Part shown: piece after piece, positions 1 through 64,000 of the stretch
How positions within the stretch are numbered: position 1 is the stretch's first letter
Layout: each line of letters begins with the position of its first letter
DNA from: a virus
Virus genome (UHGV): UHGV-0277313
Length of the DNA: 64,000 bases
Direction: 5' to 3' (one strand)
Notes under the pieces: generated by a model
The model's database searches: none
Seen by the model: the letters and a program-made list of their open reading frames with translations, nothing else
What the model was told of the DNA's origin: nothing
Translations under genes and position numbers: made by a program

Positions 1-258
1 AGACTCCACAAACATCAACGCCACTGTAAAACTTTCAACAAAATCCGTTGTTGCTTCTGTTTCCATTCCATTGTAAAGAATATGTTTAGATTCTACATCA
101 CAAACGAAAGTAAATGACTTTTTGCCTTTTAAGGTCTCTTTTTTCAATTGTTTCAATGTAACACTATCATTAAAATCAAATTGTAAATGTCCTTTAGCAA
201 GTGAATTTAAATCACTACCATCTTTTATCATTTCGTTTATGATGTTGTACAAATTCAT
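1..258 (-). CDS. hypothetical protein, 5' part only (ATG at 258, runs off window start)
   Basis: Minus-strand reading frame starting ATG at 256-258 (MNLYNIINEMIKDGSDL...), open to coordinate 1; protein-like composition. Confidence 0.4.
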   Translation of the reverse strand, partial: MNLYNIINEMIKDGSDLNSLAKGHLQFDFNDSVTLKQLKKETLKGKKSFTFVCDVESKHILYNGMETEATTDFVESFTVALMFVES

Positions 259-273
259 TGTAATCTCAACTTA

Positions 274-3200
274 TTAATTACTTTTCTTCGGAAGGCGTTT
301 TATCCGATATTTAGGAGCTTCAGATTTATTATCAAAAACTGCCAATGAATACATATTTGCATTACTCTTAATTACTTCTTTAGATTTACCCTGATTTGCT
401 TTAAAGTAATTCAAAAGAGTATTTTCAATTTTGTCAACATTCAAATTTAATAACAAATCTTTTTGACTGCCAACACGATTAAGAACAGCATTAACAAAAA
501 GTTTGAGCTGATATTTTTTATCATCATCTAAATTCTCTTTAACAAACTGTTCCCAAAATTCCATAGTTTCGACTTTATTTACCTTTAATCCTTTAACAAA
601 ATCATCAGAATATGTTGCTCTTCCGGAATTTGATGACAGATTATCTGTTTTATGTATTGAAGATAAACTATAAAGATTTTGTGATTCAGCTGTTTTATTC
701 AAACCGTCAACATTTATAATGTATTCAATAGATTTTGAAAACGTTTCACGATCATCTTTCATAATGATATTAATCAAGTTTTCAATCTGATCTTTTTTGA
801 AACTTGTTAAGACATTTAAAATCTCTTTTTTATCTGTCTTTTTGCATTTCTCAATGAAATTAACAATAATTTCTTTTTGTCCATCTATTAAATCAAAATT
901 TCTCACCCAAGCGTTAATGTTTTCAGGACTGTTCTGATTTGTATCAAAGACAAAAGGATTGCTTTCTTTTTTCAAATTATCAGGTTGTTCTTTTTTGAAA
1001 GCATCAAACATTGATAATTTCCATGTTGAATAAATATTCTTCAAGAACATATTCGTAATCTCATCAAGACCTTCGTCTTTGAGTACTTCACTATCTGCAT
1101 CAACCGCTTCTAAATCTTTTTTGGAAGGGTTGATTCTCTTGATTTCATCATTGATATATTCTTTTAACTTCTTTTGTATTGTCTTGTAATTATCATACAG
1201 GTTTGTCATTTCATCGAATTTAGCAAGCAACCAAATATATTTATCACCAAGAAGATCACTACTATCAATGATGTTTTTCATCGCGTTAATTTTTTCTTCT
1301 TTTGTGCCAGAAATTTTACCTGAAACAATTTTAATATCGTTAACAAGTTTTTCTCCTAATTTACTGTTTTTATTTTTCACTAACTTGCTTAAGTCATCAG
1401 TGAAGACATCTAGACTCCCAACGATATCAGACATTCTTGATTTATAGTATGTGCTCAAATCACGCAAACTATAATTTTCAGTACTTATTCTATTATACAA
1501 CGAAGCTATTTTTGTTGTTTTATAACCAGAATAATTCAATATTAGCTGTTTTATTGCTTTTACAAAACATTCTTTAAACTTTTCATTTGAATCAGATCCT
1601 TCAAAACTTTCGCGCTCTTTTTCTAAATCAAAGCCAAAACCTTTGGCAATCGTGTCTCGCATTTGCCAAATTTCATCATCTGACAACTCTTTATAAAGCA
1701 AAGTGTTTAAGAATGAATAATTATAGGAATCTTTTAATTTATCGAACTGTTTCAAAAATGAATCCACAGAATCTCTAGTTGACGCTGCTGCCTTAAAGGC
1801 TGATGAAGTTTTTATCATTCCTTTATTATCTTCATAGCTTAATTGATTATAATCAGCATAAACATCTTTCATATCACTAAACGTATTTGATTCTGTATCA
1901 TTTTTAATGTCTGTAAATATTTCAGAAAATGCATTAGCAACGCCTCTTGCGCTCCCAGAATATTTTAATGCAGAAAACAGAATTGATTTTGTTGTAAAGT
2001 CAAAAGGAATATCAGCAACCTTTGTTGCAAACTCTTTTAATCTAACAGTAAGTTTTACACCTTGAGTCAATCGCTGTTGACTTTTAGCCAACTCTCTTAA
2101 TTCTTTATATTCATCCTCCATAATCTTTGGATAAATATCAAAATTAATATATTGACACAATCTATTCCATTTTTCTTCTTGTTCGAAATTAACGTTCGAC
2201 TCATCAGAATGGCCAGAATACAACTTCACGTATTCATTGATATTCTTTGTCTTGAACTCATTTTGACCTGTTTCTTCATCTTGCGTTTTTTGATTTAAAT
2301 GGTATCTCGAATCTTTAAATTTTTCATGCATTTCTTGAAGGATTTCCTGACAATCTTCTAACTTATCCTTCAAAATTAATAAATCATAAAGATCCGCTGT
2401 TGCTGGTAATAAAGATTCTGGTAATTTGAAATATGTATTCAAACGATTTAAAATGCTATTATACTTCATTACACCAAAAGCATAAGGTGCCAAATTATTA
2501 ACGATACTATTACCATTAACCTTTTCCCAGAAACCACCAACATAACACCCATTTTCTAAACCAAAACGAACAACGTTTGCAATGTCTAGATATAGACAAT
2601 GATCACCTTGTTCATAGCTTTTTTTGATTGATTCTAATTCTACCTTTTTATCATCACAGAATTCATCAACAGGTTTAAAATCAATATTGTCATTATCATC
2701 ATATGAACAAACAACCAATTCTTCGCCAGAATCAGTTTCTTTATAAAACACTTCATTAATAAAGTTCACATGTTTTTTAGCAATAACTTTTTGACCATTG
2801 AATTTGGTATAAAACCTTATTGAACCATTTTCAGTCTTTTCTACATACAATTTTGCTGCTGGATTAATTGACTTGTTTTTATCAATTTCATCAACAATTT
2901 TGTCAATAACTGAAGGAACATCAGCCTGTATTCTTTCAAGTATTTCACTTCTTGATGTTAACACGCTTGTCAATTGTGATCTGACAATGCTATCACCTTC
3001 GGGAATATTATTTAAGACTGAATCTGACACTGTTTTTGCAATAAAGTTATCCAAGAATTTAAATTCAACAGTATCACCAATATCAACACCATTATTAACA
3101 ACAATGCCTTGATAGCCTTGAGTTGTTACTATTTTTTCACCAGCGTTTTCAATGATTTGAAGTCTATCTAAATAATATTTTAACTTCACATTTAAAGGAA

Positions 3201-5820
3201 TAGCATAATGAACAAAGAATTCGTTTAATGCAAAACCTTCAGCATTTGTTTTCTTAACAGAAGCCCAATTGACACCGTCATTGCACAAAACCTTTTTTAT
3301 CCATTCTTTGTGACTTTCAATCGACAATTTACTTTCATCAATATCATTTTCGATATCCGTTTTAATAAACGAAAATGCAGGAATTGCACGCTCAATTTCA
3401 AGATAACCACGTCTCATATGTGTTTGTTCATCATAATCTGAACGTATACTGTTAATCTTATATTCACGTTCCAACCACTGATAAATTTTCAATGCAGCCT
3501 TATTCTGACGATATTCAGATTCTTTAGGCATACCTGGATATTCTGTTTTCATAGTAATTGCAAAAAGTTGAAACAGATAATAATCTTCATCTATTTTAAC
3601 TTCTGACAAAGCTCCATTTTCAATCAAATAATTAGGTGCTGACACAATCCACTTATAAATGTTCTCTTCTTGATCTTCCCCACCGTGAACTGTATACAAA
3701 CAAAACTTATCAGACAAAGTTAAAGGTTCTTTATCTAAACCTACAGTATCCGAGTTTTTATTTTCATCAACGAAAGTAAAATCACCAAAATAATTATTTG
3801 GTAATTGCCCTTTATTTGTCGCCAGATAGAAACCTTCAAGATCCAAAGTCTTTACATCAAAATCTTTATAATCTTTTGCATTGGCAATATAAACTTTACA
3901 ATTTGCAGGTTCTTTCTTTTCCACTAAATCTTTAAAGTTACAAGAAACATTATTGTTTGTAAATTCCGCTACAACGAATGTGACATTTTCTTTGTTTTCT
4001 AAACCATTAAAATATTCATTACATTTTTCAATATAACTTTTAACATCGTCTGATTTTTTGAATACATAGAAATATGACAAATTATTAATATTGCCAGATT
4101 CAAGAATACCACTTGAGCTATTCTTAACAAAATCAACAGATGTATCATCACAAACAACATAAACAACAGAAAACTTCTGCGCATGCTCATTTGTTGCTAC
4201 AGGAATTTTATACATATTCTCTGTTGATTGTATTCTACCATCATCACCAACTTTAACAGGTTTGTTAAAAATTGATGCATTTGGTATTTGCCTTCTATAC
4301 TGGTATACAGTCTTTGGTTGAGCCAGTGATAAAGTTCTCACCATACTGTATTTCTTATTTTTTAAATTACCAGCTGATAACATTTTTTCATCAAGTTTAA
4401 CGACATCACCGTTTTCATCAACAAAACTAAAAAAGTAAGTCAAGTAAAAAGGTATGTTATCTTCAAACCCAGCAGCACTTTTGGATCGTGATGTCTTTTC
4501 ACCTTGCCCAAACGGATAGTATGTTTTCGCTGCTGAATCAAGCGTTCCAATACCTTTTACATTAAATACTGTTGTTGTATTTAAAATTTTATCGGCATTA
4601 TCTACACCTTTTATAAACGTATCTTTAACAAGATTTCCATAATTGTTAATTTGATCATTTATAAAATCTGTGCGAAGTGTTGGAATTATAACACCAAGAT
4701 CACTTATCTTACCAGCAGATGTTGAACCAATCGATGATTTCGTATCAAAATCTGTTAAGCCAATATCTGCAATCTCGTTTCTTTTAAAAATGTGACCAGA
4801 CTTTGTTTTTATAAATTCAAATTTTGATGTTTCTTTAATATAGTCGTCAATTTTTTCTTCTAATTCTTCATCACTAGGAATTCTGTTTTCATTATCAGAA
4901 TCACCTATCATTAAATCATCAATGTTGCCTTCAGGGATCTGATCTAATTTAACAGTTCCGTCAATGTAATCTTCTACAACAGCTACAGATTCTGAAATGG
5001 AAGATGTTCCTTTTTCATTTCTCACATCAACAATACCTGAATCATTACGATCAGAAGGTTGTTCAATTTGGGCAACATCTTCAATATTTACCAACTCACC
5101 ACGTTCATTACGAACTTCTACTTTTATAACATCAATATTATCTGATGATACAATATCTTTAGTGTTTATTGATTCAACTTCAATGCCAACAAATTTAAAA
5201 AACTCATGACTTTCTTTTGCAGCACGAATTTGTTCTTTTGTCCAATCTGCAAAATCAGCGACCCACCAATCTTTTGGATTGTTATAAAAATATTTGAAAG
5301 ACTTCCAAATTTCTTCTGGAACAACTTTATAAAAATAGTGAAAATCTTCATTGACACCTAAAGTTGGATCAAAGATGTCTCCGTCTTTATCAACAAAGAA
5401 GCCGTGAGGAATTAAATCAATATAAACAGGGGCAAAATCATTTTCGATATCTTTATTGACTTTATCTAAATCATCTTTATGAACAATAAAGCCAACAGCT
5501 AATTGCAAATTTTTTGGTTCATACTTTTTTGCATAATCAATAGTGTTAAGCCAACAACCATGTTTAATTGACAAATAATTAGAAATTGACGTTTGTACAA
5601 CTGAACCAAATTTATGTCCGTTCAAAATAGCAAAATCAAAGAAACCGGGCATTATATTATCTTCAAATTTATTTGCTAATTGAATATCTGATAAACCATC
5701 ATCTTTGAAAGTATCTTTATATTTAAGATACATTTCTTTAAATGTATTGATTACAAAATCTTTTTGTGTTTTATCTTCAGCTTCTTTAGATTCAAAGACT
5801 CTATTCATTTCTTTTGACAT
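274..5820 (-). CDS. giant hypothetical protein (1848 aa), possibly virion-associated
   Basis: Uninterrupted 5.5-kb ORF; only short antisense ORFs overlap it; no catalytic motif recognised. Confidence 0.6.
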   Translation of the reverse strand: MSKEMNRVFESKEAEDKTQKDFVINTFKEMYLKYKDTFKDDGLSDIQLANKFEDNIMPGFFDFAILNGHKFGSVVQTSISNYLSIKHGCWLNTIDYAKKYEPKNLQLAVGFIVHKDDLDKVNKDIENDFAPVYIDLIPHGFFVDKDGDIFDPTLGVNEDFHYFYKVVPEEIWKSFKYFYNNPKDWWVADFADWTKEQIRAAKESHEFFKFVGIEVESINTKDIVSSDNIDVIKVEVRNERGELVNIEDVAQIEQPSDRNDSGIVDVRNEKGTSSISESVAVVEDYIDGTVKLDQIPEGNIDDLMIGDSDNENRIPSDEELEEKIDDYIKETSKFEFIKTKSGHIFKRNEIADIGLTDFDTKSSIGSTSAGKISDLGVIIPTLRTDFINDQINNYGNLVKDTFIKGVDNADKILNTTTVFNVKGIGTLDSAAKTYYPFGQGEKTSRSKSAAGFEDNIPFYLTYFFSFVDENGDVVKLDEKMLSAGNLKNKKYSMVRTLSLAQPKTVYQYRRQIPNASIFNKPVKVGDDGRIQSTENMYKIPVATNEHAQKFSVVYVVCDDTSVDFVKNSSSGILESGNINNLSYFYVFKKSDDVKSYIEKCNEYFNGLENKENVTFVVAEFTNNNVSCNFKDLVEKKEPANCKVYIANAKDYKDFDVKTLDLEGFYLATNKGQLPNNYFGDFTFVDENKNSDTVGLDKEPLTLSDKFCLYTVHGGEDQEENIYKWIVSAPNYLIENGALSEVKIDEDYYLFQLFAITMKTEYPGMPKESEYRQNKAALKIYQWLEREYKINSIRSDYDEQTHMRRGYLEIERAIPAFSFIKTDIENDIDESKLSIESHKEWIKKVLCNDGVNWASVKKTNAEGFALNEFFVHYAIPLNVKLKYYLDRLQIIENAGEKIVTTQGYQGIVVNNGVDIGDTVEFKFLDNFIAKTVSDSVLNNIPEGDSIVRSQLTSVLTSRSEILERIQADVPSVIDKIVDEIDKNKSINPAAKLYVEKTENGSIRFYTKFNGQKVIAKKHVNFINEVFYKETDSGEELVVCSYDDNDNIDFKPVDEFCDDKKVELESIKKSYEQGDHCLYLDIANVVRFGLENGCYVGGFWEKVNGNSIVNNLAPYAFGVMKYNSILNRLNTYFKLPESLLPATADLYDLLILKDKLEDCQEILQEMHEKFKDSRYHLNQKTQDEETGQNEFKTKNINEYVKLYSGHSDESNVNFEQEEKWNRLCQYINFDIYPKIMEDEYKELRELAKSQQRLTQGVKLTVRLKEFATKVADIPFDFTTKSILFSALKYSGSARGVANAFSEIFTDIKNDTESNTFSDMKDVYADYNQLSYEDNKGMIKTSSAFKAAASTRDSVDSFLKQFDKLKDSYNYSFLNTLLYKELSDDEIWQMRDTIAKGFGFDLEKERESFEGSDSNEKFKECFVKAIKQLILNYSGYKTTKIASLYNRISTENYSLRDLSTYYKSRMSDIVGSLDVFTDDLSKLVKNKNSKLGEKLVNDIKIVSGKISGTKEEKINAMKNIIDSSDLLGDKYIWLLAKFDEMTNLYDNYKTIQKKLKEYINDEIKRINPSKKDLEAVDADSEVLKDEGLDEITNMFLKNIYSTWKLSMFDAFKKEQPDNLKKESNPFVFDTNQNSPENINAWVRNFDLIDGQKEIIVNFIEKCKKTDKKEILNVLTSFKKDQIENLINIIMKDDRETFSKSIEYIINVDGLNKTAESQNLYSLSSIHKTDNLSSNSGRATYSDDFVKGLKVNKVETMEFWEQFVKENLDDDKKYQLKLFVNAVLNRVGSQKDLLLNLNVDKIENTLLNYFKANQGKSKEVIKSNANMYSLAVFDNKSEAPKYRIKRLPKKSN

Positions 5821-5869
5821 TACAATGCTACTTTCTTGATTTAAACTAAATTTTTAATGAAAATGTATT

Positions 5870-7588
5870 TTACATAATTTCATCTTCATCAGGTTTAACA
5901 CTGGATGCAACAACTAAATTTGTATAAGGCTCTTCAGAGGTTGAACCGTCTATATAGTTGATTTCAACTTTCATAGGTTCACCTTCGACAGTTTCACCAA
6001 CAACGCCAACTTCATAATCTATTTTGTTTTCATCTGAATCTTCATCACTGGCAACAGAATCAGAATTAGATTCATCACTAACAAGTGTGTCACCCAAAGA
6101 ATCACCGACATCATTAGACAGAGCGGAATCAAGATTAAAACTATCGGTAACAGAAGAGTCATTATCAAGTCCTTCAATACCGACATCTTCACCATCTTCT
6201 TTTAAATCTTTATTTAAACCCATAACTTTATTGTATTGATCTTCAATACCCATTTCGCGTAAGATTGCTGCCCGAAGATCGTCATTAACTTTAATAACAT
6301 CTTTTTCTTTCTTTTTGGGCTGCTTTTTCATAGGAGCTAAAACTTTACCTTCAATCCCATGAATATCTTTAGAAGTCATACCAGCTGTGAATACACAACG
6401 ACTTGCATCTAAACAACCATCGCTGACAGTGGCGGCAGGAGTAACAGCAGCAACTACATCTAAACCGCCAATACCTGCACAATCACATTCCTTGAACAAT
6501 TTTTCTGTTTTATTTAACTGAATCTGTTCAGCTACCATATTTTTAACAACTTTATTAATATCCATACCGTTCATTAAAGCAAAAACTGCTTTATCCATAG
6601 GTGTGGATTCATGTAAAGGTGTACGGTGTGTAATATAAACATTTTCTGAAAGTAACCGTCCCATAACAAAATCGTCTTTTAAGATTTCATCTGTTTTATC
6701 ACCTTGAATTTCGAAATAGAACAGGCCTTTATTTACATCTTCTTTAATTTCTGAAACTTTCCAATTTCTGGCTGTTGCTTCAGGGTGAACATGAAACATT
6801 GTATTAGACAAATCATTCAAATCGGTTGATTCAAAAACAACGATATGCGAATCAATTAAATCATCAACCGAAAAACATTCTTGAATTGTATCAATTTCTT
6901 GAACTTCATTAGGATCGCGTGAAATAACTGACATTGTTTGAGGTGTCTTTAATGCAGTCTTTAAAGATTCTAAATCTAATTCAATACCACTATTACCAAA
7001 AACTAACACAACAGAATTTGCAAAAGAATCTTCGTCTTTTGGTGAAATAACCATTGGAAAATATTTTCCATCTTCTGTTGCAAAAGCAATCTGCCGATCG
7101 TCAGACTCTTTAAATGTACGAACAACAACTTTCTTTAAAAGATGTGTTGATTCTTTCATAACTAACATCAAATTGATTAATGAAGATTTCTTCATATCTC
7201 CTAATAAACATTCACCTAAAGGAATTTTAATACCTGGTAAAAATTTAATACCTTCTTGCATGTCACGAGGGTAAATCGTTAATTCTAATTCACCATCAAT
7301 ACCTTTACGTAATCTCAAAAATTCAAGTAAACTGAAAGGTGACATGTGTGACATATCGGCATTGTTTGCGTTAACCTTTTCAAGAGGATAGTTCGCCATA
7401 AAACGAGGAGCAAAAATTCGTGCGCCATTAACTTCTAAAAATGTGCAAACATGAATTTCATCGCCTTCAATTAGTAAATCACCTTTTTCTTTACTAATAA
7501 CTTTAAAGGTTTGTGACGGATCATCATAAGAAACTAAAACATTAACGCCGGAAATTGATTCGGTTACAAGTTTATTCAATTTAATCAT
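5870..7588 (-). CDS. hypothetical protein with D/E/S-rich acidic C-terminus
   Basis: 572-aa ORF, low-complexity acidic tail (DSSVTDSFNLDSALSNDVGDSLGD...). Confidence 0.55.
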   Translation of the reverse strand: MIKLNKLVTESISGVNVLVSYDDPSQTFKVISKEKGDLLIEGDEIHVCTFLEVNGARIFAPRFMANYPLEKVNANNADMSHMSPFSLLEFLRLRKGIDGELELTIYPRDMQEGIKFLPGIKIPLGECLLGDMKKSSLINLMLVMKESTHLLKKVVVRTFKESDDRQIAFATEDGKYFPMVISPKDEDSFANSVVLVFGNSGIELDLESLKTALKTPQTMSVISRDPNEVQEIDTIQECFSVDDLIDSHIVVFESTDLNDLSNTMFHVHPEATARNWKVSEIKEDVNKGLFYFEIQGDKTDEILKDDFVMGRLLSENVYITHRTPLHESTPMDKAVFALMNGMDINKVVKNMVAEQIQLNKTEKLFKECDCAGIGGLDVVAAVTPAATVSDGCLDASRCVFTAGMTSKDIHGIEGKVLAPMKKQPKKKEKDVIKVNDDLRAAILREMGIEDQYNKVMGLNKDLKEDGEDVGIEGLDNDSSVTDSFNLDSALSNDVGDSLGDTLVSDESNSDSVASDEDSDENKIDYEVGVVGETVEGEPMKVEINYIDGSTSEEPYTNLVVASSVKPDEDEIM

Positions 7589-7644
7589 TTAAAAAGTCTT
7601 CCACGACAGCTCGAATAGATTAAAAACACACTACAAAAAAGAAC

Positions 7645-7683
7645 AACGCCGTGTGTTTTAAAAAACACACGGCGTTATTTTTA
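7645..7683 (-). terminator. rho-independent terminator (palindromic, usable on both strands)
   Basis: AACGCCGTGTG-loop-CACACGGCGTT stem flanked by A-run upstream and T-run downstream; sits just after stop of ORF 7699..8430. Confidence 0.6.
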
Positions 7684-7698
7684 TATCAACAATAAAGA

Positions 7699-8430
7699 TT
7701 ATGACCAACTATCAATCGCGTTCTTCGCTTCCTGTTTGACAGAATCATCAATCAAATCATCGTCTTCAACAGGTTGCGCTTCGGGCAGTTCACCTTCCGC
7801 TTCAGCAGAATCTTTATTTTCTTCAGGAACTGCAGGTGTCGCAACACGATCATTTGGCTGTTCTTCACGAATTTTATTCGCTAGAGCAGAACGCAAAGAG
7901 TCTTTATCATCTGCATCAACTCCAACAAATGAAGTCAAAGCTTTCAAAGGATCATGTTCTGTACCAAAATCATAGCTACGACCAACATATTCATTTACCA
8001 TTGAATTGTAAATGCTATTGAATTCCTGTAAATCATCTGATGAGAAAACATAAGAAGAATCTTCTTCTTCATTTTCCTCTTCAGGATTTTTTGTATTCGT
8101 CAGTTCAATAGCATATTCAGGAGCAACCCAAGGTTTACCATCAACTATTGAAGCTGATAAAACACAAAACGCGCCATCCTCTAACTCTTTATAAAGGATG
8201 ACATCATCACGAGTGACACCGTTATCATCAACAACAATATCACCACTCATTTCCCAACCTTCAGGTAAGGCTGGTTTAACCAAAGTGTTCATAAACGCTT
8301 CAAAATCTGCAGCATTTTTAAACACTGATTCATATAAGCTTTCAGATTCACCATAAACACTTTCAATGAAGGCTTTACGGCATTCAGCTGTCGCTTTTCT
8401 TGATTCATAAAGGATCATAATATTCTCCAA
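7699..8430 (-). CDS. hypothetical acidic protein
   Basis: 243-aa ORF, acidic C-terminal half. Confidence 0.5.
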   Translation of the reverse strand: MENIMILYESRKATAECRKAFIESVYGESESLYESVFKNAADFEAFMNTLVKPALPEGWEMSGDIVVDDNGVTRDDVILYKELEDGAFCVLSASIVDGKPWVAPEYAIELTNTKNPEEENEEEDSSYVFSSDDLQEFNSIYNSMVNEYVGRSYDFGTEHDPLKALTSFVGVDADDKDSLRSALANKIREEQPNDRVATPAVPEENKDSAEAEGELPEAQPVEDDDLIDDSVKQEAKNAIDSWS

Positions 8431-8435
8431 TTACA

Positions 8436-9200
8436 TTAAATTAAAGATTCACCATCGCAATAAGCAAATGCTGGACGATCACAACCATCAAACATCAAAC
8501 GTAAATTATTTCGAGGAGTTAAGATAATCTTAACAATCTCGCCATTTGAGCCTTCAGGTCTATTATGACGAAAATCGGAACAACACTTCTTAAAAGCTTT
8601 TTTTAAATTGGCATTGATAGGATTTGCACACAAAGCTTCACATTCAGCTAAAGTGATTTCTTTTCCATCAATGTCTGAACATTCTTCTTTTGGTTCAGGT
8701 GCAGATTCTAAAGAAACATCAACATCTTCAATAGAATTTGCTAATTGATCGGCCTGTGCAAAAGAATCTTGTGCATCTGCCATAAGATTATCCATTTCAG
8801 AAAAATCAACAGCGTTATCACTATCATCTTCCTTTAATGAACCATCAGTTTCTTGAGCGGCAACGACAGGTGCAGCAGGTTCTGGTTTCAAACCAATCTG
8901 CTGATCTGCCAATAACGCACCTTGCATATACACAAAGTTTGTTAAATCAACAACGCCATTAATAATCTCTGCTAGCGGCGTCAAATCACTAAACCCAGCT
9001 GCAGACCACGTATCACGCAAATGTTCCATATCAATTCTAATTTGCGCTAAAGAATGAATAACGCTGTCAATTTCATGAGGAATTTCAGACATCTTTGCTT
9101 CTTTTAAAGCAACAAGAGCCTGTTTGCTTTCCGCAAGCTTTTTCTTCTTTTCAGCCTTTTTAACAACTGATTCGAAGAGGGTATCAAGATAATTGACCAT
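8436..9200 (-). CDS. hypothetical protein with Cys-rich C-terminus
   Basis: 254-aa ORF; C-terminal CEALC...CCSDF...CDRPAFAYCDGE. Confidence 0.5.
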   Translation of the reverse strand: MVNYLDTLFESVVKKAEKKKKLAESKQALVALKEAKMSEIPHEIDSVIHSLAQIRIDMEHLRDTWSAAGFSDLTPLAEIINGVVDLTNFVYMQGALLADQQIGLKPEPAAPVVAAQETDGSLKEDDSDNAVDFSEMDNLMADAQDSFAQADQLANSIEDVDVSLESAPEPKEECSDIDGKEITLAECEALCANPINANLKKAFKKCCSDFRHNRPEGSNGEIVKIILTPRNNLRLMFDGCDRPAFAYCDGESLI

Positions 9201-9277
9201 TACTTTCTCCGCAATATTTAAAGCAGTTCAAAAAATAGAACGAAAAAATTTAAAAACCTTTTAAAAAACAGTTTAAA

Positions 9278-9670
9278 TCATTTCGTTGATAATTCTGTTG
9301 AAATTAATAAAGCAATAGGCGTTATATTTTGAATAATTCCAGTATATACATCCATTAAAGCTGCACCGCCAATATTTTCAACTTCGGATGCATTTTTAGG
9401 CATCTGTTCATAAAATGAATAAAAAGAATTTAACATACTTAAAGCTTGAGGAGATAAAACAACCACTTTATCTTCCAACGCTTTAACTAACGAATTGTTA
9501 AAACGAATTGAGGCTGTTACAGCTTCAGTCATTTTATTCATCAATTCACTTGTATAGTCGTATGGTTTACAGTTGCTTGAATATTGAAAATAATCATACA
9601 ATAATTCTAAAGCTTCTTCACTTTTAGCAAGTAATGCTTCTTCTTTTTCATTCAAAGGCATTTTCATCAT
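9278..9670 (-). CDS. hypothetical protein
   Basis: 130-aa ORF. Confidence 0.45.
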   Translation of the reverse strand: MMKMPLNEKEEALLAKSEEALELLYDYFQYSSNCKPYDYTSELMNKMTEAVTASIRFNNSLVKALEDKVVVLSPQALSMLNSFYSFYEQMPKNASEVENIGGAALMDVYTGIIQNITPIALLISTELSTK

Positions 9671-9977
9671 CCACTTCTAGTTTTTCTTTGATTTTGTTAA
9701 GGTTGCCATCATTATAAAAGTTTAATAAAATTTTGCCTAAAAAAGGAATATAATCTTTTTTAAGTAAAATATCTTCAGTCGTATAATAATTGTTTTTTCG
9801 AATAACTTTTGTAATTTTCAAACTATCACCAACTACAGACAAAATAACTTTAGATTTATTTGCATCTGTAAATGAAATTCCTTCTGGAATAGTAACCTTG
9901 TTAACAGCTTCTGTTTTGACATCTTCTTGAAGCTCAACTTGTCTTTTCAAAACATCCTTAAATATACTCATTAGCAT
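9648..9977 (-). CDS. hypothetical protein
   Basis: 109-aa ORF overlapping next gene by 23 nt. Confidence 0.45.
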   Translation of the reverse strand: MLMSIFKDVLKRQVELQEDVKTEAVNKVTIPEGISFTDANKSKVILSVVGDSLKITKVIRKNNYYTTEDILLKKDYIPFLGKILLNFYNDGNLNKIKEKLEVDDENAFE

Positions 9978-9995
9978 CCTTTAGACAATTTAGGT

Positions 9996-10032
9996 TTAAT
10001 TTTAGAACAAAACAATAATGTTCTAAAATTAA
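9996..10032. promoter_or_regulatory. perfect 14-bp inverted repeat (TTAATTTTAGAACA n9 TGTTCTAAAATTAA) in divergent intergenic region; candidate operator
   Basis: Read directly; located between divergently transcribed ORFs 9648..9977(-) and 10059..12392(+), 27-63 bp upstream of the + gene ATG. Confidence 0.5.
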
Positions 10033-10058
10033 GTTTTTGTCAACAGGAATTATATATA

Positions 10059-12392
10059 ATGTCAAAATATTCTTTAAAATTTACAACAATAAAAGAATGG
10101 AAACCTGAACTTTTATCACCTGATGAAAATCCCGACAATCCAATTTGTTTAATCATTAATGAATCGCAAGAAGCTATTGCGATGCTAGTTCCACATGTTG
10201 ACAATACTTTTAATGAAAGTTTTATATTCCATTCTGAATCGGATACAAAAACTTTTAAAACAATTGTTGAAGCTTGCAAGTATGTCGGACTATCAGAAGA
10301 AAATAAAGAATGCTCTCAGTTTTTAACAAACACTGAACATTTTATTCTTACGGAAAAAGCACGTCTAGAGCGTTTAAATCCATTTTATGACGGGATTCAC
10401 ACACCTTATAATGACGCTTTGCAATTACATGAATTAAGAAATTCTTATTCAGAAGAAAAAGAAGCTCTGTTTGAAGATTTGATTACTGGAAGAACAAACC
10501 TTTTTGAGCCATCAGAAAGTTTTGATAGTGCTGCTCCAAAAATCTTTAAAATTTGTAAAAAACATCAAGGTATTAACATTTTAATTTTTAACAATCAGGC
10601 TTACTTTGATGCTTTAATTGAAAAGAGCGACTTTGCTTTGTTGAAAGAAAATTTTCAATGCAAACTAAACTTATCAGAAATATTCGGTGTTGGTCGTAAC
10701 AACAGCGGGGAAATTGAAAAACTTTTTAATAAAGATAAAATTGAAAAAGAATATCTTCCTTTGTTTGTTGAAAATGCTGGATCTTTAGGTGTTAAAAACA
10801 GAACAGTAACAGTATTTGACAATACAACAGGGTTAACTATTGAAATCATATTAAAAAATAAAACCATTGACACTGTTTCGCCAAAAGAATTGTCAATTAA
10901 TAATTTAGAAACAGGTTACAGTTTAATATACACTAAAAACAGTGATATAAAATATAAAGACATTTACTTTAATGAATCTAATAATGAATATAACACAATT
11001 GCAAAAATTAAAAGTGTTATTTCAGAAAATTCACATTCATATACATTTTCTAAAATAGAGGATGGTGAAGGCTCTTCATGCGAACTAAACAACGGCATTA
11101 CCGCTGTTCTTTCTGAACCTCGAAACAATTCACAAGCTTTAACACTGTATAAAGGTAAAGAAATTATCAATATTGGTAATGAACCTAGTGAAGCTTCAAA
11201 ACTTATGAAAAAAGGATTGCCACCTATTTCCATGAGATTGAATGAGCCAACAATAATGAACATTCTTCATTCAGTTGAAGGCATGACTTTTAAAACAAAA
11301 CCAGAAGTGGACATAAATCAATTTTACAACGAAGAACGATTCGACAAATTATTTGACGACGAACACAATACTGCGACAATTAAATTTTCAAAGAATGACT
11401 ACATGGCTACATTTACAAGATTAGAAGATGGAAGCTTCTACATGCGTCTCTCTTCTCAAAAATCGCCAGAAGTTACCATTGAAGACCAAATGTTTTCTCA
11501 AGAAGAAAAATCAGATATGCTAGAGATTTTAAATCAATACATATCAATGAGAGCTATTGAAAATACCGTCATTAATATTAACAGTTCAAGTAATGATTTA
11601 ACAGAAAATGATGTGTTTGTTAAAAATGCGCTACCGTTAACTATTAACATTACAGGTAAAAAACCTCATAACATTACTGCTATTGTAAAGTTTATTGGAA
11701 AAGATTCAGAACATAAATCAAAATATTCGATAACAGTACGTGAACAATCAAACTTCTCAAAGAATAAAGAAGATACTTATTATGATACAAGTGTCGAAAA
11801 TATAATTGGCAGTGGAAGATATCCATCACTTGAACAATATATAACAGAGAAAAATTTTAAATTTCCTACAACAGATAAAAAACAAATTATAGACTGTTTA
11901 AACTTTATTAAAAACAATGACATTGGCACTACAAGTCGTTCAATTAATAATATTCTTAACAGTGAAGGAAATAAAGACAAAGACATAAGATACATTTACC
12001 CAACAGATGTACCGTTGACTGCTAAAGACATCTTTAATGATTTTAAAGATAAAAATGAAGGTGATTCAGTATATTATGTATTTGCAAGAAAAGTTCAACT
12101 TGCAGGAAGATTGAACCCTCAAGACATAAAATCTTCTGATATTTATGACAGCGTAATTGTTGTCACACTGACAAACAAAAAAGAAAACAAATTTAGCTAT
12201 GATTATAATCAGTATTCTGAAAAAGATGACACAGAATTAGGGTATAAACCATTTGAGCTAAAGCCCATATTTAAAACAAATAAAGAAACAGGAAAATTAG
12301 AAGTATCTTCACATTTACACACTGATCAAACAATTGATAATTTAGTGGATAAGTTTGAAAAAACACAACGTGAAGTTTTAATAAAAAGATAA
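10059..12392 (+). CDS. hypothetical protein (777 aa)
   Basis: Long + strand ORF with AGGA RBS 11 nt upstream; followed by strong terminator. Confidence 0.6.
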   Translation: MSKYSLKFTTIKEWKPELLSPDENPDNPICLIINESQEAIAMLVPHVDNTFNESFIFHSESDTKTFKTIVEACKYVGLSEENKECSQFLTNTEHFILTEKARLERLNPFYDGIHTPYNDALQLHELRNSYSEEKEALFEDLITGRTNLFEPSESFDSAAPKIFKICKKHQGINILIFNNQAYFDALIEKSDFALLKENFQCKLNLSEIFGVGRNNSGEIEKLFNKDKIEKEYLPLFVENAGSLGVKNRTVTVFDNTTGLTIEIILKNKTIDTVSPKELSINNLETGYSLIYTKNSDIKYKDIYFNESNNEYNTIAKIKSVISENSHSYTFSKIEDGEGSSCELNNGITAVLSEPRNNSQALTLYKGKEIINIGNEPSEASKLMKKGLPPISMRLNEPTIMNILHSVEGMTFKTKPEVDINQFYNEERFDKLFDDEHNTATIKFSKNDYMATFTRLEDGSFYMRLSSQKSPEVTIEDQMFSQEEKSDMLEILNQYISMRAIENTVININSSSNDLTENDVFVKNALPLTINITGKKPHNITAIVKFIGKDSEHKSKYSITVREQSNFSKNKEDTYYDTSVENIIGSGRYPSLEQYITEKNFKFPTTDKKQIIDCLNFIKNNDIGTTSRSINNILNSEGNKDKDIRYIYPTDVPLTAKDIFNDFKDKNEGDSVYYVFARKVQLAGRLNPQDIKSSDIYDSVIVVTLTNKKENKFSYDYNQYSEKDDTELGYKPFELKPIFKTNKETGKLEVSSHLHTDQTIDNLVDKFEKTQREVLIKR

Positions 12393-12421
12393 AAAAAAAG
12401 CGGGGGGTAACCCCGCTTTTT
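12391..12421. terminator. bidirectional rho-independent terminator
   Basis: A9-GCGGGG-loop-CCCCGC-T5 between converging ORFs 10059..12392(+) and 12420..12812(-). Confidence 0.8.
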
Positions 12422-12812
12422 ACATGACTAACTCGTCTTTCTTTTTCATATAAATTATAGGATTAATGTTCATATTTGGAATTTTCCAAACAGCAACAAT
12501 ATAATCAACACCTTCAAATTGGCAAACATGTCCGATAAAAGAAATGTCTGACGTCTCAATTGCTCGTTCAAATTTCTCATTACTTAATAGTAAATTATAA
12601 AATTCAGAATCTTCTTTTAAGAAACCAAAACGTTTTTTCCATACATTCACGAAACTTATATCGCCAACATCAAACACATTACATAAAAAATCTTGATATT
12701 CTTGAAAACAATCTCCTAACATTTCAGAATATCGTCTTTCCATTTTCCCTGAACAAGAATGTGATTTGATCAGTTCATGTTCTGTATTCAATCCTAAATC
12801 TACAAATTCCAT
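12420..12812 (-). CDS. hypothetical protein
   Basis: 130-aa ORF. Confidence 0.45.
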   Translation of the reverse strand: MEFVDLGLNTEHELIKSHSCSGKMERRYSEMLGDCFQEYQDFLCNVFDVGDISFVNVWKKRFGFLKEDSEFYNLLLSNEKFERAIETSDISFIGHVCQFEGVDYIVAVWKIPNMNINPIIYMKKKDELVM

Positions 12813-12815
12813 AAA

Positions 12816-13538
12816 TCACCTATTCTTTAAAATGTCATTTGTTGTATTTATAGCTGTCTTTTTCCACTTTTCCAATTCAGCCTTTAATTGACAACGTTTA
12901 ATAAAATCTTGACCACAAGATTCCACTGTATAAACATATTTAAAAGCAGAAATCAACAAATGTAAAATTGTTGATATTTCTGTATTGGAATAACCTAATT
13001 GCATTAAACGTTCAACCGGAATTTTTAGAAAAGTTTCACCGTTTTCATTTACAGTTTCAAACTTTATATTAAAGTCATTAGCTAATTTCTGAACAGGTTC
13101 GATAAATAATTCTACACCCTTAAGATTGAAATTAACAAAACCATTCTTAAATAAAGCATTCTTACCAACTGATTCTTTTTCCAAATCAAGAAATGTTTTT
13201 ACTCTTTTTGCAATGCTTACAAAAAATGGAATAGATAATACAAAAGATAAAATCTCATCTTTCTGTTTATTACTATAAACAATCTTTTTACTTCTTTTGA
13301 ATTTAAAAATTGTATTTGGATATGTTTCAGGAATTTCAACAGTAAATTCATTACGTTTAGAATTTAACTTTACAATAAAACTATTAATACCAACAACGTG
13401 ATCTTTACATGGTTTATCTGATATACTGATACAATATCCTAAAATGCTAAAAAAGTTTTCTAATGTATCTTCATAAAGAGAATCATCATAATGTTTAATG
13501 TTAAATGTTAATTCTTCTGTCAAATCAATCAAGTGCAT
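12816..13538 (-). CDS. hypothetical protein
   Basis: 240-aa ORF. Confidence 0.5.
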   Translation of the reverse strand: MHLIDLTEELTFNIKHYDDSLYEDTLENFFSILGYCISISDKPCKDHVVGINSFIVKLNSKRNEFTVEIPETYPNTIFKFKRSKKIVYSNKQKDEILSFVLSIPFFVSIAKRVKTFLDLEKESVGKNALFKNGFVNFNLKGVELFIEPVQKLANDFNIKFETVNENGETFLKIPVERLMQLGYSNTEISTILHLLISAFKYVYTVESCGQDFIKRCQLKAELEKWKKTAINTTNDILKNR

Positions 13539-13800
13539 TTAAATCAACTCCATCAACAATGTTTGAAACTCTTTTTTGTTCATTTCGCAAATCATCAATA
13601 TATGTATCTTTTATAGTTAAATACTTACCTAAATCAATTAAACGATCCAGACGAACAATAAAGCTATTAACAAAATCGCTCCCTAAATTTGATGCATCAC
13701 ACAATTCGCGAACAAAACCAATTAATTCTTCACGATCTTGAATAAATCTGACCGCCTGATTTTCATCAAAAACTGTTTTATTTTCTTCAGGTGTACTCAT
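13525..13800 (-). CDS. hypothetical protein
   Basis: 91-aa ORF. Confidence 0.4.
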   Translation of the reverse strand: MSTPEENKTVFDENQAVRFIQDREELIGFVRELCDASNLGSDFVNSFIVRLDRLIDLGKYLTIKDTYIDDLRNEQKRVSNIVDGVDLNALD

Positions 13801-14147
13801 GCTTCGTAATCCAAAATTCCTAATTTAAATTCACGTTCAGTGTCTTCATTATCATACCTAATTTTTACAAAATCAAGTAAATTTTTTATCACAATAAAAT
13901 CTGCACTGAACCACTCACCACTTAAATGGTTAAATTTTAGATAGCGATGCATGATCGACTCCAGAATTTTTGCAGGAGCTTCTTCAATTTCTACACAATA
14001 TTCAAGTGACAATTTCTTTGGGTTACCTGTCTGAAGTTGTCTGACCCTTCTTTTTGGATCCTTTGACAACCCTACTTTAAAAGCTTCACCATTCGAAATC
14101 ACATAAATAAAACTACTCATTTCTAAAATATTTAAATAACATTTCAT
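13797..14147 (-). CDS. T5orf172 / GIY-YIG-superfamily domain protein
   Basis: YVISNGEAFKVGLSKDPKRRVRQLQTGNP matches the T5orf172 (GIY-YIG-like) signature. Confidence 0.5.
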   Translation of the reverse strand: MKCYLNILEMSSFIYVISNGEAFKVGLSKDPKRRVRQLQTGNPKKLSLEYCVEIEEAPAKILESIMHRYLKFNHLSGEWFSADFIVIKNLLDFVKIRYDNEDTEREFKLGILDYEA

Positions 14148-14173
14148 AACCTGCGATTAGAAAAATCAAATTT

Positions 14174-17100
14174 TTAGATTTCAATTACTTCCTGTTTCTT
14201 CGAGTCATAAACAAAACTATCTTCAGCTTTAACCTCTTGTGTTTTAGCCTCAATATATGGAAACTCTACAGGAGTTGCATCTAAATATGCATTATTAACA
14301 GCACCTACGCAATTGTGTACAAACACATTACAATCCAATGCAAAATTATGAATTGAATTTAATACAATATCATATACAGGTTTTGTATTTTCAATTTTTG
14401 TAATCTGTGTAACATACACATGTAAATTTTCAACTTTAGATTTCTGTTCTGCTAATTTATCACCTAAATCGTGTTTTAGCAAATATCGTCTATATCCTTC
14501 TGGATTTACTTGCTTCATTAACGCTAACCCTTCGTTAATGATTTTTGTTCTAGCCCGTTTCATAACAGTACGATCATGAAAAGCTTTAATTTCACGACCA
14601 GTCATTGCATGTAAATTTGTATGTTCAATATTTGTTAAAGGGACCAAATTTTCAGGTCTATCATCATTTTTATTATGTGACTTGTGATGAATAACTGTAA
14701 ATTTACTACCATCAATTACAGCACGTTTTTTTGCTTCTGCAATAGCGTTTGACAATAAGTCTTGAGAAACAATTTTATATAAAAATTTCGGCGTTCCTTT
14801 AAATGGATTAACAACTTTTCTATATCTATCATGATAGTTTAATTCATGATAATAATTAAAAGGCATTAACTCATCATACAGAGCAATATCTTCTGCCTGT
14901 TTATATTCACCGCTTTTCATTAGAATTAAATGATCATCAGTACATGCAAAGGTTTTTCCGTTGCTTAAAGTAAACTGCAACAAAGTTTCAGGAATATGTT
15001 TTTCTAACACACGTTCAATCTTAACAGGCTTTAACTGTTTTGATTCACAATCACATGCTAAAACCCATTCATGCTCAATATCAGAATTGTATAACTCTTC
15101 TATTGTTAAAACTTTTCCAGACAATAAAAAGATTTTTGTATCGTAAGCCAAACAACTATCAGCCATATCTTTTTTGTGCGTTGTTACTAGTTTTTTATCT
15201 GCAACACCAATATAACCTAATTGTTCACGCAAATATGGGCAATCACCAACTTTAATACGTCCTGTAATCATCCACTGTGCAAAATTTAAATATGCCGTAA
15301 TATCACGATCTACTGATTGATAACGTACGTTCTCAAATTCATGATGCTGCTGTAATGATTGTCTTACATATTCAGAATTGTGAACGAACACACCAGCCGA
15401 TAATGCGAAATTTGGAGCTTTATCTATACTAATATCATACACATCTTCATATTCGTCTAGAAATTCAATATATTTGACTTTATGATTAATTCTATGCTTT
15501 TTGAACCACTCTTCACGATATTTAGTCTTTTCTTTGTTGATAGTTTCTAACGAAACAGTTTTTTTATAATTTTTTCCAAACAATTTTATTAAATGACCTC
15601 TAGAGCCAGGATATCTCACTTTCATTTTCGCAACATATTCTGGATTTTCCCATTTTAATAAATTTGCTTTTGTTATATTCTGTAATGCAATATCTGATGT
15701 TTTACTACCTAATCTCGGTTTTCTTGTTTTATTTAAAATTTTAATTCTTTCAGATTGCTCTTTAGCTCTTTTGCAATCATCTTTTTTAAACGATTTTTTT
15801 GTACAATCAATCATCTCTTGTTTATATTTTTTTGCAACTAATTTCCCAGATTCACTTTGACACTTCCTTGCATATGCTGATTTATTTTTATCTGCATAAA
15901 ATTTTTCTTTTATTTTCTTGCATTTGATAGATCTCTTCTTTCTGGCTTCTTCTGTTTGAGATTTTTCTACAACCCTATTCCAAACAGTTGGATCTAATCT
16001 TAATAATTCTTGAAAATGCTCAACATGCACTTTCAAATGTTCATCTTTTGTTAACAATACTAAATTGTTTGGATTATTATTTAATTTATTAAAATCTTTA
16101 TGGTGTATGTGAAAGCCTTTAGTTGACCCATATAAACTATTTGCTATTTTTCCATAAGTTAACCCCCAACTATTTGTTAAAGGGTTTAATACATTTTCAT
16201 AACCTTTATCAGAATATTTCCTATATAAAGGCATCAATGAATCACCACAATTTAAATATTGTGCCTGAATAAAATCACCATTCCTTAACATAAAACGATG
16301 ATCTAATGTGCATCTTATTTCTTCATCATTATCTAACACAACTTTCATAATGCGTTTTTTGCCATTATTTTTAGCATTAATAATTCGTCCAGGAACAACT
16401 TTTTTTGTTTTCAGGTCTAACGTATATGTAAACAACTCCTCGCCACTATTGAATCTTTCTAAAATATCTTTAAAAGAAACTTCCTCACCATTTAATAATG
16501 ATACTTTTGTATCACCTGTGAAACATTGAAACTGATCATACGAAATTGTCTTAATATACACACCTGCTTTATCACGCAAATCCAATGATAATTGTTTAAT
16601 AGCATCATGATCAATTCGGTTTGGCGCTGAAATCCATGATACAAAATCAGCCACAAAAACAGTTTGATGTTCTCCTAAATCATTAACAACATACTCTTTA
16701 TGCCATAACGAATATCCTGCTTGTGACGTTGACTGTGAAGCTAGATCAACGTGAACGAACCTCGGTGCATTTGGATACCTTGCTAAACGTGGTCCTAAAG
16801 TTGTTTCTTGAAATAATTCTTTTGGCAACTTATCAAGTAAAGGTATCTGATCACCTAAAGGCGCTTCTAAATGAACCTCTGGTAATAATTGTTTACAATC
16901 ACCGATACGTGACAAATCGTCAAAAGGTCTATCAGATGTATCTGTCGTTCTACCAGCAATGTTTTGAATAGCCGCTTCAATATTATTTTCAAACTCACGT
17001 CTATACTCAATAGGAACTTCTAATAATTCACAACCTGCAGGTGGTACATAATTTAGTTTTTCTAAAGGTACATCATTATATTCTTCAGGCAACACTTTTG

Positions 17101-17521
17101 ACGGGTGTGTTTTAGTACCAATATAAATCCAAAAATGTTTACCTGATAATCCTAAAGCATCACCCTTAACTTCCCAAATAGCTGGATCTAACAATAATGT
17201 TTCTGGATCGTCAGGTTTGATTTTATGTATATATTCCCAAACCATTCCTGATTTTGATTTAGATGATGAAATCAACGCACAATAAATTAATGATGAATTT
17301 AAAAAACGTGATCTAATACGTTCGCGTAAACCTGTATAAAGTTTAAACGCTTCAGATGAATCCTTCTCTTCAGCTTCGTCAAAAATTGAGTTACATGTTA
17401 CAACTCCAGACGATAATAGATAATTGTGCAAATCATTATTTACTTCTAAATTATATACTTTTACAGGTTGTTCAAGTTTTTTAGTTTTTATGGAATTAAT
17501 CTTCATAAGTAAAACTTTCAT
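14174..17521 (-). CDS. terL: terminase large subunit, C-terminal precursor fragment: split-intein C-half (Int-C) + Walker B + nuclease domain, interrupted by two HNH-type inteins
   Basis: Starts with DnaE-Int-C-like 44 aa (VYNLEVNNDLHNYLLSSGVVTCN then S); extein SIFDEAEE (Walker B) continues the upstream fragment's ...IGYSVFG, aligning with T4 gp17 RGNSFAMIYIDECAF; RFVHVDLASQ nuclease motif; two full inteins with TxxH and HNF...HN blocks. Confidence 0.8.
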   Translation of the reverse strand: MKVLLMKINSIKTKKLEQPVKVYNLEVNNDLHNYLLSSGVVTCNSIFDEAEEKDSSEAFKLYTGLRERIRSRFLNSSLIYCALISSSKSKSGMVWEYIHKIKPDDPETLLLDPAIWEVKGDALGLSGKHFWIYIGTKTHPSKVLPEEYNDVPLEKLNYVPPAGCELLEVPIEYRREFENNIEAAIQNIAGRTTDTSDRPFDDLSRIGDCKQLLPEVHLEAPLGDQIPLLDKLPKELFQETTLGPRLARYPNAPRFVHVDLASQSTSQAGYSLWHKEYVVNDLGEHQTVFVADFVSWISAPNRIDHDAIKQLSLDLRDKAGVYIKTISYDQFQCFTGDTKVSLLNGEEVSFKDILERFNSGEELFTYTLDLKTKKVVPGRIINAKNNGKKRIMKVVLDNDEEIRCTLDHRFMLRNGDFIQAQYLNCGDSLMPLYRKYSDKGYENVLNPLTNSWGLTYGKIANSLYGSTKGFHIHHKDFNKLNNNPNNLVLLTKDEHLKVHVEHFQELLRLDPTVWNRVVEKSQTEEARKKRSIKCKKIKEKFYADKNKSAYARKCQSESGKLVAKKYKQEMIDCTKKSFKKDDCKRAKEQSERIKILNKTRKPRLGSKTSDIALQNITKANLLKWENPEYVAKMKVRYPGSRGHLIKLFGKNYKKTVSLETINKEKTKYREEWFKKHRINHKVKYIEFLDEYEDVYDISIDKAPNFALSAGVFVHNSEYVRQSLQQHHEFENVRYQSVDRDITAYLNFAQWMITGRIKVGDCPYLREQLGYIGVADKKLVTTHKKDMADSCLAYDTKIFLLSGKVLTIEELYNSDIEHEWVLACDCESKQLKPVKIERVLEKHIPETLLQFTLSNGKTFACTDDHLILMKSGEYKQAEDIALYDELMPFNYYHELNYHDRYRKVVNPFKGTPKFLYKIVSQDLLSNAIAEAKKRAVIDGSKFTVIHHKSHNKNDDRPENLVPLTNIEHTNLHAMTGREIKAFHDRTVMKRARTKIINEGLALMKQVNPEGYRRYLLKHDLGDKLAEQKSKVENLHVYVTQITKIENTKPVYDIVLNSIHNFALDCNVFVHNCVGAVNNAYLDATPVEFPYIEAKTQEVKAEDSFVYDSKKQEVIEI
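14312..15154 (-). mobile_element. intein 5 of terminase (281 aa, HNH-type endonuclease domain)
   Basis: CLAYDTKIF...TDDH...VIHHKSHNKNDDRPENL...HNFALDCNVFVHN followed by +1 Cys. Confidence 0.75.
15377..16525 (-). mobile_element. intein 4 of terminase (383 aa, HNH-type endonuclease domain)
   Basis: CFTGDTKV...CTLDHRF...HIHHKDFNKLNNNPNNL...NFALSAGVFVHN followed by +1 Ser. Confidence 0.75.
17390..17521 (-). mobile_element. split-intein C-terminal half (Int-C, 44 aa) of terminase intein 3
   Basis: MKVLLMKINSIKTKKLEQPVKVYNLEVNNDLHNYLLSSGVVTCN closely resembles Npu DnaE Int-C (MIKIATRKYLGKQNVYDIGVERDHNFALKNGFIASN). Confidence 0.75.
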
Positions 17522-18458
17522 TGAAAATCAAATTAATTGTACTAACAAACTTAGATACTGAACCAAATTTTTTAATTAAACTATCCCACAAAGGCAAAGA
17601 TCTTTTGTTTTTATCCGAAAGATTTCTTGCTTTCTGATATGACAACTTGTTGACAACATTACCTTCAATTAATTTAACAACATTATAATATCTAGCTAAC
17701 GTAGCTAACTCTTGTTTTTCTCTTGCTCTTTCTGGATACAATTTATTAAACTCTTGCGTATTTTTTGAATGCAATTTTCGTGTAGAATCTGTAATTACCC
17801 TGTTTTTATTTGAATTAACAACTACATCGTGATGCCTTTGTGATGAATTAAATTTTCTCATCAATTCTCTTCCATGTTCTATACAATGCATCTTTCCTTC
17901 CTCTGAACGTAAATACTGTTTCATTCTTTTTGATGCACTTTCTCTACCCTCTATACTTTTGCTATAAGGTATTAAAACTTTTTTAACACGTTCTGCTCTT
18001 CTTTTTATAAACTCTTTATCGTTATTAATCTTGTTTAAATTATTTCTTGCACAAGATTTCATATATTCTGAAGACATCAGATCTTTCATTCTATTTCTAG
18101 CCCTATTCTTTGCTTCGACAGTTCTAGAATATTCAACAAGATGTTTTGCAGTATTTAGCAATTTTGCTGAATCACTTGATAAACCTTTCCCACCTTCAAC
18201 TAAATTATAACATTTATCATCATTTACAGTGTTACTATTAACAAGTACGCGTTCAAAGTTAAATGCATCTTTCTCTGAATCAAAAAAACGTAAAATTTTT
18301 AATTGAAAATTTTCTTTTCCATATTTTTTTATGGCTTTTTTTATTAAAACGCCAGAACCTAAATACCTATCATTAAGGTTATTTGTTGCATGTTTTCCAT
18401 AATAAAATTTACCGTTTATTAAATTAGTTATTTTATAAACAAAAATAAATTTACTCAT
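17496..18458 (-). CDS. free-standing GIY-YIG homing endonuclease located between the two halves of the terminase split intein
   Basis: N-terminus FIFVYKITNLINGKFYYGKH...NDRYLGSG is a canonical GIY-YIG motif; first ATG is 2 nt after upstream stop (track start 18470 is GTG); 3' end overlaps Int-C ORF start by 26 nt. Confidence 0.8.
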   Translation of the reverse strand: MSKFIFVYKITNLINGKFYYGKHATNNLNDRYLGSGVLIKKAIKKYGKENFQLKILRFFDSEKDAFNFERVLVNSNTVNDDKCYNLVEGGKGLSSDSAKLLNTAKHLVEYSRTVEAKNRARNRMKDLMSSEYMKSCARNNLNKINNDKEFIKRRAERVKKVLIPYSKSIEGRESASKRMKQYLRSEEGKMHCIEHGRELMRKFNSSQRHHDVVVNSNKNRVITDSTRKLHSKNTQEFNKLYPERAREKQELATLARYYNVVKLIEGNVVNKLSYQKARNLSDKNKRSLPLWDSLIKKFGSVSKFVSTINLIFNESFTYED

Positions 18459-18459
18459 A

Positions 18460-21213
18460 TTACATAACACCTAACAATTCGTCTTGATCAGTTAAATCTT
18501 TTGCATGCTTGCACCATTGATTATTATACATTATTAAAGTTTTATCAATTCCTATCTTTGGGTTTTTTATAGGGAATTTATGATCTGGCGTGCATCTTAT
18601 GCTCTGTCCGTTTTCCAACTCTATTTCAACTAACTCATTTACTTCTTTAGTACATTCACAATTATTAATATTATTCCAAGTAAACGTCCCATCAAGTTCT
18701 CTAGTTTTTACTTTATATTGATTACAACTTTTTGCAATATCTTCTATTCTTATATTTCCACTATCTGTTACAACTTCTGTATCACCTGTTAAACAACCAA
18801 AGACACTGTAACCAATAATGTGATTAATATTTGAACCTACCGACAAGTATACATTGTTTGGAAACCTAATGCCATTGCCTTGACGACAGAATGGAACCGG
18901 ATCATTTGGCCCAAACGAATCGAAAGCCGTCATTTTACGAACTTCATGAAAACATGGCGAATTACGAATCATTTCCAATACAGGCTTTAATGCAGTATCC
19001 TGCGCTTGCTGCAATGTAACAGAAATCATCAATGCAGATAAAACAGTATCAGGTGCAATATTGAATAATTTATGAGGCGATCTTAAACAACATATACGAT
19101 AAAGTGCATAAATTAAACCTCTACGCGCAATAGTTGATTTTCCTGAATTGTGTAAAATAATTAAATTTCCTGAATCCGTTACTACAGCAAAATTGTGATA
19201 AACAGGGACTTCTATATCATAGACCGCACATTTTTTATCAAGATCCTGCACATTTTTAACAGTAACACTACCATTATTTGCACACAATATATCATTCTTT
19301 TTTAAATCTTTCGCTTCAACATAATGACCTGAACTCAATAGAAATCTATGATCGCTCGTACATTCTAACGTTGTTCCGTCAGATAAACTAACACTTAATA
19401 CCTTTCTATTCTTTCCAGTACAACGCGCATTAAAAGCTTTTGCTTTTACAAATACATTATTTTTAATGTCATACGATAAAACATTAAATTCATTATCTTC
19501 ACCTAAACTTGCTAAATTTTCAATGGACACTAGTTTGTTATCAGACAATATTTTTGTATCACCAGACAAACAACCAATACTTCCACGAAAAACACAATTA
19601 GAAGCATATACCCCACTGTTAATTGCAAAATTATGATTGCCACGAATACAAACGTTGAAAGTGGATTCGCTTTTTTCTAACAATTTTATACTAACAATTT
19701 TATGATTATATTTGATTTCAACTTTTGTGTTAATATCAAACTTATTGCACCAGGCCTTTAAAGTCTTTACTTTAATACAAGCATTACTTGCACATTCCTC
19801 TATAGTATAACCACAACTTAATATATACCTAACTTCTTCTTCAGTCACCTTTTTTAATAAATCTTTATGATTGATATTATAAAGTTTTAACTTATTGATG
19901 ATATAACATCTGGAACAATTTAATTTCCTTTCAACTTCTCTTAATGAAAAACTATTTTTTAAAGTTTCAATAAAACGCTCCTTTGATATATCTAACCTTG
20001 CTGAAGGATTATTTTTTAAGTTTTTTTCTCTTTGTTTTATTCTTAAATTTTCTTTTAATAATGCACCTTTTTCGCTATTCCAAAAAGCAACAGAAATTTT
20101 GGAAGCATAATTATCTTGCAAATTCCTCAATGACATACGTTTTGAAGCCAACTTATGTTGTTGTTCGTCTGCCCACCTGTTTGCTGAACCTTTTTTTAGT
20201 CTATTTTTTACAGAATCAACAACTTCTTTGACACCATTCTTATAAGCTTCGTTATACAATTTTAATTGTTTTCTTGCGAATTTTGTATGATAATCTAGAT
20301 GTGTCTTACTATCTAAATAAATTAAATTAGTTGGATTGTTATTGTATTTGTTACCATCTTTATGGTGTATGACTTCATAACGTACCCTTTCACCTCTATT
20401 CTTTACAGGTGCTTTATATTTTCTGCCATATTTCCACAATGCACTTAAACGATGTGTGTATTCTGAACTTGCAACAGAAATTTTTGAAGGTATGATTACT
20501 TTTTCATATGATTTCACACCTCTTGCAGTTTTGTCTTCAACAAACCTCTCAAAAGGCATTAATGAATCACCGACTTTTAAATCCTTTGTCAATACCCACT
20601 TATTATTTCTATTCAAAAATTTATGATTTTCAGTACACTTAAAAACTTTTCCATTATCTAAAGTTATTTCATAAACTCTCTTTTCACCACTATATTGAAT
20701 ACCTTCTATTTCACCGGGTTCGACAGAATGTTTTTGTTCGTTCCACGTGTATACATAACAACCTTCATAACCAAATAAACATAAATCTGCTACAGTTTTT
20801 ACAGAACCATCCATTAATGGAATTTCTACATCACCAGTAACACATTCAAAATATTGATTAGATGGATCAAATATTTTTGCTAAAATCTGTCGCCAATAAG
20901 GATAAATAATGGCATACGAATTGCCCATATATGCATCATCTTTCAAGAATTCTTGAATAGTTGGCATATGTTTTTTATAAAGCAAAACATCAAGCTGATT
21001 TAAAAACTGTTCCTGCCCTGTATAATACAAATAGAAACCCATTCTTTTTTCAAAATCAGGCAACTGTTCTAAACGTGAACCACGGGGAATTTGTTCTGAA
21101 TAAAACGAATAAATATCATTAAATTCTTTTGAATGTATCAAGTTAATAATGTTATCTTGATCTTCAACTGAATATACAGGAATTTGATAATTATTGTGTA
21201 AAATCTCAACCAT
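18460..21213 (-). CDS. terL: terminase large subunit, N-terminal precursor fragment: ATPase Walker A region interrupted by two inteins, ending in split-intein N-half (Int-N)
   Basis: Exteins YFE / CVFRGSIG / SGKSTIARRG...IIGYSVFG give P-loop GSIGSGKST and an ATPase domain aligning with T4 gp17; three Hint N-terminal blocks (CVTGDVEIP, CLSGDTKIL, CLTGDTEVV) with TxxH blocks. Confidence 0.8.
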   Translation of the reverse strand: MVEILHNNYQIPVYSVEDQDNIINLIHSKEFNDIYSFYSEQIPRGSRLEQLPDFEKRMGFYLYYTGQEQFLNQLDVLLYKKHMPTIQEFLKDDAYMGNSYAIIYPYWRQILAKIFDPSNQYFECVTGDVEIPLMDGSVKTVADLCLFGYEGCYVYTWNEQKHSVEPGEIEGIQYSGEKRVYEITLDNGKVFKCTENHKFLNRNNKWVLTKDLKVGDSLMPFERFVEDKTARGVKSYEKVIIPSKISVASSEYTHRLSALWKYGRKYKAPVKNRGERVRYEVIHHKDGNKYNNNPTNLIYLDSKTHLDYHTKFARKQLKLYNEAYKNGVKEVVDSVKNRLKKGSANRWADEQQHKLASKRMSLRNLQDNYASKISVAFWNSEKGALLKENLRIKQREKNLKNNPSARLDISKERFIETLKNSFSLREVERKLNCSRCYIINKLKLYNINHKDLLKKVTEEEVRYILSCGYTIEECASNACIKVKTLKAWCNKFDINTKVEIKYNHKIVSIKLLEKSESTFNVCIRGNHNFAINSGVYASNCVFRGSIGCLSGDTKILSDNKLVSIENLASLGEDNEFNVLSYDIKNNVFVKAKAFNARCTGKNRKVLSVSLSDGTTLECTSDHRFLLSSGHYVEAKDLKKNDILCANNGSVTVKNVQDLDKKCAVYDIEVPVYHNFAVVTDSGNLIILHNSGKSTIARRGLIYALYRICCLRSPHKLFNIAPDTVLSALMISVTLQQAQDTALKPVLEMIRNSPCFHEVRKMTAFDSFGPNDPVPFCRQGNGIRFPNNVYLSVGSNINHIIGYSVFGCLTGDTEVVTDSGNIRIEDIAKSCNQYKVKTRELDGTFTWNNINNCECTKEVNELVEIELENGQSIRCTPDHKFPIKNPKIGIDKTLIMYNNQWCKHAKDLTDQDELLGVM
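18463..18795 (-). mobile_element. split-intein N-terminal half (Int-N, 111 aa) of terminase intein 3
   Basis: CLTGDTEVV...IRCTPDHKF... ends at ORF stop without C-terminal HN block; complementary Int-C begins the next terL fragment. Confidence 0.75.
19147..19572 (-). mobile_element. intein 2 of terminase (142-aa mini-intein, no endonuclease domain)
   Basis: CLSGDTKIL...LECTSDHRF...VYHNFAVVTDSGNLIILHN then +1 Ser of SGKST. Confidence 0.75.
19597..20844 (-). mobile_element. intein 1 of terminase (416 aa, HNH-type endonuclease domain)
   Basis: CVTGDVEIP...FKCTENHKF...VIHHKDGNKYNNNPTNL...GNHNFAINSGVYASN then +1 Cys; codon positions checked against sequence. Confidence 0.75.
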
Positions 21214-21242
21214 TAGAAACCTATTAGAAAATTTTTAATGAA

Positions 21243-21962
21243 TTACTCTTCGTTCAATTTCTTCTTTTCTTCTGCTTTTATTTCATGAAAAGTTGCATCT
21301 AACATAGTTGCAATCTTTTCAGTTCCAGTTTGTATTTTTTCTTCTGGCTTGTATTCAACCTGACTTTGTCTTGGAACACCTATTTGACCCCAAACACCTG
21401 CCGCTTCCGCCATTTTAGTCATGCTGCTGACTGTTTTAGGTTCAAGTGATTTCATTACATTTTCATTATTACTATAAACATTTTGTTGTTGATTCAATTG
21501 ATTTTCAACATGATTATCATAAACATTATGTGTTGGACCTTGCATGTTGATATTGATACCACCGGACCGTGCGCCAAAAATTCTATCTAAATCAGCAACA
21601 CCTGCTTCATTAATAGCTCGATACATGTCAGTTAACTCTGCGGGCGTGCAAGAAACCATTACTTCATTAAAACGTGACAACAAATTTCGTTTCATATCTT
21701 CTGCAATCAACCCGTTTTGAAAACGATAATTCAAATATGTCTGCGAAATAAAATCAGTCATATTTTTTAAAGTTGATGCACTTTCTTTAGAATTGATCTC
21801 TTTTAAAGCATTTGCAAAATTTATTACTGACTTAAAAATTCCTAATGTATGTTTATTGCTTTCATCACGATTATAATCATCAGCACTAATCATACCTGAT
21901 GACCCACACCCTTTTACAGGAACCATATCTTCTTCAAAATCGTCATTGTAGTAATTGGCCAT
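21243..21962 (-). CDS. hypothetical protein; possible terminase small subunit by position (immediately upstream of terL)
   Basis: 239-aa ORF; position and weak resemblance of ELTDMYRAINEAG to T4 gp16 C-terminal region only. Confidence 0.3.
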   Translation of the reverse strand: MANYYNDDFEEDMVPVKGCGSSGMISADDYNRDESNKHTLGIFKSVINFANALKEINSKESASTLKNMTDFISQTYLNYRFQNGLIAEDMKRNLLSRFNEVMVSCTPAELTDMYRAINEAGVADLDRIFGARSGGININMQGPTHNVYDNHVENQLNQQQNVYSNNENVMKSLEPKTVSSMTKMAEAAGVWGQIGVPRQSQVEYKPEEKIQTGTEKIATMLDATFHEIKAEEKKKLNEE

Positions 21963-22363
21963 TATTTTAAATCCACAGCTTTTTGTAGCAAATACTTAAC
22001 GTTTATACCTTTTGCTTTCATTGATTTTATCCATTGTTTTGCTCTCTTTTTAATAGCCATTAAAGTCACTAAATCAACTTCATACGCTTGAATAAAATCT
22101 TTTTCAGACATTGGTTCAACATACAAATGATAAAGATACAATGAAGCCATTAACGAAGTTGACAACTCCATTGCAGTCGGAACCTTAAGACTTGCACCAC
22201 CTAAAACTGTTGCTAAACGTAGAAAATTTGCTGGGCCAATAACCGCACAAATAGCGGAAATAGAAGGGTACCCTTCTTCAGACAAAACAGATAATGCTAG
22301 ATACAAAAAACTGTTTTCACTATTCAGTACCTTTGCACACTTCTTCGTTGCTTTCGATGGCAT
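21962..22363 (-). CDS. hypothetical protein
   Basis: 133-aa ORF; stop overlaps downstream ATG (TAATG). Confidence 0.4.
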   Translation of the reverse strand: MPSKATKKCAKVLNSENSFLYLALSVLSEEGYPSISAICAVIGPANFLRLATVLGGASLKVPTAMELSTSLMASLYLYHLYVEPMSEKDFIQAYEVDLVTLMAIKKRAKQWIKSMKAKGINVKYLLQKAVDLK

Positions 22364-23063
22364 CTAGACGTCTCTCGATTCGTTTGACTGCATCTTTCAC
22401 GTTTGACTTTACAGCATTTAAAAGAAAATCGTTCTTTTGCATTTTGTAAAACAAACTTGAATAAATGTACTCTAAATCAAAAGAACCTAAAAACATTGAA
22501 ATAAAAACAAATATATTAAAATTTAACTTATCTTCAACAAAAAAGTTGTTCTCATACAACCTTTCCATTTCTCTGCAAACTAAATCATCAAAAATTAAAT
22601 ATTTGTTCTTATCATCTATTAAAGAATACACATAATCTAAATGTTCACTGATAGGTACTGTATATTTATCAAAGTCACATAATTTGCGACGATACTCATA
22701 AAGATTCAAATAATGTGATGCTCTTTTAACTTCATCACTCGACAATTTATCAACTAAAGTTTTATACGACTTTTTCTTCTTTTCTCTAGCTTTTAAAGAA
22801 AAACCTTGTCGTTGCCAATTTATTAGGAAATCTTCAACCATCTCTTCATCAAAACAAGGATATGGCAAACTTCCTTTTGAATAACAATACTCTTGAGTAA
22901 AGAATTCTTTCAATAAATCATGCAAGGAATTATAGTATACGTTAAAATCCTTGCTATCTTTTATATTTTCATAAATTTTATTTATTTTAACACATAAATC
23001 AGATTGTTTTAATTCTTGATTATGTTTAAAATCCCTCTTTTTTAAAGACATCTTTACTATCAA
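22320..23063 (-). CDS. hypothetical protein
   Basis: 247-aa ORF. Confidence 0.4.
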   Translation of the reverse strand: MIVKMSLKKRDFKHNQELKQSDLCVKINKIYENIKDSKDFNVYYNSLHDLLKEFFTQEYCYSKGSLPYPCFDEEMVEDFLINWQRQGFSLKAREKKKKSYKTLVDKLSSDEVKRASHYLNLYEYRRKLCDFDKYTVPISEHLDYVYSLIDDKNKYLIFDDLVCREMERLYENNFFVEDKLNFNIFVFISMFLGSFDLEYIYSSLFYKMQKNDFLLNAVKSNVKDAVKRIERRLDAIESNEEVCKGTE

Positions 23064-23338
23064 ATTTTATTTTTTCCAAATAACAAGAACCTTTTAAAAA
23101 TTTCTGGTGAAACATTGCCTGTGAAAATATCATCAATATACTGTGTATTATCAACAATTTTCAACATTTTATTCTCACGATCAATTTGCATAACGCCAAA
23201 CATTGTTTGATCATCATTATGAACAAGTATATTATTTAATGTTAACGCCATGTAGGAATCTAAAATAGATTTTACTAAATCTTCAGACAATTCAAAAGCG
23301 TTTGCTATTGTTTTTATTTTTTTCTCTTCTAACTGCAT
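23060..23338 (-). CDS. hypothetical protein
   Basis: 92-aa ORF. Confidence 0.35.
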   Translation of the reverse strand: MQLEEKKIKTIANAFELSEDLVKSILDSYMALTLNNILVHNDDQTMFGVMQIDRENKMLKIVDNTQYIDDIFTGNVSPEIFKRFLLFGKNKI

Positions 23339-25131
23339 TATGCATAATCCGAAACACTAACAACTGTACTTAAAAAATCTTTTGTGAACAAATGTTTGTA
23401 TTTACTCAACAAAAAATTAATATTATTATCAAGACAAAAAGTTGCTGCAACATCAGTTTCAGATCTAACTGAACGGCCGACACCTTGCAAAATCTGTAAA
23501 ACAGCATTATTGATATACCACTCTTCATCCAACTGTAAACGTCTAGCAACGACTTTATCAGCCAAACTCATATATGGTACTTTAATAAAGATTTGGAATT
23601 CAGACAAATCCCCCTTGAAATCGAAACCTTCAATTAAAGAAGGTGAAATCAAAACACTATTTTTTGACTTAATAAACTGTTCCAATACATGATTTTTACT
23701 TACCTGATCATGAATTAAAACTCTTTTACTGTTTTGCATATGATCACGTAAATAAATAGCGTTTTTAAATGATACTGAATGAATAATTCCCTTTTGATCT
23801 GGATACATATCCAAAATTGCATCACATGCTTCAGCAATTTTTGGCATATTTTCATCCATGTTTTTATATGACATCGAACAAATAGGCCACTTCACAAAAG
23901 GACGATTTTCAACTGGAAACGTTGCTGGAACATCAATAAATTCCACTTCGTCAAAAGGAATGCCTAAACTCTTTGCAAATCTTTCTGGATCGCCAATCGT
24001 TGCTGACATCATAACAACTTTATTTTTTGCAATCTTATTGAACAAATCAGTTGTTAACAATTCAATTGTTACAGGCTTTAATTCAAAACCTGTAATAGCA
24101 CCTCTCGCAGTTTTGTGATCCTGAACAACCCACTCCACTGAATTTCTTAAACGAATATAATCTTTAATTGTAGACAATAAATGTTTCAAGAAGTCACACT
24201 TCTTAATCATTTCCTTATATTCTTTATTTTGCAGTGCTTCGACTTCGTTCCCACCACAAAACTCACTAGTATACCTGTCTAAAGCATTTGACAAACTCAA
24301 GTAAAGGCTTCCAATATCTTTTGCAACCTTTTCAACGAATTCATTTACTTCATTGATGTTATTATAATCAATTTTTGTAATATCAATCTTTTTAAAATTA
24401 TATTTAAATCTTTTCAATGACTGCATGCAAATAGATAAAATCTCACTCTTAACCTCTTTACGCATGTTTTCTTTTAAATCATTAATAACCTGTAATGTAC
24501 TTTCCGTCATTTGAACAACAAATTCATCACGCAAAACAGATTCAATTGCCTGACATTCATCAACAATACACAAATCTTTTTGAATAAATGCATCAGTCCT
24601 CATAATCTTCAACAAATATGCAAAATTCGTTGCAGATACATTAGCACTCATCATACGACGTTTAGCTAATTGATACAAACACGTGCTATAACACGGCATT
24701 AAGGAAGGCCTTTTACTTTTCAAACATGAAGCTTCATTGCAAGGCTTATGATCCAAATTGCACAAATAATGACCACGACCTTTGCAAATTGGCATGTGTC
24801 GGTTAAAATCTCTAAAATATTGATCCAACAACAAGTTTTTTGAAGTCAATAGATATGCATCTTTAACAATATTTGAATAGTTATATTCATCTAAACAATT
24901 CATAACATGTTTTGCATAATCTGTTAGATACCTCGCAGCAACATATGCCATAATAGACTTCCCTGAACCTGTCGGAGCTTGAACAAACAAAAAACGCTTT
25001 GGTGAACTATGACAAAAATCAACAATCTGTTTAATCGTTTCTTCCTGATGTTTACGAAAACTAGGAAAAATATTATACTGTTGAAAATCGTACTGCTTCA
25101 TGATGTCGCCTTTAAAAACCTTTACAAACAT
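23338..25131 (-). CDS. ATP-dependent DNA helicase, DinG/XPD (Rad3) family with FeS cluster domain
   Basis: Motif I VQAPTGSGKS, motif II IVDECQAI, four-Cys cluster CKGRGHYLCNLDHKPCNEASC...C between them, motif VI LQGVGRSVRS. Confidence 0.65.
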   Translation of the reverse strand: MFVKVFKGDIMKQYDFQQYNIFPSFRKHQEETIKQIVDFCHSSPKRFLFVQAPTGSGKSIMAYVAARYLTDYAKHVMNCLDEYNYSNIVKDAYLLTSKNLLLDQYFRDFNRHMPICKGRGHYLCNLDHKPCNEASCLKSKRPSLMPCYSTCLYQLAKRRMMSANVSATNFAYLLKIMRTDAFIQKDLCIVDECQAIESVLRDEFVVQMTESTLQVINDLKENMRKEVKSEILSICMQSLKRFKYNFKKIDITKIDYNNINEVNEFVEKVAKDIGSLYLSLSNALDRYTSEFCGGNEVEALQNKEYKEMIKKCDFLKHLLSTIKDYIRLRNSVEWVVQDHKTARGAITGFELKPVTIELLTTDLFNKIAKNKVVMMSATIGDPERFAKSLGIPFDEVEFIDVPATFPVENRPFVKWPICSMSYKNMDENMPKIAEACDAILDMYPDQKGIIHSVSFKNAIYLRDHMQNSKRVLIHDQVSKNHVLEQFIKSKNSVLISPSLIEGFDFKGDLSEFQIFIKVPYMSLADKVVARRLQLDEEWYINNAVLQILQGVGRSVRSETDVAATFCLDNNINFLLSKYKHLFTKDFLSTVVSVSDYA

Positions 25132-25193
25132 TTTAAAATCTGATATAACTTATCATTAATAATAAAAGATGTCAATAGCTATTTAGGTTAACA

Positions 25194-25973
25194 ATGAAAA
25201 TTCAGATTTTTTCCGACGTACATGCGGACATAAATAAAATACAATCACCTTCAGAAATTTTAGACACATCTGAAAAGGTTGATCTTTTTATTGACGCTGG
25301 CGATACTGGTAGTTTGCTCGCAACTAAAAGTTTCTATCAAAACCAATTTTGGAAAAACAAACAATCTGTTTTCATTGGTGGAAATCATTTATGTTATGGT
25401 GTTGATAAAACATTATCACAAGTTGAAGATGAACTTCGTAACGAATTTCATATAAACAACAATGTTACATTCTTACAAAACGAAGAAAAACATTTCGATG
25501 ACATTATTGTTTTAGGAACAACATTGTGGACAGATTTTAACGTCTTTAATAATAAACAATTTCACATGAAAGTATGCAACAAATCAATTAATGATTTTCG
25601 TTCTGTTTTATACACTGAAGACTCTTATTTGACACCTAAAAATGTCATAACATTACATAACTTGTCTAAAAAATATATACATAAACGTTTAATCAAGAAC
25701 CCAAACAAAAAATTCATAATAGTAACACATCATACACCCTCTTTAAGAAGTGCTGCTACTAAATATTTAAATGATCCTATTACTGCTGGATTCTGTAATG
25801 ATATGGAATCCTTTATAAAGGAACATAACAATATTCTATTATGGATTCATGGGCATGTTCACAATAATTGTTCATATTTTATTGATAAAACACCCGTTGT
25901 TTGTAATCCGTTAGGATATGTTAGATTTGGTGAAATGTCAGGTTTCTTAAATAATGCTATTTTAGAATTCTGA
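25194..25973 (+). CDS. calcineurin-like metallophosphoesterase
   Basis: MKIQIFSDVHAD, GDTG, GGNH, GHVHNN motifs typical of metallophosphoesterases. Confidence 0.65.
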   Translation: MKIQIFSDVHADINKIQSPSEILDTSEKVDLFIDAGDTGSLLATKSFYQNQFWKNKQSVFIGGNHLCYGVDKTLSQVEDELRNEFHINNNVTFLQNEEKHFDDIIVLGTTLWTDFNVFNNKQFHMKVCNKSINDFRSVLYTEDSYLTPKNVITLHNLSKKYIHKRLIKNPNKKFIIVTHHTPSLRSAATKYLNDPITAGFCNDMESFIKEHNNILLWIHGHVHNNCSYFIDKTPVVCNPLGYVRFGEMSGFLNNAILEF

Positions 25974-26012
25974 TTGTTGTTCTAGAATTTAGACTATTTA
26001 AAGGATTTCTAC

Positions 26013-26381
26013 ATGTCTGCTAAATTTAAACTAAAACGTTTTAATGTGTATAATGAACAAATGATGAATGCTTGGAAGAAATATAATTCTCAAAGCAACC
26101 TAATTGGTGAATCATTTTTAGTTAAAAAACGTAAATGGTTTAAAACAACTCTAGAAGAAAAAATCTTAACAGACTCATGGATTGAATGTTCATACAACGT
26201 TATTGATAAAAATAATGTTGTTACAAAAGTCAGTAATAAACGAATTCGTGAATTCGAAGATTTTGATAATCTTCTTAAATCCTTGCAACGAACTGTGATG
26301 ACAAAACCTGATTCAGTTATTCAAGACTTTTCTGTAAAGTGTAATTGCAGTTATATTGTAAAACAAGTTGACGATTTATGA
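26013..26381 (+). CDS. hypothetical protein
   Basis: 122-aa ORF on + strand island. Confidence 0.4.
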   Translation: MSAKFKLKRFNVYNEQMMNAWKKYNSQSNLIGESFLVKKRKWFKTTLEEKILTDSWIECSYNVIDKNNVVTKVSNKRIREFEDFDNLLKSLQRTVMTKPDSVIQDFSVKCNCSYIVKQVDDL

Positions 26382-26987
26382 TGTCAATTCATAAATTCTT
26401 TTTGCAAATTCATTCGCAGCAAAATATGCACGGCTTCCTTTACATGTTGATGATAATGTCAAGTTGACATTATCATCAACAATTACTCGATTTTTATCGA
26501 ATAAAAGGTTGAAATCTTTTCTAAACTCTTTTGAAATCAAATATTCTAAAATCATCAATGGCTTTAAATCCGTCAATATAAAATCAACATATAGGTTGAA
26601 CTCTCCGTGACCACAACAAGAACACGTTGTCGTTAAACCTTCAAGTTTGTTTAAACATTCAACAAGAAAAGACACCTCTTCATCTAATTCATCTATGTTA
26701 TTGTCACGATAAATATCAGCATCAATGATTTCGTTTGAATAGCACCAATCTACAACATTTAAATGATATTGTTCATTATTGAAAAATTTTTGTTCAACAG
26801 GTTTATTACTTTTCTCAAAAATAAAATTATCAGAATCTAGATTAAAATAGAAATTGCCATCAACACTAACATGATTGAATTTGGCTTCACATCTGGAAAT
26901 TGTTTTTCTTCCGACAACTTTACCACTTGCTAGAATATTGCCTTGCAAATCTTTTATTGTCAAAAAGTCAAAATTCAAACCAAACAT
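26376..26987 (-). CDS. hypothetical protein
   Basis: 203-aa ORF; CSCCGHGE motif. Confidence 0.4.
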   Translation of the reverse strand: MFGLNFDFLTIKDLQGNILASGKVVGRKTISRCEAKFNHVSVDGNFYFNLDSDNFIFEKSNKPVEQKFFNNEQYHLNVVDWCYSNEIIDADIYRDNNIDELDEEVSFLVECLNKLEGLTTTCSCCGHGEFNLYVDFILTDLKPLMILEYLISKEFRKDFNLLFDKNRVIVDDNVNLTLSSTCKGSRAYFAANEFAKRIYELTS

Positions 26988-28930
26988 TAGAACCGCACCT
27001 TTGCTTCATCATATGAAATCACTTCAATACCTAAATCTTTTGCTTTTTTCACTTTTGATGAAGATGAATTTGGATCTTTTGCAATAACTAAATTGCATTC
27101 TTTTGAAACAGATGACAATACAACACCACCGTTTTGTTTGATATTCTGTTCCATATCTTTGTCACGAACACCAGTAAAAACCACTTTTACATCTTTGAAT
27201 TTATCAGACAATTTCTCTACAGTCTTGAATACAACAATGTTCTTTAAATGTTTTTCACAAAAAGACTTCCAATAGCGTAAATTACTCAAACCTGATTCAT
27301 ACTTTTTAATAGTCTCTTCGGCAAAACCAGGAATTGATTCAAGTTGTTCTTTTGTAACATCTAAAGTCCCAAAAACTTCAAAAACTTTTTCCAAACGTTT
27401 TTCAGCTATTAATGAACCAAAAACATCAACAGCAGCAAAGAATGCGGGTTCAGTTACATTAGACAATTTGTCACGTAATGACTGAAACAACCTCTTTCCA
27501 TTTACACCAATTGCTTTTACAAACCTTGATTCAGGTTCAATTAAAAAATTTTCTAACGTGTAATCTTTTTCTTTAATGAATGATGTATTCATCATTTTAA
27601 TAACATTTGCTAAACCAGCTTGTTCAACTTTTAAAGACGAACAAAAATATGCAATCTTTTTAGCTGATACTAATGAATACAAATCATCTAATGAACCATC
27701 ATTTACATTTCTGTCCAAACATAAATCAACACCTTCAACATGTGAATGATTTTTGATGTTTTCAGCAATCCCAAAATCACTTGAATGAGTTAAAACTTCT
27801 ACAACATTTGGAATTACTTCACCACAGCGTTTAATTACAACTTCAGATCCAATCCCAATGCCATTATCTTCAATCCATTGATAATTATTCATTGTTGCTC
27901 TTGATACTGTTACACCATTCAAATCAACAGGTGCAAGAATTGCAACAGGTTTTAGTTTATAGTCTTTAGAAGGATTCCATTCTATATCTTCTACAACTGT
28001 TTTGGCTTCTAAATTTGTTGCCCCAATTTTAAATTTTCTGGAATCTTTAGGGTTTAAAGTTCCTGTTTCATTTCCTTTATGTTTTGCATCAGGATTATTC
28101 AATGTTAAAATAATACCGTCGCATTCATACGGATCGTTTTCTTTAACGTTTTTAACGGTTTCAATCAAGAAATCTTCCGTAATTTCTGATCCTTTTAAAA
28201 CACCATGAACATTTGCAACAAGAAAACCTGCAGCCTTCAAAATATCTAAAGATTCTTTAAAAGTTGATATTTCATCAACATAATCAATTAATTTATATGT
28301 CACAAAATTTGCATATTTATAAAAAGCTTTTGTTGCTACTTTTGAATTCATTTGACCAGCAACTGCATTACGGGCGTTTTTATAACGTTTACCTGTTTCT
28401 TCTTCGACTTCATCAATAAACTTTTCAATATCAGCTTTCGGTATGATAATTTCGCCACGAACTTTTCCTTCAGGAATATACCCCTTCACCTTAAATTTAT
28501 TATAGTGACGAGTAATATCAGCTCCTTCAATACCATTTCCACGTGACTGCGCACACTTTAACTTTCCATTTTCAAAAGTTAAGCCACAAGAAATTCCATC
28601 TAATTTCGAAGTGATGACGTACTCACTATCGTCTTGTTTCCACTTTTCCCAATCACCAGATTTCAATTCATTCATTGAACCCATTGTGAATTCAAGCGGA
28701 ACTTTACTTCCACGTTCAGGTGCACCAACCTCATTAAAAAATTCATCATTAGGAAACTTTTGTTTAAAGAAGTTATACATCTGATCATATAATGCATCAG
28801 TGACTTCATCACCAACATTAGCTGAAAAGTCTTCACCTTGCAGAATCTGAACATCTTCATCTGTCAAAGTGTACACATCACCAACATTATAACTATCAGC
28901 GCATTTTCTTAAAACATCTAAAACTTGCAT
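26987..28930 (-). CDS. ligA: NAD-dependent DNA ligase (LigA family)
   Basis: Adenylation motif ITSKLDGIS (KxDG), OB-fold signature VVIKRCGEVIPNVVEV (cf. E. coli RRAGDVIPQVV), C-terminal BRCT-like domain. Confidence 0.75.
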   Translation of the reverse strand: MQVLDVLRKCADSYNVGDVYTLTDEDVQILQGEDFSANVGDEVTDALYDQMYNFFKQKFPNDEFFNEVGAPERGSKVPLEFTMGSMNELKSGDWEKWKQDDSEYVITSKLDGISCGLTFENGKLKCAQSRGNGIEGADITRHYNKFKVKGYIPEGKVRGEIIIPKADIEKFIDEVEEETGKRYKNARNAVAGQMNSKVATKAFYKYANFVTYKLIDYVDEISTFKESLDILKAAGFLVANVHGVLKGSEITEDFLIETVKNVKENDPYECDGIILTLNNPDAKHKGNETGTLNPKDSRKFKIGATNLEAKTVVEDIEWNPSKDYKLKPVAILAPVDLNGVTVSRATMNNYQWIEDNGIGIGSEVVIKRCGEVIPNVVEVLTHSSDFGIAENIKNHSHVEGVDLCLDRNVNDGSLDDLYSLVSAKKIAYFCSSLKVEQAGLANVIKMMNTSFIKEKDYTLENFLIEPESRFVKAIGVNGKRLFQSLRDKLSNVTEPAFFAAVDVFGSLIAEKRLEKVFEVFGTLDVTKEQLESIPGFAEETIKKYESGLSNLRYWKSFCEKHLKNIVVFKTVEKLSDKFKDVKVVFTGVRDKDMEQNIKQNGGVVLSSVSKECNLVIAKDPNSSSSKVKKAKDLGIEVISYDEAKVRF

Positions 28931-28995
28931 GTTAAACCCCTACCCATTGAAAGTAAACTGATTCTAGAACAAAATAGCTTAATTGTCAACATAAA

Positions 28996-29020
28996 AGAAA
29001 CGGGGCTTTCGCCCCGTTTC
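28996..29020 (-). terminator. rho-independent terminator downstream of recombinase gene
   Basis: On minus strand GGGGC-GAAA-GCCCC followed by GTTTCTTTTAT. Confidence 0.65.
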
Positions 29021-29021
29021 G

Positions 29022-30272
29022 TTATACATCAATTTTGTCTAAAGCTTCATCAAGTTTACTATCAAGTTCATCAGATTTTGCTTTTGATTCGCTTGACGTT
29101 TCTTTTGCCTTGAGCAAGTCATCTAATTCAAGATACAACTTTTTTAACAAAGTTTCATATTTAATTCGCCACATTTCATGTTCAGCAGATTTATTATAAT
29201 AAGCTGCATATTCTATCAGTTTCATCAAATACGGATCTTCACGCAACTTAACAGTCAACTTTTTAGTTCCGTTGATTTTGCAATATTCATTATTATGATG
29301 ATCAATTACTGTAATCCATGCACCAGAACCAGTTATAAAAGGTTGAGCATTACCATTTTCCATCGCAAAAGTTGCAGCAGAAGCGTATTTGTCAAACCCT
29401 TCAATTAGATTCATAATAACAGGTACAGGTTTAGCAACACCTGTCACTTTGTTTTTCAACATATCCAATTCAACTTCGTACCCAATGATTGGATTTTTCA
29501 TATTGTCATCTTTATAAATAGGCGCACGTCTTTTAACAAACACTCGTGATGAACAATAATGTTTTAGAGCCTGACCACCAGTTGTTGACCACTTCATGTT
29601 TCCATACATGTCTTTACCAGCTTCACGAACCTGTTGAATGATGATAGCTGAATGACCATATTGGGCACAACGATAGTTTAATTTTCTTAATTCACGTGAA
29701 TTAATTCGAGCATTTAACATCATACCAGACCCATAAACATCGTCACTTTCCATTTCTTGACGAGGACCTGCTGCTGTCAACGTATCCCAAACAATCAGTA
29801 AAGGTACTTTGTCACCATACTTTTCGTATACTTTTGTTTGTACTTTAGCAATTTGGTCGTAACCTTCTTCCATAATTGCTGTTTCAAATACAATAACACG
29901 ACTTAAATCAATACCAATCATTTCACAACGAATTTTATCCATCGTTGATTCTGATTCAATACGTAAACACAATGCATGTTTATTTGTTTTAAGCCAACTA
30001 GCAACAACACTATCACATAAAGTTGATTTACCATGCGATTCAGGGCCTGAAATTTCATATGTACGACCTCTTGTAATGCCACCACCAAAAGCAAGATCAA
30101 GCGGAATCAAACCTGTGGAAATCATTTTACTAGGATCAACAGATTCAATGTCATTAGCACTAATTGCTTCAATTTCTTTGTCACCACATAACAAATCACT
30201 AACAAGATCAATATTGTCTAGTTCAGATTCATCTTCGATACGTTTTACTGGTTCTTCTTTCTTTTTAGCCAT
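29022..30272 (-). CDS. uvsX: UvsX/RecA-family recombinase
   Basis: GLIPLDLAFGGGITRGRTYEISGPESHGKST (Walker A) and GGQALKHYCSSRVFVKRR align with RecA [26 protein letters not shown] and GGNALKFYASVRLDIRR. Confidence 0.85.
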   Translation of the reverse strand: MAKKKEEPVKRIEDESELDNIDLVSDLLCGDKEIEAISANDIESVDPSKMISTGLIPLDLAFGGGITRGRTYEISGPESHGKSTLCDSVVASWLKTNKHALCLRIESESTMDKIRCEMIGIDLSRVIVFETAIMEEGYDQIAKVQTKVYEKYGDKVPLLIVWDTLTAAGPRQEMESDDVYGSGMMLNARINSRELRKLNYRCAQYGHSAIIIQQVREAGKDMYGNMKWSTTGGQALKHYCSSRVFVKRRAPIYKDDNMKNPIIGYEVELDMLKNKVTGVAKPVPVIMNLIEGFDKYASAATFAMENGNAQPFITGSGAWITVIDHHNNEYCKINGTKKLTVKLREDPYLMKLIEYAAYYNKSAEHEMWRIKYETLLKKLYLELDDLLKAKETSSESKAKSDELDSKLDEALDKIDV

Positions 30273-30330
30273 TAGAATTCCTCATTAAAAATGAAGGGCA
30301 GACAATATTTATTGCCTACCCTTCGGCAAA

Positions 30331-31635
30331 TTAATCAACGATACCCAATTCTTTTGTATGATCAATACCTGTCAACGCCTTAATGCACAATGCACAATTT
30401 GAAGAGAAAGGATCGATTAAACAATCGTAATTATTTAAAGCATCGTATTTGTCATGACGACCAAAACACTGCATTTTACAGCCATCACGATATTTTTCAA
30501 CAATCGCCTGTTGCTGTGGTGTTAAATGATCATAGTCAATATTTACAGACGGCGCAGCTGCAACTGGCTGTTCTGGTTGAGTGACTGTTCCTGCAACCGC
30601 CTGTGTGTCAAAAGGGATTTCGTCATCCAAAATTTCTGAATTCTGCATTCCCTGATTATACGTATTAAATGTCGGCTGCTGCACATTTGGTGCTAATGAT
30701 ACATTCTGAACAGGCTGCTGCATTGGCATCTGAACAGGTTGCTGAACAAACTGCGGTTGCATATTCATTGCCGGTACTGCCTGCTGCAACGGATTCACAA
30801 TAGGAATCTGTTTAGTAACAGCAACAGGTGCAGGTGCTTCTGAAACAGATACAGCAGACATCTGGTTAACTGAATTTTCAATCAAACCTTTGGCACGCAA
30901 AATCTTTTCTTTTACTTCTTTTGCTGTCTGTTTAATTGTCATCATTTTTTCATCAGACGGAAGTTTAAAAATCTTCTTCAACTGAATTCTTTCGTTTTCA
31001 GCAAGCAATTCATCACGATTTTCAACTGAACCACCCAAAATACCACACTGTGGCATTGAAGAATCCATCAGCTTAACATTCCAATGTTTTTCTTTCTCGC
31101 CACGTGACAAAACATAGGCGACGCCAACATTAGGATCTAAAACATCAGGAGAATCAGGACTGTTATAAAGCGTTGCAATGCTCTGGAAAACAGGCAAAGG
31201 AACTTTAAAAAATGAAATCTTATTCATTGGTAAAGAATCTTCATTTGGTGCTTCCATCATTAAGACTTTCATTGCAACCATTTTTGAAGCCTTCATTTTC
31301 CAAAAACCTTTAACATCAACGCCCATATTTTCTAATTCGCGAAAAGCTTCGCAAACAGGGCAGATAGCACCTGGTGCATCAAAATTCTCTACACAGGGGA
31401 CGTATTTTGATTTCTCATCATCATTAAATTTAATCCAATGATTACCGACAAACTCACCAAAAAAATTATTCTGATCGGCCGTCATTGGCATAATACGAAA
31501 AACATAACGGCCAAATCTTTCCAAATTAAAGAATTTAGATTTTTCATATTCTCCCGATTCGTTTTTCTGACCATTAACCGTTTCAAACTTTTTATTCAAA
31601 ATTGCCAGTCTTGCTGGATCTAACGCTACTTTCAT
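30331..31635 (-). CDS. gp32-like single-stranded DNA-binding protein with Q/P-rich C-terminal extension
   Basis: H...C...CPVC zinc-binding pattern (NHWIKF...CVENFDAPGAICPVCE) and SFFKVPLPVFQ resemble T4 gp32 core; adjacent to uvsX. Confidence 0.65.
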   Translation of the reverse strand: MKVALDPARLAILNKKFETVNGQKNESGEYEKSKFFNLERFGRYVFRIMPMTADQNNFFGEFVGNHWIKFNDDEKSKYVPCVENFDAPGAICPVCEAFRELENMGVDVKGFWKMKASKMVAMKVLMMEAPNEDSLPMNKISFFKVPLPVFQSIATLYNSPDSPDVLDPNVGVAYVLSRGEKEKHWNVKLMDSSMPQCGILGGSVENRDELLAENERIQLKKIFKLPSDEKMMTIKQTAKEVKEKILRAKGLIENSVNQMSAVSVSEAPAPVAVTKQIPIVNPLQQAVPAMNMQPQFVQQPVQMPMQQPVQNVSLAPNVQQPTFNTYNQGMQNSEILDDEIPFDTQAVAGTVTQPEQPVAAAPSVNIDYDHLTPQQQAIVEKYRDGCKMQCFGRHDKYDALNNYDCLIDPFSSNCALCIKALTGIDHTKELGIVD

Positions 31636-31647
31636 GATTCACCTATA

Positions 31648-32103
31648 CTAAACATTATTTGACAAGATTTTATTTGTGGAATTCAAAACAAAATACAAAT
31701 CAGTCAGAGTCGATACCCACTTTGTACAACATCTATTCTGCTTTAACAGAGAAGCGTATTTTGAATTGGTATTCTCAAGGTCAAAGGATTCTCTAGTTGC
31801 TTTAATCAACTCCTCCGTATACTTTAACCCTTGTTGTTTGATACTATTAAAAGCGTTTAAATATGCTACAGAATCTTGCTTTCTTAATGCTGCTTCAGTT
31901 TTGATCCTCATATTTTCCAATTCATTTTTAAAAAAAACTATATCGGTCAATATTACTGTTCGATCATCTAAATTCTTTCGATTAAAGTTTCTTGCGCTTT
32001 CTAACAATGCATAAAAAGTAACCGCAGTATCCTCTTCAGCAAAAACACAAGACATCTCTTCAACCAACTTTCCTTCAGAATAAAACTGTGAAATTGTTGA
32101 CAT
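31648..32103 (-). CDS. hypothetical protein
   Basis: 151-aa ORF. Confidence 0.4.
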   Translation of the reverse strand: MSTISQFYSEGKLVEEMSCVFAEEDTAVTFYALLESARNFNRKNLDDRTVILTDIVFFKNELENMRIKTEAALRKQDSVAYLNAFNSIKQQGLKYTEELIKATRESFDLENTNSKYASLLKQNRCCTKWVSTLTDLYFVLNSTNKILSNNV

Positions 32104-32203
32104 TAAAGAAACCTCCGATTCCTTGACTTGTTCAACCGCTTTTTGCGGGTAATGAATAACTTATCAAAGAATCGAAGGTTTTGCAAGAAGTATTTTTAAA
32201 ATT

Positions 32204-32446
32204 TTAAAATTTATATGTTCCAGACCACACACCTGTTGCATCTTGGACATGCAAAGTCACGTCACTTAACTCAACAGTATCATTCTTAAAAACTTCAATT
32301 TCATTGCCTTTTCCTAAAACTTCATCTTGCGATTGCATCATTCGCAAAGATTTAGAAATATTTTCTTTTAAAGGTTTTATTTTGAAACGTTTTTTCTTTT
32401 TATCAACTGTGATTTCAGCTTCATCATTTTTAAAATAAAAAATCAT
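32204..32446 (-). CDS. hypothetical protein
   Basis: 80-aa ORF. Confidence 0.35.
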   Translation of the reverse strand: MIFYFKNDEAEITVDKKKKRFKIKPLKENISKSLRMMQSQDEVLGKGNEIEVFKNDTVELSDVTLHVQDATGVWSGTYKF

Positions 32447-32453
32447 TTTAACC

Positions 32454-32699
32454 TCAAATGATTGGTGAATTTAGAATTTTAACAATATAGTCATCTAGAA
32501 ACAATGTCAACAATTCTCTTTTGTTAACAACATCAAATTTTTTATAAAGCTTTTTAATTTGATATTCTAAAGTTGGTTTAATAATATTTAACTCTTTTGA
32601 AATTTCTGAATTTGAATACCCATAAACCATTAACTTTAGAATGCTTCTTTCTTTTTCATCTGTATCTTGCAATGCAAAATAAATAGCATCTTTTGACAT
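32454..32699 (-). CDS. LuxR/GerE-type HTH DNA-binding protein (sigma region-4-like)
   Basis: ERSILKLMVYGYSNSEISKELNIIKPTLEYQIKKLYKKFDVVNKRELL matches LuxR-family HTH. Confidence 0.55.
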   Translation of the reverse strand: MSKDAIYFALQDTDEKERSILKLMVYGYSNSEISKELNIIKPTLEYQIKKLYKKFDVVNKRELLTLFLDDYIVKILNSPII

Positions 32700-33491
32700 T
32701 TATTTAGGCTTTCTTAATCCGTAATTGCGCCATGTATCATCAGCAACAGCAATACTTTTTAAAATTAAACTGGGATCTACACCTAATTTAATCAAATTCA
32801 TTCCAATAATTTCTTTTATTTTACTCATTTTGGAATACTCAATACCTAATTCTTCGCAAATTACTTTTGCTGGTATTCCTTTATTTTTATGTGGATTCTT
32901 TGGGTTTGTAATTCGAAGCCATTTTTCATATCTGGCTTCCGTACTATCTGAAGGTGAAATTGATTCTTTTAAATAACCGATTGTTTCGTACGGCATTTCA
33001 GATACTTCTAAATTCTGAATCAATCTTTCTACTAGATTATTTGCTTCTGAAACACTTTCTTCATCTTGATAGTATGTGATTTGGATAGGTGCATCTGTCG
33101 TACTAAATTCATAAATATCTTTTTCTGGATTTCGTTCATCTGAATCATCTAAACTATTGATGAACATTGAAGTATCTTTTTTCTTTGAAAATTCCATACT
33201 TAAGTCTGCAAATCTATTATGAATAATTCTAACAGCCATAAATATCAAATCTTGAATAGTTGCATCCTCACGTAAAATTGTTAATTCAAATTCATATTGT
33301 CGAAACACTCTCAAAGCCTTCAGCTTTAACTCTTGTTTGTAATCGTCAGTCGTTCCTATAGCGTTTCTTAAACGGAATGCAAATTTATTAATATATTTAT
33401 CAAGATGCTGAATAGCTAGCAAACAACAATTATCATAATTTCGACATGTTAAAATAATCTTTTTTTCATCTTTTGTCAGTTGTCTAGGCAT
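32700..33491 (-). CDS. putative transcription regulator with C-terminal HTH (sigma-factor-like?)
   Basis: C-terminal PAKVICEELGIEYSKMSKIKEIIGMNLIKLG HTH-like; immediately upstream of LuxR-type ORF; weak. Confidence 0.3.
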   Translation of the reverse strand: MPRQLTKDEKKIILTCRNYDNCCLLAIQHLDKYINKFAFRLRNAIGTTDDYKQELKLKALRVFRQYEFELTILREDATIQDLIFMAVRIIHNRFADLSMEFSKKKDTSMFINSLDDSDERNPEKDIYEFSTTDAPIQITYYQDEESVSEANNLVERLIQNLEVSEMPYETIGYLKESISPSDSTEARYEKWLRITNPKNPHKNKGIPAKVICEELGIEYSKMSKIKEIIGMNLIKLGVDPSLILKSIAVADDTWRNYGLRKPK

Positions 33492-33573
33492 AAGTTATCC
33501 CTTTAACTTGATTTAAAATTCAAGTTAAAGTTTAACGGCTACAAATATTATGTCAAACAAAAAAATTACAAAC

Positions 33574-34536
33574 TTAAGATTGCGTTATTTTATTGAAACT
33601 CTTGAAGTATAATTTTAAGAAATGTCTGTACTCAATTCTCTTTTTATACCTATCAGAATACGAATCAGGCTTCATATTATCAGGATCTTCGTCGCCATTT
33701 AATTTAATTATTGTAACTGTTCCATTATAAAATTTTCTTAAGGTTTTGTAATTATTTATAATTTCAGCTCGTGAAACATCCCCGTCGAAACTAAACGAAA
33801 TTTCCGTTGGGTTTTTCGACGCGATAATTCTTGCTTGCGAATCAGCTAATACTTTACCAAAAATAGATACTGCAGTCACATCTTCAGGTGTATTACGGTT
33901 AGCTGCAATACCCGAAAAAACACCTTCAGTAATAATTACTTTACCATTTGTTGATACATTCTGAATATTCCAAACAGCAAATGATTTGTGACTTCCTTGA
34001 GGATTGATATATTTTGCTTCAGGGTTTTCTGATACATAATCACGTGCAACTAAATAAACAACGTTATTATTCAAATCAAACGTCGGAACAATAATCCTTC
34101 CCCGATATCTTCCTTGCCCAATACGGATATCGTATTTTTTAATTTCTTCAAACGTTATATTTCTTGAACGCAGATACTCAACTGCATTAACAAATGAACG
34201 ATCTATTTTTACTGAAATATTGTCCAAATCAATCAATTCAGCTTGAATTAACAGACCACTCGGTGATGTATATTTTATACGCTGTTTAGTATCAATGTTG
34301 TCTAGTTTATATCTTAATAATGCACCACCATTTACATAACCTTGTAATAGCTGATCTACTCTTCCAGACCACCCACATCGATAACAATGAAATACGTTTT
34401 TTTCAAGTGATAAACTTAATTTATAATCATCATAACGTTTACCTAACATTTTACAATTTGGACAATGTGTCACATATTGATCGACATTCGATGTTAAGCT
34501 TACATCTCTCAAACTTTCAACGCGTACATCACACAT
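33574..34536 (-). CDS. DNA primase (gp61-like: zinc ribbon + TOPRIM)
   Basis: CPNCK...HCYRCGWSG zinc ribbon; TOPRIM-like IITEGVFSGIAANR...FSFDGD; directly downstream of DnaB-like helicase as in T4 41-61. Confidence 0.65.
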   Translation of the reverse strand: MCDVRVESLRDVSLTSNVDQYVTHCPNCKMLGKRYDDYKLSLSLEKNVFHCYRCGWSGRVDQLLQGYVNGGALLRYKLDNIDTKQRIKYTSPSGLLIQAELIDLDNISVKIDRSFVNAVEYLRSRNITFEEIKKYDIRIGQGRYRGRIIVPTFDLNNNVVYLVARDYVSENPEAKYINPQGSHKSFAVWNIQNVSTNGKVIITEGVFSGIAANRNTPEDVTAVSIFGKVLADSQARIIASKNPTEISFSFDGDVSRAEIINNYKTLRKFYNGTVTIIKLNGDEDPDNMKPDSYSDRYKKRIEYRHFLKLYFKSFNKITQS

Positions 34537-35408
34537 TATTTAACACCATTAGCAGCTTTTTTCATTTCCTTAACGTCATACGGCTCACATTCTTTCACTT
34601 GATTAGCCGCTTTATCAAAGTTTACATACACAGTTGTATTTGTTTTACCACGACGGGCTTTAGCAACATATAATCTCATTTTACCATTGTCAGACTCTTC
34701 ACGAGTTTGGTTTAATGTAACAATGCCATATGCCACATGCGCTTTTCTTGATGAATCAGCTAACATGTCTTGCGATGCCACTTCATTGTCTTCAGTGTTC
34801 CATGCAGCCTTTCCTAACTGTGAACCTGTAACAACAGGACAATTAAATTGGTCAGCTAACGCCTTCAAGTCATAAAAAATTGTACCCATTTCTTCATATG
34901 TACTTTCAGATGACCGTCGCGTTTGTTTGTTCGGTAACATTAAATCTGCATAGTCTACAATAATTAAACCAGGTTCAAAATTTTCCAAAGAATGTAACTT
35001 CGTCAAATATGTTCTCAAATGATTAGCAGATACTGTTTTATTAGAATAATAAATAGTCCTTACATTAGGTGCCCAATATTTAATTTTCTGCACACGCTGT
35101 TTGTATTTTTCAATTTGTGATTCATCCAATAAATCTCTCATTGACATACCAGTTGAACAGGAAATGATATTTGATAACACTTCCTTTTCAGACCACTCAA
35201 ACGAAAAATACACAACCGGGCGTCTCTGAAACATTGCCTGATATGCCAAAAAGCTCAAGAACTTACTTTTTCCACGACCAGGCGCTCCGCAGTTTTTACT
35301 GTAAAAACAATGACTTAGCTCGAAGTTGTGATACTTATTATTCACCGTCAAATTGTAAACAGGCACCTTTTCATCAAGGTGAATGCGTTTTTTATTTACT
35401 AATTTCAT
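34536..35408 (-). CDS. gp41/DnaB-like replicative helicase, C-terminal fragment (split-intein Int-C + RecA-like ATPase domain)
   Basis: MKLVNKKRIHLDEKVPVYNLTVNNKYHNFELSHCFYSKN (Int-C) then CGAPGRGKSKF (Walker A) and DnaB-like ATPase fold; ATG at 35408 with AAGGAAG RBS (track start 35411 is TTG). Confidence 0.8.
   Translation of the reverse strand: MKLVNKKRIHLDEKVPVYNLTVNNKYHNFELSHCFYSKNCGAPGRGKSKFLSFLAYQAMFQRRPVVYFSFEWSEKEVLSNIISCSTGMSMRDLLDESQIEKYKQRVQKIKYWAPNVRTIYYSNKTVSANHLRTYLTKLHSLENFEPGLIIVDYADLMLPNKQTRRSSESTYEEMGTIFYDLKALADQFNCPVVTGSQLGKAAWNTEDNEVASQDMLADSSRKAHVAYGIVTLNQTREESDNGKMRLYVAKARRGKTNTTVYVNFDKAANQVKECEPYDVKEMKKAANGVK
35292..35408 (-). mobile_element. split-intein C-half (Int-C, 39 aa) of helicase
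   Basis: DnaE-Int-C-like sequence ending ...HCFYSKN followed by +1 Cys. Confidence 0.75.
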
Positions 35409-35518
35409 CAATTACTTCCTTACTTAAACCCAACTTCAGAACATAATCCAAATCGTTTTTGTATAAAAACTTCAGTGATGTTATCACAAAATCAGACAGT
35501 TCGTCAACCTTTAATGTT

Positions 35519-36475
35519 TTAAAATTCATCATCTTCCGACAAATCTTCCGCTTTTTTATATGCAACACCTTCTGACCATATAACTTTTTCATCACCTTTT
35601 TTTGGATTTGTAATTCTAAATTTATGATCAGGTGTACATTTAATTGTATACCCATTATCAAAAGTTAATTCGATCAATTCGTCTGTATCTCTAGTTTTCC
35701 ATACATTATAAATATCAGTTTCGAAAGAGTTTCCATTCTCATCAACTGAATAGGCTTTTTTATCTTTAAAGTTGTTTACCAAATCTTTGATTTCGATGAA
35801 ACCTTTATTTGTTTTCACTTTTGTATCACCTGTTAAACAGAATACATACAGTTCACCTTTTGCAATGCCGCCACCAAAAGCGTCATCTAATGAAGGAATG
35901 CCTGTTGTGAACATATTATCTTTGCCATAACTGTCACGTAACATTTGAGGTAATTCATCAAGTGAACTAACCAAATCTAACCCAAGATTTGTTCCTGCAC
36001 CAACAGACAATGCATCATCGATAATAGATACGGCTTTTTCGTAATCATTTGTTTTATCATACATATCGACCAATTTACCAATTGCATCACGCATTGCAAC
36101 GCTTTTAGCAAAATCTAAAGCTTGATCTTTTATGTACTGTGCGTCTTCAATAACAGTTGTTGTTAAGCTACGAATCACTGAAGCAAAATTTTCTTGTTCG
36201 ACAATAGGAATTGCATATTTACTCGTATAATTATTCAATTCAGTCAACAAAACAGATTCAGTCGGTTTTGTATGATACTGTTCGTAATATGAAATAATCC
36301 ACTGACAAATATTTTGCAAATAGACATTATCAAAAAAAGAAGGTTTAATTAATTCCACGCCAACTGTTGATAAATAGGTGAAATCTTGAAATAATAATGC
36401 AACAATCTTTTTCTGCATTTCAACTTCAAAATTATATGTTGTATCCTGTACAACTTCTTCGTTTTCATTGTCCAT
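35519..36475 (-). CDS. gp41/DnaB-like replicative helicase, N-terminal fragment (DnaB N-domain + split-intein Int-N)
   Basis: DnaB N-terminal-like domain; ...GGGIAKGELYVF then CLTGDTKVKT...IKCTPDHKF... to stop. Confidence 0.8.
   Translation of the reverse strand: MDNENEEVVQDTTYNFEVEMQKKIVALLFQDFTYLSTVGVELIKPSFFDNVYLQNICQWIISYYEQYHTKPTESVLLTELNNYTSKYAIPIVEQENFASVIRSLTTTVIEDAQYIKDQALDFAKSVAMRDAIGKLVDMYDKTNDYEKAVSIIDDALSVGAGTNLGLDLVSSLDELPQMLRDSYGKDNMFTTGIPSLDDAFGGGIAKGELYVFCLTGDTKVKTNKGFIEIKDLVNNFKDKKAYSVDENGNSFETDIYNVWKTRDTDELIELTFDNGYTIKCTPDHKFRITNPKKGDEKVIWSEGVAYKKAEDLSEDDEF
35522..35839 (-). mobile_element. split-intein N-half (Int-N, 106 aa) of helicase
   Basis: CLTGDTKVKTNKGFIEIKDL...TIKCTPDHKFRI...; Cys codon position verified (aca at 35837-35839 on + strand). 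Confidence 0.75.
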
Positions 36476-36514
36476 AACTTTTTCCTTTTAAAAGAGAACT
36501 ACGGTTACCTTATA

Positions 36515-38479
36515 TCAACCTATTCTCGATTCACCCATTTTTTTAATCAACATTTTAAATTGTTCTTCATTTATTTCTGGAATTCCTTCGTTTTCTAGAT
36601 GTTGTTTCCTTTCTCTAGTCCAAGACTCAAGATATGGATGTCCTTTGTCATTAAAATCTACAAACACTGAACAGTTCAATCCTTTATCTTTTCTTCTGGT
36701 TACGCGGCCGATTCTTTGAACATGTGAAATAATATTTTTTCCAGCATCCATCAAGATACCAACATCAAATTCAGGAACATCAATACCTTCATTAAAAACA
36801 ACGTTTCCAACAATTACACGATATCCTTCTTCACGAATTGCCTTTTTAATTGTTTCAGCATTTCCCTTGCGTTCGACAACAACATGTTGAACAATACCTT
36901 TTTTTGTTTTTTCAGTCGCGTCAATAGCTTCATAAATCGTATTACCACCACACATAAATAAAGCTTTAATTCCTTTATCCTTCATTTCACGTACTATTGC
37001 TTTTCCATGTTCAATACGATTAACCATAACCAAAATTTTTAAATTATTCTTGTAACAAAATTCAATACAACGATATGCTGCTTCATTCCTATTAAAACTT
37101 TCTGCAACATATTTCTTATATACATCTGTGCAAGATTTACAAAACACAAATGATTTTGGTGCATAATTAATATAATATGAATAAACTAAAGACGAATATC
37201 CTTTATCACGAAGATACTTTGATGAAATATAATAAAACGAATTACCAAACAACGCTTTTAAAACAATATCATCAACACATTGCCCACCTTCTTTAAAAGG
37301 CGATGCTGTAAACCCAATTAAATATTCAGGATTCGCAACCATTGCGGGTATTGCAATGCTCTGACAGCTGCCGTGATGACATTCATCAACTATAATAGCT
37401 CTTACACTTTTCAGATATCTCATAATTTTTGGATCGTTACGTTTCACCATATTCCAAACTAAATTATTAGTTGAAACAATAATATCTGAATTATCCAAAA
37501 CAGGGTTTCTGTTAAGATATTCAATTTTACGGTCAATACCACGAAGTTTAGCACGACCTTCAATTTGATTTAAAATATTTGTTCGATTATTAATAACTAA
37601 AATTTTCCCATCAATTAATTTAAACAAAGATGCAATGATTTCAGTTTTACCAGAATTATGTACAATCACACCGTTGCTTAATGCAAAATTATGCAAATCA
37701 CAATCAACCTCAATATCATATACAGGAATAGGGTCTACATAATGTTCAGCAAATACTTGCTCAACAACACGACTCCCATAAACACCAGCTACAGGTGATT
37801 CAGCTAAAAGATTGATAGCTTCTACATATTTTCCATTACTTAAAAGGAAAAGATGATCGGGCGTGCATTCAACTTTAACACCATCATTAAATTTAATCTT
37901 CAATGTATCTTTAACATATTTTGACAAATGTGCCGAAACAATTGAATGAAACTTTCCATCTGAACAAAAAACAGACTTTCCATTAAAATTCATACTTAAT
38001 GAACTTAAAGTTTCAAAACCAGTATTTGTTAAAATTAAAGTATCGCCAACAAAACAACCTGTCGCAGCTTCACAGATACCATGTTTATTAATCAAACATT
38101 TTAAAGTACCAATCAATTGATGTTCACGTACTTCAAAACCAGGTGAAGCTAGTGCCATTTCATTATACGCTTGCCTAACCTTTTGCATTGTTGACTTTAC
38201 ATCAATATCAATTACTTTACGCTGATCGATTACAGTTTCAAAATGAAAATACGGTAAAATCAAATCATCAACACAACCTGATTGTACATATAAAGAAGTT
38301 TTTGTATTTTCAACTTCCATATACAATGTAATCAAACTCTGCCCATCAGCTGACAGTAATGTCAAACGTTTTTTTATACGGTTAATAAAATCAGCATCTT
38401 CATCTGAAATTAAAGACCACATCGATTTCGTAATCGTTAACATTTTATTTCTCTCAATTAGACTGTGTTTGAAAAACAA
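36515..38479 (-). CDS. SF2 (DEAD/DEAH-like) DNA helicase with a mini-intein inside the Walker A motif
   Basis: Extein ...KHGICEAATG / SGKTEIIASL (AxxGSGKT); DECHH motif II; helicase C-terminal motifs (TASPFKEGG, HRIGRVTRR). Confidence 0.7.
   Translation of the reverse strand: MFFKHSLIERNKMLTITKSMWSLISDEDADFINRIKKRLTLLSADGQSLITLYMEVENTKTSLYVQSGCVDDLILPYFHFETVIDQRKVIDIDVKSTMQKVRQAYNEMALASPGFEVREHQLIGTLKCLINKHGICEAATGCFVGDTLILTNTGFETLSSLSMNFNGKSVFCSDGKFHSIVSAHLSKYVKDTLKIKFNDGVKVECTPDHLFLLSNGKYVEAINLLAESPVAGVYGSRVVEQVFAEHYVDPIPVYDIEVDCDLHNFALSNGVIVHNSGKTEIIASLFKLIDGKILVINNRTNILNQIEGRAKLRGIDRKIEYLNRNPVLDNSDIIVSTNNLVWNMVKRNDPKIMRYLKSVRAIIVDECHHGSCQSIAIPAMVANPEYLIGFTASPFKEGGQCVDDIVLKALFGNSFYYISSKYLRDKGYSSLVYSYYINYAPKSFVFCKSCTDVYKKYVAESFNRNEAAYRCIEFCYKNNLKILVMVNRIEHGKAIVREMKDKGIKALFMCGGNTIYEAIDATEKTKKGIVQHVVVERKGNAETIKKAIREEGYRVIVGNVVFNEGIDVPEFDVGILMDAGKNIISHVQRIGRVTRRKDKGLNCSVFVDFNDKGHPYLESWTRERKQHLENEGIPEINEEQFKMLIKKMGESRIG
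37655..38056 (-). mobile_element. mini-intein (134 aa) in SF2 helicase P-loop
   Basis: CFVGDTLIL...VECTPDHLF...VYDIEVDCDLHNFALSNGVIVHN then +1 Ser. Confidence 0.75.
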
Positions 38480-38559
38480 CGTACCACATCTAATGCTATA
38501 TTGTCAATACAAAATGCAATAAATATTATAATTTATACATCATTTTTCAATAAAATAAC

Positions 38560-39873
38560 TCACTTATCTAAACTATTATAAATTTTATATAAATTTACCA
38601 TAGATTTAGATGACTTGAGTCTAAAAACTTCAGAATCAAAAGATTCTAAAGAACGTCTATATTTCACTTTAGATGTTTTTGTTATATCAAACAGTTCTTT
38701 CCAATTCTTATAAACCCAGCTTGATGATTCCTTCCATAGGTTGAACAAACTGGTTTTGTCTATAAGCTCTGGATAGAACTGACCTTTGATATATTTGAAC
38801 ATTGCTCTACGGGCAATTTCCAAACTTGCTGCTATTGGATCTGGTGCTTCATTACATATGTTTCCAATGAATGAAGAATAAACAGGGTTGACTTCGACGA
38901 AGTCTATTTTGTTTAGAAGAAAGTGCTTTCTTAAAGCAGAAACCAGTGCTTCATGTTTCCATTTATTCTTCGTTAATCTATTGAATGATTTACCTTTTCC
39001 TGTATTCCCAGTTTTGAAAGACAAATCTTCAATGCCAAATTTACCAACTTTATAATACTTACATTTCTGGATGATATCTTTAGCTATCTCTTTAAGCTCA
39101 AAGATTTGTTTGTTATTCTGGTGTTTACTTTTAGCATCATTTGAAGATTTGTGTAAGTTCTTTGTGAAATATGACAAATCATACTGCTCTTCAAGCAAAA
39201 TCTTTCTCTTATCACCAGTCCATTTAGAAATAGAAAATCCAATATAGTTTGGATTCATATCTATAGCACCAACTATATTTGGATTTCCAACATAATTGGA
39301 ACAATAGATTTTGGAATCATCAAAGGTTATGCAGATTCTATCCAACTTTAATTCAACACTAAAGTTAGATAACTTCTGCTTACATTGTTCTTCAAGGTTG
39401 ATTAATTCATATAAATAATTCTTATGTAAAATAGGCAATTTCAAGTTGATATGTTTTGATTTAGAAAACTTAAAGATTATCTGGTTATTCGAAATATCCA
39501 ACTGGAATTTACGGTTTCCGCCTTTTGACGTTTCACCTTGTGAATAACCCCCTAAAAGCCTATTTTCTTTGAAAATATCTTTATCTAACTTATGTTTTAA
39601 TCTTTGATAAAAAGAAAATTTGCCACCGAAAATAACCTTTTCTTTATTGGTTAAAAATATGTAATTTGCTTTCTTAATAGCACACTGAATAAACCAAGAA
39701 TCCGAAGGTACATTTGATAAACTTTTAGAAAGTAATCTAATGTCTTTTTCAGATTTGGAATCTTTATATCTGTTGAAAGCATATCTTACCATATTAGACG
39801 ACTTCCGAATTTCATCTTTGATGAAGCTTCGGTCGTCATCTGAACATGTATATGGTAAGTTAATCGTTTTCAA
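38560..39873 (-). CDS. TnpB/OrfB-like RuvC-fold nuclease lacking the zinc finger (paralog 1)
   Basis: RuvC-I AIDMNPNYIGFS, RuvC-II FGIEDLSFK, VEVNPVYSSFIGN (cf. TnpB VDPRYTSQ) and RuvC-III-like NEAPDPIAASLEIARRA (cf. DRDVNAAINIARRG); no CxxC pairs between II and III. Confidence 0.6.
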   Translation of the reverse strand: MKTINLPYTCSDDDRSFIKDEIRKSSNMVRYAFNRYKDSKSEKDIRLLSKSLSNVPSDSWFIQCAIKKANYIFLTNKEKVIFGGKFSFYQRLKHKLDKDIFKENRLLGGYSQGETSKGGNRKFQLDISNNQIIFKFSKSKHINLKLPILHKNYLYELINLEEQCKQKLSNFSVELKLDRICITFDDSKIYCSNYVGNPNIVGAIDMNPNYIGFSISKWTGDKRKILLEEQYDLSYFTKNLHKSSNDAKSKHQNNKQIFELKEIAKDIIQKCKYYKVGKFGIEDLSFKTGNTGKGKSFNRLTKNKWKHEALVSALRKHFLLNKIDFVEVNPVYSSFIGNICNEAPDPIAASLEIARRAMFKYIKGQFYPELIDKTSLFNLWKESSSWVYKNWKELFDITKTSKVKYRRSLESFDSEVFRLKSSKSMVNLYKIYNSLDK

Positions 39874-39943
39874 ATTTAAAACCTTATCAAACTTTTTGTC
39901 TTTATTTGTTATAAATTATAAAAAATTAAAAATCAAGACTTGT

Positions 39944-40720
39944 TTAAAAAATAATATAAGCGTAATTAGATAAACCTGTTGCTTCAAACATGTATGCAGT
40001 TTCCTGTGTATCTTCCAATTTACAAACAGGTGTGTACTTAAAAGTTGTTCCTTCTCTATCACGTGTATATACAGAAATACCTTGATTCAGATACATGATG
40101 ACTTCCTGACGAGATTTAAGAAATTTCTTTTTATATTTAGGTACAGACATTACAGAAGCAATTTCTTCATTTGTAAAACCATACACTTTCATCAAATCAC
40201 CTAATGTGACAGGGCAATCTTCTTTAGGATTATTTTGTTCAAATTTAGCAATCACATTTTTTAAAGACTTCAACAATTCATTTTTTTCAGATGACAACTG
40301 AACTCTTTTTTCATCAATGATTACTTCTTTTTCTTTCTTTTTAGGCAAACTATTAAATGTTGGTTTAACTTCTTTAGCCTTTTCTGTCTTTTTGGGTTTC
40401 GACTTTTTAGTCTCAACCTTCTTAACAGCGACCTCTTTTTTCTTTTCAGGTTCATGTTTTTTAGCTTCAGCTTTTTCTTTAATAGCTTTAGCTGGGCCAT
40501 ACCCTTCAGCATATCCCCATTTAGTTAATGCAACTTTAGCAGCACGATAACGATTTGCTTCAGTTACAACAATTGAATTACCACAATCATTACACAAAAT
40601 AGTTTGAGTAATTGATTTATCTTTATTCTTTACATATTTAGCAGTGATGTTATGTTTTCCACATTTAGGACAATTACCCGCCTGAACATTCAACGCTTCA
40701 CTATCTTTTCTTTTAGCCAT
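39944..40720 (-). CDS. zinc-ribbon protein with lysine-rich (histone H1-like) linker
   Basis: CPKCGKH...CNDCGN zinc ribbon; KEKAEAKKHEPEKKKEVAVKKVETKKSKPKK repeat-like basic region. Confidence 0.45.
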   Translation of the reverse strand: MAKRKDSEALNVQAGNCPKCGKHNITAKYVKNKDKSITQTILCNDCGNSIVVTEANRYRAAKVALTKWGYAEGYGPAKAIKEKAEAKKHEPEKKKEVAVKKVETKKSKPKKTEKAKEVKPTFNSLPKKKEKEVIIDEKRVQLSSEKNELLKSLKNVIAKFEQNNPKEDCPVTLGDLMKVYGFTNEEIASVMSVPKYKKKFLKSRQEVIMYLNQGISVYTRDREGTTFKYTPVCKLEDTQETAYMFEATGLSNYAYIIF

Positions 40721-40837
40721 TTAAAAACACCTTTAAAAGTTAAATATCAAATATGCTTTATCATTACATAAATTTTGCTAAATAGCAACAGAAAAGTTCT
40801 TTATTTATTTGTTGTTGACAAAGGAATATGAAAACAA

Positions 40838-40981
40838 ATGAATGAACTTGATTTGCTGATTGAAGAATTTCAAAAAGAAATTAGAAATAAACTTGAAGAA
40901 AACAATCAAAAAACAAACTTTGCTAAATTGTTTGAAGATTTCATGATGACTATTGATAAAAAGGCGTCTAGCTTCAATTAA
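40838..40981 (+). CDS. possible small protein (47 aa)
   Basis: ATG preceded by AAAGGAA; helical charged peptide MNELDLLIEEFQKEIRNKLEENNQ...; a 61-aa antisense ORF overlaps on the minus strand. Confidence 0.2.
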   Translation: MNELDLLIEEFQKEIRNKLEENNQKTNFAKLFEDFMMTIDKKASSFN

Positions 40982-40993
40982 ATACCTCAAATA

Positions 40994-42355
40994 TTAAAAC
41001 TTATTAACATCTTGCATAAAGAAATTAACGAATCTTAAAGTTTTAGACTGAAAGACTCTTTCATCAAGAGGAAACCTATATTTAAATTTAGATTTCTTTA
41101 ACTCGGAATGAATCTGTTGCCAATTCACAAAACCAACAAAGCACTTTACTTCTTCCAACGAGTGTTTTACTTTGTCTAATAATGATTCTGTTAAATCTGG
41201 AAAGATCACATTCTTCGTTTTGGCTTTAATCTTCTGTATGTATTGAAGATTAAACTCATAGCATCTTCTACTGATTTCAATAGAAGATAACACCATGTCT
41301 GGTAATTCTAAATCTCTATAGACTAGATTACCAATAGTGGATGAATATTGTGGAGATATTTCTATAAACTTAATTCCATAAATATTGCATCTCTTTTTAA
41401 GATTATTGACTAATTTATTTCTACACCAATTATTATTTACAAGTCTATTGAAATTCTTTCCTTGTTTATTATCCTTGGACTTAATAGACAAATCCTCAAC
41501 ACCAAAACATTCGCAATGATAATGTTTTGCTATATCAACAAGAAACTTGGCTACTTTCAATGTTTCATATTGACGTTTATTGTTAAGATATTTTCTTTCC
41601 TTTGATGTTGAAGGTAATTTTAATTTCTTGAGTTTATACTCAATATCATTGATATTCTTTAATGATACTACACCTGAATTTATAGCCTTTAATTCATCAG
41701 ATGATTTCCAGTCTACGACTGACCAACCAACATAATTTGGGTTCATATCGATAGAAAATATTCTGTTTGATATTGGTTTAAATATCTTTTCTGACAATAT
41801 CATTTCATCAAATGAAATATATACAAATTTTTTATCTAATTTGTATGTGATTGGAGTATCTTTCAACTGTTGATGAATATATAATTTTTGTAATACTTTA
41901 ATTCTATTACCAACACCAATAAGTTTTAAGTGTATTCTGTTTTTAATTGTTGGACTAAAGTTGACTGAATAGCAATCTTCAGATAATCTGAAGAATCTAT
42001 TTCCCCTATAGTTTCTATCACCAATTGAACACAAAGATACTAATCTTTTTTCTTTAAATTCTTCATTTGATATGTTGTGTCTAAATCTTTGTTCGAATAG
42101 ACGTTTGCCACCAAATAAAACAGTTTCTTCTTTCTTCAACAAAAATGAAGCATCTTTTACACAAGATTGTCTGAACCATGATTTCATTAAATCAAGATTA
42201 TTGAATTGTAAATGTTTACAAGCAGTTTCAGATACGCCATCTTTTAATCTATTATAAAACAAATGAAGAAGATTATTATATTGCCTCTGATAATCAGCTA
42301 TCAACTGATTATCAGATTCTTTTTCTGCAATATACTTAATCTTCAATGTTATCAT
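40994..42355 (-). CDS. TnpB/OrfB-like RuvC-fold nuclease lacking the zinc finger (paralog 2)
   Basis: SIDMNPNYVGWS, FGVEDLSIK, IEISPQYSSTIGN, RDLELPDMVLSSIEISRRC; collinear with paralog 1. Confidence 0.6.
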   Translation of the reverse strand: MITLKIKYIAEKESDNQLIADYQRQYNNLLHLFYNRLKDGVSETACKHLQFNNLDLMKSWFRQSCVKDASFLLKKEETVLFGGKRLFEQRFRHNISNEEFKEKRLVSLCSIGDRNYRGNRFFRLSEDCYSVNFSPTIKNRIHLKLIGVGNRIKVLQKLYIHQQLKDTPITYKLDKKFVYISFDEMILSEKIFKPISNRIFSIDMNPNYVGWSVVDWKSSDELKAINSGVVSLKNINDIEYKLKKLKLPSTSKERKYLNNKRQYETLKVAKFLVDIAKHYHCECFGVEDLSIKSKDNKQGKNFNRLVNNNWCRNKLVNNLKKRCNIYGIKFIEISPQYSSTIGNLVYRDLELPDMVLSSIEISRRCYEFNLQYIQKIKAKTKNVIFPDLTESLLDKVKHSLEEVKCFVGFVNWQQIHSELKKSKFKYRFPLDERVFQSKTLRFVNFFMQDVNKF

Positions 42356-42425
42356 TAAATAATTCCTTAACTTACCTATTATTCTACATTATCATCTTTT
42401 TAAGAAAAATACAAGAAAGATTTAT

Positions 42426-42635
42426 ATGATCTTATACAAAATTCCTTTTACCAACAAAGCTTCATATGAAACAATTTCAAAAGTGTTTGATGATAAAGAA
42501 AATAGCAACAGGTTTTTACAACCAACATGTGAACATATTGAAGATTTCTTAAAAGATGAAGGTGTTGAAGGCCTTGATGCTGATTCTCAACAAATATGTA
42601 TTGGCTGGGAATTTAAACTAGAAGATATTTTGTAA
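42426..42635 (+). CDS. small hypothetical protein (69 aa)
   Basis: + strand ORF with AAGAAAGA RBS-like purine run; followed immediately by strong terminator. Confidence 0.35.
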   Translation: MILYKIPFTNKASYETISKVFDDKENSNRFLQPTCEHIEDFLKDEGVEGLDADSQQICIGWEFKLEDIL

Positions 42636-42640
42636 ACAAT

Positions 42641-42670
42641 AAAGGCGGGAATTGAACCCGCCTTTTCTTT
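42641..42670. terminator. bidirectional rho-independent terminator
   Basis: AAAGGCGGG-aattgaa-CCCGCCTTTTCTTTT between converging ORFs. Confidence 0.75.
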
Positions 42671-43056
42671 TAATCGTTACGCCCCAAATCAGAATCAATA
42701 CCCATTGCTTCAAGGGTTCGCATTTCTTCTTTTTTACGTAAATACTCTTCAGTCAACTTTTGTTGTGCCTGTTCCCATTCTTCACGAGCTGTTGCTGAAG
42801 TTTTCCATTCTTCCGCTGAACATGTATAAAAGGCTTGTGGATGTGGTTTATCAAGTGTGTATTCAACAGGGAATACCATTTGACCGCGTTCTTCATCCCA
42901 CATAGCGGCTGGCATTAAATTACACATACAGCCTGGAACTGACAAGATTTCGTCAACAGATTGAAAATCGGCTGTTTTCAATCCCATTTCAACATACGTC
43001 CCATCTTTTTGACGAATCTTTGATTTACCTTTTTCTTCTTTTAGTTCAATAGACAT
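42670..43056 (-). CDS. hypothetical protein
   Basis: 128-aa ORF. Confidence 0.45.
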   Translation of the reverse strand: MSIELKEEKGKSKIRQKDGTYVEMGLKTADFQSVDEILSVPGCMCNLMPAAMWDEERGQMVFPVEYTLDKPHPQAFYTCSAEEWKTSATAREEWEQAQQKLTEEYLRKKEEMRTLEAMGIDSDLGRND

Positions 43057-43080
43057 TTAGATCCACTTTCATTCTAGAGT

Positions 43081-44118
43081 TTAAGACAATTGTTCAATGA
43101 TTTTATCAACAGTAATTTCTTTCATTTCTTCATCAGAAGGAACGTCTTCCAACAAGGAACAATAATCAGAAAGATATTGTTTTAAATCACAATTTAATTC
43201 CTTGATATGTTTAGGTTCAGTTTTTAAAGCTAATTCATAACACAACGGAATCATTTTTAAAGGCAATCCTAAACAATAACTATTAATAAAATTTTCTATA
43301 CGTTTAACATGTTGAAATCCGTTAAATTCAAATTTTGTATATCTAGTTACTCCACTTTTAAGTTCCAATAAAGCAAACATTTTAGGTGACTTGCTAGGTA
43401 ATATATTAAACATGTTATTCTTTAATAAATCATGTTTACTCATGAACTTCAGCAGATAATTCATATACGATATTTTACCACCACGCGGAAGATTCTTTCC
43501 TTCAGTCCATAAACGATACCATATACGAATGCAAGGCAAATCTTGTTTACCTGTTTCTGAAATAACATCAGTTTTCCAATTTACACGTTTATTTGAATAT
43601 AATAAACCATCAATTAAATTGACTTGTTTTCTTTCAGACAACGCAGGGCCGTCATAATACAATTTAACCTTCCTAATAATTTCAGGCATTTCAGTTTTAT
43701 CAACTTGCTGATCCGCGCTTCTTTTTGCCGTATAACGAACACGAACAGGTTTGCGAATATCAATTAAAGGCAAACCTTCTCTTTCCAAAACTTTATTCGC
43801 TTCTGGAATTAAATCATAGGCTGTATAGCTTTTACCTTTATATAAATAATGTCTATATCCGTTTGGTGTTATCTTGTTATATAATAGATTTAAAACAAAT
43901 CTAAAAGTATCGCTCGTTTCCCAATCAAGAATTTCATCTTTTACACAAAAGAAATCCATATAAAAATTATACAATTGAGAATTATTACCACGCTGATATT
44001 CAATCTGCATAGGCTTTAAATCATACTTTACAGCTAAATCTGAAATAGGGATACCAAAGGCTAATTCCTTTAATAACTGATCCCTTAAATCATCAGTTAA
44101 TAGAGATGCTTTAGGCAT
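43081..44118 (-). CDS. hypothetical protein with possible N-terminal HTH
   Basis: 345-aa ORF. Confidence 0.5.
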   Translation of the reverse strand: MPKASLLTDDLRDQLLKELAFGIPISDLAVKYDLKPMQIEYQRGNNSQLYNFYMDFFCVKDEILDWETSDTFRFVLNLLYNKITPNGYRHYLYKGKSYTAYDLIPEANKVLEREGLPLIDIRKPVRVRYTAKRSADQQVDKTEMPEIIRKVKLYYDGPALSERKQVNLIDGLLYSNKRVNWKTDVISETGKQDLPCIRIWYRLWTEGKNLPRGGKISYMNYLLKFMSKHDLLKNNMFNILPSKSPKMFALLELKSGVTRYTKFEFNGFQHVKRIENFINSYCLGLPLKMIPLCYELALKTEPKHIKELNCDLKQYLSDYCSLLEDVPSDEEMKEITVDKIIEQLS

Positions 44119-44199
44119 GAAATAGAACTCATCATTAGATCAATTAGGATTTACAATTACCTAAAGAACAATTACGAATTCATCTTAAAGAAATTAATT

Positions 44200-45525
44200 C
44201 TACAATTTTGCCTTAAAGACGGCATCTTTTATTTTATTATAAATAGATTGAAATTGTTCAACAATCCCCATAGTATGATTTAATTGTTTGTTGCTTGTTC
44301 GACCAAACATAATATATTGAACGGCATCTTTAAAGGCACCTGAACGATAATGAATATTCTTGCACCACATCTTAAAATTCTGTGTAACAACATGAATTAC
44401 AGTTGAATATTTATAATTCGTACTCAAAGCAATTTTAGTAATGTTTTCATATAGATATCTTAAATCTGCAACAATAACATCATCTAAAACATCACCATCA
44501 AAACGAAAACCTAATAATTGGCAATTTTCTAGAAATTCATTGAATGTACGCATACAAGTAAAGTTATGTATATTTGGATGTGCATCAACGAAATTTTGAA
44601 TTGTCGGATCTAATCCTTCTGTAACAAATTCAACAGGAATCGTTCTTTTCTGGCCACCAATTAATAAATTTTTCTTCAGTCTTTTGTGCTCTTTTAAAGT
44701 ACGTTGCATTGCAACCTTTTCCAAACGTTTACTATGTTTTGTAAACAATTTGGCAATATTCACATCAGGAATCAATAATGAAGGAACATAATTCGCTTCA
44801 TCAAATGTTTCAGGCTCACCTTCACATGTTTTAATACCCAACCCTTTACGAGTACCATCACCATGTGTTTTACAAAAATAGTGATATGCCACTAAAACAT
44901 TGATAATATTACCCCATTCTAATGAACCAAAACCAAATTCCTTATCGTCAAACCAACCATTTTGTGTTTGAATTGCCATGATGTCATAATCAATTGCATC
45001 TAATCTGGCAAGAATAATAGCTAAAGCGCAATCATGTGTATGAAAATCTTGCACCTTAACTAGTTTTTTATGTACAAATTCTTTTAATTCCAAAAAGACA
45101 TGATTCACTAAATTTGGGTTTTTAGCTAATATATCAATTGCATCTTCAGGTTTATATCTATTCAATGCTTCAATATCATATTGAACAACATTACCTTTAA
45201 TTACCTTACTTTTTTGTACTTTATATGTGCCAAATTGATCCGCCAGTTTTTTAAATACACTTCTCTTATTTTTAATTTTTCCACCACGATCAATACACCA
45301 ATCCATATTGGCAATCTTCATCTTTTCTGGTGCATAATATTGTAAAAATGTCGGGGTGAACCAACCGTAATGACTAGACATCGGCAACCCTGATTTAACA
45401 TACTTCTTCGTGAACTGACGGCCACCTAATTTGTTCATAGTTGTTACTGCAATTTTAGACAAGTCTTTTTTCTTATAAAAGACTATTTCTTCACGTAACT
45501 TTTTTAGAACATTAATAGGTAACAA
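44200..45525 (-). CDS. hypothetical protein (441 aa), first gene of minus-strand block, adjacent to origin-like region
   Basis: Long ORF; no motif recognised. Confidence 0.5.
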   Translation of the reverse strand: MLPINVLKKLREEIVFYKKKDLSKIAVTTMNKLGGRQFTKKYVKSGLPMSSHYGWFTPTFLQYYAPEKMKIANMDWCIDRGGKIKNKRSVFKKLADQFGTYKVQKSKVIKGNVVQYDIEALNRYKPEDAIDILAKNPNLVNHVFLELKEFVHKKLVKVQDFHTHDCALAIILARLDAIDYDIMAIQTQNGWFDDKEFGFGSLEWGNIINVLVAYHYFCKTHGDGTRKGLGIKTCEGEPETFDEANYVPSLLIPDVNIAKLFTKHSKRLEKVAMQRTLKEHKRLKKNLLIGGQKRTIPVEFVTEGLDPTIQNFVDAHPNIHNFTCMRTFNEFLENCQLLGFRFDGDVLDDVIVADLRYLYENITKIALSTNYKYSTVIHVVTQNFKMWCKNIHYRSGAFKDAVQYIMFGRTSNKQLNHTMGIVEQFQSIYNKIKDAVFKAKL

Positions 45526-45619
45526 TGTAGACCAACCTGTTTATCTAGATTTTTATCATAGAACACACTATAGTCTTGTTAAAAAACTTTGTCAACGATC
45601 TTTTTAAAAAAAATCAAAT

Positions 45620-45860
45620 CCTCTACTATATATACTCTTTTATTATATATATATATAAAGATCTGATCATCAAAGTGAATTTCATATCAGAGAAGTGAAC
45701 ATAGATAATATATTTAGATCAGATCAGATCTTTAAGATCATAGAAGAAAAAATAAAAAATCATATGATCACAAAATCAGATCTTATTAAAAAATAAAATG
45801 ATAGAAATATCATTAACTTGAAAAGATCTAAAGATGAATAAAGATTTTAAGATCTCTATA
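45620..45860. promoter_or_regulatory. origin-like element: (TA)n unwinding-type tract followed by a cluster of ten GATC sites in AAGATCW heptamers
   Basis: tattatatatatatataa then agatctgatcat ... tagatcagatcagatctttaagatcat ... atgatcac ... atcagatctt ... aagatcta ... aagatctc read directly; located at divergent strand-switch. Confidence 0.5.
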
Positions 45861-45892
45861 TTTTTAAATACTTAAGATATTAACATTTCATA

Positions 45893-46010
45893 GGGACTTC
45901 GTTCGCTTCGCTTCGCAGGGCTACGCTCACTTCGTCCCTGATTTGTTTCTTTCTTGTATTGTCCTGGGACCCGCCCCTGTTCACTACGTTCACAGAGCCG
46001 ACCCAACCTA
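45893..46010. other. GC-rich (about 58% GC) 120-bp island with CTTCG/TTCAC short repeats in AT-rich intergenic region; possible structured RNA or DNA-protein site
   Basis: gggacttcgttcgcttcgcttcgcagggctacgctcacttcgtccc...gtcctgggacccgcccctgttcactacgttcacagagccgacccaacc; GGGAC/GTCCC pairing possible; not a tRNA cloverleaf by inspection. Confidence 0.35.
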
Positions 46011-46340
46011 TTACTTAAATATTTTAATAAATAAAATAAATAAATAAATATATTCCAAAACTGATTCTCTTCGAAGAAAAGTCAATTGGTGATCATAAAG
46101 CTTAAAAGGTTTTACAGATAAAAAGGAAAATGTTAAAAAGAAAATAGGAATCCCAAAGCTAAAGGATAGAAATATTACACCCATATCCCCGCCAAAAAAT
46201 TTCCGAACGAATGAAATGAAGTTCGGAATAAACAAATATCCTAGCATTCGAATTTTTTGATATTTTAAAAATCAATATCAAATCTAAATTTAATGTTCTT
46301 AAAAGAAAATGTACTGTTTCAATGAATAGGAAATAGGTAA

Positions 46341-47834
46341 ATGAAGATTACATATGGTGATCCAAACGAATTAGAAATTGAAGAAGGCAGTTTTACGAAT
46401 ATCGAAGCTATTGATATTCCTGAAGGTAAATGTTTGTTTAGATTATTCGTAAACAAACCTAAAGATGCCAAAATTGTACTTAATGATATTGAGCAGGATT
46501 CTGTTTTAGTTGATGAAATGGATGTTGTACACTGGAATGTTACTTGTGATGGATACAAATCTTCTGTCGGTGAATTCCAGGTTATCAATTCTATTGGGTT
46601 TACTATTTCCTTATTACCTGAAAGAAAAAAGAAAAAGAGAATTAAAAATCCGTATATTAAATGGTCGGTGAATAATAAATACGGGTATCAAGTTGATATT
46701 ATTGATTTATCTGATCAGGAAGATTGTGATTTACCACTACCTTCACCTGAAGGATATGATAATACATATTTGTATGCATTTGGTGGAAATGTATATTGGA
46801 AAGAAATCAAACTTGAGAATCTATTAACGCCAAAAGTATCAGATTCAGGAAAGTATTTAACTTTTGATTCTACTAAAGGATTTTCATTTAATTCACCAAT
46901 TCCTGTATTGCCTGAAGATGAAACAGGTGTCTTTATATTAAAGAATGAAAACGGAAATTTATATTGGGCTAAAGATAATGCTCTTCCTGATTTCCCTGTC
47001 GAACAATTAGGCAATAAACAATATTATATGTTGACATATAAAGATGGTAAAATGAAATGGACTTTAAACCCGTTCACTTTACCAAAACTTCCTGATGAAA
47101 CATATTTTAATGGTGACAAGTTTGTTTTGTCATATAGAAACGATGAAACATTCTGGTCTGATGGTACTGTGTATTGGAAAGATATTAAAGGTACTATAGC
47201 TGATCAACCTGAAATTAGTGAAGATTTAAATAAAGCACTTCAAGATGCTAAAGATATGTCTGAAAAGGCAAATAATAATGCTACAGACGCTTTAGCAAAA
47301 GCTGATAAAGCACTGGCATGGGAAGATTCATTTGGTGTTGAAGCTCCTGGATTTGTCTTTATTGATGGTAAAATAAAAAATGAAGATGGATTCTATTATC
47401 CTGATGGAAGAGATATTGCTCAACTTCATACAGATTTTGATATTTTTAAAAACAGGTATTCAACATTTGAAAAATATGTTATTGCACAAGTTCAAATGAG
47501 ATTAACTTCCCCTGACTATTCACAATTAAGCAATGTCGAATATGTTATGGGTAACTTCTTTTATAATTCTAAAAAAAGATATTTACATATTGAATCGTTT
47601 GAAGTTGGTTCAACTATAGAAGTGTTTAAACCTTTATATAATGAAGATTCAGGATCGGTACAAGGACCTGATTTATCAAGTGGACCAATTATGACGATTT
47701 ATAAAAATGTGTCAGGTGTTGGTGATATTCGTATGCTTGAATTAACTACAGGGTTCTTTTATAAAGTATCAAATAAAAAATCGTTTGAATTAAAATATGT
47801 CGGAGAATTACCCTATGGCGAATACCCAGGTTGA
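46341..47834 (+). CDS. hypothetical virion-module protein (497 aa)
   Basis: First ORF of + strand structural block; AGGTAA RBS. Confidence 0.55.
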   Translation: MKITYGDPNELEIEEGSFTNIEAIDIPEGKCLFRLFVNKPKDAKIVLNDIEQDSVLVDEMDVVHWNVTCDGYKSSVGEFQVINSIGFTISLLPERKKKKRIKNPYIKWSVNNKYGYQVDIIDLSDQEDCDLPLPSPEGYDNTYLYAFGGNVYWKEIKLENLLTPKVSDSGKYLTFDSTKGFSFNSPIPVLPEDETGVFILKNENGNLYWAKDNALPDFPVEQLGNKQYYMLTYKDGKMKWTLNPFTLPKLPDETYFNGDKFVLSYRNDETFWSDGTVYWKDIKGTIADQPEISEDLNKALQDAKDMSEKANNNATDALAKADKALAWEDSFGVEAPGFVFIDGKIKNEDGFYYPDGRDIAQLHTDFDIFKNRYSTFEKYVIAQVQMRLTSPDYSQLSNVEYVMGNFFYNSKKRYLHIESFEVGSTIEVFKPLYNEDSGSVQGPDLSSGPIMTIYKNVSGVGDIRMLELTTGFFYKVSNKKSFELKYVGELPYGEYPG

Positions 47835-48489
47835 TCCGTTTTATATGAAAGCTTTAGAATCATTCAAAGAGGCGGTTTACGTTAAATCTTTAAAAGAAAA
47901 AGAAGATGATGACGTTGATTTTTTGTCATCAACTGATATGAAGATTGCTTTATGTGATTTCCTAAAGACTAATAAAGATTATTTGGACAAGTTAAAGGGT
48001 TTGGAAGACTTTTTATCTGAAGTGTTATTACAAGTAATAACAAAAAGAAAACAGGTCGAAGCAAATCCAAATGAAAAGCCAGAAGAGTCTGATTTTTTCG
48101 AGATGTTTTATGATATTCTTTATAAAGGTTTATCTGAAGAAAAATTAACTTTTCTTAATGCATATCTTGAATCAAAATCTTTAGTCGAGAATTATTCTAT
48201 CGTTGACAATAATGAAGACCCGTTTAAACAGCTTTTCGGGGTGAACTATGACCCTAAAGTTTTGAGCGGCATGTCACAACAACAAAAAGATGAACTCGCG
48301 TCTAAAGCCGCTAAAATGGACCAGAAACAACGTGAAGATTTGTATAAAGAATTAGGTGCATTATGGAAACGGTTTTCCAATTTAGAATTGCCTAGAGTGA
48401 CAGCTATTTCTGCTTTAGGTAATTTTAATCCAGTTGCAGGTTTTTTAGCAAACCTTTTGACTGGTGGGTATGGCAGGATCAATAAATAA
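47815..48489 (+). CDS. hypothetical protein
   Basis: ATG at 47815 with GGAGAA RBS (track start 47797 lacks RBS). Confidence 0.5.
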   Translation: MANTQVDPFYMKALESFKEAVYVKSLKEKEDDDVDFLSSTDMKIALCDFLKTNKDYLDKLKGLEDFLSEVLLQVITKRKQVEANPNEKPEESDFFEMFYDILYKGLSEEKLTFLNAYLESKSLVENYSIVDNNEDPFKQLFGVNYDPKVLSGMSQQQKDELASKAAKMDQKQREDLYKELGALWKRFSNLELPRVTAISALGNFNPVAGFLANLLTGGYGRINK

Positions 48490-49160
48490 TGGCTGATTTA
48501 TTTGGAATAGATAATTACAGAAAAGCATTAATTGCACAAGCGGCTGATTATATTTGGATTGCAAGAGATCAGGCGTTGATGTTGCGAGGAATGTATGTCA
48601 CTGTATTAATTCCAAAAGAAGAAAATAATATTGATGAATATAGTGATTATAAAGATACTAAAACAGATTATGTTCAGATTCAGACATATATTGAACCACA
48701 ATTTGATAAATATATCTTAACTTTGTCATTGTTAGGTCAAGATATGGAAAGAGATTATCCTCTTGAAGTATCAATTATGTCAAGATTACATTTGCCGCGT
48801 AATTCTATTATTCAAATTCCTGAAATAAATTCTGCTGGACAACCTATCACTAGAGAGTGGAGAGTATTGTCAACATCAATAAAACAAGTTGGCAATATTT
48901 ATACAAGAACAGCGAATTGTACGCCAGCCCGTACTTTCGAAGAAATTACAACTGATATTGTTGAAGAATATTGTCGTAGTACTTTTGAAGTAATAGATTG
49001 TACTGTAACAAAAGATGACGAAGTTTGGGATATTCCTATAGATATTATGGGTGTTGGTACTTTAAAAGTTGTTGATTTTGTTTATTACGAACCGTATGGT
49101 TTAGTTGAATGTTCAAATAGACATAAATTTATAATATTTCAACCGACAATATCAGATTAA
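48489..49160 (+). CDS. hypothetical protein
   Basis: 223-aa ORF; start overlaps upstream stop (TAATG). Confidence 0.5.
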   Translation: MADLFGIDNYRKALIAQAADYIWIARDQALMLRGMYVTVLIPKEENNIDEYSDYKDTKTDYVQIQTYIEPQFDKYILTLSLLGQDMERDYPLEVSIMSRLHLPRNSIIQIPEINSAGQPITREWRVLSTSIKQVGNIYTRTANCTPARTFEEITTDIVEEYCRSTFEVIDCTVTKDDEVWDIPIDIMGVGTLKVVDFVYYEPYGLVECSNRHKFIIFQPTISD

Positions 49161-49219
49161 TTTTATTTGTTCTTTTTTAATATACTAGTTTAAATAACCG
49201 TTTTAAGGGGAATTATTTC

Positions 49220-49648
49220 ATGAGTACAATGACAAAAGAAGCATGTAATGCTATGATTGATTTTGTTTTTGGAAACGGTCAAGGTTTAAAGTCACCAACA
49301 AGTCTACATTTGGCATTATTCAATAATGACCCTTCCGAAGATTTGCCAGTTGAAGTTCCAAATTCTTCAGCATATGGTTATTCAAGACAAGTTATTAAAT
49401 TTTCACAAGCTAAAGATGGACGTTCCTATAATACTGAAACAGTAACATTTCCAGCAGCTAAAAAATCATGGGGCGTCGTTAAGGCTATTGGTGTTTATGG
49501 GAATATTCAGACATCTGAAGGTGATGGAAATACAGGTGAAGTTGAGACATTATTGTTTTATGCTACTTTGCCAAATCAAAAAGAAATTCCGGCTAATGCT
49601 GTTTTAGCTTTTTCACCAGGGAATATTAGATATACATTGGTTATCTAA
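49220..49648 (+). CDS. hypothetical protein
   Basis: 142-aa ORF with AAGGGG RBS. Confidence 0.5.
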   Translation: MSTMTKEACNAMIDFVFGNGQGLKSPTSLHLALFNNDPSEDLPVEVPNSSAYGYSRQVIKFSQAKDGRSYNTETVTFPAAKKSWGVVKAIGVYGNIQTSEGDGNTGEVETLLFYATLPNQKEIPANAVLAFSPGNIRYTLVI

Positions 49649-49685
49649 TATTTTTTTCTTTTATTTCTTTTCGAGGATGAATCTA

Positions 49686-49907
49686 ATGTGTACCGAATCT
49701 GAATTAAAAGCTATTATTCGTGAAGAGCATAAAAATTTAAAAAAAGCTGCTAAAACAGCAGGTATTTCCGAAGATCTTTATTTATCCTGTATTGCTAAAA
49801 GTTTTGCAGACGCTTTTAAAATTTTCCCAAAAGAACATTTTTATAATTATAAACAAAATACGTGGATTGGAAGAGTCTACAAGAGGGCGGTTGCTTTGCG
49901 TGACTGA
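49686..49907 (+). CDS. hypothetical small protein
   Basis: ATG at 49686 has GAGGA at proper spacing. Confidence 0.4.
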   Translation: MCTESELKAIIREEHKNLKKAAKTAGISEDLYLSCIAKSFADAFKIFPKEHFYNYKQNTWIGRVYKRAVALRD

Positions 49908-49915
49908 TATTTTTT

Positions 49916-51253
49916 ATGCAAGAAGCCGTTCCATTTTTTTCGGAAACTTTGCTCGAATTTTTTAAGTTCACACAAACTTTGGGTGATAGTTACGTTTTCT
50001 TTACTTTTTTAGCGATTTTTATAATAATTCTAAATAAAGCATTAGGTGCTGAAAGAATTGAAAAACTAGCATGCTTTATTTGGAAAATAACGACTTTTCC
50101 GTTTATTTATGTATATAAATTTCTTTTTAAGAAAACAAAAAGAGAAGAAGCCAATACAACTATTATACATCAACAAATTGTAAATATTGATTATTTTTCT
50201 TTAGTTAATCGATGTTTAAAAACATTTGAAGAATGTATAGCAGAAATAAATACATTTCATACAAATGATTTAGTTAAAGATATTTTATTACGTGATATTT
50301 GTGAATGTGTTTTTGAAGCTGTAAAAGAAGAGTTATATGACTTTGCAGAAAAAAATAAAGATGTAAATGATGTAGAGATTATATTATCAAATCTGTATGT
50401 GACTGTTAATAAAATTTCTGTAAATTATGATAGAAGATGGAAAAGTAAAAAGATTCAAATAAGTTTGATTCAAAAAATCTATAAAATTATTAGTGAGTTA
50501 GAGACGGTGTTTAAGGAAACTTTTAAACATATGATGAATTTTGATCATACGTCTTTTTCTATTGATACTGAAATTCGTTATATTTGTGCTCATTATCAAA
50601 CTTTAGCAGAAACTTTTAAGTCAGAAATAAAAGAAATGAATGGAACGCTTAACGGTGTTGAATATAAAAATAAAGTAATTGGATTGTATAATTCATTTGG
50701 TGCTTTAAAAATTGATCGATTTCCTTTTCCTTTAGGTATTCATGATGCAGATGTAAGTAGCGTACTGACAGTCACTATGAAAAAATTAAAATGTGATTAT
50801 GCAGGATTAGTAGATTTTTATGAAACACCTGAAATGATTGAAGATGGTTTGAATCATGAATTTAATGTACAACGTATTCTTGATTCGAAGTTTGCAGTGT
50901 CGTTTGCAAGCTGTCCAAAAAAATTCTCATATAGAGATTTTATTGAAAAACGTGCAACTGATTTATTAACTCGCGATTGTGCAGAACGTTTGATTAATAA
51001 TGAGGTTTTAATTTTTGATAGAAGTGAATTATTGGAATGGTCAAATATAAGAAGCTTTATGGCAATGAATGATTTTCAGACTATCGTAATGCAGCCGATT
51101 TTAAGCGGTCGTGAAGTTTTGATTGGTTTAATTGTTTATTTGTTTATTTATGAAAAGGATCATTCTACTGATAAACTTGATAAAGAGTATTTAAAAAGTA
51201 TGTCAGCAAGGTTTGTAAATTTTTTTCGTCATATGATAAGCTTGAAGAATTGA
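49916..51253 (+). CDS. hypothetical protein with N-terminal transmembrane segment
   Basis: FFTFLAIFIIILNKALG hydrophobic stretch near N-terminus. Confidence 0.5.
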   Translation: MQEAVPFFSETLLEFFKFTQTLGDSYVFFTFLAIFIIILNKALGAERIEKLACFIWKITTFPFIYVYKFLFKKTKREEANTTIIHQQIVNIDYFSLVNRCLKTFEECIAEINTFHTNDLVKDILLRDICECVFEAVKEELYDFAEKNKDVNDVEIILSNLYVTVNKISVNYDRRWKSKKIQISLIQKIYKIISELETVFKETFKHMMNFDHTSFSIDTEIRYICAHYQTLAETFKSEIKEMNGTLNGVEYKNKVIGLYNSFGALKIDRFPFPLGIHDADVSSVLTVTMKKLKCDYAGLVDFYETPEMIEDGLNHEFNVQRILDSKFAVSFASCPKKFSYRDFIEKRATDLLTRDCAERLINNEVLIFDRSELLEWSNIRSFMAMNDFQTIVMQPILSGREVLIGLIVYLFIYEKDHSTDKLDKEYLKSMSARFVNFFRHMISLKN

Positions 51254-51298
51254 TTGACTGAAGATAGTCAATAAACGTTCTTAACCTATAAAGATCAC

Positions 51299-51505
51299 TT
51301 GATCTATTCTAGGAGATTTGTTATGTGCACAAAATTTGAAATTAATGAATCAGTAAAAGATCGTTTAGAAAAGTCTGGTATTGAACTAACTGAACAAAAA
51401 TCTCAAGCAGAAGTTATTAGCGAAGTCAACCGTTCAAACATTGCTGTTGCTCGTTATGATGAAAAAAACGATAAAGTGACAATTAAAGAAAGTTTGAATG
51501 GGTAA
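51299..51505 (+). CDS. hypothetical small protein
   Basis: 68-aa ORF. Confidence 0.35.
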   Translation: MIYSRRFVMCTKFEINESVKDRLEKSGIELTEQKSQAEVISEVNRSNIAVARYDEKNDKVTIKESLNG

Positions 51506-51974
51506 GTTTATGGCTGAAATTAAGTATCCTATTAAATGCATTAGTTATTGTGCGTCAAATTATGGTACGTATGATCGGGCTAATTCTTTTGAATTTTGGG
51601 TTCGTGGTCATCTGATTCGTATTGTTGGTGATAAACCTTTTTCACGTGGTGATATGATTTGGTTAGATGAAATCGATTACGACGATTTACATGAAGAATA
51701 TATTGTACGTATTCGTGTAATTGATGAAGAGCCGTATGAAGAAGGTTTGCCTGTATTATCTTTAGCAACATCACGTATCGTTTATAGTTCAGATGATTTT
51801 GATGTTATTGAGAAAGACGGTGTTAAAGTATTGAAAACATTGTCGGTTCAGACTGATGATAGTTATTCTTTAGCATTCATTAGTTTGTTATACGGTGATG
51901 GTGTTATTTCTTGTAAGTCTAAATCTTCAGGTGCGGCCTTTAATTTAGACTTCAAGTTGTCATGGAAAAAATAA
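51498..51974 (+). CDS. hypothetical protein
   Basis: 158-aa ORF just upstream of portal candidate. Confidence 0.45.
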   Translation: MGKFMAEIKYPIKCISYCASNYGTYDRANSFEFWVRGHLIRIVGDKPFSRGDMIWLDEIDYDDLHEEYIVRIRVIDEEPYEEGLPVLSLATSRIVYSSDDFDVIEKDGVKVLKTLSVQTDDSYSLAFISLLYGDGVISCKSKSSGAAFNLDFKLSWKK

Positions 51975-51983
51975 GGATAGCGA

Positions 51984-53954
51984 ATGTCTGGTTTTGCTAG
52001 CAAGCTTAAAAATATGATTCCTTTTTTAGAATCTGAAACAGATCAGCTAAAGAAGGTGGCTCGTCATATGACTGATGATTCTTTACGGTCTTTTGCCGCA
52101 AGGAACAATCTTCGCGTTCAGCGTACAGAAACTGGTGATTTTATTTCAGTTCCAGTTGATACACCTGATAACATTTTTATGTCTTTTTATGAAAGCTGGA
52201 CTTCAACATTTTCAAACACTGGTAGTTTTACTGGAAACAATAAAGCTAATATTTATGCAATGTATGATGTCATGGATGAAAACATGACTGAAGCAAGTAT
52301 GATGCTTGATACATATGCAGAAGAATCAATTTCTTTTGGTGTTATTGATAACGCTATCAAAGTTACTGTTTCAGATCCAAGTGCTCAAAAAGTTCTTGAT
52401 TCTGTTTTAGAAAAAAATAAAATTTTAAAACGTGCAAAAGCTGATATTCGCACAATGTGTAAATACGGTGATGCAGCATATGTTTTAGAGTTTCCTCAAT
52501 CTTTATATGATGCATATAATAATTTACCGTCTGATATTAAAGACGAAACCGATCCTGGTGAATTCTTTAATATTATGGATTTAGATATTTATCCAATAAA
52601 TCCAAAGAATTTCGTGATTAATGCTGATGAACAAGGTCGTGTAATTAATTATAAACAAGATAATTCATTACAGTCTGATTCGAAGAGAATCGTCTCTTCA
52701 CATACAATATTAACTAAAGTTTGGCAGCCGTGGCAGTTTGCAAGATTCTCAATTGATGACGATACTTTACGCCCGTATGGAAAGTCTATTCTTTACGGCA
52801 TGCGTACATTGTTTGATCAGTTATCAACACTCGAAGCTTTATTAGCAATGTCTAGAGCGTCAAAAGTACAACGTTTAGTAATCAAAGTTCCTGTACCCTC
52901 AAGTAATGCCACTGAAGCTTTTCAGCAGATTTCAAGAACAAAAGCACAGTTTAAATCAACAATCTTTTCTGATGCCGTAAGTACTAAATCAGGTCGTAAA
53001 GTGGCCGGATTAACTGAAGTGTTCTTCATGCCTTCAGGTCCAGATTATAGCATTGATACAATTAAAAACGATATTGATATTTCTTCAACTGAAGACGTTA
53101 ATCATTTTCTTGATAAAGCTTTACGTGCAACAAAATTACCTAAAGGATTCTTTTCAGGTGAAGATGGTGAAGATTCTGGTACAGCTTTAGCTGAAAGAGA
53201 CCAAAAATTTGGTAAAGCGTTATTGCAAGTTCAAAATGCATATGCAGAAGGTTTGGTTGATTTATGTTCATGTATTTTAGCACATGCTGGTTTTCTTGTT
53301 GATCAGCTTGAAATTACTGTTGAAATTCAGCGTCCAACTCGTTTATCAAAGAATTTAATTGAAGAATATAAAAACATTTTGGACTTCGTTTCTGCATTAC
53401 GTGAAGTTGTTCAGGAAGATAATCCAAAGATTAAATATCCGGCAACGAATTTAGCGCAGTTGTTAGTTTTAGCAGGTATTCCTGTTGATTATGTTAAGTT
53501 GTTATTGGCTCAAAATCCTGTAACTGTTGTTAGTGATACTATTATGTATGACTTGATGAGTTCGTTGGAAGTTAAGCCGTATAATTATGAAAAATCAAAT
53601 AAAAAAGATATTGATGCTCAATCTGATATTTCTAGAGATGAGAAAGGTCAGTTGATTGTTAATGATGATAATACAACTTCTGATATTGATATTAATAATA
53701 TCAAACAGGCAACTATTAATGATGTAGATACAAAATCCGAAGATGATTTGTCTATTGGGTTTGGTATTGAACCTGATCATTATAAAGTAAGTTCAGTAAG
53801 CAATTCAAAAGACCTTTATTTGTGTGAACGTCGTACAATTGTTAGAGTTACAAGTCGTGAAGTTTTAGCAGCAGAACCTTCTTTGAAAAATGAGCTTCTT
53901 GAAGTAGCTAAAGATTTGCGTGGAAAGAAGTTGTTGAATGAACAATCAAAATAA
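51984..53954 (+). CDS. putative portal protein (gp20-like) by synteny
   Basis: 656-aa ORF followed by two small ORFs, protease-scaffold and gp23-like capsid gene (T4 order 20-67-68-21-22-23); no direct motif check possible. Confidence 0.45.
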   Translation: MSGFASKLKNMIPFLESETDQLKKVARHMTDDSLRSFAARNNLRVQRTETGDFISVPVDTPDNIFMSFYESWTSTFSNTGSFTGNNKANIYAMYDVMDENMTEASMMLDTYAEESISFGVIDNAIKVTVSDPSAQKVLDSVLEKNKILKRAKADIRTMCKYGDAAYVLEFPQSLYDAYNNLPSDIKDETDPGEFFNIMDLDIYPINPKNFVINADEQGRVINYKQDNSLQSDSKRIVSSHTILTKVWQPWQFARFSIDDDTLRPYGKSILYGMRTLFDQLSTLEALLAMSRASKVQRLVIKVPVPSSNATEAFQQISRTKAQFKSTIFSDAVSTKSGRKVAGLTEVFFMPSGPDYSIDTIKNDIDISSTEDVNHFLDKALRATKLPKGFFSGEDGEDSGTALAERDQKFGKALLQVQNAYAEGLVDLCSCILAHAGFLVDQLEITVEIQRPTRLSKNLIEEYKNILDFVSALREVVQEDNPKIKYPATNLAQLLVLAGIPVDYVKLLLAQNPVTVVSDTIMYDLMSSLEVKPYNYEKSNKKDIDAQSDISRDEKGQLIVNDDNTTSDIDINNIKQATINDVDTKSEDDLSIGFGIEPDHYKVSSVSNSKDLYLCERRTIVRVTSREVLAAEPSLKNELLEVAKDLRGKKLLNEQSK

Positions 53955-54297
53955 AAACTTTAAGGTTTTCAGCGGAATACGATCTTTTTTAAAATTAGAA
54001 AACGGATATGTTTCCGTGACTGATGTTGAAACTAAAGTTTCTGTCGTTGAAGATTATAAAGTTGTTTATGATATTTTAAAAATTATCTTAACAGAACAAC
54101 GGTTTGATGTTTTTCTTCGTGAGTTGTCAGCAGGTAATCTTGTTGTTTATAATTTTTTAACAAACAAACTATCATTTGTTAAGGATAAAGAAGAAGAATT
54201 AGTTAAGTTCGGTTTGTCAAAAGAGTTAAATCGTTCGGTAATTGAAGAGCGATATCTAAATGAAGATGGTAAAGAAGAATTTTTCTTAAATTGGTAG
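53938..54297 (+). CDS. small prohead core protein candidate (gp67-like position)
   Basis: Synteny only. Confidence 0.3.
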   Translation: MNNQNKNFKVFSGIRSFLKLENGYVSVTDVETKVSVVEDYKVVYDILKIILTEQRFDVFLRELSAGNLVVYNFLTNKLSFVKDKEEELVKFGLSKELNRSVIEERYLNEDGKEEFFLNW

Positions 54298-54349
54298 TTT
54301 TGTTTATTAATAAGAATTACGTTCTTTAGTTTAATTCTAGTTTCTATTT

Positions 54350-54736
54350 TTGAGAGAATTGCACATGGATAATAATTTTAATAACCCGTTTATTTTTGAC
54401 AATAGACCTGTACCGTGTGTATCTGTTAAGTTTAGGACTCTTTTAAACACAAAGGATACAAATCTGTATCAGTTGTGGAACTCTTTTATTTCAAAAGTTA
54501 TGCGTGAAGAAAAGAGCAGATATAAATATTCACAGGTTACTTTAATTCGTGAGTATTTACAAAGTCATCCAAATTTTGATATTGTCAAAGCAGCGGAATA
54601 TACATCATATACAATGCGTGAGTCTGTTGCTAGCATCAAGCCAATTTATGATTTAATTGACATTGATACACTAGCTTTTGTTTTGGCAATTTCTGGCTTT
54701 AATGTCAGAGAATTTGTTCGTAATGAAAATTGCTAA
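54350..54736 (+). CDS. small prohead core protein candidate (gp68-like position)
   Basis: Synteny only. Confidence 0.3.
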   Translation: MRELHMDNNFNNPFIFDNRPVPCVSVKFRTLLNTKDTNLYQLWNSFISKVMREEKSRYKYSQVTLIREYLQSHPNFDIVKAAEYTSYTMRESVASIKPIYDLIDIDTLAFVLAISGFNVREFVRNENC

Positions 54737-56790
54737 TTGATGATATAGGATTGTTTAAGATGAAAAAGAAAACTCTTTTGATTGAACAATCAGACTTTTC
54801 CTTTCATGTAGAAAGAGAAAGCGAAGGGTTAAAAGAAGCTCTAGAGATCAAAGAAGACGGAAACGCGATTATTGTTAAACATGTTCCTTGCACGATTTTG
54901 GGCAAGAAAAATTTAAATGGTCGTATTTATCCTGCTGCAATGATGAAAAAGTCTTTAACAGATGCAAAACCACAGATCGATGCTCGTTCCTTGATTTGTC
55001 AGGCGCACGATCATCCTGAAGGTACATATGTTAAACCTATTGAAGCTTCACATCTAGTTGTTGATGCATATATCGAAGATGTTCCAAATGTTGGTCCGGT
55101 ATTGTTCAACGATTGGGAAATTTTACCAACAAGTCATGGTCGTGATTTAGCGGCCTTAATTGAAGCTGACGTTAGTTTAGGTACTTCAATTCGTGGTTTA
55201 GGTAATATGAGCGGTTCAGTTGTCGATGATTATGAATTTTTGGGAACTGATGTCGTAGGTAACCCTTCATCTGGTACGTTCACAGGAATGTTTAATCCAG
55301 CAAAAGCGACTAAAATGTCACGTAATGAAATGCGTGAAGCTTATGGTGATCCAGATGTTGCAGTAAATAAAAATATTGACATAATCATGCAAAATGCGTT
55401 AGCTGATAAAGAAGATGATGCTGCAGATGTTGGAAATATTAGTGCTCAAAAAGAATATAATGATATTCTTAAATTAGCTGAATATATTTATGTTGCTATT
55501 GTTAATAACAATAAATCTTTTGATAGTAAAGATGGTTTGTTAGATACAATGGCAGAAATTGTTTCTGAATATTTAGAGCTTAATAATTCTGAAGTTAAAG
55601 ATCAAGTCAATATGGCAATGTGTCAATTGCATGGTGCAAGTTGGTTTGAAGATTTAGACTCTTTAGTTAATCCTGTTAAAACAGATAAAGATAGTGAGTT
55701 CTCTAATCCAGAAAATGAAACGCCTGAAATGTCAGGCGAAGAACTAATTGATAATCAACAAACTCAAGTTAGTACGCTAGGAGAAAGTAAAATGGCTACA
55801 GTTGATCTTTCAGATTTACCTGAATTAAAACAGTTACAGAAAGGTGGCGACGCTACCGCTATTCATCAGGCACCTGAAGCTTTGGACCGTCCTGAAGAAG
55901 CTGTTACAGCTGAAGAAACACCAAATAAAGGTGCTTTGAAAGCTGGTCCAAATCCCGTCGTTGGAGATGCCCCTTCTGTTGAAGATATTAAAAAAGTTAA
56001 GTTCCAGGCTTATGATGCGAACAACATTCTTGCTCGTGAAAAAGTTAAAATGGAATCTCGTTGCACTGAATTAGCGCAGATGTTGGCGGAATCTCGTCGT
56101 AATCTGGCTGAAAAAGCTGAAAAGTATAATGAAGCTCAAAACGTTGTTAAGAGTCTTGTTGAACAATTATCAGTGTACAATACCGCGTTTGGTTCAAAAA
56201 CACCTGACGAAATTAAGGGTGAATATGAAAAACAGATCGCTGATCTGAAAGAATCCAGCGCTAAAGAATATGCTGTTCGTAAAGAAAAAGCGAATGCATA
56301 TGTTAAAGGTCTAATGACCGAATCTTCCGAAAAAGTCAAAAAGATTGCTGAAGACTTTAATGGTAAATTGTCTGTTAAAGAATCTGAAATCGCTGATTTG
56401 AATAAAAAGTTGGAAGAATCTGCGGCTGAAATGAAAGTTCTGAAAGCTGAATCTTATTCCGATAAACTTCGTATGGAAGAAGAATCCAAAAAAGCGCAGA
56501 AAGAAAAATATATGGAAGCTGCTAATAAAGCCGCTAAATTGAACGAAAAGCTGATCGAAGAATCTGCTAAAATGATTAAAGTCGCTTTAGAAGAATCCGC
56601 GAAAGCTCAAAAAGAACTGAAAAAAGAAATCGACATGCAAAAAGGCTTGTTCGAAAAAGTTCAGTCAATGTTCGATATTGCTTGCTCTATCAATGAAGCT
56701 TTGTCTGATGCCGTTATGAAAGAATGCATGGGCAAATGCGGAACTCGCCGTAAAGAATCAACTGCTCGCCGTTTGCGTGGTCACCGTTAA
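54730..56790 (+). CDS. prohead protease (gp21-like) fused to coiled-coil scaffold-like C-terminal region
   Basis: KKNLNGRIYPAAMMKK...CQAHDHPEG...SIRGLGNMSG aligns with T4 gp21 NKRLYPKRILEKA...GELNHPP...SSRGLGSLTD; C-terminal 300 aa E/K/A-rich heptad-like. Confidence 0.7.
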   Translation: MLIDDIGLFKMKKKTLLIEQSDFSFHVERESEGLKEALEIKEDGNAIIVKHVPCTILGKKNLNGRIYPAAMMKKSLTDAKPQIDARSLICQAHDHPEGTYVKPIEASHLVVDAYIEDVPNVGPVLFNDWEILPTSHGRDLAALIEADVSLGTSIRGLGNMSGSVVDDYEFLGTDVVGNPSSGTFTGMFNPAKATKMSRNEMREAYGDPDVAVNKNIDIIMQNALADKEDDAADVGNISAQKEYNDILKLAEYIYVAIVNNNKSFDSKDGLLDTMAEIVSEYLELNNSEVKDQVNMAMCQLHGASWFEDLDSLVNPVKTDKDSEFSNPENETPEMSGEELIDNQQTQVSTLGESKMATVDLSDLPELKQLQKGGDATAIHQAPEALDRPEEAVTAEETPNKGALKAGPNPVVGDAPSVEDIKKVKFQAYDANNILAREKVKMESRCTELAQMLAESRRNLAEKAEKYNEAQNVVKSLVEQLSVYNTAFGSKTPDEIKGEYEKQIADLKESSAKEYAVRKEKANAYVKGLMTESSEKVKKIAEDFNGKLSVKESEIADLNKKLEESAAEMKVLKAESYSDKLRMEEESKKAQKEKYMEAANKAAKLNEKLIEESAKMIKVALEESAKAQKELKKEIDMQKGLFEKVQSMFDIACSINEALSDAVMKECMGKCGTRRKESTARRLRGHR

Positions 56791-56811
56791 TTCTTCGGTC
56801 GTGATTATAAA

Positions 56812-56841
56812 AGAGGGGTGGTTAGTTCCGCCCCTCTTTTT
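56812..56841 (+). terminator. rho-independent terminator after protease-scaffold gene
   Basis: AGAGGGGTGG-ttagtt-CCGCCCCTCT-TTTTGTTTT. Confidence 0.75.
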
Positions 56842-56872
56842 GTTTTATTTAGAATATTTATATAAATTTTTA

Positions 56873-56901
56873 TTGACATATTGTTTTATTTGTTGTAATA
56901 T
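56873..56901 (+). promoter_or_regulatory. near-consensus sigma70-type promoter (TTGACA n17 TAATAT) upstream of endonuclease-like gene
   Basis: ttgacatattgttttatttgttgtaatat read directly, about 33 nt upstream of ATG 56934. Confidence 0.5.
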
Positions 56902-56933
56902 TATTTCATAAAATAAAGTTTAAGGTGTCTTTT

Positions 56934-58592
56934 ATGAAAAAAGCTATTTGTGAATTTTGCGGTAAAGAATATGAATATGATGAAAACAATATTCGTGTTC
57001 GTGAAGAAGGAAGAAAAGATTCGTATGATTCCTCGCGGTTTTGCTGTTTTCATTGTTTTTCAAAAGAACGTGTTAGAAAACAAAAAGAGACTCTATCTAA
57101 AAGATTGGGATACGAAGTAACCAGTACATTTCATCTTCCAGGAGTTCAAGAAAAAGCTCAAGCCACTAGTCTGAAAAGATACGGTACAAAATTCGGCGTG
57201 TGTTCAAAACAGTCCGTAGAAAAAAGAAGAAAAACGTGTAAAGAACGTTACGGATTTGAAATGCCGTTGCAGAATAAAGAAATTAAACAAAAGACGTATG
57301 ATTCAAATATAAAGAATCATAACGGTACGTATCACTTGCAAACCGAAGAAGTACGCGAAAAGTGTGCTGAAGGTCATCGTACTGATGAATATAGGGAAAA
57401 AGCAAGAAGATTGTTTGATGTTAAATCGAAACATACAGAGTTTGTTGAAAAGTATGGTGTAAGCAATCCTTTTCAATTAGAGTTTGTAAAAGAAAAAAGT
57501 AAAGAAACGTTGCTGAAAAAATACGGTGTTGAAAATATTTCTAAAGATGTTTGTACTTTAGAAAAACGTAGCAATACTCGTATGCTTAATGAAGCAATAA
57601 ATGTTGACAACTTAACAAAAGATTATTTGGAAGAAAATTTTGTTAAAGAAGAAAAGTTTCAATTAAAAGAAGCAGCGGATTATTTTAATGTAACATTGTT
57701 TGCAATGGATTCGTTTAAACAGCAGTTGGATATTGTTATTCCAAATGAAGAAAAGAAGAATAATACATTAGAAACAGAATTCTTTAATTTTATTTCTTCT
57801 TTAACTGATAAAGAGATTATAAGAAATACTAGAAATGTTATTTCGCCTTTGGAGTTGGATATTTATATTCCTACAATGAATCTAGCTTTTGAGTTCAATG
57901 GTGATTATTGGCATAGTGAAAATTTTGGCAGAAGTAAATTTTATCATATTGAGAAAACAAAACAATGTGAGAAAAAAGGAATTCGTTTAATTCATATTTG
58001 GGAACATGAATGGTTAAAAAATGATGAAAAGATCAAACTATTTATCAAAAGTCTTTTTGTTAAACGAGAAAAGATTCGAGCAAGTCAATGTGTGATCAAA
58101 GATCTATCGACAGAGGAGTTTGATAAATTTGCTGATAAATATCATTTGTTAGGTGCAACGTCAACTACAGCTGTTAAGTTTGGTTTGTTTTATGATGATA
58201 CTTTAGTTTCAGCAATAGGTTTGTCTTTTGATAGTAAACATGAATTCTGGAACTTGAAGCGTTACATTATTGGAGAATACCAAGTAATGGGTGGGTTTGA
58301 AAAATTATTTAAATATTTTATTGAAAAATACAATCCGGATAAAATTATTACTTTTGTTGAGTTGTCTAAATTTAAAGGTGATGTAAACTTTAAAAATGGT
58401 TTTGTATTAGATAAGGAATTAGCACCAGATTTCTTTTGGGTTATTAATGATGTCCGTGTAGATAAATGGACAGCATGGAGACAGTTTAAAGAAAGTGATG
58501 AAAATACCGCAGAGTATCAAAAAAAGATGAAAACTTTTGCATTAAAATGTTATGATGCAGGAAAAAGACGGTTAATTTGGAATAAAAGTTAA
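56934..58592 (+). CDS. homing-endonuclease-like protein: zinc ribbon + tandem RYGV-type repeats + Vsr-like PD-(D/E)xK nuclease domain + conserved C-terminal domain (paralog 1)
   Basis: CEFCGK...FCCFHC; repeats ERYGFEMPLQ / KYGVSNPFQ / KYGVENISK; PLELDIYIPTMNLAFEFNGDYWHSE...IRLIHIWEHEW resembles Vsr/DUF559-type nuclease core; ATG with AAGGTG RBS (track start is GTG). Confidence 0.6.
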   Translation: MKKAICEFCGKEYEYDENNIRVREEGRKDSYDSSRFCCFHCFSKERVRKQKETLSKRLGYEVTSTFHLPGVQEKAQATSLKRYGTKFGVCSKQSVEKRRKTCKERYGFEMPLQNKEIKQKTYDSNIKNHNGTYHLQTEEVREKCAEGHRTDEYREKARRLFDVKSKHTEFVEKYGVSNPFQLEFVKEKSKETLLKKYGVENISKDVCTLEKRSNTRMLNEAINVDNLTKDYLEENFVKEEKFQLKEAADYFNVTLFAMDSFKQQLDIVIPNEEKKNNTLETEFFNFISSLTDKEIIRNTRNVISPLELDIYIPTMNLAFEFNGDYWHSENFGRSKFYHIEKTKQCEKKGIRLIHIWEHEWLKNDEKIKLFIKSLFVKREKIRASQCVIKDLSTEEFDKFADKYHLLGATSTTAVKFGLFYDDTLVSAIGLSFDSKHEFWNLKRYIIGEYQVMGGFEKLFKYFIEKYNPDKIITFVELSKFKGDVNFKNGFVLDKELAPDFFWVINDVRVDKWTAWRQFKESDENTAEYQKKMKTFALKCYDAGKRRLIWNKS

Positions 58593-58623
58593 TTCATTAA
58601 TATTCTTGTAACTATTAATAAAT

Positions 58624-58660
58624 AAAGCGATTGACGTGATTGTTGGTCGCTTTATTTTTA
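58624..58660 (+). terminator. possible weak terminator
   Basis: AAAGCGA-16 nt loop-TCGCTTT then ATTTTTATTT. Confidence 0.35.
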
Positions 58661-58849
58661 TTTAAAATAACTTTTTTAACTTTTTTATATTTTTTGTACT
58701 TAATTACTTGTTCTTAAATTTCAGATAGTTAAGTCTATCATTCATTTTCCTATTCGCGGCGTTATTCGGTTAACATTTCTATCACTTTCTCTATACGTTT
58801 TTGTATAGGGTATTTAATCGTTTAATAAACCTTGATTAGGAGAATTATA

Positions 58850-60346
58850 ATGGGTTTTTTCCAAACAATTAACGAATCTGTTGCCGAAAAAGCGGCTCTA
58901 ACAGAAAGCCAGACAGTTGCTCGTGGTAAACGTGCTCTAGCTGAACATGCCGATTGGAAAGGCCGTTTCTCTAAATTGGAAGCGATGATGGAATCTGCCG
59001 ATGCTGCCGAAGCGAAAAAAGCTAGTGTTACAGCGCAGGTTATGTCAAATCTGTCCAATTTGATGGAACGCCAGAAAGAATATTACACTGAAGCGACATT
59101 CACTTCAATGTTAGGACCTATGGCTATGTTAACCCCGCGCGTTTTGGACATCGTTGGCGTGTTCTATCCAAACATGATTGCGCACCTGATTACAGACATC
59201 CAGGTTATGGATCGTTCAACAGGTGAAATCTTCGTTCTGCGCCCTCGCTATGGTTCTGACGCTGCTGGTGTTACAGCTGGTCAGGAAATGTGGGTTAATC
59301 AGACAGACGGAACCTATGCTTCTGAATATCGTTCAGCTTCTGCGAACGGTGGTGAAACAGACGGGACCACAACCGAATTTGCGGTTTCTGGTTTGACAGC
59401 TTCTGGTGGTCCTTTGCGTCGTGGTTCAGTTACCATTAAATTGGCTGGCATTGTTGTTGGTCGTGATGACGCTCATGGCATCATGGTTGGTAAAGATCGT
59501 GAAGGTCATGTTGTTTCCGGTACAGTTGATTATGACGCTGGTGACATTACAGTTGCTTTCTCTGCCGCTCCTTCAGCTGGCAAGAGCATTATGATCGACG
59601 CGTATGTTGATTCAGAAGAAGATCCTTCTTTGATCAATGAAGTCAACTTTGACATTCAGGCTGTTCCTGTTACAGCCCGTGCGCATCCTTTGCGTTACAC
59701 TGTTTCTGCCCAGGCGACATTGGTTGCTTCAGCGCACCTTGACGTTGATGTCAATGAAGTTCTGACAAACATTGCTGCTGGCGCGATCAAACAGGAACGT
59801 GACGTTGCTCTGGTCAACATGTTGGTTGCTGCTGCGACACATCTGGATACTCTCGACTTCGACCTGGCTGATGCTACAGTCAACTATCGTAACAAACGCG
59901 ATCGTTTCGCTGATATCGAACTGAAAGTCAACGAAGCCCAGACGAAGATTCAGACCGTTGCTGGCCGTGGTGGCGTTTCCTTCATTGTTGCTGGTGCGAA
60001 TGCTGCGAACTGCTTCCGTTTGGTTGAAGGTTTCGAAGCGGCTCCTGAAGCGACAAATGCGACAGTTGGTCCTTACAAGATGGGTGCTATTCGCAATGGT
60101 ACCGTTCCTGTTATCTGCGTTCCTATTTCCCGTACTCTGAAAGCTGACGATTTCGTTATCGGATTCCGTGGCTTCCAGGCTGGTGATAGCGCGACAGTGT
60201 TGGCGGAATGGATTCCTTTGTATTTCACCCCATTGTTCGAAGCCCCCAATTTACAGAATAAACGTGGTCTGATGAGTTTGTACGACATGTTGACAAACCG
60301 TCCTGAATACCTCGTTTCTGGTAAAGTTAAAGGCTATAACGCTTAA
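58850..60346 (+). CDS. major capsid protein (T4 gp23-like)
   Basis: NMIAHLITDIQVMDRSTGEIFVLRPRYG aligns with T4 gp23 NLIAFDICGVQPMNSPTGQVFALRAVYG; ATG at 58850 with AGGAGA RBS (track start 58832 is TTG); GC-richer codon usage. Confidence 0.9.
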   Translation: MGFFQTINESVAEKAALTESQTVARGKRALAEHADWKGRFSKLEAMMESADAAEAKKASVTAQVMSNLSNLMERQKEYYTEATFTSMLGPMAMLTPRVLDIVGVFYPNMIAHLITDIQVMDRSTGEIFVLRPRYGSDAAGVTAGQEMWVNQTDGTYASEYRSASANGGETDGTTTEFAVSGLTASGGPLRRGSVTIKLAGIVVGRDDAHGIMVGKDREGHVVSGTVDYDAGDITVAFSAAPSAGKSIMIDAYVDSEEDPSLINEVNFDIQAVPVTARAHPLRYTVSAQATLVASAHLDVDVNEVLTNIAAGAIKQERDVALVNMLVAAATHLDTLDFDLADATVNYRNKRDRFADIELKVNEAQTKIQTVAGRGGVSFIVAGANAANCFRLVEGFEAAPEATNATVGPYKMGAIRNGTVPVICVPISRTLKADDFVIGFRGFQAGDSATVLAEWIPLYFTPLFEAPNLQNKRGLMSLYDMLTNRPEYLVSGKVKGYNA

Positions 60347-60367
60347 TTTAATTAAGTGTTATAAAGG

Positions 60368-60402
60368 AAGCGGAAGCAAGAAATTGCTTCCGCTTTTCTT
60401 TT
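60368..60402 (+). terminator. strong rho-independent terminator after capsid gene
   Basis: 12-bp stem AAGCGGAAGCAA-gaaa-TTGCTTCCGCTT followed by TTTCTTTTGTTT. Confidence 0.85.
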
Positions 60403-60449
60403 GTTTGTGATACAATTAATTTAGTTATTTTATTTTGAGGAAATTTATT

Positions 60450-62264
60450 TTGAATAGTAATTGGCAAGATGAGTTAAGAAAATTTTTCACTGAATATGAT
60501 TTTTCTGGATTTGTTTTGGAAATCAATAGTGGAAAAGAGTTTCAGTTTGGCAGTATCAGTCAAAATAAAAAGTTATTTTTAAATGTACAAAAAGAGTTGT
60601 CAAATTATTTTTCAAAACCTGGTGATTTAGGTGCATGTTTACTTTACCTAAAAGATCATTCAATAGATGAGTTGCTTAACAAATTAGAATGTCCAGTTTG
60701 TCATAAATTTAATGGTGTGTTTAGATTCAACAGACAACGTTGTGATGAGCATGTTTTTTGTTCAAGAGATTGTCGATATTCGTTAAAAGGTAAAACTTTA
60801 TTGATGAATCGATATAAAGAGAAAACAGGGTACGATAGTCCATATAGCAACCCAAAAGTTCAACAGAAACGAAAAGAGAACTTTTTGAGGAACTATGGTG
60901 TTGAATCGCCTATGCAAGTAGAAGAGTTTAAGAAAAGAAATATAGAAAGCAATAGAAACAATCACTGTGGTCTTCTAGCATGTCAGACTGAAGAAGTTAA
61001 GTTAAAAATAAAAGAAACGAATTTAAAGAATCACCATGGTGTGTTTAATTTGCAATTACCTGAAACAAAAGAAAAGTTAATTAAGCTGTCAAATGAACGA
61101 TATGGTGTAGATTTTCCTATAGCGAATAGTGACATCAGAAACAGACAGGAAAGGTTTTACGATGGTGTTGGTTTAGCATCATATATAATTAGAAAGAAAG
61201 CAGAAGAAACGTTTGGTGGGCCTTTAAACGGGTCTAATCCAATTATTTTTGAAAAGATGAAACAAACGGTAGAAAACAAAACAGGAAAGAGTTTTGAAGA
61301 AGCTGTTACTGAAAACATGCAACGTGGTTTAAAAGAAAAGTTTGGTGATGAAATAGGTTTTGCCAATGAAAAGATTGCAGCTAAAATTCAGAAACAGGTT
61401 GTTGAAAAATTTAACGTTCCTTATTTTTGTTTAACTGATAAATGTAGACAGGCAAATAAAAAGACAATTTCAAAAAGAAATGTGATGTTTGCCGAAAAGT
61501 TGAGAAAGTTAGGTTATGAAGTTGGTTTAGATTCGGTAAAGCTTGAGACTTTTTCATACGATATCTGTTTGGAAAAAGAAAAGATTTTGATAGAAATAGA
61601 TCCATCTTTTACACATAATTCGACAAGAAACCCGTTTGGTTCTGTACGGTTACCAGATTATCATTTAAGGAAATCTGAAGTTGCAAGAAGGTTTGGTTAT
61701 AGGTGCATTCACATTTTTGATTGGGATGATGAAAAAAAAGTTTTAGGTTTATTTGAAAAGAGCGAAAGAATCTATGCTAGAAAGTGTGAAGTTAGGGTAG
61801 TTGATTTTGAAAGTTGTTCAGAATTCTTAAATCGCTATAGTTTAACGAATTGTTTAACAAAAGAAGATGTTTGTTTATGTTTGTTTTATAATGAACTATT
61901 AGTTCAAATTATGGTTTTTGGAAAACCTAGAAAAGATAAAGACATTCAATATGAATTGTTGCATTTTTGTAGCAGAAAAGGTTTTAGAATCATTGGTGGT
62001 GTAAGCAGGTTATTCAGCTATTTCAAAAATAAATTTAAACCTGAATCATTAGTTTCATATTGTGATTTTTCAAAATTTGAAGGAGCTGTTTATGAAATTT
62101 TAGGGTTTCATAAAGTTGACGAATTGATACCAGTTTGTCATCTATCCAAAAAGAAACAACAATTCATTATTGAAGATAGTTGTGAAAAGATAGATTTGAT
62201 AGAAAAAGGTTTTGTAGAAGTTTTTGATTGTGGCTATAAAAAATATTTGTTTTGTGTAAAATAA
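60450..62264 (+). CDS. homing-endonuclease-like protein (paralog 2; zinc ribbon + RYGV-type repeats + Vsr-like nuclease + C-terminal domain); apparent TTG start
   Basis: CPVCHKF...CDEHVFCSRDCRYS; RNYGVESPMQ, ERYGVDFPI repeats; ILIEIDPSFTHNS...RCIHIFDWDDE nuclease core; no in-frame ATG near 5' end, TTG at 60435 or 60450 (latter has GAGGAA RBS). Confidence 0.55.
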   Translation: MNSNWQDELRKFFTEYDFSGFVLEINSGKEFQFGSISQNKKLFLNVQKELSNYFSKPGDLGACLLYLKDHSIDELLNKLECPVCHKFNGVFRFNRQRCDEHVFCSRDCRYSLKGKTLLMNRYKEKTGYDSPYSNPKVQQKRKENFLRNYGVESPMQVEEFKKRNIESNRNNHCGLLACQTEEVKLKIKETNLKNHHGVFNLQLPETKEKLIKLSNERYGVDFPIANSDIRNRQERFYDGVGLASYIIRKKAEETFGGPLNGSNPIIFEKMKQTVENKTGKSFEEAVTENMQRGLKEKFGDEIGFANEKIAAKIQKQVVEKFNVPYFCLTDKCRQANKKTISKRNVMFAEKLRKLGYEVGLDSVKLETFSYDICLEKEKILIEIDPSFTHNSTRNPFGSVRLPDYHLRKSEVARRFGYRCIHIFDWDDEKKVLGLFEKSERIYARKCEVRVVDFESCSEFLNRYSLTNCLTKEDVCLCLFYNELLVQIMVFGKPRKDKDIQYELLHFCSRKGFRIIGGVSRLFSYFKNKFKPESLVSYCDFSKFEGAVYEILGFHKVDELIPVCHLSKKKQQFIIEDSCEKIDLIEKGFVEVFDCGYKKYLFCVK

Positions 62265-62276
62265 ATTGAAAATTTT

Positions 62277-62305
62277 GTTGACATTTATTGTGTTTATGAT
62301 ACAAT
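62277..62305 (+). promoter_or_regulatory. near-consensus sigma70-type promoter (TTGACA n16 TACAAT)
   Basis: ttgacatttattgtgtttatgatacaat, about 30 nt upstream of ATG 62336; homologous to the promoter at 56873. Confidence 0.5.
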
Positions 62306-62335
62306 ATGATTATATATTGTAAGAGGTTTTTTGTA

Positions 62336-64000
62336 ATGTATAGTATTAAAGATATTGATGCTTCTCGTTTAAGAAGGGATTATTCTAAATATCCTTTAAT
62401 TGATGATGAGTATATTACAAAAGAAGAGTTTGAATATCTGTATTTAGAAGTGAATTTGTCTTTTGAAGAGATTGATATTTATTTGCAATCAAGACCTGGT
62501 ACTGCATTAAATAAAAACAGAAGAAAACCGAATGCAAAGAATTCTAATAAGTTTGGTTTAAAAAAAACAAGTGCATTAATTGCTGCTAAAATGAGAAATG
62601 CAACGTTTGACAGATATGGTGTAACAACGCCTTTTGCTTTAAATGAAGTAAAAGAAAAGGTTGTACTGTTGAATAAAGAAAGAATGCGGGATAAAGAAAA
62701 ACGCGATCAGATTGTTAAGAAAATAAAAGAAACGACTTTAAAACGTTTTGGTGTTGATAATGCAATGAAATGTAAAGAGGTGTATGAGAAGGGTGCCAAA
62801 AAGAGAGTTGAGTTATATGGAACTTGCAACAATAATGAAAAAATAAAAAAGACAAAATTTGAACGTTATGGGGATAGTGGGTATTTAAATAAAGAGAAAG
62901 CAAAAGAAACATTAAAGAATAATTTTGGTGTAGAGTCGCCTTTTGAATCGGTTGAAATTAAAAATAAAGCGATGGAATCTGTTAAAGAAAAATATGGTGT
63001 TGATAATGTTTTTAAGCTGAAAGAGTTTCAGAAAAAAGCAAAAGATGTAATTTTTGAAAGATATGGCGTTGATAAATTTTCTTTAACAGGTGTTCAGCAC
63101 CCTGAAAACTATAATAAAGATTTTATTGAAAAGAATTTTATAGAAGGTGGGTATTTTAAAATAGAAGAAGCATTGAGTTATTTTAATGTAAACAGATCGT
63201 CAATGGATTCTTTTAAGCGCAGAAATAATATCATTATTCCAAATAAACATGAAAAACATCAAATGCAAAATCAGATTTATGAATTTATTAAATCGATATA
63301 TGCAGGTAATGTTATTTGTGATACAAGAAAGGTTATTTCACCTTTAGAGTTGGACATTTATATTCCTGATTTAAGAATAGCAATAGAGTTTGATGGTTTG
63401 ATGTTTCATTCAGTATCGACTATTGAGGAAGATAGATCGTTGCGAGGTGAAATTATGATGAAAGACTATCATAAAGTCAAAACTGACATGTGTGAAGAAT
63501 TAGGAATTAAACTTTTTCACATTTTTGAGAATGAATGGTTAGATTTAAATAAGCAAGCTATTTGGAAGTCAGTCATTAGAAATGCAATTGTTCAAGATAA
63601 TTATATTTATGCAAGAAATTGTGTTGTAAAAAATGTAGATAAAACATTAAAGAAAAAGTTTTTGGAAGAAAATCATTTACAGGGTGATTGCATTTCAGAA
63701 ATTAATTTAGGTTTGTTTTATAATGATGAATTAGTGTCATTGATGTCTTTTGGCAAACCAAGATTTTCTAAAAAATATGATTATGAATTGTTGCGATTTT
63801 GTACTAAATTAAATTTGCAAGTTCGTTTTGCCGCGTCAAAATTGTTAAGTCATTTTAAAAAATTGATGAATACAAATACAAATTTAGTGTCGTATGCAAA
63901 CAGACGTTGGTCGAATGGACATTTGTATGAATCATTGTGTTTTGAAAAGCAGAATACAAAAGTTGAGCCTTCATATTTCTATTTTCGAAATAGTGAGAAA
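62336..64000 (+). CDS. homing-endonuclease-like protein (paralog 3, no N-terminal zinc ribbon), 3' end beyond window
   Basis: AAGAGG RBS; repeats DRYGVTTPFA, KRFGVDNAM, ERYGDSGYL, NNFGVESPFE, EKYGVDNVF, ERYGVDKFS; PLELDIYIPDLRIAIEFDGLMFHS...IKLFHIFENEW nuclease core; C-terminal YIYARNCVVKNVD domain shared with paralogs; open to window end. Confidence 0.6.
   Translation, partial: MYSIKDIDASRLRRDYSKYPLIDDEYITKEEFEYLYLEVNLSFEEIDIYLQSRPGTALNKNRRKPNAKNSNKFGLKKTSALIAAKMRNATFDRYGVTTPFALNEVKEKVVLLNKERMRDKEKRDQIVKKIKETTLKRFGVDNAMKCKEVYEKGAKKRVELYGTCNNNEKIKKTKFERYGDSGYLNKEKAKETLKNNFGVESPFESVEIKNKAMESVKEKYGVDNVFKLKEFQKKAKDVIFERYGVDKFSLTGVQHPENYNKDFIEKNFIEGGYFKIEEALSYFNVNRSSMDSFKRRNNIIIPNKHEKHQMQNQIYEFIKSIYAGNVICDTRKVISPLELDIYIPDLRIAIEFDGLMFHSVSTIEEDRSLRGEIMMKDYHKVKTDMCEELGIKLFHIFENEWLDLNKQAIWKSVIRNAIVQDNYIYARNCVVKNVDKTLKKKFLEENHLQGDCISEINLGLFYNDELVSLMSFGKPRFSKKYDYELLRFCTKLNLQVRFAASKLLSHFKKLMNTNTNLVSYANRRWSNGHLYESLCFEKQNTKVEPSYFYFRNSEK

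Follow-up and report, generated by a model that had tools for sequence, protein, structure and literature searches.

A functional large terminase (TerL) gene of an uncultured jumbo phage (genome about 277–313 kb, 30% G+C) very probably accommodates five independent inteins, one of which, a mini-intein, was split together with the gene by a GIY-YIG homing endonuclease gene (HEG). The gene lies in a 64,000-nt stretch of the phage DNA, referred to below as the window.

Organization of the TerL Locus

The locus comprises two TerL ORFs and the HEG, located on one strand in three different reading frames, all of which are intact. ORF A (917 aa) and ORF B (1115 aa, or 1110 aa if the start codon is Met6 at nt 17506) together encode 2032 precursor residues; translation reveals four inteins in cis and a fifth that is split, and their removal leaves a TerL extein of 655 aa. 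These totals, along with the six excision ranges, had been proposed in a sequence-only reading of the window, and all of them translate as stated there. The same reading correctly described the gene as fractured into two ORFs but missed the intervening GIY-YIG HEG (17496–18458) as the probable cause of the fracture. The features are as follows (a slash marks a splice junction; (−) is the minus strand):

18460..21213 (−), ORF A, TerL N-terminal precursor, 917 aa: extein 1, intein 1, extein 2, intein 2, extein 3, Int-N
20845..21213 (−), extein 1, aa 1–123: TerL N-terminal region up to ...SNQYFE; the TerL family HMM matches positions 6–117
19597..20844 (−), intein 1, site a: 416 aa, class-1, with HNH module; C1, TENH, ...VYASN/C
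19573..19596 (−), extein 2: 8 aa, CVFRGSIG, the first half of Walker A by alignment to homologues
19147..19572 (−), intein 2, site b: 142-aa mini-intein inside the P-loop; GSIG/C...LHN/SGKST
18796..19146 (−), extein 3: 117 aa, starting with SGKST (Walker A) and ending with ...GYSVFG (first half of the Walker B strand), by alignment and TerL HMM
18463..18795 (−), Int-N of the split intein, site c: 111 aa, CLTGDTEVV...CTPDH...ELLGVM, then stop
17496..18458 (−), free-standing GIY-YIG HEG: 320 aa from ATG 18458 (Pfam, phrog_314)
14174..17521 (−), ORF B, TerL C-terminal precursor, 1115 aa: Int-C, extein 4, intein 4, extein 5, intein 5, extein 6
17390..17521 (−), Int-C of the split intein: 39–44 aa, ...VKVYNLEVNNDLHNYLLSSGVVTCN/S
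16526..17389 (−), extein 4: 288 aa, SIFDEAEE (Walker B), the remaining ATPase domain and the initial portion of the nuclease domain, to YDQFQ; TerL HMM positions 235–526
15377..16525 (−), intein 4, site d: 383 aa, HNH-bearing, in the conserved nuclease motif DQFQ/S
15155..15376 (−), extein 5: 74 aa, SEYVRQ...KKDMADS; TerL HMM positions 527–614 cover exteins 5 and 6
14312..15154 (−), intein 5, site e: 281 aa, HNH-bearing, after the conserved acidic nuclease motif KDxxDS; S/CLAYDTK...FVHN/CVG
14177..14311 (−), extein 6: 45 aa, TerL C-terminus by alignment to homologues

A scan for promoters and terminators gave no usable signal, with 58 promoter-like sites (vs. 46.7 ± 6.5 in shuffles) and no terminators; no obvious Shine–Dalgarno sequence precedes ORF B, the Int-C-bearing one. 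Co-transcription of the three ORFs is inferred, as are the splicing and endonuclease activities of all the elements.

Terminase Family and Fold

The N-terminal domain of the spliced TerL displays Walker A (GSIGSGKST) and Walker B (IFDEAEE), and the invariant acidic positions in HVDLA, YDQFQS, and KDMADS correspond to D485, D557, and D631/D634 of the intein-free homologue P0019. The spliced extein matches the TerL family phrog_2 (2.8e-7). Searches with a local copy of the Pfam terminase models gave no match at E ≤ 1, and the PDB sequence search gave no relevant match with the extein itself, a 10-sequence profile, or an 83-sequence profile. The sequence family of T4 gp17 (Terminase_6, i.e., Terminase_6N/6C) was ruled out, with neither a Pfam nor a gp17 sequence match. 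The precomputed Pfam domain of the TerL family is PF27249, MJ0330_N, and, judging from sequence, the TerL of the window belongs to this large, intein-prone family (7002 representatives).

Since the PDB sequence searches gave nothing relevant, the fold was tested through the AlphaFold model of P0019 (pLDDT 91.7), which is 38% identical to the extein at 98% coverage. In a Foldseek search of the PDB with this model, the best 23 matches were all large terminases, including HK97 (the best, 2.9e-14), PhiV-1, D6E, T4 gp17 (1.5e-10, ninth in rank, 9% identity), Sf6, and T7. The modeled structure shows that the extein family has the large-terminase fold, i.e., an ATPase combined with an RNase H-like nuclease. 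Hence, the “T4 gp17-like” label given in the sequence-only reading is justified for the domain architecture and the fold but not for the sequence family.

Inteins at the Catalytic Motifs

The intein nature of the insertions is evident from matches to Pfam Intein_splicing in ORF A (E 9.9e-34, four stretches) and ORF B (E 4.9e-32) and to HNH_3 (26.3 and 44.7 bits, respectively), with an HH...N...N...H...H motif situated between splicing blocks B and F in inteins 1 (HHKDGNKYNNNPTNLIYLDSKTHLDYH), 4, and 5; the three full HNH inteins and the 142-aa mini-intein proposed earlier are supported. Block HMMs built from the locus’s own inteins found exactly five N-terminal and five C-terminal intein modules, all at the predicted junctions. 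Exact removal of each element gives an uninterrupted host protein, which is consistent with their being class-1 inteins, and intein-free homologues can be aligned with the spliced extein over its whole length without a gap at any of the junctions.

The canonical set of blocks (C, TxxH, HNF, HN(C/S)) ascribed to all the inteins in the sequence-only reading proved only partially correct. Cys1 is present in 5/5 inteins, as is the TxxH of block B (TENH, TSDH, TPDH, TLDH, TDDH), and the C-terminal junctions of inteins 1–5 are N/C, N/S, N/S, N/S, and N/C. At the same time, the HN end is found in only three of the five: the penultimate His of inteins 2, 4, and 5 is replaced by Ser in intein 1 (SN/C) and by Cys in the split intein (CN/S), and block F of intein 4 reads APNF. 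The penultimate His is frequent but not invariable in class-1 inteins; its lack can slow the cyclization of Asn, though inteins without this residue are known to splice.

All the insertion sites are about four residues or less from invariant motifs, i.e., the P-loop strand (intein 1 is inserted at the start of the β-strand leading into the P-loop), the P-loop, Walker B, DQFQS, and KDxxDS. A recent duplication of inteins within the gene was rejected because their pairwise identity is only 25–35%.

In comparisons of the window with its relatives L003 and L004, dN/dS amounted to 0.02–0.06 for the exteins, 0.05–0.29 for the inteins, 0.10–0.12 for Int-N, and about 0.3 for the HEG; the values are rough because dS is saturated. 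The element lengths are conserved as well, and the inteins appear to evolve under purifying selection. Together with the intact frames, the low ratios argue against a decaying or non-functional TerL copy, in which at least one intein would be splicing-dead and packaging would be served by another terminase encoded elsewhere in the genome. Such a scenario is highly improbable, although it would accord with the lack of the penultimate His in two inteins, and the scan for a second TerL covered 64 kb, whereas the genome has at least 277 kb. Opposing it are the Cys1, TxxH, terminal Asn, and +1 nucleophile retained in 5/5 inteins, the recurrence of identical alleles on many long contigs, and the TerL family HMM search, which found no second TerL in the 64-kb window.

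Split Intein and Homing Endonuclease Gene

At site c, the break falls inside the Walker B strand, and the split intein separates Walker A from Walker B and the nuclease, confirming the earlier description. Joined together, Int-N and Int-C are 79% identical to their counterpart in the relatives P0002/L001, a contiguous 148-aa mini-intein lacking the endonuclease gene. In the window, the gene between the halves matches Pfam GIY-YIG (3.4e-5; 24.5 bits at a cutoff of 22.6) and the phrog_314 homing endonucleases (7.3e-34). It starts 1 nt past the stop of ORF A, and its end overlaps the start of ORF B; both its position and this stop/ATG layout are preserved in two divergent relatives, L003 and L004, at an HEG identity of only 58%. 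Because a GIY-YIG HEG lies between the TerL halves, the locus, as read from its sequence, is of the “fractured gene” class of Dassa et al. (2009), i.e., an Int-N ORF, an HEG, and an Int-C ORF, with no intron.

An intron could, in principle, make trans-splicing unnecessary: were a self-splicing intron, or else a translational bypass element, to host the HEG, a contiguous mini-intein ORF would be regained through RNA processing. Phage GIY-YIG HEGs are often intron-borne, as discussed in PMC2677866, and the contiguous allele of the split intein does exist, yet this explanation is very improbable. No Rfam family, group I and II introns included, matched at E ≤ 1 in positions 13500–22000, and the 1-nt gap upstream of the HEG together with its overlap with ORF B leaves no room for an intron structure. 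A hairpin sought at the junction upstream of the HEG, as in some of the loci described in 2009, was not significant (z = 0.67), and conservation of the stop/ATG layout around such a diverged HEG likewise disfavors the intron.

It is just as improbable that the TerL halves remain unspliced and operate as a heterodimer in which the intein halves provide the non-covalent link. Fractured genes devoid of inteins can work by subunit association (PMC2677866, PMC3045599), the split NrdA of phage Aeh1 being a case for comparison. Since the break is in the Walker B β-strand of the ATPase core, an unspliced HINT domain of 150 aa would occupy the active site; furthermore, both Int-N and Int-C have conserved splicing residues, and dN/dS of Int-N is about 0.1. 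The arrangement is better accounted for by a fractured gene whose product would be assembled by trans-splicing.

The same window also harbors a DnaB-like helicase gene with a split intein and no HEG between its halves.

Mosaic of Intein Presence and Absence in Relatives

Metagenomic relatives with exteins 97–100% identical to that of the window lack inteins 1–4 in nearly every combination, and each absence is precise. The sets of occupied sites in these relatives, followed by those in L003 and L007, are:

P0001: e only
P0002/L001: contiguous c, e
P0003: b, e
P0005: mini d, e
P0137: a, b, e
P0193: b, d, e
P0195: a, b, d, e, in one 1877-aa ORF
P0178: contiguous c, mini d, e
L003 (more divergent, about 90% extein identity): b, split c, d, e
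L007: b, split c, f, e

Intein 1 is precisely missing in P0001, P0002, and P0003 and is carried by P0137, P0195, and L004; intein 2 is missing in P0001 and carried by P0003. The L001 gene retains 99% nucleotide identity to the window over the shared blocks, with inteins 1, 2, and 4 and the HEG cleanly missing. In P0005, the splicing segments of intein 4 are identical to those of the window (103/103 N-terminal and 35/35 C-terminal residues), and about 243 residues around the HNH module are deleted; P0008 and P0012 bear an unrelated mini-intein at site d. Intein 5 is carried by every member of the clade, down to 60% extein identity, and is missing in P0019 and more distant homologues. The junctions of inteins 1–4 are confirmed by these natural empty alleles, those of intein 5 by gap-free alignment to the intein-free homologues (P0019 and others). 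The anatomy of the locus and the exact junctions of its elements are thus directly observed, along with the empty, contiguous, and mini alleles that occur in nature.

Exact copies of ORF A, the HEG, and ORF B are each found on at least 10 metagenomic contigs from different assemblies (Logan, ENA), up to 313 kb in length; for the identical ORF A protein the count is 10–15. The complete contigs of 277–313 kb include ENA ERZ28615576 scaffold_19 and one of 313,355 bp. That the five-intein allele is an assembly chimera of co-existing strain variants is scarcely credible even in a population so polymorphic for intein content, since all three ORFs are exact on 10 contigs (Logan, ENA) and stand side by side on one contig of 276,920 bp.

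Among cultured phages, no close relative was found: a megablast search with the 7-kb locus gave no match among 50,697 phage records, and the best protein matches were from Pseudomonas phage QdP_Psa3 (40%) and Xanthomonas phage phiXF1 (38%).

Comparison with Known Intein-Bearing Genes

The fractured genes were defined as a class by Dassa, London, Stoddard, and Pietrokovski (2009, NAR; PMC2677866), with a terminase already among the hosts. As in those loci, also of phage origin, adjacent ORFs on the same strand end with Int-N and start with Int-C, respectively, and a free-standing HEG (GIY-YIG or Vsr-like in the 2009 set) lies between the halves. The terminase locus reported there resembles gp17 of myoviruses and features an atypical split with a 122-aa C part, whereas the TerL of the window is of the MJ0330_N type, is split at the canonical position of endonuclease insertion (111 + 39–44 aa), and possesses four further cis inteins. 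Another difference is the contiguous, HEG-free, ancestor-like allele of the split intein observed here in a 99% identical gene; a limited literature search found no earlier report of such a contiguous/fractured allele pair.

Natural split inteins with experimentally shown trans-splicing are known from metagenomic phage TerL genes, e.g., GOS-TerL and AceL-TerL (PMC11766414). The window likewise has a natural split intein in a phage TerL, its trans-splicing being predicted. Both published inteins are split atypically (Int-N of 25–37 aa, Int-C of 104–115 aa) and are of the Ser1/Cys+1 or Cys1/Cys+1 type; in contrast, the split intein of the window is canonical, Cys1/Ser+1, and sits directly before Walker B.

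The TerL inteins of mycobacteriophages also target catalytic motifs, namely, the P-loop and Walker B; those tested splice efficiently, and some of their endonucleases are active (Kelley et al. 2016, mBio; PMC5050341). Their seven insertion sites all belong to the ATPase domain and are distributed over distinct TerL proteins, with several per protein not described. In the window, by contrast, five inteins share one gene, two of them in the nuclease domain, where the relative L007 uses a third site (f).

Multiple independent inteins at distinct conserved sites of one essential conserved protein have been documented in the ribonucleotide reductase of Trichodesmium (four inteins; Liu et al. 2003) and in Prp8 of Anaeramoeba (five, the published maximum for any protein; PMC10710043). 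Both are cellular genes with exclusively cis-splicing inteins, whereas the host gene described here is viral and one of its five inteins is split, HEG included. The view of the sequence-only reading that the arrangement is extreme needs tempering: in the literature searched, the five TerL inteins tie with the published maximum without surpassing it. The TerL family itself also tempers this view, since in it, by domain-table gap counting and intein block HMMs, one or two inteins are common and one member (counted by eye) has four.

Proposed Assembly, Mobility, and Significance

If the gene is functional and fractured as suggested, the three ORFs would be translated separately into the N-precursor, the endonuclease, and the C-precursor. 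Cis excision of inteins 1, 2, 4, and 5 would follow the class-1 mechanism, with Cys1, TxxH, the terminal Asn, and Cys/Ser +1, and Int-N (111 aa) would associate with Int-C (39–44 aa), joining Gly806 of ORF A and Ser45 of ORF B by trans-splicing. The latter step would rebuild the Walker B strand (YSVFG-SIFDEAEE) and yield the 655-aa ATPase-nuclease. Mobility would come from the GIY-YIG enzyme along with the HNH modules of three inteins: during co-infection, these endonucleases may cut empty alleles, into which the elements would then be copied by recombination. Copying of this kind would explain the mosaic among the near-identical relatives.

Every part of the locus is of a known kind; its load is record-level, and, to our knowledge, five inteins are the most reported for a virus. 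Four cis- and one trans-splicing events are predicted to be needed for an essential enzyme. One may speculate that the phage selectively maintains the inteins and the HEG, as a weapon against competitors or as a means of regulation, rather than merely tolerating them, although this seems rather unlikely. As a weapon, the four site-specific nucleases would be directed at the essential terminase gene; whenever a relative with an emptier allele co-infects, its genome would be destroyed or converted. As a regulatory device, the four cis- and one trans-splicing events would impose a conditional delay on the terminase, responsive to, e.g., redox state or protein concentration.

The near-identical relatives catch every stage of the intein/HEG life cycle at single-site resolution: the empty site, the full HNH intein, its endonuclease-deleted version, replacement by an unrelated mini-intein, the contiguous mini-intein, and the mini-intein fractured by the GIY-YIG HEG. 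The TerL alleles and the split intein of the DnaB-like helicase in the window correspond to steps I–III in the gene-breaking model of split-intein origin put forward in 2009, making this model testable with matched natural substrates. The motifs of the TerL nuclease domain join those of the ATPase as intein targets, and the canonical Cys1/Ser+1 split intein and the several compact mini-inteins are candidate orthogonal tools.

Architecture of the Fractured Terminase Gene

The minus strand at 14174-21213 carries three tightly packed ORFs, each in its own reading frame:

18460-21213, minus strand: ORF A, the N-terminal precursor, 917 aa, ending in a TAA stop
ATG at 18458, minus strand: the middle ORF (homing endonuclease gene, HEG), 320 aa, starting 1 nt past the ORF A stop
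14174-17521, minus strand: ORF B, the C-terminal precursor, 1115 aa (1110 aa with a Met6 start), its 5' end overlapping the 3' end of the middle ORF

In Pfam, Intein_splicing is matched by ORF A (9.9e-34, four stretches) and ORF B (4.9e-32), HNH_3 by both, and GIY-YIG by the middle ORF; this ORF has a second match in phrog_314 "homing endonuclease" (7.3e-34). The large terminase (TerL) gene is fractured by this GIY-YIG gene, overlooked in the sequence-only reading, which had nonetheless recognized the inteins and the fracture; its six excision ranges are reproduced exactly on translation, leaving a 655-aa extein.

All five inteins begin with Cys, possess a TxxH block B, and have a terminal Asn with Cys or Ser at +1. 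The canonical HN ending, previously ascribed to all of them, occurs in three, being replaced by SN in intein 1 and CN in the split intein. Since their pairwise identity is only 25-35%, the inteins represent independent acquisitions, not duplicates. We infer that the precursors undergo protein splicing.

Inteins of the window allele and insertion sites as placed on the AlphaFold model of P0019, an intein-free homologue
Site a: intein 1, 416 aa, intact HH..N..N..H..H motif; start of the strand leading into the P-loop
Site b: intein 2, 142-aa mini-intein; within the P-loop
Site c: split intein, Int-N 111 aa and Int-C 39-44 aa; Walker B strand, 3 residues ahead of the DE pair
Site d: intein 4, 383 aa, intact HH..N..N..H..H motif; just past the invariant DQFQ motif
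Site e: intein 5, 281 aa, intact HH..N..N..H..H motif; just past KDxxDS
Site f (in relatives): first nuclease strand, ahead of the invariant Asp

Identity of the Extein

No terminase match for the extein was found in the local Pfam copy or in PDB sequence searches, for which profiles as large as 83 sequences were used; the precomputed Pfam label of its family is PF27249 MJ0330_N, and PHROGs returned phrog_2 TerL (2.8e-7). P0019 aligns with the extein at 38% identity over 98% coverage, and its model (pLDDT 91.7) had large terminases as all of its best 23 Foldseek PDB matches, e.g., HK97 (2.9e-14) and T4 gp17 (1.5e-10), along with PhiV-1, D6E, Sf6, and T7. Because the model matches only large terminases among these 23 and the Pfam and PDB sequence searches lack a terminase match, the extein is, judging by the modeled fold, a genuine ATPase-nuclease terminase outside the gp17 sequence family. 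The earlier designation "T4 gp17-like" holds for domain architecture and fold but not for the sequence family.

Searching 1.84 billion representatives with a profile yielded 7002 members of this TerL family. Of 176 sequences analyzed, 61 carry a single large insertion, 27 carry two, and 2 carry three; P0092 (2204 aa) harbors four inteins, as counted by eye. The recurrent insertion positions in the family coincide with sites a-f of this locus.

Natural Alleles

Querying with the spliced extein and then looking up clusters of exact sequences gave a set of unannotated metagenomic relatives that differ in intein content.

Occupied sites in the relatives; extein identity to the window is 97-100% in the first eight and ~90% in the last three, more divergent genomes
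P0001: e
P0003: b, e
P0002/L001: c (contiguous), e
P0005: d (mini), e
P0178: c (contiguous), d (mini), e
P0137: a, b, e
P0193: b, d, e
P0195 (one 1877-aa ORF): a, b, d, e
L003: b, split c, d, e
L004: a, b, split c, e
L007: b, split c, e, and the sixth site f (APRF/C…SN/CHVDLAS; slashes mark junctions)

The window allele, with five inteins, bears the highest load among the alleles seen. Each missing intein is absent with residue-exact precision; L001, whose DNA is ~99% identical to the window over shared blocks, cleanly lacks the endonuclease gene as well as inteins 1, 2, and 4. The P0005 mini-intein is identical to the splicing segments of intein 4 (103/103 N-terminal and 35/35 C-terminal residues), with ~243 residues around the HNH module deleted; site d of P0008 and P0012 holds an unrelated mini-intein. 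Intein 5 is fixed across the whole clade, its junction being backed by gap-free alignment to intein-free homologues (KDMADS/CVGAV opposite KDMVDSCVGSV).

The site f intein of L007-L009 (P0015; locus coordinates 6001-9351) is a 384-aa HNH intein before the invariant HVDLA Asp of the nuclease; its +1 residue is Cys, as compared with Val in intein-free alleles. The slot just downstream of TerL also varies: a 116-aa T5orf172/MUG113 ORF in the window (13797-14147, minus strand), a serine-resolvase gene and an OrfB_IS605 (TnpB-like) gene in addition in L001, and a 721-aa Glyco_transf_8 gene in L003-L006.

Origin of the Split Intein

L001 carries the site c intein uninterrupted, as a contiguous mini-intein of 148 aa. 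The window allele has, in place of the central loop of this mini-intein, a ~95-nt divergent patch and a stop codon, then the GIY-YIG gene, and finally a new start codon and ~50 nt of divergent sequence, beyond which identity returns to ~99%. Such a pattern is what invasion by an endonuclease gene with co-conversion of its flanks would give. Alignment with intein 4 places the break at the point occupied by the HNH module in that intein. The order Int-N, GIY-YIG, Int-C is also seen in relatives that share just 58% identity in the endonuclease. An intron around the HEG was rejected: none was detected by Rfam, and the ORFs leave no non-coding room for it. No significant hairpin was found at the ORF A/HEG junction.

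ORF A, the HEG, and ORF B are each found as exact copies on at least 10 contigs of up to 313 kb that come from independent assemblies, and the three adjoin on one 276,920-bp contig; this speaks against a chimera created during assembly and favors a jumbo phage in circulation. Relative to L003 and L004, element lengths are kept, and dN/dS, a rough estimate given saturated dS, is 0.02-0.06 for exteins, 0.05-0.29 for inteins, ~0.1 for Int-N, and ~0.3 for the HEG. No second TerL was found within the 64-kb window.

Relation to Known Systems

Fractured genes, phage-derived loci in which a GIY-YIG or Vsr-like HEG separates the halves of a split intein, were defined by Dassa et al. 2009 (PMC2677866), who listed an atypically split terminase among them and proposed a stepwise model: intein, HEG invasion, HEG loss, dispersal of the halves. 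The atypically split TerL inteins GOS-TerL and AceL-TerL are active in experiment (PMC11766414). TerL is the main intein host in mycobacteriophages, and the seven insertion sites described there lie without exception in the ATPase domain (Kelley et al. 2016, PMC5050341). The most inteins published for one protein is five, in Anaeramoeba Prp8, the earlier maximum being four (PMC10710043). Since all these are published, every component of the locus is of a known kind, and the locus joins TerL inteins, fractured genes, and multi-intein proteins. Overall, what the sequence-only reading observed holds up and its interpretation was largely right, the corrections concerning the HEG, the gp17 family, the block motifs, and this prior art for an arrangement it deemed extreme. 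A limited literature search revealed no description of one viral gene with four cis inteins and one trans-splicing intein, of inteins in the TerL nuclease domain, or of one intein occurring as a matched contiguous and fractured pair of alleles in 99% identical genes. The locus and its relatives form a natural series of unusual completeness in which the origin of split inteins can be tested.

Other Features of the Window

A second gene fractured by a split intein encodes a DnaB-like replicative helicase; its halves are listed here with two other ORFs:

34536-36475, minus strand: DnaB-like helicase, both halves
35519-36475, minus strand: N half, 318 aa, ending in Int-N (…GELYVF/CLTGDTKVK…EDDEF, then stop)
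34536-35411, minus strand: C half, 291 aa, DnaB_C 1.1e-22, starting with Int-C (…HNFELSHCFYSKN/CGAPGRGKS, in the P-loop)
36515-38479, minus strand: SF2 helicase, 654 aa, ResIII and Helicase_C, with a ~134-aa mini-intein in the P-loop (ATG/CFVGDT…IVHN/SGKTE)
38560-39873, minus strand: 437-aa ORF beside the helicase, no Pfam match at E<=0.001

The DnaB-like halves lie only ~107 nt apart with no endonuclease gene between them, an arrangement that fits the "HEG lost" step in the gene-breaking model of 2009. With the SF2 helicase mini-intein, the intein count of the 64-kb window is therefore seven or more, including two split inteins. By eye, the 437-aa ORF is a candidate TnpB/OrfB-type protein. 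No tRNA genes were found in 1-64000, and no cultured phage with DNA-level similarity was found. The window has a G+C content of ~30%, and its GC skew reverses sign at about 46 kb, together with a switch in gene orientation.

Follow-up and report, generated by a model that had tools for sequence, protein, structure and literature searches.

Within the window, that is, the 64 kb (64,000 nucleotides) inspected out of a 277-kb genome, the remainder of which may hold a second terL, the gene of the terminase large subunit (terL) of a jumbo phage is present as two genes, separated by a split intein which holds a free-standing GIY-YIG gene between its two halves. The genes lie on the minus strand throughout and the three ORFs each use a separate frame. 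The features are the following:

18460..21213, minus strand: terL 5' gene, 917 aa (ORF list and translation), with N-extein pieces, inteins I1 and I2 and the terminal Int-N
20844..19597, minus strand: intein I1, 416 aa, HNH
19572..19147, minus strand: intein I2, a 142-aa mini-intein inside Walker A, between GSIG and SGKST
18463..18795, minus strand: Int-N, 111 aa, CLTGDTEVV...CTPDHKF...ELLGVM, the C-terminal end of ORF 21213..18460
18462..18460, minus strand: stop codon TAA of Int-N
17496..18458, minus strand: free-standing GIY-YIG homing endonuclease gene, 320 aa, protein beginning MSKFIFVYKITNLINGKFYYGKH
17390..17521, minus strand: Int-C, 44 aa, MKV...SGVVTCN (39 aa if the start is M6), opening ORF 17521..14174
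17375..17389, minus strand: SIFDE codons (+1 Ser nucleophile and Walker B Asp-Glu), immediately past the splice site
14174..17521, minus strand: terL 3' gene, 1115 aa, with Int-C, C-extein, I4 and I5
16525..15377, minus strand: intein I4, 383 aa, HNH, absent from the sister contig L003
15154..14312, minus strand: intein I5, 281 aa, HNH, present in L003

This fractured terL was confirmed to the base. The whole insert (Int-N, endonuclease gene and Int-C) is 1406 nt long and is placed between Gly and Ser; since the C-extein continues SIFDEAEE, the insertion is 3 residues ahead of the Asp-Glu pair of Walker B in a terminase large subunit, exactly where the preliminary description had put it. The Walker B Glu is E253 of the spliced protein and is invariant in the alignment with intein-free TerLs. 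The protein matches PHROG 2 (2.8e-7) and, in single-piece tblastn matches, annotated terminase large subunits (26-40% identity over 82-91% of the length), while the spliced TerL, with its five inteins removed, aligns with intein-free TerLs without any gap at the five junctions. The terL 5' gene itself matches Pfam Intein_splicing (9.9e-34) and HNH_3. Besides the split intein, terL carries four contiguous ones (I1, I2, I4 and I5), the two C-terminal of which adjoin conserved Asp motifs, presumed to belong to the nuclease.

Junctions between the three ORFs

A single spacer nucleotide (18459) separates the TAA of Int-N from the ATG of the endonuclease gene at 18458, which is the second nucleotide after the stop, as had been claimed. 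The sequence TAGGTG, which resembles a Shine-Dalgarno site, lies 9 nt upstream of this ATG, within the Int-N coding sequence. At its other end, the endonuclease gene overlaps the start of Int-C. The overlap of 26 nt (17496..17521, minus strand) given in the preliminary description holds when Int-C is read from its first ATG (17521); when the second in-frame ATG (M6, 17506) is used, the overlap is one of 11 nt, ATGAAGATTAA. It is this 11-nt form (ATGAARATTAA) which is also found in a distant related locus, L084, and related loci begin Int-C at MKIK..., equivalent to M6. Hence the conserved start at 17506 is, on sequence comparison, the likely one; 17521 is an alternative and the start is ambiguous. 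The tail of the endonuclease (...FTYED and stop) resembles that of the remnant in L084 (...FIYEN and stop).

One could object that the locus is a single contiguous intein which contains a GIY-YIG domain in frame, the split being due to sequencing errors or to programmed frameshifting. Such in-frame domains do exist in contiguous inteins of database relatives (P0005 in GyrA, P0007 and P0096). However, with three frames in use, this would need two independent frame changes and a read-through of the TAA, in spite of an identical endonuclease protein on 15 contigs from independent assemblies, and in spite of an overlap which codes for two conserved sequences at once, the tail of the endonuclease and the N-terminus of Int-C, and recurs as the same 11-nt arrangement in L084. 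We therefore give this explanation almost no credence.

No terminator was found between the three ORFs, so we infer that they are co-transcribed. A promoter scan stayed at the level of chance (58 found, 49.8 +/- 7.4 expected). On the upstream side of the endonuclease gene there is no 5' UTR, no significant hairpin and no TATAAATA. No Shine-Dalgarno sequence was found upstream of the Int-C/TerL-C ORF, which is therefore probably translated by termination-reinitiation at ATGAAGATTAA. The close spacing of stops and starts is consistent with the translational coupling which had been put forward, the coupling itself being deduced from it.

The intein halves and the endonuclease

Int-N starts with Cys1 (CLTGDTEVV) and has a block B, CTPDHKF, followed by a tail of roughly 35 aa to ...DELLGVM. 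When the two halves are fused, they match Pfam Intein_splicing (7.8e-9), and among PDB sequences they match the NrdJ-1 split intein best (3.4e-6), the split points being in register. The AF2 model of the fused halves has a pLDDT of 95.5 and a pTM of 0.89, its only dip being at residues 111-120, that is, at the junction; Foldseek relates this model to Npu DnaE and to the NrdJ-1 fusion (TM 0.77-0.78). As modelled, the two halves jointly build an entire HINT domain which folds with high confidence, and the split falls at the canonical loop for endonuclease insertion. Coordinates, lengths, Pfam match and fold all agree with the preliminary description of a split intein whose halves lie around a free-standing GIY-YIG gene, and the comparison with known split inteins which it proposed gives NrdJ-1 and Npu DnaE. 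The charges are complementary, -6 for Int-N and +3 for Int-C.

The residues of class-1 splicing are all there: none is missing among Cys1, the Thr-x-x-His of block B, the terminal Asn and Ser+1. Two other positions are unusual. Block F of Int-C, VYNLEVNNDLHNY, has Asn at the usual position of Asp, and block G, GVVTCN, has a penultimate Cys at the usual position of His, before the terminal Asn and the +1 Ser. With these two residues, splicing could be slow or impaired. Block F/G motifs were compared across 150 related proteins: of the 157 motifs, about 76% have the block-F Asp and about 76% the penultimate His, and a block-F Asn together with a penultimate His does not occur once. The same Asn...Cys-Asn|Ser combination is found in a contiguous intein of P0003, and I1 of the same terL, an intein conserved in L003, has a block-F Asn with a penultimate Ser. 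Judging from these sequences, the two residues seem to be a naturally occurring variation.

Since both positions normally aid splicing, it is conceivable that the halves associate without splicing, as a dimerisation module, and that TerL works as two chains with a HINT domain next to Walker B. A parallel would be NrdA of phage Aeh1, which has no intein, is fractured by an endonuclease and is nonetheless a functional enzyme, its two parts assembling non-covalently (cited by Dassa et al., PMC2677866). The presence of all four class-1 elements speaks against it, as does the fact that the Asn/non-His pair covaries in contiguous inteins from further large proteins that hold several inteins, and also in I1, which would inactivate TerL if left unspliced. 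Moreover, we infer that a retained domain of 155 aa in the ATPase core, 3 residues from Walker B, is unlikely to be tolerated. We hold association without splicing to be quite improbable.

The endonuclease has a catalytic domain at about aa 1-95, followed by a long putative DNA-binding region. It matches Pfam PF01541 (3.3e-5, 24.5 bits for a cutoff of 22.6), the homing endonucleases of PHROG 314 (3e-33), TIGR01453 (7.6e-9) and, marginally, the Pfam family SegE_GIY-YIG; the only match of its subfamily profile in the PDB is the catalytic domain of I-TevI. All 16 subfamily-invariant columns are retained, and the gene is of full length and apparently intact. Arg27 of I-TevI has no alignable invariant counterpart in the subfamily alignment.

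A second split intein is present in the window, in a DnaB-like helicase (DnaB_C, 1.1e-22) divided between two ORFs:

34536..36475, minus strand: the helicase split intein locus
36475..35519, minus strand: helicase 5' ORF, with a C-terminal 106-aa Int-N (35839..35522)
35411..34536, minus strand: helicase 3' ORF, starting with a 40-aa Int-C, then CGAPGRGKS

The two ORFs are separated by a gap of 107 nt, without an endonuclease gene. Judged by alignment (40% identical, E 1e-31), this intein is a paralog of that of terL. The preliminary description contained neither it nor the four contiguous terL inteins, the block F/G residues and the second-ATG start.

The empty allele and a proposed mechanism

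In the sister contig L003 (about 85-91% nt identity), terL is uninterrupted at this site: ...GYSVFG is directly followed by SIFDEAEE..., and ...GYSVFGSIFDEAEE... is read within one 1651-aa ORF. The intein-less target of the L003 type predicted for the endonuclease is GGTTATAGTGTCTTTGGG joined to TCGATCTTTGACGAAGCG, plus flanks. The blastn break points are 18797/17389 in the window and 7999/8001 in L003. Alignment to L003 stops at precisely 18795 and 17390, which makes the unit of 1406 nt a discrete insertion. On either side, the 30 flanking aa are identical in both alleles, with synonymous differences only. We considered chance or an assembly artefact and rejected both, because the exact endonuclease protein is present on 15 independently assembled contigs and the empty site fixes the same boundaries.

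Between the carrier and L003, pN/pS of the exteins is 0.00-0.02 at a pS of 0.39-0.56. This means that purifying selection on the exteins is strong on either side of the insert, a constraint joint to both alleles and not proper to the fractured lineage alone. In I1 and I2, pS is 0.20, about half that of the flanking exteins (0.39-0.50), which suggests a recent exchange of inteins within the phage population.

Our comparison bears on two alleles only, one filled and one empty, which fit gain or loss of the element equally and do not give its polarity. The locus might then be a decaying relic, with an endonuclease inactive or not directed at terL, and a difference from L003 due to loss or recombinational replacement rather than to homing. 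In L084, the split intein has persisted with an endonuclease gene reduced to a 48-aa remnant; not one of the 80 closest homologs of the endonuclease lies between intein halves; and no relative of the intein above 48% identity was found among 1.84 billion representatives, IMG/VR contigs and JGI contigs. On the other hand, the ORF is here of full length with its invariant residues, an insertion or deletion exact to the codon is more suggestive of homology-directed exchange than of a random deletion, and the low pS of I1 and I2 suggests exchange in recent times. We regard a relic as unlikely.

It seems to us highly probable, on the sequences, that this is a genuine fractured terL occupied by a composite selfish element, in which trans-splicing restores TerL and the endonuclease drives homing. 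On the shared transcript, ribosomes would enter the endonuclease gene at its own TAGGTG site or reinitiate one nucleotide past the Int-N stop, and Int-C/TerL-C would be translated through the conserved overlap. The negative Int-N and the positive Int-C would associate, and Cys1, the block-B Thr and His, the terminal Asn and Ser+1 would perform class-1 protein trans-splicing, linking ...GYSVFG to SIFDEAEE...; with cis-splicing of the four other inteins, a 655-aa TerL would result. In a co-infection, the endonuclease would cut intein-less terL alleles close to the insertion site and recombinational repair, for which the phage has genes of RecA/UvsX-like and gp32-like proteins, would copy in the entire unit, the carrier genome being protected because the resident intein interrupts the target.

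Comparison with known systems

The layout matches, as had been stated, the fractured genes of Dassa, London, Stoddard, Schueler-Furman and Pietrokovski (2009), such as gp41-1..8, NrdJ-1, IMPDH-1 and NrdA-2 (PMC2677866), where a conserved phage enzyme of DNA metabolism is encoded by two adjacent genes on the same strand with a free-standing endonuclease gene between the intein halves. The GIY-YIG gene in this position, which had been implied to be a novelty, is not one: in that work, the genes between the halves are either GIY-YIG or Vsr-like, the endonuclease gene runs 6-69 bp into the start of Int-C at 15 loci (11 or 26 nt here), and a phage terminase locus is listed (PMC2677866). All three points have thus been known since 2009. 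The halves there measure 88-105 aa (Int-N) and 33-54 aa (Int-C), against 111 and 44 (or 39) aa here, and the negative Int-N with a positive Int-C is shared with NrdJ-1, IMPDH-1 and NrdA-2. By contrast, 15 of the 16 GOS endonuclease genes carry a hairpin in a 5' UTR, and TATAAATA is often part of it.

Relatives of the terL intein comprise a TerL with a contiguous mini-intein (P0064), the split L084 with its remnant, and the split L085, where a different gene (554-aa NUMOD3) lies between the halves; to judge from their sequences, they show the expected evolutionary series.

GOS-TerL, whose origin is a locus of the fractured terminase type in Dassa et al. (PMC2677866), AceL-TerL and the consensus Cat-TerL are also naturally split inteins of metagenomic phage terminase large-subunit genes. 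Compared by lengths, their split is atypical (Int-N 25-37, Int-C 104-122 aa), whereas ours is at the canonical loop. With Npu/Ssp DnaE and NrdJ-1 (PDB 4kl5, 1zd7, 8ubs), the terL intein shares the HINT fold and split position (rmsd 2.2-2.3 A), Cys1, Thr-x-x-His and the terminal Asn, but it is only 24-25% identical to them, has an extra segment of roughly 20 residues past block B (FPIKNPKIGIDKTLIMYNNQW, of a type also found in the helicase paralog and L084), and has Asn/Cys/Ser where they have Asp/His/Cys at block F, the penultimate position and +1. The endonuclease resembles I-TevI and Seg-type enzymes in its N-terminal GIY-YIG domain (FVY...YYG...E69...N85) followed by a long DNA-binding region; unlike in I-TevI, H23, D30 and Y32 are invariant in its subfamily, which also has a KKYGKENF motif, and its gene, instead of occupying an intergenic region or a group I intron, lies within an intein.

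Among phage proteins, TerL is the richest in inteins, and the TerL inteins of mycobacteriophages cluster at the P-loop, Walker B and other ATPase catalytic motifs (Kelley et al. 2016, PMC5050341). Those are contiguous, usually one per gene and all in the ATPase domain, while here one of five is split and two are in the C-terminal part. What is new, then, is a TerL with a canonical split, a block-F Asn with a penultimate Cys instead of Asp/His, an endonuclease gene preceded by neither 5' UTR nor hairpin, five inteins within one gene, and a second, paralogous split intein in a phage DnaB helicase; the known layout is here read on a 277-kb assembled phage contig and is accompanied by a sister phage with an empty insertion site.

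Layout of the terL locus and its host gene

The genes and inteins of the terL locus are arranged in the following way (I1, I2, I4 and I5 are contiguous inteins, Int-N and Int-C the halves of a split intein; slashes mark junctions):

21213..18460, minus strand: ORF-A, the 5' gene of terL, 917 aa, whose 3' end is Int-N (CLTGDTEVV...CTPDHKF...DELLGVM)
20844..19597, minus strand: intein I1, 416 aa, HNH, in ORF-A
19572..19147, minus strand: intein I2, 142 aa, in ORF-A, within the Walker A loop (GSIG/SGKST)
18795..18463, minus strand: Int-N, 111 aa, followed by TAA at 18462..18460
18458..17496, minus strand: GIY-YIG ORF, 320 aa, starting MSKFIFVYKITNLINGKFYYGKH..., with its ATG one spacer nucleotide past the Int-N stop
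17521..14174, minus strand: ORF-B, the 3' gene of terL, 1115 aa, starting MKVLLMKINSIKTKKLEQPVKVYNLEVNNDLHNYLLSSGVVTCN
17521..17390, minus strand: Int-C, 44 aa, with SIFDEAEE next
16525..15377, minus strand: intein I4, 383 aa, HNH, in ORF-B
15154..14312, minus strand: intein I5, 281 aa, HNH, in ORF-B

The terL gene is carried by two adjacent ORFs of the same strand which jointly give the full protein. Int-N, with blocks A and B, closes the upstream ORF, and Int-C, with blocks F and G, opens the downstream one. A separate GIY-YIG ORF lies between the halves, its 3' end overlapping the start of Int-C in ORF-B by 26 nt (11 nt in the conserved form, see below), and the three ORFs occupy three different reading frames. 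The preliminary description had read this layout from the sequence alone, and the ORF coordinates and translations bear out all its sequence details: 17390..18795 is exactly the interval from the end of Int-C to the start of Int-N, and the insertion lies 3 residues before the Asp-Glu of Walker B, as G/S-I-F-D-E. The mobile parts of the locus (14174..21213) are more AT-rich than the host gene: the GC content is 33.9% in the exteins, 28-30% in the four contiguous inteins, 29.7% in Int-N, 27.2% in the endonuclease gene and 24.2% in Int-C, for 31.2% in the whole window.

Deprived of its five inteins, the terL product has 655 aa. It matches PHROG 2 (terminase large subunit) at 2.8e-7. Single-piece tblastn alignments cover 82-91% of the protein at 26-40% identity; the partners are annotated TerLs from isolated phages (Xanthomonas phiXF1, Maribacter Colly/Molly, Rhizobium RHph, Yersinia GN1), several of which adjoin portal or prohead genes. 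In the multiple alignment intein-free TerLs align end to end and no gap is opened at any of the five junctions. The protein has the ATPase motifs as well as the acidic residues of the C-terminal nuclease: Walker A (GSIGSGKST) is conserved, the Glu of Walker B (E253) is invariant and the preceding Asp is found in 7 of the 8 sequences, while H461/D463, D533 and D606 are invariant. No solved terminase structure was matched, either by the spliced TerL or by the 8-sequence TerL profile, the only signal being P-loop noise. Since no solved terminase can be reached by sequence, it is on homology and motifs that we assign the host gene as the terminase large subunit.

Each of the five inteins sits at a catalytic motif, before or inside Walker A, before Walker B, or in the C-terminal part, where the two inteins are placed after conserved Asp motifs. 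Five equals the published maximum for one protein, which was four until 2023 and is now five, in Anaeramoeba Prp8 (PMC10710043). An unannotated metagenomic protein (P0002) also carries at least five.

The split intein and its empty allele

The window is 100% identical to a 276,920-bp ENA metagenome scaffold (ERZ28615576 scaffold_19), and 15 contigs on record encode an endonuclease protein identical to that of the window, which rules out a one-off assembly error. We compared the locus with that of a sister phage contig, L003 (IMG/VR UViG_3300013426_000013; 313,762 bp, about 85-91% DNA identity to the window). There, terL is a single ORF of 1651 aa with I1, I2 and I5 but not I4, and its Walker B site is uninterrupted (...GYSVFGSIFDEAEE...). 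The blastn alignment stops at window 18797 / L003 7999 and restarts at window 17389 / L003 8001; hence the inserted unit is exactly 18795..17390, that is 1406 nt. The 30 residues on either side of the insertion are identical in the two phages, all nucleotide differences there being synonymous. The terL split intein unit is a real, discrete insertion. The empty allele also fixes the splice junctions independently of any reading of motifs: the intein runs from Cys1 to Asn155, with Ser at +1. In an allele of the L003 type the candidate target of the endonuclease is centred on GGTTATAGTGTCTTTGGG/TCGATCTTTGACGAAGCG. The synonymous differences at the insertion speak neither for nor against a clustering that would signal co-conversion or immunity: 3 of the 6 flanking codons differ, close to the number expected from the background synonymous divergence (pS 0.4-0.5).

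L003 carries an extra mini-intein (L003 8637..9106, CFSEDTKV...GVVVSN/C) at NAPRF/CHVDLAS, by the invariant His-x-Asp motif. This site is empty in the window (about 16754), where the +1 residue is Val instead of the Cys of L003. With L003 included, six terL intein sites are occupied in the lineage. Three of them are polymorphic between these phages, which are about 90% identical: the additional mini-intein is found only in L003, I4 and the split intein only in the window. The terL exteins have a pS of 0.39-0.56 and a nonsynonymous divergence (pN) of 0.000-0.008 between window and L003, and the ratio is 0.00-0.02 on both sides of the split, with the exception of the 45-aa C-terminal tail of TerL (0.087). 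This constraint fits a functional TerL; drawn from two sequences, it belongs to the pair and not to one lineage. For I1 and I2 (19147..20844) pS is 0.20, about half that of the flanking exteins (0.39-0.50), while I5, at 0.63, resembles its surroundings. The lower value hints at an exchange of I1 and I2 between the two lineages later than the divergence of the host gene.

Fused into a 155-aa sequence, the two halves match Pfam Intein_splicing at 36.0 bits (threshold 35.8; 7.8e-9). Among solved structures the best sequence match is the NrdJ-1 split intein (3.4e-6), with split points in register. An AlphaFold2 model was computed from the fused sequence, and not from a two-chain complex, with a 29-sequence alignment of mini-intein relatives. 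Its mean pLDDT is 95.5 and its pTM 0.89; the sole dip in pLDDT (79), at residues 111-120, is the Int-N/Int-C junction. Foldseek matched the model to Npu DnaE (TM 0.77/0.84), the NrdJ-1 fusion (0.78/0.80), Ssp DnaB and others; 64 PDB entries matched at E <= 0.001, and the best 50 of these 64 are all inteins or intein-like (BIL). Of the comparisons with known split inteins proposed as a check in the preliminary description, those with NrdJ-1 (by sequence) and Npu DnaE (by Foldseek) give matches. As modelled, the two halves together form a complete HINT intein, split at the canonical place.

The class 1 residues (C1, T69-x-x-H72, N155 and Ser+1) are all present, and the 29-sequence alignment has no invariant columns other than Cys1, Thr69-x-x-His72 and Asn155. 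The auxiliary residues depart from the usual ones: block F has Asn (VYN) and not Asp, and the penultimate residue is Cys and not His. We took 157 block F/G motifs from the 150 best database relatives of the split intein. The Asp/His combination occurs in 108 of them and the block F Asn in 5, none with a penultimate His; among the motifs listed, those with Asn, Thr, Gln or Gly in block F always have a penultimate residue other than His (Lys, Cys, Gly, Ser, Asp). The contiguous intein of one relative (P0003) has the exact Asn...Cys-Asn/Ser combination, and terL intein I1 has Asn with a penultimate Ser, kept in L003. This apparent covariation of Asn with non-His residues suggests a working natural variant and not decay; it may be the sign of a distinct catalytic variant of class 1 inteins, and the Asn/Cys pair may belong to a splicing variant with a different mechanism. 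Trans-splicing of Int-N and Int-C would restore TerL, with a predicted junction reading ...IIGYSVFGSIFDEAEEK, and the GIY-YIG enzyme would home the whole composite unit. We regard the identity of the locus as quite probable, and place less confidence in its actual trans-splicing and homing activity.

The intervening endonuclease gene and its translation

The middle ORF matches Pfam GIY-YIG PF01541 (24.5 bits, gathering threshold 22.6), PHROG 314 'homing endonuclease' (3e-33) and, over residues 6-216, TIGR01453 'group I intron endonuclease' (7.6e-9). More than 520 IMG/VR stretches encode relatives with 33-60% identity in the catalytic domain. In 28 non-redundant homologs 16 columns are invariant (Y8, Y19, G21, H23, D30, Y32, G34, G36, Y46, G47, N50, F51, E69, N85, G89 and G90), among them the catalytic motifs FVY8, Y19-Y20-G21, E69 and N85. 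The window protein retains all 16; at these columns, the disrupted catalytic residues which the preliminary description had named as speaking against its reading are not encountered. Searched against the PDB, the subfamily profile reached only the catalytic domain of I-TevI (1LN0/1MK0, about 1e-3); phmmer with the endonuclease itself gave nothing but spurious matches to HUWE1. The tyrosines of the GIY and YIG motifs and the Asn line up with Y6, Y17 and N90 of I-TevI, and the invariant Glu is one residue off E75 in the HMM alignment. Arg27 of I-TevI lies in a segment missing from the subfamily, and the homologs do not conserve R31 of the window protein. Judged by its sequence, the middle ORF encodes an intact homing endonuclease of the GIY-YIG type, from a mostly free-standing phage family. 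A regex scan found intein halves around none of the 80 nearest homolog loci, which fits a free-standing endonuclease gene having invaded an intein.

No terminator-like site was found in 13500-22500, and promoter-like sites there are at chance level; hence ORF-A, the endonuclease ORF and ORF-B are probably co-transcribed. The endonuclease ATG is preceded, 9 nt upstream, by TAGGTG, which is similar to the AGGT/AGGA motifs that precede 19 of the 34 long ORFs of the window. No such Shine-Dalgarno-like motif is found at the start of the Int-C ORF. In related fractured terL loci Int-C begins MKIK..., which corresponds here to the second in-frame ATG (M6, 17506; MKIN...), and the real Int-C may be of 39 aa. 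Counted from this ATG, the dual-coding overlap is ...TATGAAGATTAA... in the window and ...TATGAAAATTAA... in L084, a related locus carrying a split terL: 11 nt, of which 10 are identical. This overlap of ATGAARATTAA with the endonuclease stop persists in L084 despite the reduction of the endonuclease to a 48-aa remnant. The alternatives of a frameshift or of one contiguous intein are rejected on the three reading frames, the 15 contigs and the conserved dual-coding overlap. Since the Int-C ORF has no motif and the 11-nt overlap is conserved, termination-reinitiation is a reasonable inference for the translation of Int-C/TerL-C, and the C-terminal half of TerL may come only from ribosomes leaving the endonuclease ORF.

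The RNA fold at the Int-C start is no better than that of shuffled sequences (z = -0.52). The start of the endonuclease gene, with one spacer nucleotide and no UTR, shows no significant hairpin either (z = 0.19 against shuffles), and the TATAAATA late-promoter element is absent from the coding strand over 14001-21400. Hence the 5' UTR hairpin and late-promoter element, frequent in fractured genes and not defining for them, are lacking here. That packaging is hard-wired to endonuclease translation, that the phage has two orthogonal split inteins (see below) and that the Asn/Cys pair is a splicing variant form a joint reading which we consider rather improbable as a whole.

Related loci, the helicase split intein and published systems

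With the fused intein as query, a word-indexed protein search recovered no more than a 100-aa fragment of the intein itself, and an exhaustive HMMER search against 1.84 billion representatives was used instead. None of its 685 hits at E < 1e-3 exceeds 48% identity. Among metagenome contigs of IMG/VR and JGI, pattern scans with Int-N gave nothing above 37% identity, and megablast of the terL locus against GenBank phages gave nothing. Several relatives lie in TerL homologs. P0064 has a contiguous mini-intein at ...NSF/CDE..., two residues downstream of the window site. The intein of P0064 is found in split form in P0082/L084, with only a 48-aa ORF between the halves, the tail of which (PIWESLIKRF...FIYEN, then stop) matches the C-terminal tail of the window endonuclease at E 3e-6. 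In the TerLs P0028/L085 and P0073 the split lies one residue upstream (...IF/CAFMDE), and the halves in L085 enclose a 554-aa zinc-finger/NUMOD3 gene. With these sites, the strand leading into Walker B of this TerL family is a recurrent target. As read from these sequences, the stages of gene breaking are all visible: the contiguous mini-intein, the split intein with a full endonuclease gene, and the split intein with a remnant.

P0005 is a GyrA whose contiguous intein holds an in-frame GIY-YIG domain; this domain belongs to the YLGSG...KYG subfamily, as does the window endonuclease. In P0007 and P0096 an Int-N is directly fused to an I-TevI-like domain. Such in-frame GIY-YIG inteins may be a "healed" end state of fractured genes; a limited literature search found no published description of them. 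P0016 and P0080 are N-parts of DnaB-type helicases ending in a related Int-N.

A second split intein and other genes of interest are found in the window itself:

36475..34536, minus strand: DnaB/gp41-like helicase split intein, with no endonuclease gene and a gap of 107 nt
36475..35519, minus strand: helicase N-ORF, ending in a 106-aa Int-N (35839..35522)
35411..34536, minus strand: helicase C-ORF, opening with a 40-aa Int-C; the junction, MMKLVNKKRIHLDEKVPVYNLTVNNKYHNFELSHCFYSKN/CGAPGRGKS, is in Walker A
36515..38479, minus strand: ResIII/DEAD-type helicase with a contiguous mini-intein in the P-loop region (AATG/CFVGDTLIL...GVIVHN/SGKTE)
29022..31635 and 33574..34536, minus strand: RecA/UvsX-like (RecA 5.8e-32), gp32-like and primase-like genes
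13797..14147, minus strand: T5orf172/MUG113 ORF, 116 aa (MUG113 5.1e-11, T5orf172 1.9e-7), 26 nt after terL

The helicase split intein is the closest relative of the terL one found anywhere (40% identity, E 1e-31). Both have an insert after block B, a block F Asn and a non-His penultimate residue, which is Lys in the helicase intein. Two split inteins so similar in one phage must be orthogonal if TerL/helicase chimeras are to be avoided, and they provide a test case for avoiding cross-reaction in one cell. At least seven inteins, in three genes, are present in the window. The RecA/UvsX-like, gp32-like and primase-like proteins make up a T4-style recombination and replication module, which could do the double-strand-break repair which homing requires. 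In L003 (10550..13031) a 721-aa ORF of about 2.1 kb stands between terL and a small ORF in the position corresponding to the T5orf172/MUG113 one. The ORF at 38560..39873, which by eye resembled a transposase, was dropped as such, having no Pfam match.

The fractured-gene interpretation of the preliminary description is supported: the 655-aa product aligns without gaps to TerLs, L003 is uninterrupted at the site, and the features of the class are present with the exception of the hairpin. The novelty it saw in a GIY-YIG intervening endonuclease does not hold, as Dassa et al. 2009 (PMC2677866), who described 26 loci with a split intein and an intervening gene, already reported intervening genes of GIY-YIG or Vsr-like type. 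The same study found overlaps of 6-69 bp with the start of the downstream Int-C in 15 loci.

What the present locus adds is a complete fractured gene seen in context, in a 277-kb phage contig, the original examples being mostly truncated assemblies of GOS reads. The sister phage with its empty site provides an exact candidate target and a natural filled/empty pair for homing, the canonically split TerL intein and its helicase paralogue are candidate orthogonal trans-splicing tools, and together with P0064 and L084 the locus displays the gene-breaking stages of Dassa et al. within one host protein family.

The net charges of the terL halves (-6 for Int-N, +3 for Int-C) have the same polarity as the negative Int-N and positive Int-C reported for NrdJ-1, IMPDH-1 and NrdA-2 (PMC2677866). 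The GOS loci have a hairpin-containing 5' UTR in 15 of 16 cases, often with the TATAAATA element (PMC2677866), whereas the terL unit has no 5' UTR, no significant hairpin and no such element. A phage terminase was among the published hosts, with an atypical split and a 122-aa Int-C (PMC2677866); it is the origin of the GOS-TerL/AceL-TerL family, whose Int-N has 25-37 aa. In contrast to that family the terL intein of the window is canonically split. Hence the locus differs from published systems by a canonical split in TerL, by its Asn/Cys auxiliary residues, by UTR-less gene junctions abutting on both sides, by its full genomic context and by the empty-site allele of its sister phage.

Follow-up and report, generated by a model that had tools for sequence, protein, structure and literature searches.

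The sequence under study (referred to as the window) is a 64,000 nt stretch of the virus genome UHGV-0277313. An ORF on its minus strand (18460-21213) codes for a protein of 917 aa, the N-terminal part of the large terminase subunit (TerL); all further features of terL are on the same strand. The N-extein (20845-21213, residues 1-123, ending with NQYFE) is followed by intein 1 (19597-20844, 416 aa, C124 to N539), a class-1 intein which contains an HNH endonuclease and ends with VYASN|C. Next come an extein of eight residues, CVFRGSIG (19573-19596, residues 540-547), which comprises strand beta-1 and the first half of Walker A, and intein 2 (19147-19572, 142 aa, C548 to N689), a mini-intein without endonuclease which ends with ILHN|S and is inserted at GSIG|SGKST. 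The first residue after intein 2 is S690 (S690-GKST), and it opens the third extein (18796-19146, SGKST to YSVFG), which extends from the second half of Walker A up to Walker B. A sequence-only reading had placed two inteins eight residues apart at 19147-20844, in the order VYASN, CVFRGSIG, and the Cys which starts intein 2. The translation agrees with this, and the coordinates are exact, as 20844 opens intein 1 and 19147 closes intein 2.

A split intein interrupts terL at Walker B (VFG|SIFDEAEE). Its N-terminal half (18463-18795, 111 aa) and its C-terminal half (17390-17521, 44 aa, ending with VVTCN|S) flank a free-standing gene for a GIY-YIG homing endonuclease (17496-18470; Pfam GIY-YIG, 3.4e-5, and also SegE_GIY-YIG). 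A contiguous version of this intein is present in proteins P0002, P0016, and P0046, and the fractured form is found in the window and in P0017; the contiguous form coexists with it within one phage population. Intein 4 (15377-16525, 383 aa, HNH, site DQFQ|SEY) has a mini version without HNH in P0005 and P0006, and intein 5 (14312-15154, 281 aa, HNH, site MADS|CVG) is carried by almost all close alleles. The rest of TerL (span 14177-17389) is encoded by exteins interleaved with inteins 4 and 5 (16526-17389, 15155-15376, and 14177-14311). When all exteins are joined in silico, the spliced TerL has 655 aa. For gut 'Jug' jumbo phages, the splitting of terL has been ascribed to group I introns (PMC12880540). 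Rfam returned no group I introns in the whole window at the gathering threshold and none at E<=1 over 14000-21400, so that we rejected them as the source of terL fragmentation.

The host protein has an N-terminal ASCE ATPase and a C-terminal RNase-H-like nuclease, as well as similarity to known TerLs, and contains both Walker A (GSIGSGKST) and Walker B (FDEAEE). It matches PHROG_2 (TerL, 2.8e-7) and is 38-40% identical to proteins from Pseudomonas phage QdP_Psa3 (unannotated) and Xanthomonas phage phiXF1 (terminase large subunit). The TerL fold was established via a model of the homologue P0019, which matches the TerL structures of HK97 (6z6d, E=5e-15), D6E, T4 gp17, and Sf6. No terminase family was matched in the local Pfam-A copy, and the spliced TerL had no match among PDB sequences with phmmer or in a profile search. 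The precomputed annotation of the protein collection assigns family PF27249 (MJ0330_N).

Excision of exactly the two inteins restores the sequence FECVFRGSIGSGKST, which is uninterrupted in the natural alleles P0001, P0005, and P0002 (98-100% identical). The doubly spliced product, which in silico spans the junction peptide ...NQYFECVFRGSIGSGKSTIAR, aligns gap-free with nine intein-free homologues, the mature-sequence alignment having been named beforehand as a check. Judged from these alignments, the exact restoration of the host sequence is far beyond chance. All nine intein-free TerLs have G133 and K134, and conservation reaches at least 90% for E123, G128, I130, and G131. Intein 2 sits within Walker A (GSIG|SGKS), and the site of intein 1 (E123|C124), when mapped onto the P0019 model, corresponds to the first residue of strand beta-1. 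The GxxxxGK[ST] motif is therefore joined from two exteins. It had been proposed that the inteins bracket the P-loop and that Walker A is stitched from three exteins; both statements have to be corrected, as only intein 2 is inside the motif and intein 1 lies outside it.

Both inteins give essentially full-length matches to Pfam Intein_splicing (intein 1, E=1.1e-13, profile positions 2-150 of 155; intein 2, E=3e-17, plus PT-HINT, 2.3e-8). The full class-1 set is found in intein 2: Cys1 (CLSGDT...), TxxH (ECTSDHRF), the block-F Asp (VYDIEV), and the terminal IILHN|S690. For intein 1, the blocks A, B, F, and G can be aligned with those of its relatives. It has the block A nucleophile C124 (CVTGDVEIPL), a block B TxxH (KCTENHKF, aligned with TSNH, TPNH, and SAEH in relatives), a terminal Asn, and a +1 Cys (VYASN539|C540), the latter being native to empty alleles (FECVFRG). 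The penultimate His is replaced by Ser538 and the block-F Asp by Asn (FNVCI). Among the relatives of intein 1, Lys is found at the penultimate position in P0033 and P0039, and Asn or Ser in block F of P0039 and P0037. Class 1 inteins often have a penultimate His and a block-F Asp but do not require them, and inteins without a penultimate His are documented to splice. Splicing activity of intein 1 may be reduced or conditional. Its HNH_3 endonuclease motif (20314-20460, residues 252-300, HHKDGNKYNNNPTNL...H..YH) scores 26.2 bits against the Pfam cut-off of 24.8, and the catalytic His, Asn, and His (HHKD...NNNPTN...H..YH) are conserved with relatives; intein 1 carries a predicted endonuclease.

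Nothing but the physical adjacency of the two inteins speaks for a single composite or nested intein (an alternative raised in the sequence-only reading), in which a 566-residue insert (C124 to N689) splices as a unit. Such splicing would remove CVFRGSIG including the near-invariant G128, I130, and G131, but empty alleles read FECVFRGSIGSGKST and intein 2 occurs alone, with the same eight upstream residues, in many alleles. A complete Intein_splicing match is obtained for either part, and either has blocks A, B, F, and G as well as a +1 nucleophile of its own. The AF2 model of the precursor has two separate beta-rich HINT domains connected by a linker with pLDDT <50, the HINT domain of intein 1 being modelled at pLDDT 86-95. 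With this model, every top PDB match obtained by Foldseek is an intein (1mi8, E=2e-8, TM 0.82; TM up to 0.84), the match table assigning these matches to neither HINT domain in particular. We consider a composite intein extremely improbable, and the earlier distinction of two inteins is upheld.

Related DNA was gathered through exact-protein look-ups; no match was obtained when 14000-21300 was compared with the phage collection by megablast, and the exact junction pattern had no match in IMG/VR. The natural alleles, which are 98-100% identical in DNA, are empty (L005, L009, L010), carry only intein 2 (L002, L003, L004, L006, L007, L014), or carry both inteins (the window, L011, L012, L013). 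Intein 2 alone is also found in proteins P0003, P0004, P0007, and P0017, which retain the same eight residues upstream. A separate look at the occupancy of each site, as the sequence-only reading had proposed, revealed no intein-1-only allele among those examined, a modest and phylogenetically non-independent sample. The N-extein matches that of the window over 369/369 nt in L002-L007 and L009 and over 367/369 nt in L010. Identity of the middle extein is 24/24 nt in all intein-2 alleles examined, and that of intein 2 is 425/426 nt in L002-L007. Relative to L002/3/4/6/7, intein 1 adds 1248 bp as a clean insertion.

As the data are metagenomic, an assembly chimera or a frameshift artefact might be suspected. 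We give practically no weight to this, because the identical 917-aa protein is encoded on 15 contigs (up to ~0.3 Mb) from human and pig gut, which are represented in ENA and Logan and stem from independent assemblers and samples. The gene DNA of L001 is identical to that of the window (2754/2754 nt).

At the insertion site, empty alleles read ...GAATGTGTTTTCAGAGGTTCGATCGGATCAGGA... and intein-2 alleles read ...GAATGTGTTTTTCGTGGAAGTATTGGT|TGTTTG.... Intein 2 is linked to a synonymously recoded tract of 16 nt just upstream, which corresponds to the last 16 nt of the middle extein. In a first sister pair, 9/24 nt differ, all of them synonymous, compared to 2/720 in the flanks (p=4e-13). A second sister pair (L015 vs. 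L008) behaves in the same way, with 6/24 compared to 30/720 (p=6e-4). We infer co-conversion of the tract with intein 2; alternatively, the tract could reflect selection of empty alleles which resist the endonuclease. Intein 1, in turn, is linked to at least three haplotypes of intein 2 plus N-extein, two of which also exist without intein 1. Across three haplotypes, it is present or absent independently of markers 60-400 nt away, a pattern which would be expected from homing but equally from recombination.

Sequence variation differs between the two inteins. There are 3-4 synonymous and 0 nonsynonymous differences in intein 2, compared to 7-8 synonymous and 5-6 nonsynonymous differences in intein 1 (dN/dS ~0.25, a rough value from our own arithmetic). 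The higher nonsynonymous variation, together with the non-canonical VYASN and FNVCI motifs, could indicate that intein 1, which has neither the penultimate His nor the block-F Asp, is splicing-dead, and that a dead or dying terL hitch-hikes or is complemented by another gene. We regard this as unlikely. At least four distinct double-intein haplotypes were recovered from different samples of human and pig gut (contigs of up to 313 kb), all with intact reading frames and with conservation of the catalytic C1, TxxH, the terminal Asn, and the +1 Cys. The rough dN/dS value is ~0.25, the changes are mostly outside the splicing blocks, and relatives with a penultimate Lys exist. TerL is essential for tailed phages. 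Going by conservation, the essential role of terL, and the persistence of the alleles within the population, both inteins probably splice.

Intein 1 and intein 2 share 27% sequence identity over 97 aa. The closest relatives of intein 2 are found at the same site (site b) of other TerLs (55% identity in P0018, 41% in P0087, 40% in P0109), and these same-site relatives include forms of 330 aa, which leaves enough room for an endonuclease domain. Intein 1 is ~30% identical to the inteins at the G|SIG site of P0031-33. According to these relationships, the two inteins belong to different site-specific lineages. A tandem duplication of one intein was rejected in view of the 27% identity and because each of the two is nearer to inteins in other proteins. 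The allele series, the clean insertion of intein 1, the linkage of the recoded tract, and the distinct lineages argue for sequential, independent invasion. An independent acquisition at adjacent positions had been postulated from the window; the empty and intein-2-only alleles, the 1248-bp insertion, the several haplotypes, and the low identity bear this out.

The pair might instead have arrived jointly in one co-homing cassette, in which the HNH endonuclease encoded within intein 1 mobilized mini-intein 2. With the sites spaced by 24 bp, a double-strand break at site a of an empty allele could hardly be repaired without co-conversion of intein 2; for neighbors which lack an endonuclease, co-homing has been discussed (PMC10643990). 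However, intein-2-only alleles are common and share their haplotypes, in the flanks as well as in intein 2, with the double alleles, and intein 1 is found in three intein-2 haplotypes. In addition, the divergent lineage P0018/L008 lacks intein 1 but has an intein 2 with 55% identity, and the relatives of intein 2 at this site include the endonuclease-sized forms. While the two inteins may co-home at present, a joint arrival as the origin of the pair is very unlikely.

We thus consider it likely, with a probability of about 85%, that two unrelated class-1 inteins were acquired successively, first intein 2 and then intein 1, at sites of a jumbo-phage TerL which are separated by 8 codons within the ATPase core. 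The order is deduced from the lack of intein-1-only alleles in the modest, non-independent sample. Intein 2, from a lineage which is specific for G|SGK[ST] in Walker A, would have arrived first, and ~16 nt of co-converted, recoded upstream extein DNA would have come in along with it. Intein 1, with its intact HNH motif, would then have entered intein-2 alleles by a clean insertion between E123 and Cys124, which is native, and would have spread among several intein-2 haplotypes by homing or gene conversion. After translation, both HINT domains are predicted to fold and splice separately, so that CVFRGSIG would be ligated at both ends (...YFE-CVFRGSIG-SGKST...). Folding of the ATPase and ATP binding would have to await removal of both inteins.

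A more tentative extension, which we consider rather doubtful, is a sequential facilitated invasion. The recoded tract, which is 9-24 nt downstream of site a, would be part of the recognition sequence of the intein 1 HNH endonuclease, and intein 1 would therefore home only into intein-2-bearing alleles. This would account for its occurrence in three intein-2 haplotypes and its absence from the many alleles without intein 2. A first selfish element would then prepare the ground for a second; the reverse, interference, has been reported for neighboring MCM inteins. Irrespective of this, the naturally occurring alleles (empty, intein 2, both), the recoded tract, and the haplotypes make it possible to test at a distance of 24 bp whether neighbors help or hinder each other in homing.

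Inteins in the P-loop of terminases and genes with multiple inteins are already known; here, the sites which are occupied simultaneously are only 8 residues apart (6 in relatives). Double occupancy was parsed in the top 150 of 7002 TerL family members (from domain coordinates and by manual junction parsing), and among these the TerL clusters P0129, P0137, and P0180 have two inteins around the six-residue extein S[IL]G[WY]GK, at sites G|S and K|T. The eight-residue spacing is therefore not unique, and to count this extein among the shortest conceivable went too far. As in the window, these are two inteins of the P-loop segment with a very short middle extein in a PF27249-type TerL, but their Walker A is truly assembled from three exteins. 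Both inteins have ~400 aa and at least one of the two carries a LAGLIDADG domain; from their size, probably both do.

The spacings of 8 and 6 residues are far tighter than those cited in the searchable literature, with inteins 85 aa apart in Tko PolB and 48 aa apart in Pab CDC21 (Beyer et al., 2022, PMC8966425). These are likewise natural proteins which need both of two inteins to splice, but their middle exteins have 48-85 residues, while the peptide of 8 residues has no fold of its own. This implies that a HINT domain would be able to splice with a short unfolded extein tethered to a second, unspliced intein. Tandem splicing at 8 residues would have a bearing on extein dependence and on the engineering of orthogonal tandem inteins.

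In mycobacteriophage TerL, inteins are also found in Walker A, with the sites of TerL1-a and TerL1-b being one residue apart, several insertion points within a few residues, and active homing endonucleases in some of the inteins (Kelley et al., 2016, PMC5050341). In the accessible part of that report, the neighboring sites are given as separate and no doubly occupied allele is described, whereas here two sites eight residues apart are occupied simultaneously. The TerL families there are Terminase_1 and Terminase_6 rather than PF27249, and the E|C site at the start of beta-1 is absent from the sites described there (PMC5050341).

The haloarchaeal inteins MCM-a and MCM-d likewise share the ATPase domain of a single gene, with one of the two located in Walker A, and their doubles form by invasion of singly invaded alleles and not by co-homing (Turgeman-Grott et al., 2023, PMC10643990). 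This stepwise model agrees with the alleles and haplotypes of terL. Both MCM inteins are of the LAGLIDADG type and their host is an archaeal chromosome, whereas an HNH intein and a mini-intein are combined here in a phage. With a spacing of only 24 bp, the homing site of one intein would have to overlap the DNA introduced with the other. Finally, split intein halves which flank a GIY-YIG gene in one locus have been described, with phage terminase among the hosts (Dassa et al., 2009, PMC2677866). The order of N-half, GIY-YIG gene, and C-half matches that of the third intein of this terL, but here contiguous (P0002, P0046) and fractured (window, P0017) forms coexist.

The ORF at 18460..21213 (minus strand, as are all features of the window listed here) codes for a protein of 917 aa, which carries two inteins. 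The N-extein (residues 1-123, ending in NQYFE) is followed by intein 1 (C124 to N539, ending in VYASN; 416 aa; 19597..20844), by the middle extein CVFRGSIG (residues 540-547; 19573..19596), by intein 2 (C548 to N689, ending in IILHN; 142 aa; 19147..19572), and by a further extein starting at S690 (SGKSTIARRG). Translation confirmed that the coordinates initially assigned to the pair (19147-20844) are exact. When each intein was compared with Pfam on its own, intein 1 matched Intein_splicing (E=1.1e-13, profile positions 2-150 of 155) and HNH_3 (26.2 bits, with a cut-off of 24.8), while intein 2 matched Intein_splicing (3e-17) and PT-HINT (2.3e-8). Cys1, the block-B TxxH, the terminal Asn, and the +1 nucleophile (C540 for intein 1, S690 for intein 2) are common to both. 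All motifs of intein 2 are canonical; intein 1 has Ser in place of the penultimate His and Asn in place of the block-F Asp, positions which are also variable in its aligned relatives. Both are ordinary inteins of known classes.

The gene for the terminase large subunit (terL) extends past this ORF, whose final segment encodes the N-half of a split intein located at Walker B (VFG/SIFDEAEE; here and below, a slash marks the junction). Next comes a free-standing GIY-YIG gene (17496..18470), and the ORF at 14174..17521 opens with the corresponding C-half and encodes two further HNH inteins. Removal of all five inteins in silico results in a 655-aa protein, which matches PHROG_2 ("terminase large subunit") at 2.8e-7 and shows 38-40% identity over 85-91% of its length to an unannotated ORF from Pseudomonas phage QdP_Psa3 and to the annotated terminase large subunit of Xanthomonas phage phiXF1. 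The spliced protein has no sequence match in the local Pfam-A copy or in PDB. The AlphaFold model of its intein-free homologue P0019 (pLDDT 77) matches solved large terminases (HK97 6z6d with E=5e-15, then D6E, T4 gp17, and Sf6 gp2).

The terL gene (14174..21213) carries five inteins (at sites a and b, the split one at Walker B, and at sites d and e); the highest number per gene that we know of is four (Trichodesmium RIR1, Haloquadratum MCM). A sixth intein site occurs in the population (APRF/C...SN/CHVDLAS; TerL proteins P0015, P0021, P0065), and P0065 is a single ORF of 1998 aa with five inteins. The Walker B region (17390..18795) is a "fractured gene" in which the GIY-YIG gene lies between the split-intein halves and overlaps both neighbours. 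Near-identical phages (P0002, P0016, P0046) have contiguous mini-intein forms, so that both gene-breaking stages of Dassa et al. 2009 (PMC2677866) coexist in one population. Intein 4 (15377..16525) is a full HNH intein of 383 aa in the window. In P0005, P0006, and P0046 it is a mini-intein of ~140 aa with the endonuclease cleanly deleted (...LMPLYRK/SIKVKYIEF...), and in P0008-P0012 the site is occupied by a different intein.

The residues equivalent to E-C-V-F form strand beta-1 in the P0019 model, and the helix begins at the Walker A Lys. The insertion point of intein 1 (site a, E/C) is thus, according to this model, at the first residue of beta-1, and that of intein 2 (site b, GSIG/SGKS) is inside Walker A, two residues ahead of GK. 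With these positions, the two inteins do not bracket the P-loop, as the sequence-only reading had it, and the Walker A motif itself is assembled from two exteins rather than three. The spliced sequence FECVFRGSIGSGKST is found uninterrupted in natural alleles with 98-100% identity (P0001, P0002, P0005, P0006). The mature sequence aligns without gaps to nine intein-free TerLs; in this alignment G133 and K134 never vary, and conservation is at least 90% at E123, G128, I130, and G131. A single composite intein was considered as an alternative to two adjacent ones; this fails because splicing as one unit would remove the conserved residues G128, I130, and G131.

The exact 917-aa protein is encoded on 15 contigs from human and pig gut metagenomes (the longest being 277-313 kb). 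Among related phages, alleles with neither intein, with intein 2 alone, and with both were all found. Compared with the window, the intein-2-only alleles L002, L003, L004, L006, and L007 show no difference in the N-extein (369/369 nt) or the middle extein (24/24 nt) and a single one in intein 2 (425/426 nt). Given these identical flanks, the 1248 bp of intein 1 are cleanly inserted between GAA and TGT. Empty alleles are likewise close to the window in the N-extein (369/369 nt for L005 and L009, 367/369 for L010) and downstream (348-349/351 nt). Their codons for CVFRGSIG differ at nine of the 24 nt, all synonymously and all within the last 16 nt (TGTGTTTTCAGAGGTTCGATCGGA vs TGTGTTTTTCGTGGAAGTATTGGT). 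This recoded tract (19573..19588) is directly upstream of intein 2. The 9/24 differences in the middle extein compare with 2/720 in the flanks (Fisher p=4e-13), and the recoding separates every intein-2-bearing allele from every empty allele compared. Downstream of the insertion site, no comparable recoding was found in the same alleles. A second, more distant sister pair shows the same pattern (6/24 vs 30/720, p=6e-4): L015, which is devoid of intein 2, and L008, with an intein 2 that is 55% identical to that of the window.

We read the recoded tract as a co-conversion tract brought in with intein 2. Endonucleases which cut at a distance from the insertion site are known, and the tract may span the interval between the insertion site and the point at which an ancestral endonuclease cut. 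Because the recoding is one-sided, it suggests that this endonuclease cut upstream of the insertion point. Alternatively, the differences could have arisen by selection for endonuclease resistance in the empty alleles. A testable hypothesis would be that DNA which came with intein 2 shapes the homing site of intein 1.

That the two inteins are independent, the core of the sequence-only reading, is supported by their separate lineages and by the occupancy series. They share 27% identity over 97 aa. The closest relatives of intein 2 are at the same site (G/[ST]GK) of other TerLs (P0018 55%, P0087 41%, P0109 40%, P0119 35%), and some of these, at ~330 aa, have room for an endonuclease domain. The closest relatives of intein 1 are ~30% identical and are inserted five residues further downstream (TG/SIGxGK; P0031-34, P0036); the intein of P0035 is one residue downstream of site a. 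In the haplotype table, intein 1 occurs in three distinct backgrounds of intein 2 plus N-extein (the window, like L002; L013 from pig gut, encoding P0174, like L014; L011 and L012 as a third type), two of which also occur without intein 1. Both inteins are present in five protein variants, intein 2 only in ~11, and neither in at least 12, while intein 1 without intein 2 was not encountered among the alleles counted. In the simplest history, intein 2 would have entered an empty terL allele first, and intein 1 would then have spread by homing or gene conversion among intein-2-bearing alleles.

Four DNA haplotypes from different samples have intact reading frames and intact catalytic residues. 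Intein 2 shows 3-4 synonymous and no nonsynonymous differences; intein 1 shows 7-8 synonymous and 5-6 nonsynonymous ones (rough dN/dS 0.25), mostly outside the splicing blocks. TerL is essential in tailed phages. The intact frames, the substitution pattern, and the essential host protein argue in favour of the predicted splicing of both inteins. A model of residues 104-720 has two separate HINT domains (pLDDT 86-95 for intein 1, 62-83 for intein 2) connected by a linker with pLDDT <50, and its best PDB matches are inteins throughout.

The window has a G+C content of 31%, with no tRNAs and no Rfam matches over its entire length. An SF2 (ResIII/DEAD) helicase (ORF 36515..38479) carries a 134-aa mini-intein (37655..38056) at ATG/SGKT, the same Walker A position as TerL intein 2. 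Because it is the closest to intein 2 among the window's other inteins (36% identity over 146 aa), its sequence hints at a P-loop-to-P-loop transfer within the genome. A DnaB-like helicase is encoded in two ORFs via a split intein (35292..35411 and 35522..35839) at YVF/CGAPGRGKS, just ahead of Walker A. Its halves show 40-45% identity to the TerL split intein; there is no endonuclease gene in the 107-bp gap and no intron at the split (Rfam). A small ORF directly downstream of terL (13797..14147) has T5orf172/MUG113 domains in the precomputed annotation of the identical contig L001, and may be another nuclease-like mobile gene. In the related phage contig L010 (4608..5255), its place downstream of terL is taken by genes for a resolvase and for an OrfB_IS605/Cas12f-like TnpB.

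Terminase P-loop inteins are known, with alternative sites one residue apart (PMC5050341), and clustering of inteins in P-loops has been described, DnaB sites being two residues apart (PMC4760082). Neighbouring inteins in general have already been treated (PMC10643990), and the spacings quoted for co-occupied sites are 85 aa (Tko PolB) and 48 aa (Pab CDC21; PMC8966425). Searching the literature by phrase for inteins that are adjacent, in tandem, double, or closely spaced returned nothing nearer. An exhaustive profile search (E<=1e-3) resulted in 7002 TerL representatives. Among the best 150 of these, ~36 have an intein within the P-loop segment of 13 residues, in which five positions are used (E/x, F/x, G5/x, G8/x, K/[ST]), and four have two at once. 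One of them, P0174, has the window's pair in a background without inteins 3 and 4. The other three (P0129, P0137, P0180) are distant TerLs with inteins of ~400 aa each at Walker A G/S and K/T, separated by the six-residue middle extein S[IL]G[WY]GK; Pfam finds LAGLIDADG domains in this region, its table giving them for the region rather than for each intein separately. P0129, with 2204 aa, carries four inteins in all. The six-residue cases indicate that eight residues, at first considered among the shortest conceivable, are not the minimum, and that P-loop double occupancy recurs in the TerL family. The arrangement of inteins 1 and 2 is a new, extreme variant of a known multi-intein condition, and the natural allele series that accompanies it is unusually informative.

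The source of the window resembles the "Jug" jumbo gut phages, in which terL is reported to be split by group I introns (PMC12880540), whereas here it is split by inteins. For haloarchaeal MCM, a route to doubly occupied alleles via already invaded ones has been proposed (PMC10643990), as would be the case here for inteins 1 and 2.
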